Below are positions 1 to 30,024 of a stretch of DNA of 30,024 bases, one piece after another (within the stretch, counting starts at the first letter, position 1; the number at the start of each line of letters is the position of its first letter). Source of the DNA: Candidatus Helarchaeota archaeon (GTDB taxonomy: Archaea; Asgardarchaeota; Lokiarchaeia; Helarchaeales; RDOG01); assembly GCA_029838215.1 (NCBI GenBank), contig JALGVI010000038.1:1-30024 (forward strand). Direction: 5' to 3'. The translations under genes were made by a program, and so were the position numbers. A model generated the notes under the pieces. That model was not told the DNA's origin. It searched no databases and was given only the letters and a program-made list of their open reading frames with translations.

Positions 1-83
1 AGTAACTTATTTATTTATTTTTTTACATGATAGAATGTTTCAATTTAGAATCATGTTTACAAGTTATTTTGAGATGTCAATTA

Positions 84-1193
84 ATGGATGTCAAATCATC
101 AGAACTCAAAAAGCAAGTTGAACAATGCACGGAATGTGAAATCTGCTTTGATTATTGTCCGACTTTTAGGGTAACTAAAAATCGACTTTTTTCACCGATC
201 GGACGTTTAGAAACTGCTAAAATCATTTTCAATAATGATGATGTTTCCGATGAACAGGTGGAAGCGATATTGAATTGTCCTGAGTGTGGAGAATGCGAAC
301 CCGTCTGTCCAGAAAGCATTAGAATAAGTGATATTGTGGCGACAGCTCGAGTCGAACTTGCAAAAAGCAATAAAATTCCGCTTAACAGGCAAGAAAAAAT
401 AATGAATGGTATCATCAAGACAGGCAATTCAGTCCGCGGCAATCCCGAAGCCCGCCTCAACTGGCTTCCAGAACCTTATATTGAACACGAATCGGATACG
501 TTATTCTTCGCGGGATGCCTTCCATCATTTCTCGTACCTCAAGTTGCGACAAGTTCATACATGGCACTCAAGCAGGCAGGAATTGATTTTCAAATTCTAA
601 AGGAAGAAGGTTGTTGTGGAATCTACTTTTATGATGCGGGAAAACGAGATTTAGCTGAACAAGAGTTCCGGAAAAATGTTGAGCGATTTAAATCTTTAGG
701 CATAAAGCGGATCATTGTTGCTTGTGTTGGCTGTTATCGCTGTTTTAAAGTCTATTATCCCGATATTCTCGGTTCAACGGATTTCGAAGTCCTTCATGTT
801 TCAGAAATCCTTGCCGAACAACAATATTTAAGCAAGATTCAAAAAGACCCCAATGAAAAAGCAGTAACTTATCACGACCCATGTCGCTTGGGTCGAAAGA
901 GTGGAATTTACAAGGCACCGAGGGAATTACTCGAGGCACGCGGAATGACAATAGAGGAATTACCCCGAAATCAAGAAAACGGAATTTGTTGCGGTGCAGG
1001 AGCGGGTATCAGGTCTTTATATGCAGGACTATCGATGGATATTGCAGAGTCTCTTTTAAATAGCACTCCAGAAGATGAAATAGTCACTTCTTGCTCGTTC
1101 TGTCTATTTAACCTCAGTCAGGCTGCAAAAAAGCGTGGAATAAACAAAAAAATCCGATTCATTACGGAAGTCATTATTGAAAAAAACGAATAA
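84..1193 (+). CDS. HdrD/GlpC-like (Fe-S)-binding oxidoreductase (2x[4Fe-4S] + two CCG domains)
   Basis: CTECEICFDYCP and CPECGECEPVCP ferredoxin motifs; CCG-domain motifs FAGC, EGCCG, ACVGC, HDPCRLGR, CCGAGAG, SCSFC. The ORF track starts at 27, but ATG 84 (MDVKSS) fits the domain boundary better. Confidence 0.85.
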   Translation: MDVKSSELKKQVEQCTECEICFDYCPTFRVTKNRLFSPIGRLETAKIIFNNDDVSDEQVEAILNCPECGECEPVCPESIRISDIVATARVELAKSNKIPLNRQEKIMNGIIKTGNSVRGNPEARLNWLPEPYIEHESDTLFFAGCLPSFLVPQVATSSYMALKQAGIDFQILKEEGCCGIYFYDAGKRDLAEQEFRKNVERFKSLGIKRIIVACVGCYRCFKVYYPDILGSTDFEVLHVSEILAEQQYLSKIQKDPNEKAVTYHDPCRLGRKSGIYKAPRELLEARGMTIEELPRNQENGICCGAGAGIRSLYAGLSMDIAESLLNSTPEDEIVTSCSFCLFNLSQAAKKRGINKKIRFITEVIIEKNE

Positions 1194-1621
1194 ATACAAA
1201 TAAAATGACATGAATGGATATTGGTAGAGCTAATTATAGAATAACACTGTCATGTTCCCAAATATAGAAACATTAGCCGAAAAGAAAATGAATGATCAGG
1301 ATCTCAGAAAAGTTAAATGGTCGCTCGCAAATAAAATCGATTATTAATCTAAACCATCAATTGAGTGCAACAAAATAAAAAACTACTTTGTCTTCCCCAT
1401 CAACATTGCTCTATTCTTTCAAGTATTGATCAGTTGATAAAAATTTACTAGATTCTTCTGTAAAAATTAATAAAAATTGCTTTTAAAAAAATTTATAAAG
1501 AAATGCGGTGATTAGTTATCAAATTTGCAAATCTTTTTTTGGTCTAATAACAACCAAAAAAATGGTCATCTCAAGATTTGAGGATTATTATGAAATGATT
1601 TAAAAAACAGGTGTTTTTTAT

Positions 1622-3235
1622 ATGAGTTTAATTAAAACAACAAAAAGCCTTTGCCCTGAATGCAAAAAGGTAATAGATGCCGAAATAAAGGAAGTTAACG
1701 GCGAAGTTTACATGTACAAAACCTGCAAGGAACATGGGGATTTTGAGGATCTCTTGTCAATCAATGCAGAACATTTTAAATGGTCTCAACAATTCATGAT
1801 TGATGGTCAAAAGCCGGATCATACTTGCGTTCCAACAAAAAAAGGCTGTCCGTATGATTGTGGTTCCTGCCCTAATCACAAAAGTTCACCCGCAATTGCC
1901 ATCGTTGATGTTACTTATCGGTGCAATCTAAAATGTCCTATTTGCTTTGCCAATGCCGAAGCAAGAGGGTTAAATTATGAGCCCAGCTTTGATGAACTAG
2001 TGAGAATTTTTAGGCATTTTAGAGAAAACATCAAGCCACAACCGCCAATAGTTGCGATGTATGCTGGAGGAGAACCAACCATGCGAAAAGATCTTCCAGA
2101 ATTATTAACGGAATGTCTGAACATGGGCTATCAACAGCTGCAAATCGCAACAAATGGAATAAAATTGACAAATATTGATTATTTCCAAGAATTGATAGAT
2201 GCGGGAATGCCGAAAGGATCAAAAAATAACAGGACTCGAACGGTTCTTTACTTGCAATTTGACGGTCTTGAACCTGAAACTTACAAGAAGACCAGAGGCG
2301 TGGACTTATTAGACAAAAAACTGAAAGTTATTGAGAACGCAAGAGAATTAAATTATCCAAACGTCATACTCGTGCCTACAATAGCAAATGACGTGAACGC
2401 ACACGAAGTTACCAACATCCTTCAATTTGCAATAGATAATATAGATGTCATTAATACGATAATGTACCAACCAATTGCTCTATGTGGTCGATATGATAAA
2501 ACAAGATTAAAAGAATTGCGAATAACATCATCCCATCTTGCAAAAGATCTAATAGAGTATTCAAATGGTAAAGTGGGAAAGACTTATCCATTACCGACCA
2601 TTTCTAAATTTGCCAAGTGCATTGCGTGGTTAAATGATGAACCACCGGTCGAATTCACGTGTTCTGCAGATTGTGGCTTTGCAAATTTTATGCTCGTTGA
2701 TCCAAAAACCAAAGAATTGACGGGCATCGAAGAACTCTTTGATTCTGAAGAATTCTTACGGCGAGCTTCGAAATGGTATGAACGAATCGAACGCGAAAAA
2801 CGATGGGAACGTGAACAAAAGACCAAGCCTTCATTAATACAACGTGCTTTAGCAAGAGTTCGAAAAGATGCCATGAAAGCCAGAATGTTCGCAGATTTAT
2901 CTTTGGCAATTCGCGATCCTGCAATGGTAACTCAAAAGCTCTACACGCACTTCAAAGATTTAATATTCAAGACTTCATGGGAATCAAGTAGCAATTGGCT
3001 TGTAGATGGAAATATACTTCTTGTCGGACTAATGCATTTTCAAGACCTATATGATTTTGATCTCAATCGGGTTAGTCGTTGTTTGGTCCACTATGGATAC
3101 ATTGATCCCGCGACCAACCAAGTCAGGCAGGTGCCATTCTGCGCAATGAATGCAATTCATCGAGAACGAATAGAAGATGAATTACAAGCAGCCCATAAGA
3201 TCGTAGAATACGTTCCTGAAATTAAAACGCAATAA
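1622..3235 (+). CDS. tes: Radical SAM protein of the tetraether lipid synthase (Tes/GDGT-MAS, MJ0619-like) family
   Basis: N-terminal CPEC...CKEH metal site; GCPYDCGSCPNH auxiliary cluster motif; radical SAM CNLKCPIC; AGGEPT; ATNG; YLQFDG; C-terminal DCG, LMHFQD.Y.FD..RV.RC..HY and PFC..N..HR. This motif order matches MJ0619 as recalled. Tes versus a close paralog cannot be settled by eye. Confidence 0.8.
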   Translation: MSLIKTTKSLCPECKKVIDAEIKEVNGEVYMYKTCKEHGDFEDLLSINAEHFKWSQQFMIDGQKPDHTCVPTKKGCPYDCGSCPNHKSSPAIAIVDVTYRCNLKCPICFANAEARGLNYEPSFDELVRIFRHFRENIKPQPPIVAMYAGGEPTMRKDLPELLTECLNMGYQQLQIATNGIKLTNIDYFQELIDAGMPKGSKNNRTRTVLYLQFDGLEPETYKKTRGVDLLDKKLKVIENARELNYPNVILVPTIANDVNAHEVTNILQFAIDNIDVINTIMYQPIALCGRYDKTRLKELRITSSHLAKDLIEYSNGKVGKTYPLPTISKFAKCIAWLNDEPPVEFTCSADCGFANFMLVDPKTKELTGIEELFDSEEFLRRASKWYERIEREKRWEREQKTKPSLIQRALARVRKDAMKARMFADLSLAIRDPAMVTQKLYTHFKDLIFKTSWESSSNWLVDGNILLVGLMHFQDLYDFDLNRVSRCLVHYGYIDPATNQVRQVPFCAMNAIHRERIEDELQAAHKIVEYVPEIKTQ

Positions 3236-3245
3236 AATTGTCCCA

Positions 3246-3289
3246 TTTTTTTTCTCTATTTATTTTTTATTGTTTTTATCTTTTTTTTT
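3246..3289 (+). terminator. Oligo-T archaeal-type terminator
   Basis: Several T-runs starting 11 nt after the stop of the tes-like gene. Confidence 0.5.
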
Positions 3290-3476
3290 GAAGAAATAAC
3301 TTACTAGAGAGAAGAAATTATCTCCTGAAATCATCAGTAACTAACATAAAAAATATGTCTGACTTGAGATAATAAAATTCTAGTGACACAACAAATGAGA
3401 TTAGCCTTAAATGACGATTTGTAGTATTGTTTTTTAACGTGTTAATCCGAAATCAGAGCATTCAAGGATTAACTAT

Positions 3477-4871
3477 TTGAAAAAGAGTAAAGGTGAAATA
3501 AATTTGGAAAAATATGATGTTTTAATCGTAGGTGGCGGTCCTGGTGGCTCGATTGCCGGCAAAATTGCAGCCGAAAATGGTCTTAAGGCGGTCATTTTCG
3601 AGCGTGGCAAGAATTCCGGTGAAAAGAATGCATCAGGAGTTGGCTTGACACCTAAAATTTGGCGTGATTTTCCAGAATTTATGAAGAAAATGGATTTACC
3701 CAGCCAACGCGTGGCAAGAATGTGCACTGCCCACCTTACGGATGAAAAAGGTGAAATAATTTCAGAATTAGCGTGGACACCTTCAAAATTGAACACCTAC
3801 AAAGAGGCTCGAGAATTCATGACCGTGATGGTCTATAGATCTCAGTTTGACAAGTGGCTATCAGAGCTAGCTGTTGAAGCAGGAGCAGAATTAAAAACCT
3901 CAACATTGATCATGGACGTTTTACGCGATGATAGAGGAAAGATCATTGGCGTCGTTGATGAAAGCGGAAACAAATATCAGGGAATTGTAATAGCAGCAGA
4001 TGGAGCAATGTCCACGATAGCCCATAAATCAGGAATTCGTTCAAAATTTGGACCATTCGATACAACTTTAGTCGTGAATTACGACTTTGAAGCGCCCGTT
4101 GATAAAATTGACGATATTATTGGAGATAATGCATTGCACACGTGGTTTGGACCATTATATCCCGGAGTTTATCATTTCTTCAAAAAAGATGGGTTTCACA
4201 TTGGTTTAGGACAATGGTTTGGTTCCATCACTAAAAATTTGCGAACCTATCTAGACACGTGCATTAGATCACCTCCAGTTGCCAAGATGATCAAGCGATT
4301 GCATGCAAAGCCTCGGGAATTTCATGCACACATGCTTCCATGGTTACAATATCCGTTCAAAACGTTTGCTGAAAACGTGATGCTTGTAGGTGATGCCGCA
4401 GGATTTCCATGTCCATTAGAAGCCGAAGGCATCTGGCACGCGATGTATTCGGGTAAATTGGCAGCTTTGAATGCAAAAGAAGCCATTGACAACAGCGATA
4501 CCTCCGCAGAACAAATGAAAAAATATGAATTAGCATGGCAAGACTCCCCACTTGGCGAAGAATTTGCTGCAGGTAAAGAATTTCAAGAGTTCTGGGCGGG
4601 TCTTCCTTTTAATACCGAAAAAATTGGGATCATGAATGATTTAGTTAATGATGCGCTCAATCTTTTCACGGGTGCCACTTCTCACATTGAAATGAGTCGT
4701 ATGTTTTTCAGGCATCTTAGAGATGAAGCTCCTGAACTAGTGCCATTAATGCGAAAATATACCTTGCCTTACCTGGGACGAATAATGGAAGAAGAATTAA
4801 CAGACTATTCTCCATTAATGGGAATCTTGGATAAGATGCTCCCTAAAAAAGATAAGAGGAGGAAGAACTAA
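3477..4871 (+). CDS. FAD-dependent oxidoreductase, FixC / geranylgeranyl reductase superfamily
   Basis: VGGGPGG dinucleotide motif; ERGKNSGEKNASG (FixC-like); ADG; GDAAGFPCPLEAEGIWHAMYSGKLAA (GGR-like). TTG start. The stop overlaps the next ATG (TAATG). Confidence 0.85.
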   Translation: MKKSKGEINLEKYDVLIVGGGPGGSIAGKIAAENGLKAVIFERGKNSGEKNASGVGLTPKIWRDFPEFMKKMDLPSQRVARMCTAHLTDEKGEIISELAWTPSKLNTYKEAREFMTVMVYRSQFDKWLSELAVEAGAELKTSTLIMDVLRDDRGKIIGVVDESGNKYQGIVIAADGAMSTIAHKSGIRSKFGPFDTTLVVNYDFEAPVDKIDDIIGDNALHTWFGPLYPGVYHFFKKDGFHIGLGQWFGSITKNLRTYLDTCIRSPPVAKMIKRLHAKPREFHAHMLPWLQYPFKTFAENVMLVGDAAGFPCPLEAEGIWHAMYSGKLAALNAKEAIDNSDTSAEQMKKYELAWQDSPLGEEFAAGKEFQEFWAGLPFNTEKIGIMNDLVNDALNLFTGATSHIEMSRMFFRHLRDEAPELVPLMRKYTLPYLGRIMEEELTDYSPLMGILDKMLPKKDKRRKN

Positions 4872-5140
4872 TGGTTGCCCCATTCGAACAATTGATCCAT
4901 CGCGAGGGAGACTCGGGCGATTTCATCACGACAAACCCCGAAAACTGCGTTGCTTGTAAAAAATGCATGATCGTTTGCCCTGTAAATCTTTGGAAATTGG
5001 AAAACGGCAAGGCAGTCATTCGAGGTGAATACAAACAAATCTGTTTGGAATGTGGAAGTTGCTGGCAGATTTGTGATTATAATGCCATTAATTTCAAATA
5101 TCCAAAAGGTGGAACGGGCGTTATCTTTAGACGTGGATGA
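4871..5140 (+). CDS. FixX-like 2x[4Fe-4S] ferredoxin
   Basis: CVACKKCMIVCP and CLECGSCWQIC motifs; C-terminal YPKGGTGVIFRRG typical of FixX; translationally coupled to the flavoprotein. Confidence 0.85.
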   Translation: MVAPFEQLIHREGDSGDFITTNPENCVACKKCMIVCPVNLWKLENGKAVIRGEYKQICLECGSCWQICDYNAINFKYPKGGTGVIFRRG

Positions 5141-5149
5141 AAAAAACTA

Positions 5150-5176
5150 TTTTTTTCCCATTTTTTTTATTTTTTT
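5150..5176 (+). terminator. Oligo-T terminator
   Basis: T7, T8 and T7 runs directly after the ferredoxin stop. Confidence 0.5.
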
Positions 5177-5283
5177 AAATCCATTTTCATCGTAAATCAA
5201 ATTATCTTATTTTAATCATATCAAAATCCTTAAATCAAAAGTGCTTAATTGATAGATATTAAATCTCATGGCTCGTGTTTGAA

Positions 5284-6762
5284 ATGAATAAACTTGAACT
5301 TATCGATCACTTCTTTCATCCAAAGAACATCACGTTAATTGGAGTCAGCCGGAATTTGATGGGGCCTTCGGGCATGATTTTGGGAAACATGTTGCGAAGC
5401 AATTACAAAGGACCATTGTACCTGATCAATCCCAAAGTGGAAGAAGGAAAGAAAATCCTAGGTAAGCCCGTAAAAAGGAGTTTAAACGAAATTGGAACGA
5501 ATCTTGACTTGGTTTTTGTCATCGTTCCATCAAGAATCGTACCTGAAGTCCTTGAGAATTGCGGTCAGCATAATGCTCGAGCCGTCGTGATCATTTCGGC
5601 GGGTTTTGCCGAGTCCATCAGTTATGATAAAGAAAAAATCGCATTACAGGACGAAACGGTACGGATTGCACGAAAAAACGGATTTGTTTTTGCAGGACCA
5701 AATTGCAACGGCATTTACAGCGACGCAATTTCATTAAATGCGATTTTTGGACCTCGCGTGCGATGTTTGTCGGGCAACATATCATACGTGACGAGAGGAG
5801 GTACTGCAGGGATCCATTCGCTGATTCAAACAAGAGTAAGGGGCATTGGAGTTTCAAAACTAATAAATCTCGGCGATTCAGCTTGTCTTAAAATCCAAGA
5901 TTTGATCGAGTATTATGGACAAGATCCTGAAACCAAAATCATCGGCGCCTATACGGAAGGATTTGATGATGGTAAATCGTTCATCAGTATTGTCGAGAAG
6001 GTCACGGCGAAAAAACCCGTGGTTTTTTATAAATCTGGAGAAACCATTGCAGGCCAGAGAGCTGCATTGAGCCACGTTGGTGCGATCGCCGGGAAATTTA
6101 GCAGCAGGATATTCGAAGGTGTGGCGAGCCAGGCAGGACTAATTCCCGTGGAGAGCATTGATGAATTAGTTGATGTATGCACGTCATTCATGATCACGCA
6201 CGTCCCAAAAGGAAGAAATGTCGGAATTATAACGCCTGCGGGAAGCTTCGGAGTCATGGCTTCCGATGCTTGTAATAAAGAAGGATTGAACGTTCCGCCT
6301 TTAAATCCCGAAACTCTTCAGAAGATTGACAGGCTTCTTCCAGAATATTGGAGTCATAATAATCCCGTGGATCTCACGGATTCAATGAATTTTTCTGTTT
6401 TTGGCAAGATCATCCGAATCGTCTTAGAAGAAGAAACTTTTGATGGTCTAATAATTTTATTTAGTGACATTTCAGATAATCAAGGAACTATCATGGATTT
6501 CAGCATTGGAGAAAATCTCGTGGATGAAAAGAGCATTAATTTTTTCGCTGATATAGTGAAACAACAAATAAAAAGAATTTCCCGTTATATTGAAAAAGTT
6601 CGAAAACCCGTTTTTTTTCTCGGACCCGTTCAAGCCCAAAATGGACTTCCCGATTTCCTACGTGAACATAAAATCATCGTTCTACCAGAATTTCGAAGAA
6701 TTGCAAGAACTTTCAGGGCACTCGTAAAGTGGAATGAATTAAAAAAGAAGATAAGACAATGA
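5284..6762 (+). CDS. ADP-forming acyl-CoA synthetase alpha-subunit-like protein (CoA-binding domain + ligase domains)
   Basis: FFHPKNITLIGVS, YLINPK, IISAGFAE, GPNCNG, INLGD, YTEG, KSG, phospho-His motif AALSHVGAIAG, HNNPVDLT. Start may be GTG 5275 or ATG 5284. Confidence 0.85.
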   Translation: MNKLELIDHFFHPKNITLIGVSRNLMGPSGMILGNMLRSNYKGPLYLINPKVEEGKKILGKPVKRSLNEIGTNLDLVFVIVPSRIVPEVLENCGQHNARAVVIISAGFAESISYDKEKIALQDETVRIARKNGFVFAGPNCNGIYSDAISLNAIFGPRVRCLSGNISYVTRGGTAGIHSLIQTRVRGIGVSKLINLGDSACLKIQDLIEYYGQDPETKIIGAYTEGFDDGKSFISIVEKVTAKKPVVFYKSGETIAGQRAALSHVGAIAGKFSSRIFEGVASQAGLIPVESIDELVDVCTSFMITHVPKGRNVGIITPAGSFGVMASDACNKEGLNVPPLNPETLQKIDRLLPEYWSHNNPVDLTDSMNFSVFGKIIRIVLEEETFDGLIILFSDISDNQGTIMDFSIGENLVDEKSINFFADIVKQQIKRISRYIEKVRKPVFFLGPVQAQNGLPDFLREHKIIVLPEFRRIARTFRALVKWNELKKKIRQ

Positions 6763-7950
6763 TTAGCTTTCAGCGAGTTTTTCTACAACTCGAATCGTTA
6801 ACCGTAAAACATCTTCAATTCCCTTTCTCGAAACCTTTGACATATCATCTGTTTTGGTATGCACGTCTTTCATTGCTCCCATTGATTCTAACCAGCAGGC
6901 CTCAAAACCCTTTTGAAGCACGGGCATGAAGTCGCTCCATGCACCCACGGGCAAATAGACATTCTCATATGGAATGTTTAGCTCTTCGGCAGATTCTTCA
7001 AAGAGTTTTTTCAAGCGTTTCGATGCAATTTTTCTAGGCAAGCCGTATGAAGTAACATTTCCAAGCTTAGCATCGGTTCCCACGCCATCAAAATTAATGA
7101 ATAACGTGTTTTCTTTATCAAGTTCGCTCTCGTGCTGTTTAATGAATGCCCTTGCACCACCTAAATTCAGTTCTTCAGATCCCGGAATTAGAAATATGAA
7201 ACTCAGGTTTTTTGGTTGATTTTCTTTAAAAAATCGCGCTAATTCCAAAACCACCGCAAGGCTCACGCCATTATCAATGGCACCCGGAGAATCGTTGCCA
7301 ATCTTGTTGAAGTAGTTAGCGGCTGCTAAAACAACAGTTATTAATGCGAAAATGAAGACTGTCAGATTTAATGCATTCCATGTCGGAGATGCAACCGGAT
7401 CCATCAAAAATAGGAACAGATTTAAATATTTGATGACTCCACCTATAAGAATGAGAACAGACGTGATTAATGCACCGAAGATAGTGCCTATTAATACAAT
7501 AACTCTTAATGTCAGCGGAAAGGTCTGACTTTTAGTATCATAATGACCCATGAAGACAATCACTTGTTTTGAAGAGTCGGTTTCGAGTTTTCCATATATA
7601 TTTTCCGTTGTATATTTCTTTCCAAATCCTCCTAAATTAATATCACCGGCTCGGGTGAAGCCCATGGTACCAGCAACAAAAACAAGACTTAGAATGCCAC
7701 TCAACCAAGGAATGATGAAAAATAAAATGGCTATTATAAATAAAACAATACCAAGTAATGGAATTAAGTATCTTGCCATGATCCAATTGGAGAAATCCGT
7801 CTGGAATGTCTCCGAGACAGGAGTATAACAAATTTTCTCGAATTCTTTTTTAATGAGAGATTGTGCTTTCTTCTCACCTTCAGACCCCACCAAACGCGGA
7901 AATGCTATTTGTTCCGTGATGCGAAAAGCATTTTCTACATCTATTGACAT
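6763..7950 (-). CDS. Membrane-anchored M28-family zinc peptidase
   Basis: FPRLVGSEGE, GHYDTK, DNGVSLAVVLELA, GSEELNLGG, NFDGVG, SDF, VHTKTDD; four hydrophobic segments; GGAGG SD upstream of the ATG. Confidence 0.85.
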   Translation of the reverse strand: MSIDVENAFRITEQIAFPRLVGSEGEKKAQSLIKKEFEKICYTPVSETFQTDFSNWIMARYLIPLLGIVLFIIAILFFIIPWLSGILSLVFVAGTMGFTRAGDINLGGFGKKYTTENIYGKLETDSSKQVIVFMGHYDTKSQTFPLTLRVIVLIGTIFGALITSVLILIGGVIKYLNLFLFLMDPVASPTWNALNLTVFIFALITVVLAAANYFNKIGNDSPGAIDNGVSLAVVLELARFFKENQPKNLSFIFLIPGSEELNLGGARAFIKQHESELDKENTLFINFDGVGTDAKLGNVTSYGLPRKIASKRLKKLFEESAEELNIPYENVYLPVGAWSDFMPVLQKGFEACWLESMGAMKDVHTKTDDMSKVSRKGIEDVLRLTIRVVEKLAES

Positions 7951-8001
7951 GATTTGTCCTCCATTTACTCAAGAATCAGATTTAATTAATGATTATCTGA
8001 T

Positions 8002-8817
8002 TTATTTTTTAAGTTTAATAAGACCCAACGTGATTTTTGACTTGAATTTTTCTTCAACATCGAGAGAGCCATATTTTTGAATTGCAAATGATTCTAGCTT
8101 GTCCATCACACGATCGTGCAAATTCTTCGGTAGTTGTTTCGTCCAAGTATGTTGCTGATTTCTATGCTCGTAGAAGAAAGTTTTTAAATTCACTCGTCTG
8201 GAATGCTTGATTTTAATAGTCTCAACGAATCCACCGATTTCTTCAATGTATCGTGTTAGATCGGGATAATCTGCTCCATATATGTGTAAAGGCATTCCAA
8301 ATTCGTCTTCTCTTATACGGAGATATTCTTTTAGAATTGGGCTGGAACCGATGAAGTTTTTTCCAAATCCCCCAGTAATGATGACGAGCCTGCCTTCAGG
8401 AGCGATTATGCGTTTAATTTCATTAATTGCCTGTTTCCACTTTTCTAAAAGATGAATTGTGCGAATTGCCAGGACTAAATCAAATCGATCCTCTCTGAAA
8501 GGAAGAAAATAAGAATCTGCTTGAAAAACATCAGTCATTGCTACAAAACATCGTTCTCTTGCGATTTTTAACATCCTATGAGAAATATCAATGCCCAAGT
8601 AGTTTCCAGTAATTTTATCGAAGAGCAAATCGAGTATCATTCCAGTGCCGCAACCAATTTCTAAAATACGAAGGTTTTTGCTCGATGATAACTTGCTCAG
8701 GAAAAGATCTATCAAAAAAGGCACGTGTTCGGGCAGTTTTCGCGTTTTATCGTAAATATCGGCATATATATCGAAATTGAAATAACCGTCTTGCACTTTT
8801 GAACACTTCGTAATCAT
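8002..8817 (-). CDS. Class I SAM-dependent methyltransferase
   Basis: ILEIGCGTG motif I; GIDIS..ML; ADSYFLPF..DRFDLV; TIHLL. Confidence 0.85.
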   Translation of the reverse strand: MITKCSKVQDGYFNFDIYADIYDKTRKLPEHVPFLIDLFLSKLSSSKNLRILEIGCGTGMILDLLFDKITGNYLGIDISHRMLKIARERCFVAMTDVFQADSYFLPFREDRFDLVLAIRTIHLLEKWKQAINEIKRIIAPEGRLVIITGGFGKNFIGSSPILKEYLRIREDEFGMPLHIYGADYPDLTRYIEEIGGFVETIKIKHSRRVNLKTFFYEHRNQQHTWTKQLPKNLHDRVMDKLESFAIQKYGSLDVEEKFKSKITLGLIKLKK

Positions 8818-8930
8818 CGGAATGCTTAGTGATTTCGAAAAACTTCCAATAATTAAAAGTTCTAATTTAAAAAAAATATATTAATCATGTTCTGATAAAT
8901 ATCATTTAAAAAAGAGGATCGTGAGTTACT

Positions 8931-9401
8931 TTGGTCGAGATACGGACGTATGAGCCTTCTGATTATGAATCGGTTAAAAAACTGATGATTGAATTAACAA
9001 AGCATGCCAATGTGCAATTTGATGAAAATCGGTTTAAACGGACTTTAGATAGAAGATCTGTCGATAAATATAATCGTGAAGGAATTTTGGTTGCATTGGA
9101 TGATAATCGAAATGTCATTGGAATGGTAATGGCTGAAGTCTTGGTCAGTCCGTCAGTGGTTATTTACGGTTACATTTCAAACTTTGTAGTGCTTCCCAGT
9201 TACAGGGGTCGTGGTGTTGGTAAAGCATTGATTGATAAGGCATTTGAATTTTTTGCCGAGATGGGTGTATCCCGAGTTGAAACGAATGTCCGTAGCTTGA
9301 AAGATGCTGAAGGCAGATTATTTGAAAAATTCGGTTTTGAGAAGAAATATATTGTAATGGAAAAGAAAGTTGATATGGAGAAGTTTCTTCAGAAGTACTA
9401 A
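8931..9401 (+). CDS. GNAT-family N-acetyltransferase
   Basis: FVVLPSYRGRGVGKALI acetyl-CoA motif A; FEKFGF; TTG start after GAGGA SD. Confidence 0.85.
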   Translation: MVEIRTYEPSDYESVKKLMIELTKHANVQFDENRFKRTLDRRSVDKYNREGILVALDDNRNVIGMVMAEVLVSPSVVIYGYISNFVVLPSYRGRGVGKALIDKAFEFFAEMGVSRVETNVRSLKDAEGRLFEKFGFEKKYIVMEKKVDMEKFLQKY

Positions 9402-9412
9402 CTTTGAATCAG

Positions 9413-10147
9413 TTAATGAATATCGGAATGAAATGAGGAACTCATTTGCCATTCTTCATCATCTTCTCCGATAAAATCTGTTGTGACGCAATTATTTTTA
9501 AGATATTTCTTGAGGAAGCGTGTCGATTCCTTGTATTCGAGCTCGATCTGAGAATGAGGTCTAAATTCAATTGCAGATGTTCCCGAAAACAATTCATTAA
9601 ACTTCTCGACGCTTCTGACAACGCTGGATTCGGGCATTCTAACGATTCCGAACACGATGTAGGAAAAGAACTGCGTTCCATCAAGACTAAAATTTGCTAT
9701 ACGAAATAACTCAGATTGGGGGATGTTCTTGTTAAGCAACATGTTACGAATTTTAGGTTCGAATGAATCAAAACCAATAAACACGTTCAAGCGAGAAGGT
9801 TCCAAATTAGAAAATAAAGAACGGATTGAAATGCGGGTTATGAGTTCAGGACGGGTTTCGATTGAGAAGGATTTGTCTTTTACTAACGGCTTTAAATCTT
9901 GAATCGTTTTTTTTGGCAATTCAAAAAAAGATCCTCCATTAAAAACCTTGATTTCGGAAAGAGTGCTTAAATTTACTTTTGTACTTACATCGTTAATGAT
10001 TTTTTGATTGGTGTTGATGACTTTTTGACTATCAAAACTAGATTCTAACGAAAAATTACAATGATGGCAATTATTCCAACGACAGGGTGGTCCCATTAAA
10101 ATCAACAATAATTGGGTTCCATCTTTTTTCAGCCACCAGCCCAGCAT
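9413..10147 (-). CDS. Short RaSEA-like radical SAM protein (archaeosine pathway family)
   Basis: LLLILMGPPCRWNNCHHC (Cx4Cx2C), IKVFNGGSFFELP, IETRPELIT, IGFDS...IRNMLLNK. These follow the order of the RaSEA motifs (IILRTRGC.W...C.MC, KIFTSGSF, VESRPE, IGLET...INK). The ATG overlaps the upstream stop. Confidence 0.65.
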   Translation of the reverse strand: MLGWWLKKDGTQLLLILMGPPCRWNNCHHCNFSLESSFDSQKVINTNQKIINDVSTKVNLSTLSEIKVFNGGSFFELPKKTIQDLKPLVKDKSFSIETRPELITRISIRSLFSNLEPSRLNVFIGFDSFEPKIRNMLLNKNIPQSELFRIANFSLDGTQFFSYIVFGIVRMPESSVVRSVEKFNELFSGTSAIEFRPHSQIELEYKESTRFLKKYLKNNCVTTDFIGEDDEEWQMSSSFHSDIH

Positions 10148-10767
10148 TACAAAAACCGCTTCAAATTATCAGTTAAATGATTTAGATTTCGAGCAACGAT
10201 TAAATAAATATCGTGGTCATCATAGAAACCAAGTGAGATTTGTTCATATTCTTCTTGCGTGATTTCACGTTCAGGAAGGGAAAAATTTGGAATCAAAATC
10301 CCCAACTTTTCTTCAACCTGCTGAATGACCTTGTACGATTCGCTTTCATGCCGCAAATAACAACAAAATCTTGAATAATACTTACGTTTTGTTTCAAGAA
10401 ATTCAATTAATCGTCTTTCAAGAATTTCAATGTATGCTTGCTTGATAGTATCAGTTTCCAGATTTGGATCCCAGTCATAGCTAAAATAGGGATAATCATC
10501 AGTCAACTCGTAAGGTATCACGCCAGCATTGGTTAATACGATGAGTCCAAGCTTTGATAAAAAACCATTTTGAATTAGACTACGCAAGATAAAATAGTGA
10601 ATGTAGGATTGGCGATATGGTTTGCCCCATGAACACACGGTAAATAGGGCTACTTTTTCTTCTTCAGGAATGTATTCTTTAATGATTTTTTCGTGCGCAC
10701 GGTTAAAAATTTCGTTATCAGTGTAATCTTTCCCCACGCCTTTCAAGAAAAATAATGGTTCTGGCAT
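10147..10767 (-). CDS. Stand-alone ArcS catalytic-domain (DUF5591-like) protein lacking PUA domain
   Basis: ALFTVCSWGKPYRQS (ArcS LLPCS..KPYS.S), LIVLTNAGVIPYEL..YP...YD (ArcS IVTSPLGVVPRELE..YP...YD); only 206 aa. Confidence 0.7.
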   Translation of the reverse strand: MPEPLFFLKGVGKDYTDNEIFNRAHEKIIKEYIPEEEKVALFTVCSWGKPYRQSYIHYFILRSLIQNGFLSKLGLIVLTNAGVIPYELTDDYPYFSYDWDPNLETDTIKQAYIEILERRLIEFLETKRKYYSRFCCYLRHESESYKVIQQVEEKLGILIPNFSLPEREITQEEYEQISLGFYDDHDIYLIVARNLNHLTDNLKRFL

Positions 10768-10792
10768 TGAACATCAATTAAGTCAAGAATTT

Positions 10793-11200
10793 TTAGAGAT
10801 TTGGATATTTTAGTTTCAGAATTCGAATTGCTAAATACGCAGCATTTTGCCCATTATCAATACCAACCGTGGCGACAGGAACGCCTTTTGGCATTTGAAC
10901 TATTGAAAGCAAAGCATCCAGTCCACCCAATTTCGAACTCACGGGAACACCAATAACAGGTTTTGATACTTTTGAGGCAACAACACCTGGTAATGCTGCA
11001 GATAAACCTGCAATGGTAATGTAGACATCACTTGACGACTCTTGCAAATATTTGTCGAGTTCATCGGGATTCCGGTGAGCAGAAATGATCTTGCTTTCAT
11101 ATTTAATTTTATATTCATCTAACACTAGTGTCACTTTGTCTAATATGGGCTGATCGGTTTTAGAACCGATAATTATGGAAATAAATGGTTCTTCTGTCAT
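10793..11200 (-). CDS. purE: N5-carboxyaminoimidazole ribonucleotide mutase
   Basis: [65 protein letters not shown]. Start reassigned from 11269 to ATG 11200, which follows a GGTGG SD. Confidence 0.95.
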
Positions 11201-11311
11201 GGCAATTCCACCTTTTGATTCCTTTTTTGATAAGAATAATATTAAAGTTCTTTTGATGTTTATATTCAAACAAAATCTTCAATTCCGACCAGTCAAGGTG
11301 TCCAAGTATCC

Positions 11312-12460
11312 ATGGGTAGTTTAGAAGAAAAAATTGCAGAATTAAAGGAACGGTTAAACAAGACGATACCTAATAAAGCAACGATGAAATCCATTTGTCA
11401 AATAAAGGCACAGATTGCTAAATTAGAGCGACGACGAATGGATCGCATGTTTGAGGGAATCGGAAAATCTTCCGGAACGGGAGGATTCGATCTAAAGAAA
11501 ACGGGTGATTCGAGCGTTGCATTAATTGGATTTCCTTCCGTTGGAAAAAGCACGCTACTGAATAAACTGACGAACGCAAGGAGCAAGATCGCTGCATATG
11601 AATTCACAACTCTTGAAGCAATCCCAGGATTGATGGAGTACAAGCACGCAAGAATAATGCTAATCGACTTACCAGGTATTATTAGAGGTGCTTCAGAAGG
11701 GAAGGGATTTGGCAAGCGTATTCTTTCCGTTGCGAAAACTGCTGATTTGATCTTGATAATGCTGGACATCTGGAATTTGCCTCACATGCAATACAGGATG
11801 ATCTTGAAAGAATTGCATGCGATTGGCATCCGTCTGGATCGCTTTCCACCCTTGATTTCAATTTCAAAACTAAAATCAGGGGGAATATCCTTGAATTCCA
11901 CGGTTCCCTTATCGCATTTGGACACAGACCTTGCTCGAAGCATAATGAAAGAATTTCGCATCATAAACGCCCAAATAATCGCTCATCAAGATATCACGGC
12001 AGATGACTTGATTGATCACTTGAGTGGAAATTGTGCATATATTCCTTCAATAATTATTTGTAATAAGATGGACATATCTACTCCTGAACAAGAGAAATTT
12101 CTTCAAGAATTGGAAGCAGAAGGGCGGCACATCATTCGGATATCTGCAGAAACAGGGATGAATCTCGATTTATTGAAAGAAGAAATTTTTCACAAGTTAG
12201 ATCTCATTAGAATTTATCTCAAACCAAAAGGAGCAAAAGCAGATTTAATTGAACCCCTAGTAGTTCCGCGTGATTCAAAAGTTCGTTATGTTGCTGAAAA
12301 ATTACATCGAGACTTTGTCGACCGATTCCGATATGCATTCGTTCAGCACGCAACAAAAAATGAGCATGACGTTTTTCCCATAGTAGAAAAGAGAAAATGG
12401 AAGGTTGGACTGGAACACGTTCTTCAAGATTATGACGTGTTGCAAATAAACATCAAGTAA
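11312..12460 (+). CDS. DRG/Rbg-family (Obg superfamily) GTPase with C-terminal TGS domain
   Basis: G1 GFPSVGKS, G2 YEFTT, G3 DLPG, G4 NKMD, G5 SAE; QIKAQIAKL N-terminal motif; LIRIYLKP...VGLEHVLQDYDV TGS domain. Confidence 0.95.
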   Translation: MGSLEEKIAELKERLNKTIPNKATMKSICQIKAQIAKLERRRMDRMFEGIGKSSGTGGFDLKKTGDSSVALIGFPSVGKSTLLNKLTNARSKIAAYEFTTLEAIPGLMEYKHARIMLIDLPGIIRGASEGKGFGKRILSVAKTADLILIMLDIWNLPHMQYRMILKELHAIGIRLDRFPPLISISKLKSGGISLNSTVPLSHLDTDLARSIMKEFRIINAQIIAHQDITADDLIDHLSGNCAYIPSIIICNKMDISTPEQEKFLQELEAEGRHIIRISAETGMNLDLLKEEIFHKLDLIRIYLKPKGAKADLIEPLVVPRDSKVRYVAEKLHRDFVDRFRYAFVQHATKNEHDVFPIVEKRKWKVGLEHVLQDYDVLQINIK

Positions 12461-12690
12461 CAAAGATTTTTTAAGCATTCGTGCATTTTATTCTAAAAAT
12501 CGTGAGTGCATTTAATTGATTCTATCATTTGATTGAAAATTTTTTAAATGGATTTTCCGGTTCAATATTTAACTTGAAAACTCTTAAGTAGTTAACCGCC
12601 AAATTTGGCTTTTCTTACTTGAAAGAATTTCCAGCAATTCAAAGCATTATTAATTCAAAGGCATAATGAATTCGAAGAAAGTGATAAGAA

Positions 12691-14166
12691 ATGAGTGAAG
12701 AAATATACGACATAACCGTCATTGGCGGAGGTCCCGGAGGCTACCACGCAGCACTTCGTGCATCTCAATTTGGTGCAAAAGTTGCTCTTATTGAACGTGA
12801 CAAATTGGGCGGCACGTGTTTAAACCGTGGTTGCATTCCTACTAAAGCTCTATATAGCTCAGCAAAACTGGCCGAAGAAATTCATGAAAAAGCGGCAGAT
12901 TTTGGAATCTCCGTTGGAGAAGTAAAACTCGATTTTGCCAAGGCAGTTGAGCGGAAAAACAAGGTTGTAAAAGAATTAGTCGAAGGAATCGAAGCGCTAG
13001 AGAAAAAAGCAAAGGTCGCCATTTTTAAAGGACATGGAAAAATTGTTGGCGGATCCATCGACAGCTATGAAGTTGAGATTTCGGGTGGAGATAACGCCAA
13101 GATAAAAACAAAAAGAATAATCATTGCTACGGGATCAAAACCAGCACTGATCCCTGCTTTTAACATAGATCATGACCGAATTTTAACCAGTGATGACATT
13201 CTTTCGCCAGATTTTAAAACGGTTCCCAATACTCTTCTGATCATCGGTGCTGGCGTCATTGGCTGCGAATTTGCAAATATCTTCCGGACTTTTGGAGCAA
13301 AGGTCATCATGCTAGAATATCTTCCCACGCCAATTGCAACGGAAGAACGACTCGTCATCAATGAACTAAAGAAAAAACTTGTCGGAATGGGAATTGAAAT
13401 TTACGTGAGCCAGAACGTGTTGAAAGTTGAGAATACAGGTTCTGGAGTCCGTGCAACATGTTGCTCCGCAGATGTTCCCAGGGATCAAGTTGATTCGGCT
13501 GAGAAAACAACTTATGATGCTGATATCTGTTTGGTTTCTATTGGACGAGCGAGAGTTTCGGACAATCTGGGTCTTGAGAGCGTTGGCATCGAATCAGATC
13601 GTGGACAAATCAAGTGCGATCCAAAGACTCTTGAAACAGCGGCTAAGGGTATTTATGCAATAGGAGACGTAACAGGAGGCATCATGCTCGCACACGTGGC
13701 AAGTTACGAAGGTGACGTTGCAGTCGAAAACGCACTCTCAAGTATTGGTGGTTTCGACACGCATCCACGAGAAACGGATTATAGCATCGTGCCGGCGACC
13801 ATCTTCACGAGTCCCGAAATCGGTTCTGTTGGATTACGAGAAAAAGTTGCCAAAGAACGTGGCAAGGTATTTGTTGGACGCTTTGCATATGCTAGCCTCG
13901 GTAAGGCGAAATGCATGGGTGAAGAAAAAGGATTCCTCATGGTCATCGGTGATGTTGAAACGGATAAGATCTTGGGCGCATCTTGTATTGGACATGAAGC
14001 ACCAGAGTTGATTGCTGAAATCGCAGCTGCAATGGCAGCAGGAATGACTTGCACGCAACTCGGACACGTCATTCATAGTCATCCAACGATCTCTGAAATG
14101 GTGCTTGAAGCAGTAGAAGATGTTCATGGAATGGCAATCCATAAAGCCGGACGAAAACGGCGCTAA
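12691..14166 (+). CDS. lpdA: Dihydrolipoamide dehydrogenase
   Basis: IGGGPGG, redox disulfide GGTCLNRGCIP, IIATGS, IGAGVIGCE, AIGDV, MLAHVA, HSHPTISE. Confidence 0.92.
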   Translation: MSEEIYDITVIGGGPGGYHAALRASQFGAKVALIERDKLGGTCLNRGCIPTKALYSSAKLAEEIHEKAADFGISVGEVKLDFAKAVERKNKVVKELVEGIEALEKKAKVAIFKGHGKIVGGSIDSYEVEISGGDNAKIKTKRIIIATGSKPALIPAFNIDHDRILTSDDILSPDFKTVPNTLLIIGAGVIGCEFANIFRTFGAKVIMLEYLPTPIATEERLVINELKKKLVGMGIEIYVSQNVLKVENTGSGVRATCCSADVPRDQVDSAEKTTYDADICLVSIGRARVSDNLGLESVGIESDRGQIKCDPKTLETAAKGIYAIGDVTGGIMLAHVASYEGDVAVENALSSIGGFDTHPRETDYSIVPATIFTSPEIGSVGLREKVAKERGKVFVGRFAYASLGKAKCMGEEKGFLMVIGDVETDKILGASCIGHEAPELIAEIAAAMAAGMTCTQLGHVIHSHPTISEMVLEAVEDVHGMAIHKAGRKRR

Positions 14167-14171
14167 TTCAC

Positions 14172-14189
14172 TTTTTTTCTCTATTTTTT
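14172..14189 (+). terminator. Oligo-T terminator
   Basis: T7-CTCTA-T6 directly after the lpdA stop. Confidence 0.5.
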
Positions 14190-14480
14190 GTTATCGTAGA
14201 CAAGTCAATACGAAACTTTTTCCTTGATTTACAGATCTTATTAAAAAGAATAATTTTTCTTGAAAAAATAATTGCCCGATCGTTTTCAAGGCAGGATCCA
14301 AACGAATTCTTCATGTTTTCTTGATCTTACCCAGCTTGAAAATTTTTGTTTTTTATTTCTTGATCAGTCCATTCTTAGGATAGAGATAATTTTTTATGAG
14401 GGGATTATTCAATATTTGTTAGATATCTGTTAAGTTGATACTAGGCATTAATTAAGTTTTTGAGTATGAAGTGATGAGAA

Positions 14481-14945
14481 TTGGATTATATTATTAAATT
14501 CAAATATCCAGCAGGGATGGCAAACAAAGATAAATCCAATTTTATTGACCAGAGAAAGAAATTTGACTTGATTAAAATTAAAAGAACGCAGTACATATTG
14601 GACAGAGAGGATTATTTACAGCCTTTAGAACAATTGGCGAGGAAATTTGGAGTCCAGATGGATGTTACGAATTATCCTGAACTACCGTCCAGTTTGAAAA
14701 AGGTCGTTGAAAAATATCTCGAAGAATCAGAAGTGAGTAAATCTGAAAAAGCAAGCAAAAAGAATTTCGCCACGGTTTGCAGGGCATTTCTTATTTTTTA
14801 TGACATGTATCTTGATTTGTATAAGAATCAAAGGCTTTCAAATTTTAATAAAAAAATTGATGAAATCTTAAACGAACCAGAGCTAAGACAACTTTTGACC
14901 AGCGCTCACTCAATTGCAACCAAAATGAATTCGGAAGTAAATTAA
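14481..14945 (+). CDS. Hypothetical protein, possible N-terminal ferredoxin-like (Cas2/VapD/PaaX-type) fold
   Basis: 154-aa ORF with TTG start, 1 nt before the next gene; beta-alpha-beta-beta-alpha-beta hydrophobic pattern in residues ~2-62 (judged by eye). Confidence 0.6.
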   Translation: MDYIIKFKYPAGMANKDKSNFIDQRKKFDLIKIKRTQYILDREDYLQPLEQLARKFGVQMDVTNYPELPSSLKKVVEKYLEESEVSKSEKASKKNFATVCRAFLIFYDMYLDLYKNQRLSNFNKKIDEILNEPELRQLLTSAHSIATKMNSEVN

Positions 14946-14946
14946 A

Positions 14947-15669
14947 ATGGATGAATTCGAGCGGATTCGAGAAGAACGACTACAGAAACAAAAGGAATTA
15001 AAGGAGAAACGAGCAGAACAAAAACGTCGCCGTCAAAAAGAAGATAATAAAAAAACAAAATTCAAGTCCCAACAACTAATTTCTGAAACAGAAGAATTAC
15101 TCAGAGAACAAAAGATCCAAACAGAGTTATTAAAACAACTCATAGGGCTCCTTCAAGACAAAAACATGGTAAGGCATGCTGAAATTAAAGAAGTCTCGGA
15201 TTCTAATGAAATAGAAATGCTAATAACTCGTTATATAAAAGGCGAATTACCTCACGACACCCTTCCGCCTAATAAAACACATCGTACTTATCGAGATGAT
15301 GAATTTGTCGAGCGTCTTCAGCATGAATGGAACATCTTAATTAATAAGGCGAATGCAAGGGCAACGAGAAAAAAAATGGTGCAAGATGGGGAATTGGTAC
15401 CGATAGGTTATCTTAGATACGTGTTACCAAAATTCATCAATGAACATGAGCAAAAATTTTCACAAAAAGATGCAAGTATCATTCAATGGTTGAAAAAACA
15501 TTCTCAGTTCTCGAGCTCAGAATTTAAAAAGGAATTTTATCCCAATTCTCCTCGGGGGGTCGTCTCCGCAAAAATTCATTCATTAATGAGCAAGGGTTGG
15601 ATCGCGCGTGTTCGGCGCGCCCATTATGAAACAACCAAAGCAATTCCCGATCCGCAGCTGAATGATTGA
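14947..15669 (+). CDS. Hypothetical protein with N-terminal charged coiled coil and C-terminal winged helix-turn-helix
   Basis: E/K/R/Q-rich N-terminus; C-terminal IIQWLKKHSQFSSSEFKKEF...VSAKIHSLMSKGWIARVRRAHYE matches a wHTH pattern. Confidence 0.65.
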   Translation: MDEFERIREERLQKQKELKEKRAEQKRRRQKEDNKKTKFKSQQLISETEELLREQKIQTELLKQLIGLLQDKNMVRHAEIKEVSDSNEIEMLITRYIKGELPHDTLPPNKTHRTYRDDEFVERLQHEWNILINKANARATRKKMVQDGELVPIGYLRYVLPKFINEHEQKFSQKDASIIQWLKKHSQFSSSEFKKEFYPNSPRGVVSAKIHSLMSKGWIARVRRAHYETTKAIPDPQLND

Positions 15670-15752
15670 CAGGCATTACTTGATGTTTTTGAATGATTTT
15701 ACTCCAGCTCTCACAATAACTTTTTATGAAAAAATAGGATCTGTTATTAAGA

Positions 15753-17060
15753 ATGGAATTTGATATTGTTATTATTGGTGGTGGCATTGCTGGGTGTTAT
15801 GCCGCAATTGACCTTGCGAAGTTAGGTAATACGGTAGCCCTGATTGAGAAAAAGCCATTCGTGGGAGGGATGACGAATCAGATTGGACAGGCATATCCAA
15901 CAAATGATTGCGCTTCATGTTTAAGTCCAACGGCATTTCATTTTCAGGAAGAGGGTTTTCGTAAGTGTTTTCCATTAATGAATTTTGAGCCATTTCAAAA
16001 TGTGGATCTTTTTACTCTCGCAGAAGTGAAAGATATTCAAAAGATCAATTCAAGATTTCAAATTACGTGGGATGTAAAACCTCGTCATGTTAATGAGAAT
16101 TGTAATAATTGTAAGGACTGTGAACGTGCCTGTCCACGTGAAGTCGAAGATGAATTTAATTGTAAAATGACAAAGCGAAAATTAATTTATTTACCTCATC
16201 CAAATGCAATCCCTCCTGAACACGTGGTTGACAGGGAGAAATGCGGAGATTGTGAGGGATATTGCGCAGATGCCTGTCCCCAAAAGGCAATTGATCTAGA
16301 TGAAAAAACAAAATCAATTAAGGCCACGGCAAAAAGCATTATTATAGCCACGGGATTTTCAGAAGCCAAACCTAAAATTTTAAAATCATTTGGATTTGGT
16401 CAACACGAAAATGTCTTGACGCAATTAATGCTCGCAAGATTCCTTGATCCTTGGGGTCCATCACGAGGAAAACTACAATTTCTCGAAACACGTCATCCTG
16501 TCAATTCAGTTTTAATGAGTTTTTGTACGGGCTCGCGTGACCGACGATATTATGACTATTGCTCCAAAATTTGTTGCGCTTATGGTTTAAAGCATGCATT
16601 GATATTACGCGATCAAGGAATTGACGTCACCATTTGTTACATGGATTTACGATTAGAAGGATTGGCATCTACATATTACGAGCAAGCAAGAGAAAAAAAT
16701 ATTAATTTTATACGAGGGAAAGTGGCTTCAATTGAACGCGATCCCAAAACTCATGAATTGTGCGTTCACGTGGAGGATACCTTTCGATCTGAAGTTATCT
16801 CCTTTTTCGTCGATGCAGTAGTTTTAACTCCACCTTTAATTCCTGCTGAAAAAACAGGATGGCTGGCTTCAAAGTTAGAAATTCTTATTGATGAAAATGG
16901 ATATTTTGATCCCCCTCAATTAAGAACCACGCCTGTAGAAACTTTGAATCCAGGAGTATTCGTAATTGGTTGTGCTCAGGCACCCATGGATTTGGCACAA
17001 GTAAGCATCCAAGTGAACGCGGCGGTACTAAAAATCCAACAATATTTGGAGGAGATCTAA
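15753..17060 (+). CDS. HdrA-family flavoprotein with QmoA-like architecture (FAD domain + inserted ferredoxin; no N-terminal HdrA domain, no C-terminal ferredoxin)
   Basis: IIGGGIAG at the very N-terminus; EKKPFVGG; YPTNDCASC; CNNCKDCERACP and CGDCEGYCADACP; IIIATG; FCTGSRD...YCSKICC; YMDLR; GCAQAPMD. It ends where QmoA ends. Confidence 0.85.
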   Translation: MEFDIVIIGGGIAGCYAAIDLAKLGNTVALIEKKPFVGGMTNQIGQAYPTNDCASCLSPTAFHFQEEGFRKCFPLMNFEPFQNVDLFTLAEVKDIQKINSRFQITWDVKPRHVNENCNNCKDCERACPREVEDEFNCKMTKRKLIYLPHPNAIPPEHVVDREKCGDCEGYCADACPQKAIDLDEKTKSIKATAKSIIIATGFSEAKPKILKSFGFGQHENVLTQLMLARFLDPWGPSRGKLQFLETRHPVNSVLMSFCTGSRDRRYYDYCSKICCAYGLKHALILRDQGIDVTICYMDLRLEGLASTYYEQAREKNINFIRGKVASIERDPKTHELCVHVEDTFRSEVISFFVDAVVLTPPLIPAEKTGWLASKLEILIDENGYFDPPQLRTTPVETLNPGVFVIGCAQAPMDLAQVSIQVNAAVLKIQQYLEEI

Positions 17061-17062
17061 CC

Positions 17063-19117
17063 ATTACAACAGGTATTATCCTTGGAAGCACCCGAAAAGC
17101 CATGACGATCGATAAAGACTATCTAATTCAAGAATTGAATGAGAGAGATATTCCCTGTATTTATATTTCGAAGCTTCTTTCTAGCGGAGCCTTGGAGCAA
17201 ATTACTCATTTCATCGAAAAAAATGAGATCTCACACTTGATTATTGGTACTTCTGAAAGGTCAAGGATACTTGCTACGATTCCATCCCGATTCCCAAAGA
17301 TAATTTTTGAGGTAATCTCTCTTCCCGAAGTTCTAATTAATGCTCCAGAAACGTTACGAACGAGATTAACAAGGAATGCTCTTCAATTATTATTGGCAGA
17401 AAGTGAGGCAATCTCATTGAAAACACAAATTGAGGGACTGGAATTTTCATTGGAACAAGCGATAGCGATTATTGGGGGTGGACTTGCTGGAGTTGAAGAA
17501 GCAATCTTACTTTCTCGTTATTTCCAAGTTTATCTGATCGAAAAAAATGACCATTTGGGTGGAAATTTATACCAAGATAAATTTTTATATCCTACAGGTC
17601 AGAAATCACGAAATCTCATTCAAGAAAAAATCAAAACGATGCACGAAAAGGAAAATATCACAATCTTTCTCAATTCTCGAATATTAGACGTAGCAGGAGG
17701 TCCCGGTCAATTCGATATCGTTTTTGAGGATGAAGAAGGGCAACATGAAATTAGAGTCGGTGCCGCCATTATTTCAACGGGATTTACGGAATCAGGTCTT
17801 CCAAACGAATTTGATAAAAACCCTAGAATCATCACGCACCAACAATTGGGAGAAATCATTACAGATGGAAATATTGGATCTTTTTTCACCGATGGTTCAC
17901 GAAAACAAGTTCTATTTGTTGATTTAGAAAATCAGGAGCCTTATGAACTTCCCACGGTTTACATGCTCTCTCATGCAATTCACCTGCTAAATGCAGGAAT
18001 CGAAACCATTATTGTCACTAAAAATATTTATGCGTCATATAAATTCGAAAATCTTTATCAAGAAGTAAGGAAATTAGGAGGGCAGTTCATAAATGGTTCA
18101 ATTCAGAAGATCCAACAAGATTCGACTTCCTTTTTTTCAGTTGAAATTAATAGCGAACTTACAAAAGAAATGGTCATTGCTAAACCCGATCTCATTGTTT
18201 TATCCACGTCTCTTCGTCCTTCTTTAGAAACAGTCGATTTATTGAAGATCATGGATATTTTTCAAGACGATCGTTCTTTTATCTTTACACCTTATCCAAA
18301 ATTGAACCCGACATGGACTGGTAGAGAAGGAATTTTAATGGGTGGAAGTGCATGGCGACCGATGACAATCCCCACTACGTTAGCTCATGCTTCTGCTGCC
18401 GCTTTTCAGGTTCATCAATATCTAACCCGGCGACAAGCACGATTTAGGACACATTTGGCAGTTGTAGACGAAAAGCAATGTATTGGTTGCCGAATTTGCC
18501 AGCATTTCTGTGCATTCAAAGCAATCGAGTTTAAGATTCCGGACGAATCTTCTGTCCCAAATGAAAATTGTCTCGTTGCAGAAATCAATGCAGAACTATG
18601 CAAGGGATGTGGTGCTTGCATGTCCGTTTGTCCGACAGGTGCAGTTCAGCTCAAAAATTTCGATAGGGAATATTTATTTAAAAAAGTCGAAACGTTGATG
18701 AATCTCATAAAAGCAGATAATCTTAAAGAACCCGTTATAATTGGCTTTACTTGTCAAGAATGCGCAGGTCGGACTTTAGAACTTCTCAAAAAGGTTGAAA
18801 TTTCGCTACATAAATCTTTTTATAACTTTCTGGTTCCTTGTGCAGGACGCTTGGGAATCATTGATCTACTAAAACCATTAGTTGAAGGAGCTGACGGCGT
18901 ATTAGTATTCAAATGTCCTGATGCGTCATGTCATTATTTCACGGGAAGCACGATTGCACGAATGACCGTTGAATTTGCCCAGAATATTCTTGAAGAAATA
19001 GGACTGCAGAAGTACAAGATTCAAGCCTGTGACGTGATTGCGGTAAGACCGGGTAGATTCGAAACATGTATTGAAACCATGCTTTCACAAATAATAAAGA
19101 ATAAAAGCACACATTAA
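17063..19117 (+). CDS. Degenerate HdrA fused to MvhD (QmoB-like architecture)
   Basis: Cys-less HdrA N-terminal domain (GIILGST...IIGTSER); IIGGGLAG; EK..HLGG; IISTG; lost CxGSR..CC motif; C-terminal CIGCRICQHFC and CKGCGACMSVCP; MvhD motifs FTCQEC, VPCAGR, CPDASCHY. Start is uncertain: ATT 17063 by homology and SD, first ATG at 17102. Confidence 0.8.
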   Translation: MTTGIILGSTRKAMTIDKDYLIQELNERDIPCIYISKLLSSGALEQITHFIEKNEISHLIIGTSERSRILATIPSRFPKIIFEVISLPEVLINAPETLRTRLTRNALQLLLAESEAISLKTQIEGLEFSLEQAIAIIGGGLAGVEEAILLSRYFQVYLIEKNDHLGGNLYQDKFLYPTGQKSRNLIQEKIKTMHEKENITIFLNSRILDVAGGPGQFDIVFEDEEGQHEIRVGAAIISTGFTESGLPNEFDKNPRIITHQQLGEIITDGNIGSFFTDGSRKQVLFVDLENQEPYELPTVYMLSHAIHLLNAGIETIIVTKNIYASYKFENLYQEVRKLGGQFINGSIQKIQQDSTSFFSVEINSELTKEMVIAKPDLIVLSTSLRPSLETVDLLKIMDIFQDDRSFIFTPYPKLNPTWTGREGILMGGSAWRPMTIPTTLAHASAAAFQVHQYLTRRQARFRTHLAVVDEKQCIGCRICQHFCAFKAIEFKIPDESSVPNENCLVAEINAELCKGCGACMSVCPTGAVQLKNFDREYLFKKVETLMNLIKADNLKEPVIIGFTCQECAGRTLELLKKVEISLHKSFYNFLVPCAGRLGIIDLLKPLVEGADGVLVFKCPDASCHYFTGSTIARMTVEFAQNILEEIGLQKYKIQACDVIAVRPGRFETCIETMLSQIIKNKSTH

Positions 19118-19133
19118 TAAGGACGTTGTTAAA

Positions 19134-19592
19134 TTGGTAGAAAAATCAATAAAAGACAAGAGAGAAGTTGTCAGGGATTTATTGAAAAAATTAATGATCA
19201 AAATGCCGGAGAATCCCGTGGCAGTTCCTCAACACGTCCGTGGTTTTGGCACGATTATAATAAACACGGAAGAGTGTTTATCTTGTGGTGCCTGTTTGCA
19301 TATTTGCATCAGCCAAGCAATGAGTATTGAAAGAATATTTGACATGGAGACCCTACGGAAACAAGCAAGCAATCCACATTACCAGAATCGTTTGATATTA
19401 TTGCGTTTCATTGAAAAATTGGGTAATGTATCCAACGAAACACGTTTTAATGTTCCTGCAGGATTGATCTGCTTCGGAAAGCATCAATTAAATCTAAAAG
19501 ATTGTGTTTTTTGTGAAGATTGCATCGAAATTTGCCCTTTTAAAGCCATAACATCAGAGAGATTATTGGATTTAAAAGAATATTTGGACTGA
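19134..19592 (+). CDS. [4Fe-4S] ferredoxin-like protein built from two tandem half-modules
   Basis: CLSCGACLHIC and CVFCEDCIEICP, each preceded by R..L..L..KL...VP....FG and followed by A...ER..D; TTG start. Confidence 0.75.
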   Translation: MVEKSIKDKREVVRDLLKKLMIKMPENPVAVPQHVRGFGTIIINTEECLSCGACLHICISQAMSIERIFDMETLRKQASNPHYQNRLILLRFIEKLGNVSNETRFNVPAGLICFGKHQLNLKDCVFCEDCIEICPFKAITSERLLDLKEYLD

Positions 19593-19893
19593 AGATCCAT
19601 TGAATACCACCGCAGAAACACGAATTCCATGAAGAAATCAAACGTTGGAACAGCATGAATTACTTTGCAAAGTTTTCTCTTTTCGATCGTGAGAGAAATT
19701 CTTGGCTACGGAATTTTAACGATTATCTTTCGTAACTTTTAAAAGAATTTTTTTGTTAGTGATACCAAGTACATCAATAGCATTTACTAAATTAAAAAAT
19801 ATCAAACATATCATATACTACATTATTCAAGCACGTGCAATAATTTTTTGAAGCCACTTTAGCTTCAAAACTAGTAAAAAGAGTTGTTTCAAG

Positions 19894-20490
19894 ATGCTTT
19901 CCAAAGATAAACAAGTAATAAAAAATCCTGATTCTGAATTCATTGATGAAGTTGTTGAATACGTTAAATCCTTCTTTGGTGACGATGCAGAACGCTTGAG
20001 AGCCTGCATCCAATGCGGAACATGTACAGGCGGTTGTCCTTCAGGACGTAGAACTGCTTGGCGCACGAGAGTGATTTTCCGTAAGGTTCAGATGGGGCTC
20101 AAGAAAGAAGCACTCAGCGAACCAGAGCTATGGGATTGCACGACCTGTTATACATGCCAAGAACGATGCATTCGTGCCATTCCTACAACAGACATAATTC
20201 GATGCTTGCGAAATATTGCATTTCGAGAGGGTCTTGGCATTCAAAATGCTCACGTATTCGTGGCAAATCTTCTTGGGAAATTTGGTCATGCCGTTCCTGT
20301 CAATGATCCAACAAAGGCAGTAAGGAAGAAAATTGGTCTTTCCGAGCTTCCACCAACGGTTCATTCCTATCCCGATGGTCTCGAAGAAGTCAAAACTCTC
20401 CTTCAAGAAACAGGATTTATTGATGCTGTGAAAAAAATCGAAGAGATAAAAGCAAAAGAAAAAGAAGAAGCGGAGAAGAAGAAAAAATGA
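19894..20490 (+). CDS. hdrC: Heterodisulfide reductase subunit C
   Basis: CIQCGTCTGGCPSGRRT, LWDCTTCYTCQERC, GHAVP; ATGA overlap with hdrB. Confidence 0.93.
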   Translation: MLSKDKQVIKNPDSEFIDEVVEYVKSFFGDDAERLRACIQCGTCTGGCPSGRRTAWRTRVIFRKVQMGLKKEALSEPELWDCTTCYTCQERCIRAIPTTDIIRCLRNIAFREGLGIQNAHVFVANLLGKFGHAVPVNDPTKAVRKKIGLSELPPTVHSYPDGLEEVKTLLQETGFIDAVKKIEEIKAKEKEEAEKKKK

Positions 20491-21389
20491 CCGAGTCTGC
20501 AAAAAAATATTCGTATTTCTTAGGGTGTCTCACGCCCAACAGATATCCGGGCATTGAAAAAGCGACTTTGGAAGTTTTAAGGCGATTCGACATTGAACTT
20601 GTCGACATGAAAGGAGCCAGTTGCTGTCCCGCCCCGGGCGTTTTTGGATCTTTTGATTTAAATACATGGATGACTGTTGCAGCGAGAAATCTTACGATTG
20701 CAGAAGAAAATGGTGCTGATATTATCACAAATTGTAATGGATGTTATGGGTCTCTTCAGGAAACGAACCATCTAATGCATGGAAATAAAGAAAAACGCCA
20801 ATACGTGAATGAAAAATTAGCAAAAATTGGAAGGACCTATAAGGGGACACAAACGGTCTATCACGTGGTTGAAGTTTTACGTGATGTCATTACAATTAAA
20901 GGAATAAAAGATGCAGTTGTCCAACCACTAACGGGAATCAAAGTTGGCATTCATTATGGTTGCCATTTTCTAAAACCTTCCAAGGTTCGAGGACAAGGCT
21001 CATCAGAAGCTCCCACCGTTCTGGAAGACATTGTCCGCGCAATTGGTGCAGAACCCGTTGAATACCGGGATAAGCTAATGTGTTGCGGTGCCGGTGGTGG
21101 AGTTCGAGCCGCTTTTAAAGATGTTTCTCTGGATTTTACGAAAACTAAGGTCGAAAACATGCTTGCAGTGGGAGCTGATTGCGTGACGACACCTTGTGCA
21201 TTCTGTCACTTCGAATTTGACGTAGGTCAAGACGAAATAAATAAGGCCCAAGGCACGAATTTACAACTTCCAGTAGTCTTCATCACACAATTAGTCGCTT
21301 TGGCAATCGGCATTGGACCCGAAGAAATAGGATTATTTGATCAAACTACTCAGGTTAAAACATTCTTAGATAAAATCGGAAAAGCATAA
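20487..21389 (+). CDS. hdrB: Heterodisulfide reductase subunit B
   Basis: YFLGCLTPNRYPGIE, SCCPAPG, CNGCYGSL, HYGCH, CCGAGGGVR, PCAFCHFEFD. Confidence 0.95.
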   Translation: MTESAKKYSYFLGCLTPNRYPGIEKATLEVLRRFDIELVDMKGASCCPAPGVFGSFDLNTWMTVAARNLTIAEENGADIITNCNGCYGSLQETNHLMHGNKEKRQYVNEKLAKIGRTYKGTQTVYHVVEVLRDVITIKGIKDAVVQPLTGIKVGIHYGCHFLKPSKVRGQGSSEAPTVLEDIVRAIGAEPVEYRDKLMCCGAGGGVRAAFKDVSLDFTKTKVENMLAVGADCVTTPCAFCHFEFDVGQDEINKAQGTNLQLPVVFITQLVALAIGIGPEEIGLFDQTTQVKTFLDKIGKA

Positions 21390-21405
21390 AGTGAGTTGTT
21401 GAAAG

Positions 21406-23394
21406 ATGACTGAAGAACCAAAAATCGGAGTATTTATTTGCCATTGTGGATCCAACATTGCAGGTGTCGTTGATCCCAAAGTTCTGGCAGAATACGCAAA
21501 AGGACTCCCAAATGTCATTCATTCCGAAGATTACAAATTCATGTGTTCCGATCCAGGACAAGATTTAATTAAAAAAGCCATAAAAGAAAAGGGTCTCACG
21601 CGAATAATTGTTGCAGCTTGCAGCCCCCGCATGCATGAGCCAACATTCCGTAGAGTATGTAATGAAGCGGGTCTAAATCAATTCTTGTTTGAACAGGCAA
21701 ACATTCGCGAACATTGTACATGGGTAAACATGCGAGAACCCGAAAAAGCATTAATAATTGCAAAGGACAACATAAGAATTGCCGTTGCAAAAGCGAACAA
21801 TTTAGAAGCATTAATTGCCAAAAAAGTGTCAATAAAACCCACGGCATTAATTCTTGGAGGCGGCATTGCAGGAATAAGCGCAGCTTTAGACATAGCGGAT
21901 TCGGGATATCAGGTTATAATGGTCGAGAAGAATCCATCAATTGGCGGCAAGATGTCTCAGCTCGATAAGACATTTCCAACGATGGATTGTTCAGCTTGCA
22001 TTCTCACTCCAAAAATGGTTGATTGTTTCCAGCATCCCAACATTGAATTACATACCTATACAGAGCTTGAAGATGTTTCCGGATTTGTCGGTAATTTTCA
22101 AGTTAAATTACGGAAAAAAGCTCGCCACGTCGATCTTGAGAAGTGCACGGGTTGCGGAGAGTGTGCTCAACATTGTCCCGTAATTGCACCTAATGAGTTT
22201 GATTTGGGAATGAGCCCTCGAAAGGCATGTTACATTCCTTTTCCGCAGGCGGTGCCTCTTGTCTATACGATTGATGATGACTATTGTATTAAATGTGGAA
22301 TTTGTGCACGCAAGGAAGTATGTGAACCAGAGGCAATCAATCTCGATGAAAAAGACAAGATTATCGAAAAGGAAGTTGGCACAATCATAGTTGCTTCGGG
22401 GTATGAAGTCTTTGATCCTTCGGTAGCCCTTGAGCAATATGGTTTTGGACGATATGAAAACGTGATAACGGGTCTCCAAATGGAAAGATTATTAAGCTCC
22501 TTTGGACCTACTGAAGGCAAAGTCAAGCGCCCTTCGGATTTAAAGGATCCTGAAAAAGTTCTATTCATTCAGTGCGTTGGTTCCCGAAATCAACAAGAAG
22601 GTTGCAATCCTTATTGTAGCCGCGTGTGTTGCATGTATTCGACAAAACATGCTCGACAATATAAAGAAAAACACCCAGAAGTTCAATTGTACATTAGTTA
22701 CATGGACATTCGTGCCTTTGGAAAAGGCTACGAAGAATTTTATGAACGAGCACAACGTGAATATAATGTTAATTATATTCGTGGTCGAATTGCAGAGATT
22801 TATGAAGTTCCTGAAACTAAAAACTTGATTGTTCGGGGAGAAGACACGTTCTTAAGACGCCCATTTGAGCTAGAAGTTGACATGATTGTTTTGGCTGTAG
22901 GGTTGGTTCCTTCACCCGAATTAGGCAAGATCGTAAGAATCTTGAATCTTTCTCAAGGGACAGATGGATTTCTCTTAGAAGCCCATCCGAAATTACGGCC
23001 TGTTGATACTTTAACCGATGGTATCTTCGTGGCTGGTGCAGTCCAAGGTCCAAAAGATATTCCCGATACGGTAGCCCAAGCAAAGGGAGCGGCCTCTGGT
23101 GCAATTTCTCTGATGGCGCGTGGTGAAATTGAAATTGAACCGTATTTCGCAGTCGTAAATGAAGCCCTCTGCAGCGGTTGTCGAACATGTGAACTACTCT
23201 GTCCATTTGGAGCAATTGAAATGTTACAGTGTGGAACAGGATTACGCGCATGGATAAATGATGCCCTCTGTAAAGGATGTGGAACTTGTGTAGCGGCTTG
23301 TCCTGCAGGTGCAATTAAGCAGAACCATTTCAGCGATCAACAGATATATGCACAAATCATAGCTGCTTTAGAAGAAATAGGAGGAGAAGAATAA
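21406..23394 (+). CDS. hdrA: Heterodisulfide reductase subunit A (canonical, Cys-encoded)
   Basis: KIGVFICHCGSNI, FMCSDPGQ, AACSPRMHE, NIREHC, GGGIAG, KTFPTMDCSACILTP, inserted 2x[4Fe-4S], QCVGSR..YCSRVCC, C-terminal CSGCRTCELLCP and CKGCGTCVAACP. Confidence 0.97.
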   Translation: MTEEPKIGVFICHCGSNIAGVVDPKVLAEYAKGLPNVIHSEDYKFMCSDPGQDLIKKAIKEKGLTRIIVAACSPRMHEPTFRRVCNEAGLNQFLFEQANIREHCTWVNMREPEKALIIAKDNIRIAVAKANNLEALIAKKVSIKPTALILGGGIAGISAALDIADSGYQVIMVEKNPSIGGKMSQLDKTFPTMDCSACILTPKMVDCFQHPNIELHTYTELEDVSGFVGNFQVKLRKKARHVDLEKCTGCGECAQHCPVIAPNEFDLGMSPRKACYIPFPQAVPLVYTIDDDYCIKCGICARKEVCEPEAINLDEKDKIIEKEVGTIIVASGYEVFDPSVALEQYGFGRYENVITGLQMERLLSSFGPTEGKVKRPSDLKDPEKVLFIQCVGSRNQQEGCNPYCSRVCCMYSTKHARQYKEKHPEVQLYISYMDIRAFGKGYEEFYERAQREYNVNYIRGRIAEIYEVPETKNLIVRGEDTFLRRPFELEVDMIVLAVGLVPSPELGKIVRILNLSQGTDGFLLEAHPKLRPVDTLTDGIFVAGAVQGPKDIPDTVAQAKGAASGAISLMARGEIEIEPYFAVVNEALCSGCRTCELLCPFGAIEMLQCGTGLRAWINDALCKGCGTCVAACPAGAIKQNHFSDQQIYAQIIAALEEIGGEE

Positions 23395-23849
23395 TGACTG
23401 AAGCAAACACCAAGTCAAAATCCGCTTCAAATGACGAAGAATGGGACCCATTTATTCTCGGTATTTTCTGCAATTGGTGTTCTTATGCTGGTGCAGATCA
23501 GGCAGGAACATCAAGAATGCAGAGACCTGCAAACTTGCGCATAATTAGAGTCATGTGTAGTGGACGAGTTGATCCAACATTCATTCTCACGGCTTTGAAA
23601 AAGGGAGCTGATGGCGTTCTAATATGCGGATGCCACATCGGAGACTGTCATTACGTGCAGGGGAACTACAAGACCGAACGTAAGATTCCAATTTTAAAGC
23701 GCTTGATCGAACAGCTTGGAATTAATCCAAGGCGAATTCGGTTTGAATTCATCAGTGCTTCAGAAGGCGCGGAATTGACCGAACTCGTGAAGGAATACGT
23801 GGAAGAAATTCGTGAGATCGGACCTTCTCCATTCCGTAAAAAGCAGTAA
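23394..23849 (+). CDS. mvhD: Methyl-viologen-reducing hydrogenase delta subunit ([2Fe-2S])
   Basis: FCNWCSYAGADQAG, VMCSGRVDP, GADGVLICGCHIGDCHY, ISASEG; TAATG overlap with hdrA. Confidence 0.95.
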   Translation: MTEANTKSKSASNDEEWDPFILGIFCNWCSYAGADQAGTSRMQRPANLRIIRVMCSGRVDPTFILTALKKGADGVLICGCHIGDCHYVQGNYKTERKIPILKRLIEQLGINPRRIRFEFISASEGAELTELVKEYVEEIREIGPSPFRKKQ

Positions 23850-23864
23850 TACCGCATTAAATCA

Positions 23865-23896
23865 TTCTTTCTTTTTTATTTTTCTCTTGTTTCTTT
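23865..23896 (+). terminator. T-rich terminator
   Basis: Pyrimidine/T-runs beginning 16 nt after the mvhD stop. Confidence 0.45.
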
Positions 23897-24100
23897 GAAT
23901 TTTCCCGTTCTTTGATAACATAGTCATATCGTATTTTATAATAACATTCATCATTAAAGCTAATAGATGGCTTGATTTTGACGTAATTGCAAAAATATTC
24001 CTGATCCTTGAATGAAGATTCCTCTTCAAAATTGTTGTGAATATTCTAGTTAAACTTAAGAATAAATTTTCATTACATTGACTCAATCAATTGATTAAAA

Positions 24101-24166
24101 ATATATTTACTTTAACACGGAGGAACCGAGAAGGGTCCTCATTTTTACGTGAAAAGGTAAAAATAT
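24101..24166 (+). other. Imperfect 66-nt stem-loop in the mvhD-mvhG intergenic region
   Basis: 24101-24119 pairs with 24148-24166 (15/19 Watson-Crick + 1 G-U). Inner stem GAGGAACC (24120-24127) / GGGTCCTC (24133-24140) pairs 7/8, with loop GAGAA and a 7-nt 3' bulge. Confidence 0.5.
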
Positions 24167-24259
24167 ACAACAAACAAAAAAATTGGATTTTCAAACTTTA
24201 TTTAAAAATTGAGAAAATGAAATCATTGAACCAAAATTGAAACAACGGTCGTGATTTTG

Positions 24260-25624
24260 ATGAAACCAATATCTGTTTGTTTGATGCAACTCAGCTCTTG
24301 CTGGGGTTGTTATCAAAGCTTACTCAACCTCCATTTGGAACTACTTGACGTACTACCATTGCTTGACATTAAGTTCTGGGCTGCAGTAGTTGACACGAAG
24401 TACGAAGACTTGGAAGCGATGCCTGACGGCTCTATCGATTTAGGCATCATTGAAGGCCAAGTCAGAACAAAAGAAGACAGACATCACGTGCTATTAACTC
24501 GTCAAAAATGCAAGGTTGTCGTTACATTAGGAAGTTGTCCTCAATTCGGGAGTGTTCCCGGACTAAGTAACCTTTTCTCCATTGATGAATTGGTTGAACG
24601 TAAATTTAGCACCGCAGATTCTATTTCCTCTGGAGGAGGCGAACCAAAAGAAAACGTACCAGGATTCTGTGAGAAAATTGTTCCCGTACAGGATATAGTT
24701 CCTGTTGAAGGTGCAATTCCTGGTTGTCCTCCTGTTCCAGCAAACATTAAAGCAGCTCTCGTTTGGGCCCATCAACTATTTAATGATGTCCTATACCAAG
24801 ATTCAAATGTTTGCGAATCCTGCGAAATGCGTGGAGACGCTTGCATATTGAACAAAGGTGGACTTTGTTTTGGACCAATCACGGGAATGCCGTCCGGACA
24901 AAAATGGACTGCAAAAATGGGTCCGGTCTTGGGCGAATATGGTCCCACTGCAAAATTAGCAGAACCAGAAGCTCAAAAATTAAAAGATCTTGTTTTGAGC
25001 GTGCCTGCCTTAAACGAGAAACTTATAAAACAAATTTTAGAATTTGCAACGTTATACTTCCGACTTCCACAAATAGGTTCCATCTATTTGACTGACGATC
25101 TCCTCCAAAAAGTTAGCTTACGGCTCCAAGAATTTAGTCCTGCAGCATTGAATGATCATGGTGCAACTAAAGACTTGCCGCAACTTACGAAGGACATCAT
25201 TGGAAATGCACTTTTGAAATTAAGCAAGGATGACAAATTTCAACCGGGTCTTAAAACTGTTTGTGCACACTGCTATCGTAACAAGGAAAACAAACAACTT
25301 AAAGGACTCAAGCGAAACTACGAAGGCGTTTCAGATGCAGATACTTGCTTACTTGAGCAAGGTTACCTGTGCATGGGTATTGTTACCCGTGCTGGCTGCG
25401 GAGCACTCTGCCCACAAGTGGGCGCAGTATGTGCAGGATGTTATGGTCCAGCTCCAGAATTGAAAGATTCAGGTGCTAAATTCCTCAGCGCAATTGCATC
25501 AGTAAGCACTCAGCTTTCAATCGACGAAATCCTTGACAAAATAATAGATCCTGTAGGTACATTTTATAGATTTAGCTTGCCTGCAAGTACAATATCTGAG
25601 AAGGTGTTGGATAAAAAGGGGTGA
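24260..25624 (+). CDS. mvhG: Elongated MvhG-like [NiFe]-hydrogenase small subunit
   Basis: LSSCWGC, EGQVR, LGSCP.FG..PGL, IPGCPP, distal CAHC...CLLEQGYLCMG..TRAGCGALCP....CAGCYGP, FYRFSLP; contains an extra Cys motif and a long insert. Start GTG 24251 or ATG 24260. Confidence 0.85.
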   Translation: MKPISVCLMQLSSCWGCYQSLLNLHLELLDVLPLLDIKFWAAVVDTKYEDLEAMPDGSIDLGIIEGQVRTKEDRHHVLLTRQKCKVVVTLGSCPQFGSVPGLSNLFSIDELVERKFSTADSISSGGGEPKENVPGFCEKIVPVQDIVPVEGAIPGCPPVPANIKAALVWAHQLFNDVLYQDSNVCESCEMRGDACILNKGGLCFGPITGMPSGQKWTAKMGPVLGEYGPTAKLAEPEAQKLKDLVLSVPALNEKLIKQILEFATLYFRLPQIGSIYLTDDLLQKVSLRLQEFSPAALNDHGATKDLPQLTKDIIGNALLKLSKDDKFQPGLKTVCAHCYRNKENKQLKGLKRNYEGVSDADTCLLEQGYLCMGIVTRAGCGALCPQVGAVCAGCYGPAPELKDSGAKFLSAIASVSTQLSIDEILDKIIDPVGTFYRFSLPASTISEKVLDKKG

Positions 25625-25629
25625 AATGA

Positions 25630-26127
25630 ATGTCCTGGGATATGAATTTTAGAAGAAAAGTACTGGATAAGCACCAAGACATTAACTTGCAATATTGTTA
25701 TCAATGTTCTAGGTGTGTTAGAGAATGTCCCGTATCAGCCATTGTTGGTGATGACGTCTATAATCCTCGCCGAATAATTTTAAATGCTTTCTTAGGACTC
25801 AAGGATGCCGTCATCAAGTCCAAAGACGATAATGTCAACTTATATGCCTGTACATACTGTGATACTTGCGATGAAGTCTGTCCTTCTAACATTGAATTGA
25901 CAGAAATCTTCTATCTGTTGAAAAATATCTCTCTTGCAGAAAACAAAGGTCCTGAATGGCCAATTGCTCAAGCAAAAGTCATCTATGAAAATGGTCTGGC
26001 GATTCCAATGCAAGCAGCCATCGAAAAACGACGTGAAAGAATGGGTTTGAGCGGATTACCTGCTCCGGACGTGTCCGATATCCAAACTATCTTAAAAGAA
26101 ACAGGAGTGGCTGAATTATTAAAGTAA
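25630..26127 (+). CDS. hdrC: Second heterodisulfide reductase subunit C-like protein
   Basis: CYQCSRCVRECP, YNPRRII, CTYCDTCDEVCP..I.L.E, NGLAIP...KRRE.MGL. Confidence 0.85.
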   Translation: MSWDMNFRRKVLDKHQDINLQYCYQCSRCVRECPVSAIVGDDVYNPRRIILNAFLGLKDAVIKSKDDNVNLYACTYCDTCDEVCPSNIELTEIFYLLKNISLAENKGPEWPIAQAKVIYENGLAIPMQAAIEKRRERMGLSGLPAPDVSDIQTILKETGVAELLK

Positions 26128-26137
26128 GGTGATAAAG

Positions 26138-26956
26138 ATGGCAGATATGAAATTGTTTTTAGGATGCGTTATTCCAAATCGTTTACCATTTTTAGAAGCA
26201 TCTTCACGAAAAGCCTTCGAAAAACTGGGAATCGAAACAAGCGATGCACCGTTTAGCTGTTGTCCCGATCCTGTCGGTTTCCAAACTGTTAGTCAGGATG
26301 CATGGCTTGCAATGGGTGCTCGAAATCTTGCACTTGCGGAAAGTGAAGGCAAGGACATTGTTTCTCTCTGTAACGGATGCACGCAGACATTAGTTGCGGT
26401 TAATCATGAACTGAAACATGACGAAGACAAAAAGGCGGAAGTCAATGAAGTTCTAAAAAAGGTGAATAAGAGCTATAATGGCGGTGTAAAAGTAAAACAC
26501 TTCGTAGAAGCACTTGCAGAACTCGGAGTCGATAAGATCAAGAATGCTGTTACCAAACAATTGAGCAATCTTAAAGTTGCTTGCCATCCAGGATGCCACT
26601 TCTTCCGTCCATCTAAAATCATGAACGGAAATACACAGGCAATCAAGGATATCGTAGCAGCTACGGGTGCAACAGTAATCGATTATTCTGAAGAAGAATT
26701 ATGCTGCGGAAATGGTGCAACAAATACCGTTAAGGAAACAGGAGATGCAATCGCAAAGAAGAAAATTGACAGTGCAAAAGCAGCAGGTGCTAACGTCTTA
26801 TGCGTTGTTTGCCCGGCTTGTTTTCAACAACTCGATACTAAAAGAGAAATACCTATCGTCTATCTAACGGAGCTTTTGGCTTTGGCAATGGGTGAAACAT
26901 TCGATTCTTTGAACATGAAGTTTCATGCAGAAAAAAGCCTTAAAAACATCCTCTAA
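26138..26956 (+). CDS. hdrB: Second heterodisulfide reductase subunit B-like protein
   Basis: LFLGCVIPNR, SCCPDP, LCNGC, HPGCH, CCGNG, VCPACFQQLD. ATG 26138 follows a GGTGA SD; GTG 26129 is the alternative start. Confidence 0.88.
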   Translation: MADMKLFLGCVIPNRLPFLEASSRKAFEKLGIETSDAPFSCCPDPVGFQTVSQDAWLAMGARNLALAESEGKDIVSLCNGCTQTLVAVNHELKHDEDKKAEVNEVLKKVNKSYNGGVKVKHFVEALAELGVDKIKNAVTKQLSNLKVACHPGCHFFRPSKIMNGNTQAIKDIVAATGATVIDYSEEELCCGNGATNTVKETGDAIAKKKIDSAKAAGANVLCVVCPACFQQLDTKREIPIVYLTELLALAMGETFDSLNMKFHAEKSLKNIL

Positions 26957-26980
26957 TTTTATTTTTTCTCTTTTCTTTTT
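26957..26980 (+). terminator. Oligo-T terminator
   Basis: T-runs immediately after the hdrB2 stop. Confidence 0.5.
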
Positions 26981-27172
26981 ACCATCAATAAGTATTTTTA
27001 GTGGATTTTTACCGATTTTTCGAAATTATCAGCTCATAAAAGCACGTATTCTCAACAAAAATTTAAAAATTTCAATCAATTTGTTTCTTGAGAATTAAAA
27101 AAAAATCCGATGATCGGTCGCATGGAAGATAAAATCTTCATCAGAACGATTTATTGACGAGTTGAATATTGG

Positions 27173-27901
27173 ATGAAAATATTAAGACTTAATTCGCCGA
27201 ATAATCTCAAAATCACGAGCTTTTCGCTAAGAAATATTATCATTTGGACTTGCCTAGAGTTTTTGTCGATTTGGTTAATAACCACGGGAACTCTAAGCAT
27301 TATTTTATATATTCAAGCCAGTTCATATCTCATTCCGATCTTTTTCGTAAATATCCTGTTTTTCTTGAACATCGTTGGATTAAATCTTCTAAGTTGGGTG
27401 TGTTTTTATTTTGTTTCAGGTCTTCTATGCATTTTCAGTTTATCTCGTCTTGGAAAAATTGATGAAGCAATAATTTCTTCAAATACAATCCAAATAAAAA
27501 AACGGAGATGGTTTTTCAAAAATCAAATCTTGGAAATTGAACCCGACGAACTGAAATCCATTCAAATCATTCAAGACTCGACAAGTGATCACGCTACTCT
27601 TTTCTTGGAATCACGTGAGCACGATGGAGTCACGATTGCAACCACTTATGGTAAAGAGGGAATAAAGGAATTAAACACGTTGGGAAAGGAGATTCATGAA
27701 CTTTTTCCTTCTTCAAAATTAGTTACTTGTAAATATGTTGATCCTGCACCACCTGAAGAAGAAAATCAAAACCCGCCTGCAGAAATCGTTTCAGTCCGAA
27801 CTTGCCCTAAATGCAAGATCAACATTCTGGATAATGCAGGCACGTGTCCGAACTGCGGTTTCATCTTTAAGAAAATCGAAAAGGTCGAAAACAAACAATG
27901 A
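27173..27901 (+). CDS. Membrane protein with soluble beta-rich domain and C-terminal zinc ribbon
   Basis: Hydrophobic stretch at residues ~22-92; Pro/Glu linker; CPKC...CPNCGF; ATGA overlap with the GTPase. Confidence 0.7.
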   Translation: MKILRLNSPNNLKITSFSLRNIIIWTCLEFLSIWLITTGTLSIILYIQASSYLIPIFFVNILFFLNIVGLNLLSWVCFYFVSGLLCIFSLSRLGKIDEAIISSNTIQIKKRRWFFKNQILEIEPDELKSIQIIQDSTSDHATLFLESREHDGVTIATTYGKEGIKELNTLGKEIHELFPSSKLVTCKYVDPAPPEEENQNPPAEIVSVRTCPKCKINILDNAGTCPNCGFIFKKIEKVENKQ

Positions 27902-28423
27902 AAGAATACAAGGTTAAAATACTACTCGCAGGTACAGGAGCATCGGGAAAAACGGCATACTTGAAAAAATTACTAGATAATCAGTTCAAAAAAGAATACG
28001 AAATGACAATGGCAGGCGAAATTAAACTCAAACAAATAAAATACGATGAAGACACGAACATTCAAATCATATTACATGATTTACCGGGCGAGGAACGATT
28101 CCAACCGGCACGACTCGGCACGACTTTCGCTAATTGGAGGAAGTGATGGTGCCTTGGTTTTCTTTGACCTGACTCGATATCCTTCATTCAATCCCGGACT
28201 TCCTAACCGAATAAAAGAAATCTGGTACAACTTAAAAAAACGCATACCAATTGTTGTCGTGGGAACGAAAAAGGACATGGATTTATACCGCTCTATACGA
28301 CCAATCCCAAATGAAGCAAGCAATTTCGAAATCTCTGCTAAAACGGGCGAAAACATCGAAAAACCTCTAAAAGCTCTTCTTGATGAGATCATTTCCCGTA
28401 AAAGAGAAGCAGAAAATGATTAG
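27898..28423 (+). pseudogene. Ras/Rab-like small GTPase split by a frameshift (10-bp tandem duplication)
   Basis: Frame 1 carries KILLAGTGASGKT (G1), T (G2) and DLPGEERF (G3). Frame 2 carries GSDGALVFFDLT, VVGTKKD (G4) and EISAKTG (G5). Removing one copy of CGGCACGACT (28106-28115 / 28116-28125) restores a 171-aa ORF. Confidence 0.88.
28106..28125. repeat. Perfect 10-bp tandem duplication CGGCACGACT x2
   Basis: Read directly from the sequence. Confidence 0.97.
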
Positions 28424-29112
28424 TCTTGTTTGTTTTGTATGTTTTTCTTTCTTTTTCTTGAAAACCAAAATCGCTCCAATATCATCGTGAATGAAAAATA
28501 AAAAATGAGAAAAATAATGACGGAAATGATCAAGACCGGCAAATAAAAAACGTGATAATATAGCCAGTCATTGATAACAAATAAAATACTGCAAATAACA
28601 AGGAGAATCAACTCTATTTTAAACATGTAGGTCTTCGGATATTCCCACATGTAAGCATCTCCGTGCTTATCACGTAAATTTCGAGGTGTTAAAAATCGTA
28701 TTTGTCTTTGAGATTTAGGCCATAACCACTTGATGCCGTCAGGGACACAAATCGTATCGAGAAGAAAATGGCTCAATAAAGCCACGTTCACAGCTATTGA
28801 GAGTTGAAATGGGATGAACATGGGAAAAAAGGATGAAACAACGAGAAAAAATCCTACTGGTGAATATAATAGCGGGTAATGTCCGGGAAATGCATGATGT
28901 TGAGTGCGTTTTTCCCGTGAAATCGTTTTATTAATTCGAAAATATACTTGAAGATAAAAAACATCAAAATCAGGAAACATGCCGAAAATCAGCACGATTA
29001 TGGTGTGAATTACCGTAGGAGGTGTATGAAAAAACAGGCAAACAAGCAGATAAATCAAATAACTCACGCAGACATGTCCGGGAAAAAATCTAATCGTTGC
29101 ATCCCTCATCAA
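28420..29112 (-). CDS. YdjM/DUF457-like membrane-bound metal-dependent hydrolase
   Basis: PGH, FGMFPDFD, HHAFPGHYP, LSHFLLD, GIKWLWP; several transmembrane segments; start uncertain. Confidence 0.75.
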   Translation of the reverse strand: MMRDATIRFFPGHVCVSYLIYLLVCLFFHTPPTVIHTIIVLIFGMFPDFDVFYLQVYFRINKTISREKRTQHHAFPGHYPLLYSPVGFFLVVSSFFPMFIPFQLSIAVNVALLSHFLLDTICVPDGIKWLWPKSQRQIRFLTPRNLRDKHGDAYMWEYPKTYMFKIELILLVICSILFVINDWLYYHVFYLPVLIISVIIFLIFYFSFTMILERFWFSRKRKKNIQNKQD

Positions 29113-29244
29113 TCAAGTATATTTATTATTTACATGAAGAGATCATTCAAGATAAAATTTAAGATTTATTCTTCTATTGTTTTTTCCGTGAGATTATAAA
29201 TTTTTAACCTTTATCGGATTTATTTATTAATCATCGGTGGTATT

Positions 29245-29958
29245 TTGGTAAAATTTAATGTTGGAGAATTAAATCGAAACTCCAAAAAAGTCGATGTTAA
29301 AGTTCGTGTCAATTCCCTTCTATCGGAACGAACTGTTTTTAACAAAAAAAAGCAAATCGAGCAGAAAGTTGCAGAATTTGAGGTTGGAGATCCAACTGGC
29401 ACCGTTATCTTTACTGTTTGGGATGATGACATTCCAAAAATGAAGGAGCTTATTGGTTCCTCAATTGAGATCACGAATGGTTACATGACTATATTCTCAG
29501 GACAGTTGAAAATAAGTACAGGGCTATATGGAAGTTGGAAGCCCATTGATGAAAAAATTGATTCCGTACAAGGAGCACGCGTCAAGGTAAAACCACCAGC
29601 AATGCCAAAAGATGGCATTTTTAAGGTGAATGATTTAGCTACTGATTCACGAAATGTTAACATCACGCTTAAAGTCATTCGAAAAGATGATGCCCGTCAA
29701 GTAAACGTTAAGGGAACGCCGCATTTAGTTGCATCGGTATTAGCTGGAGACGAAACAGGGTGCATCCTTGTTTCATTGTGGGATGATGACATTGCAAAAA
29801 TAAACGTGGGAGATTATATAGAATTAAAAAATGGATACATTTCGGTTTTTCGTGGCGTCATGCAACTCAATAAAGGGCGTTATGGTGGAGAGATTACGAA
29901 AACGGAAGCCGATTTCAGCGTGAATGAAGATAATAATCTTTCTACTAGAGAACTTTAA
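29245..29958 (+). CDS. Single-stranded DNA-binding protein / RPA-like with two tandem OB folds
   Basis: Two repeats: VAEFEVGDPTGTVIFTVWDD..I.I.NGY...F.G.L....G.YG and VASVLAGDETGCILVSLWDD..I.L.NGY...F.G.M.L..G.YG; TTG start after GGTGG SD. Confidence 0.88.
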   Translation: MVKFNVGELNRNSKKVDVKVRVNSLLSERTVFNKKKQIEQKVAEFEVGDPTGTVIFTVWDDDIPKMKELIGSSIEITNGYMTIFSGQLKISTGLYGSWKPIDEKIDSVQGARVKVKPPAMPKDGIFKVNDLATDSRNVNITLKVIRKDDARQVNVKGTPHLVASVLAGDETGCILVSLWDDDIAKINVGDYIELKNGYISVFRGVMQLNKGRYGGEITKTEADFSVNEDNNLSTREL

Positions 29959-29973
29959 TAATTTGACAGATGC

Positions 29974-30024
29974 ATGAACATGGTTGACGCATCAAGGACA
30001 TGGACTTGGGAATTTGAGGATAAA
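29974..30024 (+). CDS. Probable 5' end of a gene truncated by the window edge (MNMVDASRTWTWEFEDK...)
   Basis: Open frame from ATG 29974 (or 29980) to the end of the window, 16 nt after the SSB stop. Confidence 0.35.
   Translation, partial: MNMVDASRTWTWEFEDK

Follow-up and report, generated by a model that had tools for sequence, protein, structure and literature searches.

A two-gene ArcS/RaSEA-type module of an Asgard archaeon as a candidate minimal archaeosine synthase, with a radical SAM partner related to queuine lyase

In Euryarchaeota, archaeosine is made by a complex of ArcS and the radical SAM protein RaSEA, as known from Thermococcus kodakarensis (Yokogawa 2019, as cited in PMC11298593). 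ArcS of this organism requires RaSEA as a complex partner for activity; it dispenses with the L-shape of tRNA and accepts preQ0 nucleoside and its 5'-phosphate, the Km for the nucleotide being very high at 433 uM (PMC11298593). The catalytic C1 domain of ArcS carries the signature motif PCX3KPYX2SX2H (PMC10516641; PMC5699537) and is also found as a stand-alone DUF5591 protein, ArcS2, in phages and viruses, including Vibrio phage nt-1 and Sulfolobus virus STSV2, and in some archaea (PMC10516641). A further system of relevance is the queuine lyase QueL, for which a structure from Clostridium spiroforme is available (PDB 6P78) and which functions in salvage in C. difficile (Yuan 2019, as cited in PMC11130926 and PMC11570991).

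The locus described here lies within a stretch of 30,024 nucleotides of a Candidatus Helarchaeota assembly (contig JALGVI010000038.1), referred to in the following as the window, and consists of two genes on the minus strand. The upstream gene (10147..10767) encodes a stand-alone DUF5591 protein of 206 aa that corresponds to the ArcS C1 catalytic core (mini-ArcS), and the downstream gene (9413..10147) encodes a radical SAM protein of 244 aa belonging to the RaSEA/QueL superfamily. The forward strand reads CATTA at 10145–10149 and the minus strand thus TAATG, so that the stop codon of the mini-ArcS gene and the start codon of the radical SAM gene have one base in common, as the first-pass annotation of this DNA had also read it. 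An identical one-base overlap is found in the sister genome G255 (locus L031, genes 1489..2124 and 2124..2849), and on another contig (P0032) the two genes overlap by four bases. Both ORFs are real genes, since they have 23 (mini-ArcS, about 208 aa) and 9 (radical SAM) clusters of same-length homologues with numerous invariant residues, and since both yield confident AlphaFold2 models (mean pLDDT of 88.3 and 88.6, respectively). A complex prediction for the two proteins returned a score of 0.00, which we weighed neither for nor against binding.

The surroundings of the pair are those of an ordinary chromosomal region, with a GNAT, a methyltransferase, an M28 peptidase and a DRG-type GTPase among the neighbours. 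The AIR carboxylase gene purE (10793..11269, minus strand; PF00731, E 9e-49) is located 25 nt upstream of the mini-ArcS gene and is possibly co-transcribed with the pair, although we regard it as context outside the system; the linkage is not conserved in G255, where the upstream gene lies on the opposite strand.

Analysis of the mini-ArcS protein, which contains FTVCSWGKPYRQSYIHY, gave a match to PF17884 (DUF5591) at E 4.5e-10 and 40 bits, against a cut-off of 26 bits. Its signature region reads VCSWGKPYRQSYIH and constitutes the motif C45-x3-K49-P50-Y51-x2-S54-x2-H57 (10597..10635, minus strand), that is, the ArcS C1 signature with its leading proline replaced by valine. The C, K, P, Y, S and H of the signature are invariant across 16 family members, as are G48 and Q53. 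The leading residue varies: Asgard members have V, and P is found in members labelled as Thermoproteota or lying in a virus context. The predicted structure has a single significant fold match in the PDB, the ArcS-like protein AF0587 (2Q07, E 8.5e-5). The claim that this protein consists of nothing but the ArcS catalytic core, conserved cysteine included, is thereby borne out: DUF5591 was the only domain matched in a Pfam search of the protein, with no TGT-like N-terminal domain, C2 or PUA, and the alignment to the NCBIfam ArcS model covers positions 280–407 of 575. Compared to ArcS proteins of about 575–780 aa, which possess these three domains, mini-ArcS is thus strongly reduced, and it scores far below the equivalog cut-offs for ArcS (NF040592 and NF053620; 27.6 and 28.1 bits versus 440 and 600). 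The absence of PUA, to which the first-pass annotation had attached much weight, is confirmed, yet it is less radical than was held there, because ArcS of T. kodakarensis needs no L-shaped tRNA and accepts preQ0 nucleoside (PMC11298593).

The radical SAM protein contains PPCRWNNCHHCNF, a Cx4Cx2C cluster motif (C22-x4-C27-x2-C30, CRWNNCHHC; 10058..10084, minus strand), and is predicted to adopt a radical SAM fold; the three cysteines are invariant within its clade and an FNGGSF motif is present. Its best NCBIfam match is the RaSEA model TIGR01210 (E 1.9e-10), but at 40.5 bits it remains far under the equivalog cut-off of 212 and covers only positions 14–159 of 313, the C-terminal third of RaSEA being missing. 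At 244 aa it is shorter than RaSEA proteins (about 330–400 aa), and its compact cluster differs from the CxWAxxxGGCxMC of RaSEA; in a survey of cluster spacing, canonical RaSEA showed a gap of 8–9, whereas QueL of 6P78 reads CIWGKCSFC. QueL is also the nearest solved structure: 6P78 matches the protein at 54 bits as a single sequence and at 87 bits (E 1e-23) with a profile, and it was the top Foldseek match of the predicted model (E 2e-11, TM 0.72/0.76 over 239 columns). Both proteins carry the Cx4Cx2C and GSFFELP motifs and are of similar length (about 245–251 aa), and the window protein, like QueL, would be a C–N lyase with a 7-substituted 7-deazaguanine as the expected substrate.

Phylogeny places the clade of the window protein on the QueL side, with an SH-like value of 99 in FastTree and an SH-aLRT of 99 in IQ-TREE, both trees being unrooted. 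It falls outside every RaSEA-like subclade, and it forms a separate sister clade to the QueL clade (97 versus 99) rather than a part of it, in keeping with 54 bits to 6P78 as compared with 144–190 for members of the QueL side. At R99, P100, E101, Y163 and E173, however, the mini clade agrees with the RaSEA-like proteins and the fusion proteins described below, while the QueL side differs, having H at position 99 in 73% of the rows and no strongly conserved residue at positions 100, 101, 163 and 173. The partner of mini-ArcS is therefore not a typical RaSEA; its sequence, its predicted fold and its phylogeny all assign it to a small sister clade of bacterial QueL. The first-pass annotation was right about the radical SAM identity and the Cx4Cx2C cluster; its label "RaSEA-type" applies at the level of the superfamily, the protein itself being nearer to QueL than to canonical RaSEA. 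In distinction to QueL, the window protein is archaeal and is coupled to an ArcS core, a coupling that does not appear in bacterial QueL as described in the literature consulted. QueK, QueT and QPTR are all absent from the window, where neither QueK nor QueT adjoins the radical SAM gene.

The pair is conserved beyond this genome. It is linked in the Lokiarchaeota-labelled genome L015, on the Crenarchaeota/Thermoproteota-labelled contigs L016 and L017, on the contigs P0032 and P0034, and in G255, which answers in the affirmative the question of conservation raised earlier. QueA and QueH are found near the pair in relatives, and the queuosine-precursor transporter gene Vut_1/QPTR directly adjoins or overlaps the radical SAM gene on three contigs from archaea, DUF5591 being encoded on two of them as well. 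Within the order to which the window belongs, the mini pair occurs only in family f1 (G000 and G255). Long ArcS of about 700 aa is present in all 34 sampled genomes of the Lokiarchaeia families f3 and f4, and at the loci examined there it is adjacent to or overlaps a gene for a RaSEA-like protein of about 370 aa, with arcS coming first. This long arcS–raSEA pair is absent from all seven genomes of the window's order, and the mini pair has the same gene order and coupling as the long operons of other Lokiarchaeia. We propose that the small pair is probably a stripped-down stand-in for the long operon lost by this order.

A partnership between DUF5591 and a radical SAM enzyme is also suggested by proteins of 432–462 aa from Altiarchaeota (P0181–P0183), in which a short radical SAM domain is fused to DUF5591 and which, judged from their sequences, may be taken as Rosetta-stone evidence. 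Their DUF5591 half is 39% identical to the window protein (E 5e-36) and belongs to the same mini-ArcS subfamily, sharing the YDW(D/N) and LET..IK motifs and the C(Y/F)L(R/K)..S.S pattern, and their radical SAM domain likewise has a Cx4Cx2C cluster. They differ in being single polypeptides with the radical SAM domain first, and their radical SAM half falls on the RaSEA-like side of the tree, apart from the clade of the window, so that the minimal architecture arose at least twice, from different radical SAM lineages. We know of no experimental study of these fusions. The genes of 528–559 aa located just upstream of them were considered as TgtA but had no NCBIfam match, leaving the link unconfirmed at these two loci. 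Long RaSEA-like proteins (about 500–750 aa) from the representative search were also considered as fusions with DUF5591, and were found instead to carry TIR, SIR2, NDK, DUF6190 or response-regulator domains.

The genome of the window also has genes that archaeosine synthesis would require. It encodes a bona fide TgtA (501 bits versus a 350-bit cut-off), and the preQ0 pathway is represented by queC and queD. No alternative archaeosine synthase was found in this 94% complete assembly: long ArcS, canonical RaSEA, QueF-L and Gat-QueC were not found, mini-ArcS is the only DUF5591 match, no protein reaches the RaSEA cut-off, QueC has no glutamine amidotransferase fusion, and the single QueF, which bears the ESKSLKLY motif, is a true QueF. 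This QueF gene precedes a bacterial G34 Tgt (428 bits versus a 307-bit cut-off), which is unusual for an archaeon. In addition, contig C89 carries a divergent TGT paralog of 343 aa, the only DpdA-like candidate in the genome, dpdA being absent from beside the pair. We asked whether this paralog could be the missing N domain of ArcS or a DpdA linked to the pair, and rejected it as a dedicated partner: its matches to TgtA, the ArcS N domain and DpdA are all weak, its neighbours belong to no family, and it is also present in G252, a genome in which the pair was not found. It is dissimilar to the genes without assignment near the pair in other lineages. The inventory that the first-pass annotation had called for thus yields tgtA, queC and queD and no full-length ArcS or RaSEA. 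Together with an ArcS core, a partner from the RaSEA superfamily and the conservation of the pair, it makes the stripped-down archaeosine module put forward there the best reading of the locus. Stand-alone ArcS C1 proteins of some archaea and of phages are already published (PMC10516641), and the sister relationship of the partner to QueL had not been considered there.

We propose, with moderate confidence, that the two proteins form a minimal two-subunit synthase of the ArcS/RaSEA type that makes archaeosine formamidine in two steps. The chemistry is inferred by analogy with the T. kodakarensis enzyme, with which the pair has in common both superfamilies (a DUF5591 core with C-x3-KPY-x2-S-x2-H and a TIGR01210-related radical SAM protein), an accompanying TgtA and preQ0 genes, and the order and coupling of the long Lokiarchaeia operons. 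TgtA, encoded elsewhere in the genome and also known as arcTGT, would insert preQ0 at G15 of tRNA. The conserved Cys/Lys/Tyr/Ser/His motif of the 206-aa protein would then attach an amine to the preQ0 nitrile, the most likely donor being lysine with its epsilon-amine, to give an N-alkyl amidine, and the 244-aa enzyme, possibly in complex with mini-ArcS, would cleave the C–N bond and leave the free formamidine, that is, the archaeosine base. In the simplest scheme, preQ0-tRNA would be the substrate of the pair, which has no RNA-binding domains of its own; an ArcS core without PUA is plausible because its T. kodakarensis counterpart dispenses with the L-shape and accepts preQ0 nucleoside. Several observations count against the proposal. 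Both proteins score under their NCBIfam equivalog cut-offs, and the radical SAM protein branches with QueL, which is a C–N lyase of free bases. RNA-binding domains and the C-terminal third of RaSEA are missing, and the pI values of the pair, 5.1 and 7.0, lie in the acidic to neutral range, in contrast to the basic values (8.4–9.5) of four canonical RaSEA proteins. Finally, the position of Vut_1/QPTR in the three related contigs would also suit an enzyme pair that works on imported free bases.

These same observations lead to the possibility that the chemistry is as proposed but takes place on the free base or nucleoside, with preQ0, made de novo or imported, being turned into archaeosine base (or a similar amidine) that a transglycosylase would then insert, or with 7-deazaguanine bases from tRNA turnover being recycled. 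QueL, the nearest characterized relative of the radical SAM protein, was crystallized with free queuine (6P78), the absence of RNA-binding domains, the pI values and the transporter linkage are in agreement, and preQ0 nucleoside is already accepted by ArcS of T. kodakarensis. The Km of that enzyme for the nucleotide nevertheless speaks against such a route, as does the absence of Vut_1 from the genome of the window, which has its own QueC and QueD, and a transporter near pathway genes may equally reflect the ordinary operon clustering of a pathway acting on tRNA. In addition, the amidine base would have to be a substrate of TgtA, and in older work on H. volcanii TgtA reportedly did not accept it. 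We consider this alternative unlikely, and we give the same low standing to its wider form, in which the pair acts at the level of metabolites and not on tRNA at all: archaeosine base or another N-substituted 7-amidino-7-deazaguanine would be made or recycled from free preQ0, the base being finished before insertion into tRNA or, with the DpdA-like paralog, into DNA, and QueL would have emerged from an ancestral DUF5591-linked lineage by loss of the partner and a switch of substrate. Less likely again is a role of the radical SAM protein as a genuine queuine lyase that regenerates preQ1 for the bacterial-type Tgt, the DUF5591 protein being accessory or otherwise employed. The sister relationship to QueL, a fold that matches 6P78 over its full length, the shared Cx4Cx2C spacing and protein length, the G34 Tgt behind a true QueF, and the proximity of QueA, QueH and QPTR in other archaea are all compatible with queuine salvage. 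It is weakened by the ArcS core, which is coupled to or near the radical SAM gene in almost all contexts seen and whose chemistry concerns the preQ0 nitrile and not queuine, by the five positions at which the mini clade sides with RaSEA-like proteins, and by the place of this clade, and its score to 6P78, outside QueL proper. Moreover, QueK and QueT are not adjacent, and the organism is able to make preQ1 de novo.

DNA modification, in which mini-ArcS would convert dPreQ0 inserted by a DpdA-type enzyme to dG+ or another derivative, as phage ArcS2 does, appears to us highly improbable. Stand-alone DUF5591 proteins do serve phage DNA modification (PMC10516641), and ArcS2 resembles mini-ArcS in its size of about 200 aa, in being a C1 core that stands alone and in its signature motif. 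On a virus-like contig, QueC, an aminotransferase and replication genes accompany a family member of 35% identity (P0023), and the full length of mini-ArcS aligns at 31% identity with ORF75 of Methanobacterium virus PhiF1. The C89 paralog with its weak DpdA matches and a TGT gene of 352 aa that is oriented divergently to the pair on the P0032 contig could likewise be seen in this light. Identity to ArcS2 is, however, about 31–33%, and whereas viral genomes combine ArcS2 with DpdA, the window gene is chromosomal, lies among housekeeping genes with no dpdA, defence or viral gene near the pair in the window, and is coupled to a radical SAM enzyme. PADLOC returned nothing for either protein, the C89 paralog is on a different contig and also occurs in the pair-less G252, and the phage collection contains no match to the radical SAM partner, so that the phage systems evidently manage without it. 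The pair, in turn, stands in for a lost operon of the tRNA pathway and retains its gene order.

If the pair makes archaeosine, as we favour, it would be the smallest known form of ArcS/RaSEA, comprising some 450 residues and lacking RNA-binding domains, and it could constitute a convenient model for studies of substrate recognition and of the unsolved radical C–N cleavage step. Archaeal RaSEA and bacterial QueL, which are treated as separate families in the literature consulted, become linked via a clade of intermediate position that is still accompanied by an ArcS core, which suggests a route by which queuine salvage chemistry may derive from archaeosine synthesis, or the reverse. In genome annotation, archaea that are scored as ArcS/RaSEA-negative by equivalog models may still be makers of archaeosine.

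In the window, a minus-strand ORF of 206 aa (10147..10767), which contains FTVCSWGKPYRQSYIHY, runs into a minus-strand ORF of 244 aa (9413..10147), which contains PPCRWNNCHHCNF, a Cx4Cx2C motif. CATTA on the plus strand at 10145-10149 corresponds to TAATG on the minus strand, in which the stop and start codons have one base in common. The first-pass annotation had described an ArcS-core ORF coupled in this way to a radical SAM ORF, and this is borne out by the sequence and by a match of the mini-ArcS protein to Pfam DUF5591 (PF17884) that exceeds the cut-off (E 4.5e-10). Both ORFs are real genes: their homologue clusters (23 for mini-ArcS and 9 for the radical SAM protein) match them in length and have many invariant residues, and the AlphaFold2 models are confident (pLDDT 88.3 and 88.6, respectively). 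The pair is also conserved, a point the annotation had left to be checked, since the sister genome G255 carries both genes with the identical one-base overlap and the linkage recurs on other archaeal contigs.

With the NCBIfam models of ArcS, the mini-ArcS protein aligns in their C1 region and scores just 28 bits, the cut-offs being 440-600, and its sole significant PDB match, by sequence and by fold, is the ArcS-like protein AF0587 (2Q07). Six residues are invariant in the family (C45, K49, P50, Y51, S54 and H57), and they are those of the published C1 signature, PCX3KPYX2SX2H (PMC10516641, PMC5699537). The family has motifs of its own, YDW(D/N), LET..IK and a C(Y/F)L(R/K)..S.S pattern, whose absence from the long Asgard ArcS that was aligned marks it as a distinct DUF5591 subfamily. 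Stand-alone C1-domain ArcS proteins of some archaea and phages have already been published (PMC10516641), as have RaSEA and QueL, the bacterial queuine lyase. A virus-like contig has an ArcS2-type DNA-modification cluster that includes an aminotransferase (L042, 3377-5633): genes for QueC, the class I/II aminotransferase and a DUF5591 protein (P0023, which shares 35% identity with the window's mini-ArcS) are surrounded by those for DnaB, primase, DNA polymerase A and dNK.

The description of the partner as 'RaSEA-type' holds in part. TIGR01210 (RaSEA) is its best NCBIfam match, but at 40.5 bits against a cut-off of 212 and over model positions 14-159 only, and Pfam gave no match. Among solved structures, the profile of its clade has one strong match, the queuine lyase 6P78 (87 bits, E 1e-23); the window sequence alone scores 54 bits, whereas a canonical RaSEA (P0044, 376 bits to TIGR01210) scores 31. 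Foldseek likewise ranks 6P78 first over the whole length of the model (E 2e-11, TM 0.72/0.76), followed by generic radical SAM enzymes at E ~1e-5. The clade is small: when its profile was searched exhaustively against 1.8 billion representatives, about five full-length ones scored above 240 bits, and scores then fell steeply to 97 bits or less, a range comprising RaSEA-like proteins (~320-400 aa), domain fusions and short proteins (~215-250 aa). Two of the short proteins belong to the QueL side by their scores to 6P78 (144 and 190 bits). In both trees (FastTree, 144 core domains; IQ-TREE under LG+C20 PMSF, 67), the clade groups with the QueL side (support 99), separate from every RaSEA-like subclade, although both trees are unrooted and a root on the QueL branch would weaken 'sister to QueL'. 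QueL and some RaSEA-like proteins share the compact Cx4Cx2C spacing of the window's clade; the motif of canonical RaSEA is CxWAxxxGGCxMC. At five further positions (R99, P100, E101, Y163 and E173) the mini clade has the same residues as RaSEA-like and fusion proteins, while on the QueL side position 99 is H in 73% of rows and none of the remaining four is strongly conserved; this hints that the mini clade may have kept a RaSEA-like substrate and that QueL may be the derived form. Some RaSEA-like radical SAM domains carry an N-terminal TIR (P0083, P0086 and P0088) or SIR2 domain (P0052), an architecture reminiscent of anti-phage defence effectors.

Beyond the sister genome, the linkage takes several forms. 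In a Lokiarchaeota-labelled genome (locus L015), a 132-aa ORF lies between DUF5591 and the radical SAM gene, and QueA, QueH and QueD are no more than 5 kb away; the intervening ORF (6734-7132) has no family and is absent in the window. On contigs labelled Crenarchaeota/Thermoproteota, one opposite-strand gene separates the two genes. The contig of P0032 has DUF5591, the radical SAM gene and the queuosine-precursor transporter Vut_1/QPTR in a row, adjoined by a TGT gene, and that of P0034 has Vut_1, the radical SAM gene and DUF5591. A basal QueL-side member, P0050, has a mini-ArcS-subfamily gene two genes off; none was found near two further QueL-side members. These two genes of the P0050 locus (L054, 287-2372) cluster with a GT2 glycosyltransferase, a hint that the product may be a glycosylated 7-deazaguanine. 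In Altiarchaeota, a short radical SAM domain with a Cx4Cx2C motif is fused in single chains of 432-462 aa to a DUF5591 domain that shares 39% identity with that of the window (E 5e-36); a TgtA neighbour was not confirmed at the two fusion loci examined. As the radical SAM half of these fusions groups with RaSEA-like proteins in the tree, the short partners of the mini-ArcS subfamily stem from more than one lineage.

The host genome G000 (3.6 Mb, 94% complete) is that of an Asgard archaeon, as the labels of the MAGs with close homologues (Helarchaeota, Lokiarchaeota or Hodarchaeota) show. Mini-ArcS is its only DUF5591 gene. The genome search proposed by the first-pass annotation found tgtA (a bona fide arcTGT of 543 aa, 501 bits against 350), an unfused queC and queD, but no RaSEA match at or above cut-off. 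None of the three known archaeosine finishing enzymes (long ArcS, QueF-L and Gat-QueC) was found; G000 thus has the pre-archaeosine step without the known finishers. A bacterial-type queuosine module coexists with TgtA: on contig C134, a true QueF with an ESKSLKLY motif (L014, 1273-1821, plus strand) lies directly upstream of a bacterial-type G34 Tgt (L005, 1465-2598, plus strand; 377 aa, 428 bits against 307), with QueC 7 kb away. A divergent TGT-like paralog of 343 aa on contig C89 (L007, 958-1986, plus strand), with orthologues in G255 and G252, has only weak matches, to TgtA (41 bits), to the N domain of ArcS (39 bits) and to DpdA (PADLOC, 23.8 bits), and its gene shows translational coupling to that of a 253-aa protein without family (1986-2747, plus strand); the paralog may be either a DNA transglycosylase akin to DpdA or a new branch of TGT. 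A stand-alone protein of ~165 aa (contig C130, 33680-34123, minus strand) matches C-terminal ArcS model positions 443-574 and is conceivable as an RNA-binding helper; its equivalents in most sampled Lokiarchaeia genomes, with and without long ArcS, show that it is not confined to the mini system.

We infer, by analogy with T. kodakarensis at every step, that the DUF5591 core would add an amine (lysine in that organism) to the preQ0 nitrile and that the radical SAM subunit would then cut the C-N bond, leaving the formamidine. In T. kodakarensis, ArcS works only when complexed with RaSEA, does not need L-shaped tRNA and accepts preQ0 nucleoside and nucleotide (PMC11298593). We also keep alive action on the free base, in view of the radical SAM protein's kinship with QueL, the repeated QPTR linkage, the lack of RNA-binding domains and a pI that is neutral to acidic in the mini proteins but basic in the RaSEA proteins checked. 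Given the preQ1-using Tgt of G000, it is conceivable that the radical SAM protein is a true queuine lyase, but its constant pairing with an ArcS core and the residues that its clade shares with RaSEA-like proteins argue against this. DNA modification, as by phage ArcS2 (PMC10516641), finds little local support: housekeeping genes flank the pair in the window, PADLOC gives no match for it and the radical SAM protein has none in the phage collection.

The searched literature contained no report of the mini-ArcS subfamily paired with a QueL-sister radical SAM clade, of a RaSEA-QueL bridge formed by the mini clade, or of a mini pair replacing the canonical operon in an Asgard lineage. In a phylum sample of 250 genomes, 183 besides G000 have a RaSEA-like gene, typically in a frame of ~350-400 aa and at 50-90 bits, and the mini form occurs in G000 only (362 bits). 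Within the same class, a long ArcS of ~700-800 aa is present in 34/34 sampled genomes of families f3 and f4, where arcS precedes and overlaps raSEA at the loci examined. In the window's order, neither a long ArcS nor a RaSEA-like gene was found in 7/7 genomes, and TgtA is kept; the mini pair is confined to family f1 (G000 and G255), and G240, G254, G251, G252 and G253 have TgtA, with no mini pair found. The nearest relatives of the pair are scattered over contigs labelled Thermoproteota or unlabelled. The simplest history is that the long operon was lost in the window's order and that one family then gained the mini pair, probably through horizontal transfer.

Follow-up and report, generated by a model that had tools for sequence, protein, structure and literature searches.

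The locus examined here raises the question of how a set of Hdr-type genes that includes a hydrogenase small-subunit gene, mvhG, is supplied with electrons when no catalytic subunit lies beside it. The window analyzed is the entire 30,024-base contig C92 of genome G000 (170 contigs, 94% complete, 6.2% estimated contamination), whose host is a Helarchaeales-type Asgard archaeon of the class Lokiarchaeia. ORF calling and family profile searches recovered ten co-oriented ORFs, each with a strong family match, at the coordinates where the original prediction had placed ten Hdr-type genes; the predicted 5-nt gap between mvhG (stop at 25624) and hdrC2 (start at 25630) was likewise confirmed. Also in agreement with that prediction, profile searches found no [NiFe] large subunit, formate dehydrogenase or FrhB-type gene within the 30,024-base window. 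The features are as follows.

15753..17060, + strand: hdrA' (module 1); NCBIfam HdrA2, E 6e-95, model positions 141-560
17102..19117, + strand (likely start): hdrA''::mvhD (module 1); FlpD E 3e-21, Fer4, Pyr_redox_2, NAD_binding_8
19134..19592, + strand: NuoI-like ferredoxin with two [4Fe-4S] motifs, third gene of module 1; Fer4 matches
19894..20490, + strand: hdrC1 (module 2); TIGR03290, 197 bits, above the cut-off of 160
20487..21389, + strand: hdrB1 (module 2); TIGR03288, 407 bits, above the cut-off of 345
21406..23394, + strand: full-length hdrA (module 2); HdrA2 model, 895 bits, positions 1-643
23394..23849, + strand: mvhD (module 2); FlpD E 9e-52, VhuD model positions 1-131 of 132
23850..24259, no strand: AT-rich spacer of 410 nt between modules 2 and 3, from sequence reading
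24260..25624, + strand: mvhG, long form, 454 aa (module 3); Oxidored_q6 E 6e-20, VhuG 236 bits
24797..25249, + strand: MvhG insertion; hhalign match to MvhG's own C-terminal domain
25630..26127, + strand: hdrC2 (module 3); TIGR03290, 81 bits, below cut-off
26129..26956, + strand: hdrB2 (module 3); CCG domain E 1e-29, TIGR03288 223 bits, below cut-off

Genome-wide profile searches identified the window's mvhG as the single [NiFe] small-subunit gene of G000 (sole PF01058 match) and vhuA on contig C49 as the single large-subunit gene (sole PF00374 locus; G000:C49:14349-15659, 14 kb inside a 37.8-kb contig). The full-length 436-aa VhuA carries the N-terminal nickel-binding motif RxCGxC of group 3c large subunits as RICGIC (L1 motif, ...PRICGICPIPH...) and is closest to MvhA/VhuA, scoring 452 bits against the VhuA model versus 161 bits against group 3b ShyA; among PDB chains, it scored 406 bits against 9sfi_g, 342 bits against MvhA (5odc_F) and 106 bits against a sulfhydrogenase. 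A 50-codon selenocysteine mini-gene, vhuU, follows 22 nt 3' of vhuA and reads ...DC-U(TGA)-LSCAAH..., matching the C-terminal ligand pattern D-P-C/U-x-x-C-x-x-H with Cys rather than Pro before Sec; the motif is kept in 12 relatives, and one has DP-U. Judging from this motif, VhuU supplies the C-terminal nickel ligands absent from VhuA. Its SECIS is of the Loki type, with a 9-bp hairpin after an AUGA that also serves as stop codon. The Hyp proteins and endopeptidase expected for group 3c maturation are represented on C85 by hycI (a HycI-type protease), hypD (455 bits), hypE (404 bits) and hypF (763 bits), all above cut-offs. C49, C85 and C27, which carries genes for an Acr/Mcr-like reductase (alpha, N-terminal domain, and beta), are compositionally typical of G000. 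The original prediction had inferred an H2-independent complex with no catalytic input and with MvhG as its wire, had suggested searching the genome for group 3c mvhA, hyp and mcr/acr genes, and had named mvhA and hyp genes elsewhere as the finding that would speak against it; all of these were found. Since the large-subunit gene lies elsewhere in the genome, the module 3 system is, on gene content, linked to hydrogen after all. Moreover, the sole small subunit pairs numerically with the sole large subunit, and both are encoded in one operon in relatives.

Orthologues of hdrC2-hdrB2 lie within the hydrogenase operon at 51 of 80 named Asgard loci, including that of the cultured Ca. Lokiarchaeum ossiferum. 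More specifically, with G, V, U, C2 and B2 denoting mvhG, vhuA, vhuU, hdrC2 and hdrB2, the gene orders were G-V-U-C2-B2 (21 loci), G-V-C2-B2-U (10), G-C2-B2-V-U (4), G-C2-B2 (9) and G-B2 (7), hdrC2-hdrB2 sometimes sitting between vhuA and vhuU, and MvhG-HdrB2 pairs existing without any hdrC. Because of this synteny, a specific coupling of mvhG to the second, divergent HdrBC, as originally proposed, is supported; the H2-independent setting proposed with it is not. In G005, G006, G017, G038 and L. ossiferum, vhuA-vhuU directly follows mvhG-hdrC2-hdrB2, and in G000 3 kb of unrelated genes separate the same three genes from the contig end. Likewise, vhuA (54-71% identical) lies apart from mvhG in G002, G004 and G001, the last assembled into 10 contigs, and ranking the relatives by VhuA similarity gives an order parallel to that for MvhG. 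We interpret vhuA-vhuU as having been relocated, intact, to C49 in the host lineage and moved away in three relatives too, and module 3 as the electron-transfer half, small subunit plus disulfide reductase, of a five-gene [NiFeSe] module that occurs across the class Lokiarchaeia and comprises mvhG, vhuA, vhuU, hdrC2 and hdrB2. Among ~60 loci where mvhG adjoins vhuA and/or hdrB2, only the window has hdrA-mvhD within 4.5 kb. Other mvhG paralogues adjoin hdrCBA-mvhD; in other Lokiarchaeia, mvhG paralogues with no vhuA next to them lie beside hdrCBA-mvhD or beside an amidohydrolase and an HdrC-like gene.

MvhG itself is unusually built, being ~160 residues longer than its methanogen counterpart. 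In the fold search 5odc_E ranked first, the alignment with VhuG and MvhG covers residues 7-171 and 331-452, and the protein has the cysteines for the proximal, medial and distal clusters of a group 3c small subunit (four in the N-terminal and eight in the C-terminal domain; these 12 are invariant in 15 orthologues). The extra ~150-160 aa consist of a partial duplicate of MvhG's C-terminal two-cluster domain (hhalign probability 99%, E 2.7e-18 against that domain) plus a helical segment. This insert was present in 41 of 43 genomes of families f4 and f5, with weak matches in 4 of ~157 genomes of the phylum's other families; among the genomes searched, the long MvhG with its predicted duplicated cluster domain was thus found almost only in the class Lokiarchaeia. 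Most class members keep all eight duplicated-domain Cys, which argues for functional extra clusters. The G000 protein has only four of them (C185, C188, C195 and C203, invariant in 15 orthologues), which weakens the case for a two-cluster "arm". The AlphaFold model of MvhG is weak in the canonical cluster domain (pLDDT <50, residues 330-404) and too poor for cluster geometry. A search for a fused MvhG-Hdr protein found none, which weighs little.

The two HdrBC pairs of the window differ, as originally noted. HdrB1 (motifs CCPAP and CCGAGGG) has the two CCG stretches expected to carry the ten non-cubane-cluster Cys of HdrB, exceeds the TIGR03288 equivalog cut-off, and scores 361 bits against HdrB of 9sfi and 358 bits against that of 5odc. 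HdrB2, which is 35% identical to HdrB1 and 47-67% identical to its own orthologues, retains both CCG sets in altered form (CCPDP and CCGNG) and reaches 195 bits against methanogen HdrB; with a TIGR03288 score below the cut-off, it is therefore a homologue not to be filed as a CoB-CoM-specific equivalog. HdrC2 scores 61 bits against HdrC of 8rvv and 5odc. The divergence of HdrB2 fits a different disulfide substrate, and the methanogen-like HdrB1 probably handles CoM-S-S-CoB, because G000 encodes the Acr/Mcr-like reductase. By sequence, HdrA of module 2 is a full-length canonical bifurcating flavoprotein; its ORF is intact under table 11 and is the Cys version, with no in-frame TGA, and the mvhD start overlaps its stop. 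A solitary mvhD, 78-80% identical to that of the window, flanks mvhG-hdrC2-hdrB2 in G002 and G004. The spacer downstream of mvhD has neither an ORF nor an Rfam match and probably holds a promoter region.

Module 1 combines two unequal HdrA-type proteins, one an FAD core and the other an HdrA-like protein fused to MvhD, with a ferredoxin of its own. HdrA' corresponds to the HdrA FAD/thioredoxin-reductase core with an inserted ferredoxin domain and without the N- and C-terminal HdrA domains (260 bits to 9sfi_A residues 146-557, phmmer). The HdrA''::MvhD protein, whose reading frame is open from 16970 and likely starts at ATG 17102, matches PDB chains of both HdrA and MvhD. Its N-terminal domain is poor in Cys, and it also contains a dinucleotide-binding motif and the ferredoxin domain of the HdrA C terminus. 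In relatives G003, G005 and G006 (hdrA' orthologues 44-45% identical), the module is a separate three-gene operon on other contigs, and the single 11-kb "supercluster" originally proposed accordingly gives way to neighboring units. We take module 1 to resemble QmoAB of sulfate reducers: like QmoAB and Methanosarcina HdrA2 (an HdrA::MvhD fusion), it has a short HdrA-like flavoprotein followed by a longer HdrA-like protein with a terminal MvhD domain; unlike them, it lacks a QmoC/HdrE-type membrane subunit and HdrBC, having a soluble two-[4Fe-4S] ferredoxin in that place. No QmoC membrane or HdrCE-like subunit adjoins the pair in the window, which sets the module apart from QmoABC; in loci L127-L129, too, ferredoxin orthologues lie directly 3' of hdrA''::mvhD.

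The explanation we favor, and hold to be somewhat better than an even bet, is that three independently conserved Hdr modules lie side by side by chance, that the catalytic half of module 3 is on C49, and that MvhG is wired both to HdrC2-HdrB2 and to MvhD-HdrA. In this scheme, VhuA/VhuU would split or form H2, and electrons would pass along the MvhG iron-sulfur chain. In one branch they would run to HdrC2 and the divergent HdrB2, which would reduce or oxidize a disulfide/dithiol; this branch would probably bypass HdrA and use the additional Fe-S arm of the long-form MvhG. In the other, MvhD would pass them to HdrA, where ferredoxin and HdrB1C1 would take part in flavin-based bifurcation or confurcation. 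The single MvhG of G000 would serve both branches. We infer the direct MvhG-to-HdrC2 transfer from gene order and the extra MvhG domain. The conventional route through MvhD and HdrA is fully possible, because mvhD lies 410 nt upstream, a solitary mvhD occurs in G002 and G004, and mvhG paralogues sit beside hdrCBA-mvhD. Energetically, a non-bifurcating H2:disulfide reaction wastes energy in the H2-oxidizing direction, and the H2-forming direction is unfavorable for a -140 mV disulfide at standard potentials.

A less probable but serious alternative is a plain methanogen-type MvhAGD-HdrABC, with HdrB2C2 as a second isoform docking on HdrA like HdrB1C1, its place in the operon reflecting co-expression only, and the MvhG insert being structural or stabilizing without electron transfer. 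Every canonical component is encoded and intact, including all subunits that a putative route from MvhG via MvhD, HdrA and HdrC to HdrB would need; in the window, mvhG comes directly after hdrA and mvhD, the solitary mvhD flanking module 3 in G002 and G004 is highly conserved, Methanococcales too have HdrB1C1 and HdrB2C2 isoforms in Vhu/Fdh-Hdr complexes (chain names of PDB 9sfi), and the literature labels the Asgard enzyme MvhADG-HdrABC (PMC7015854, PMC11291895). However, hdrA-mvhD is missing within 4.5 kb at ~59 of the 60 loci with mvhG beside vhuA and/or hdrB2, the copy inside the hydrogenase operon is always hdrC2-hdrB2, MvhG-HdrB2 pairs occur without hdrC, and most class members retain all eight Cys of the MvhG duplication.

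The original reading of an H2-independent bifurcating/confurcating complex, in which MvhG is a pure electron wire, now seems very improbable. The 30-kb contig indeed lacks a large subunit, and the vhuA-less paralogues of other Lokiarchaeia suggest that MvhG-like proteins may act as wires elsewhere; yet the intact, only vhuA-vhuU matches the only small subunit in number, hyp and hycI genes are present, vhuA-vhuU directly follows the orthologous genes in the five genomes named above, and vhuA is conserved even in relatives where it is unlinked. We consider it just as improbable that the C49 genes come from a contaminant or that the mvhG/vhuA split is a mis-assembly. The fragmentation and estimated contamination of the assembly leave room for such artefacts, but vhuA lies deep within its contig, 3 kb of unrelated genes follow hdrB2, C49 agrees with the genome in GC content and 4-mer composition, the unlinking recurs in three relatives, and the VhuA and MvhG similarity rankings run parallel. 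Overall, the original interpretation is partly supported.

Compared with methanogen MvhAGD-HdrABC and VhuAGDU-HdrABC (PDB 5ODC, 9SFI, 9SW2, 8RVU), G000 shares all subunit families and, with Methanococcales, a large subunit split into VhuA and Sec-VhuU. The wiring nevertheless differs from the textbook enzyme: the Asgard hydrogenase operon embeds hdrC2-hdrB2, usually without hdrA-mvhD, its gene order departs from mvhDGA(B), MvhG carries the insert duplicating the two-cluster domain, two different HdrBC pairs occur, and in G000 vhuA-vhuU is on a separate contig. Earlier reports annotate 'MvhADG-HdrABC' in Asgard archaea, both cultured and uncultured (PMC7015854, PMC11291895, PMC6478937), and group-3c hydrogenase and Hdr genes have already been described for Helarchaeota. 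The passages searched in PMC4989117, PMC7015854, PMC11291895 and PMC6478937 mention neither an hdrCB pair within the hydrogenase operon nor a duplicated domain in MvhG nor a relocation of vhuA-vhuU. According to Mariotti et al. 2016 (PMC4989117), lokiSECIS elements occur in Vhu/Hdr selenoprotein genes of Lokiarchaeota; vhuU of G000 belongs to the same lineage and enzyme (~50 aa, one Sec, the AUGA of the SECIS as stop), whereas the window's hdrA-mvhD pair is the Cys rather than the Sec version.

Gene calls in the window were made from the list of open reading frames (ORFs) together with Pfam and NCBIfam scans, and these recovered the ten co-oriented genes of the original prediction with the same coordinates:

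15753-17060, + strand: hdrA' (HdrA FAD core), aligned to HdrA residues 146-557
17102-19117, + strand: hdrA''::mvhD, an HdrA-like gene fused with mvhD; translation probably begins at the ATG at 17102, in a frame that is open from 16970
19134-19592, + strand: ferredoxin with two [4Fe-4S] motifs
19894-20490, + strand: hdrC1
20487-21389, + strand: hdrB1
21406-23394, + strand: hdrA
23394-23849, + strand: mvhD
24260-25624, + strand: mvhG, the [NiFe] small subunit
25630-26127, + strand: hdrC2
26129-26956, + strand: hdrB2

The 5-nt gap between mvhG and hdrC2 and the divergence of HdrB1 from HdrB2 (35% identity, with the motif differences) were also correctly predicted, and the window, which spans all of contig C92, indeed carries no hydrogenase large subunit, formate dehydrogenase or FrhB-type protein. 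The genes do not form a single 11-kb supercluster, as had been proposed, and are instead three modules, each recurring on its own in relatives. The three genes of module 1 (hdrA'-hdrA''::mvhD-ferredoxin) are conserved as an operon in the related genomes G003, G005 and G006, where they lie on contigs other than that of mvhG; the possibility that the first two are one frameshifted hdrA was rejected, as relatives show two genes too, ~65 nt apart. Module 2 (hdrC1-hdrB1-hdrA-mvhD) also adjoins mvhG elsewhere, being co-oriented with it in G001 and at loci L077 and L082 and divergent at 7 loci, and the mvhG copies concerned lack both vhuA (the group-3c large subunit) and hdrC2B2. In the window, the small subunit of module 3 (mvhG-hdrC2-hdrB2) adjoins the canonical HdrC1B1A-MvhD set, the two modules being parted by a 410-nt AT-rich spacer; among ~60 loci at which mvhG adjoins vhuA and/or hdrB2, only this window has hdrA and mvhD within 4.5 kb. 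Upstream of module 1 by 1.6 kb is a bona fide dihydrolipoyl dehydrogenase (12691-14166; TIGR01350, 467 bits, cut-off 409), which may be relevant to a lipoyl-disulfide link of Hdr systems; the two ORFs in between (14481-14945 and 14947-15669) had no Pfam or NCBIfam match, nor had 27173-27901, apart from a zinc-ribbon hint.

The cluster had been read as devoid of a catalytic input subunit and possibly H2-independent. In whole-genome searches, Oxidored_q6 matched exactly one locus, the mvhG of the window, and NiFeSe_Hases matched exactly one, on another contig of the same genome (G000:C49:14349-15659). The 436-aa product of the latter matches the VhuA model end to end (452 bits, versus 161 bits for the best group-3b model), carries the RICGIC motif, lacks the C-terminal ligand motif, and is closest to the Vhu/Mvh large subunits of solved Hdr complexes (9sfi, 406 bits; 5odc, 342 bits). 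Located 22 nt 3' of vhuA is an unannotated 50-codon ORF, vhuU (G000:C49:15681-15871, i.e., L004:9682-9872, outside the window), the product of which reads MSEEIPEGLLNLLEMVVRNYDC-U-LSCAAH... if the in-frame TGA encodes selenocysteine. This motif is kept in 12 relatives, in 11 of which the residue preceding selenocysteine is Cys, where Pro is usual. The vhuU 3' end consists of GGAUGA followed, according to folding, by a 9-bp hairpin, i.e., a Loki-type SECIS in which AUGA gives the stop codon; PMC4989117 already describes this VhuU/lokiSECIS layout for Lokiarchaeota, with AUGA likewise as the stop codon. The element had no Rfam match at gathering thresholds in the window or the vhuA locus, and its folding z-scores are weak (-1.2 to -1.6); it is supported by conservation of the hairpin despite changed stem sequences, and by the published description.

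Genes for HycI, HypD, HypE and HypF lie together on a further contig, C85, and the GC content and 4-mer composition of C49, C85 and C27 (the contig carrying Mcr/Acr-like genes) are those of the genome. Since a single vhuA-vhuU pair and the hycI/hyp genes are thus found in the genome, on compositionally typical contigs, a group-3c large subunit and its maturation genes do exist elsewhere in the genome, and the H2-independent interpretation is refuted. The gene complement shows that the genome encodes a predicted complete, maturation-competent group-3c [NiFeSe] hydrogenase, and the system is very probably H2-linked. When a catalytic subunit appears to be "missing" from a fragmented genome, it should be searched for genome-wide, allowing for selenocysteine recoding, before any proposal of H2 independence. 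G011, G003, G002 and G004 (L042-L045) have a second hydrogenase cluster, a distant one, with a VhuA-like protein 26-29% identical, a short MvhG-like gene and, upstream, an HdrA-like::MvhD fusion; no counterpart of it was found in G000.

The MvhG of the window is of a long form (435-475 aa) that 38 of the 41 relatives in the class share. Named relatives of this long MvhG are those of Ca. Helarchaeota Hel_GB_B and LW55_61, many Promethearchaeota and Lokiarchaeia genomes, and Ca. Lokiarchaeum ossiferum. A quick tree, used for two points only, grouped it with Helarchaeales sequences (G005, G006 and LW55_61) and placed the hdrA-adjacent mvhG paralogues together. We compared gene order in the co-oriented cluster around mvhG at 80 named loci, those outside the following forms being cut by contig ends:

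mvhG-vhuA-vhuU-hdrC2-hdrB2: 21 loci
mvhG-vhuA-hdrC2-hdrB2-vhuU: 10 loci
mvhG-hdrC2-hdrB2-vhuA-vhuU: 4 loci, L. ossiferum among them
mvhG-hdrC2-hdrB2 only: 9 loci
mvhG-hdrB2 without hdrC: 7 loci
mvhG alone: 15 loci

An HdrB2 orthologue is therefore in the mvhG cluster at 51 of the 80 loci, and hdrC2-hdrB2 can come between vhuA and vhuU, an arrangement that speaks for the five proteins being made together. Within the window's own order, G005 and G006 have mvhG-hdrC2-hdrB2-vhuA-vhuU, and vhuA-vhuU is unlinked from mvhG in G000, G001, G002 and G004. Such synteny supports the original view that MvhG is linked to a second HdrBC, and the sole small subunit of the genome is predicted to be transcriptionally tied to HdrC2B2. 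In G004 (L040, on contig C208), another hdrC-hdrB pair comes after the relocated vhuA-vhuU, such that both halves of the split operon carry hdrCB. In G016 (L033:1914-10789), mvhD, a polyferredoxin, Fwd/Fmd-like molybdopterin subunits, fdhD and a zinc-ribbon gene precede mvhG in this order, with hdrB2 directly 3' of mvhG and neither hdrC nor vhuA; the mvhG-hdrB2 pair occurs at six more loci.

Residues 7-171 and 331-452 of MvhG align to VhuG and MvhG (phmmer), leaving an insert of ~160 residues, the Cys-rich first part of which duplicates the two-cluster domain of the C-terminus (profile-profile comparison, probability 99%, E 2.7e-18). All eight duplicated Cys are kept in most class members; the MvhG of the window and its order have only the first four (C185, C188, C195 and C203), which do not vary among 15 orthologues. 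Sampling of families f4 and f5 detected the insert in 41 of 43 genomes, and the other families of the phylum gave weak matches only (4 of ~157 genomes). An AlphaFold2 model built with the 15 orthologues (pLDDT 68) was confident for the insert and below 50 for the canonical cluster domain, and was for that reason not used to judge cluster geometry. Foldseek returned MvhG of 5ODC first and otherwise only small subunits, with nothing that matched the helical insert on its own, and a search for longer fused MvhG relatives (801-2285 aa) found none, which is weak evidence. G010 (L030:9098-12854) and G032 (L031) also have a long-form paralogue with all eight duplicated Cys and no adjacent large subunit; the genes that come after it encode an Amidohydro_3 protein of 578 aa and an HdrC-like ferredoxin.

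Electrons would be exchanged between H2 at VhuA/U and the clusters of MvhG and could then reach HdrC2 and HdrB2, possibly bypassing HdrA by way of the additional Fe-S arm; a second route may run through MvhD to HdrA, with bifurcation or confurcation involving ferredoxin and HdrB1C1. Favoring the direct route are the self-contained nature of the five-gene module across the class, conservation of the duplicated cluster domain, and the existence of MvhG-HdrB2 pairs without HdrC. The same route is disfavored by the reduced Cys set of MvhG in this lineage, by the proximity of mvhD to mvhG here and in G002 and G004, and by unfavorable energetics at standard potentials. Given an H2-linked system, we put direct wiring of MvhG to HdrC2B2 at a little short of an even chance. 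Still more tentatively, the duplicated arm of the long MvhG might, across Lokiarchaeia, connect the [NiFeSe] hydrogenase straight to a dedicated HdrC2B2, giving an H2:disulfide (or dithiol:H+) oxidoreductase that is HdrA-independent and has a disulfide other than CoM/CoB as its substrate; the single MvhG of this genome would then be a branching hub that also feeds the classical bifurcating route, MvhD-HdrA-HdrB1C1, for an alkyl-CoM reductase.

The mcr/acr genes sought in the genome were found, as Mcr/Acr-like alpha (N-terminal domain, PF02745, 192 bits) and beta (PF02241, 232 bits) subunits at G000:C27:60566-63067. The McrA C-terminal domain (PF02249) had no match in the genome; given that PF02745 and PF02241 detected both subunits, we judge this result a false negative. 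HdrB1 scores 361 bits against HdrB of 9sfi and exceeds the TIGR03288 cut-off, and HdrB2 scores 195 bits and falls below it. Because the genome has these alpha and beta subunits, CoM-S-S-CoB is a plausible substrate of the methanogen-like HdrB1. Across the genome we counted at least 12 MvhD, 15 HdrA-like, 6 HdrBC and 25 HdrD-like loci, and this hydrogenase only. One of the HdrD-like paralogues lies in the window at 27-1193; its HdrD/TfrB-like product combines a two-[4Fe-4S] domain with a pair of CCG domains.

According to PMC7015854, cultured Asgard archaea have Mvh/Vhu-Hdr as their only hydrogenase, and it is central to their syntrophic H2 metabolism. Asgard Mvh/Vhu-Hdr (PMC7015854, PMC11291895), VhuU selenoproteins (PMC4989117) and Helarchaeota group-3c hydrogenases are already on record; in the searchable literature, we found nothing that describes hdrCB inside a hydrogenase operon, the duplicated domain of MvhG or a relocated vhuA-vhuU. 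Current models of eukaryogenesis build on this syntrophic H2 metabolism. If the hydrogenase comes with a divergent HdrCB of its own and with a lengthened small subunit, the methanogen scheme may misdescribe H2 production or use in Asgard archaea and may not identify the disulfide being cycled, a question directly testable in cultured Ca. Lokiarchaeum ossiferum, which has the module.

Elsewhere in the window, a radical-SAM protein (1622-3235) scored 421 bits against the tetraether lipid synthase Tes model (cut-off 450) and 282 bits against the selenoprotein TrsS model. A Ras/Roc-family small GTPase, an Asgard-type eukaryotic signature protein, is encoded by two overlapping ORFs in different frames (27898-28146 and 28046-28423), a split that may reflect a frameshift, a pseudogene or a sequencing error.
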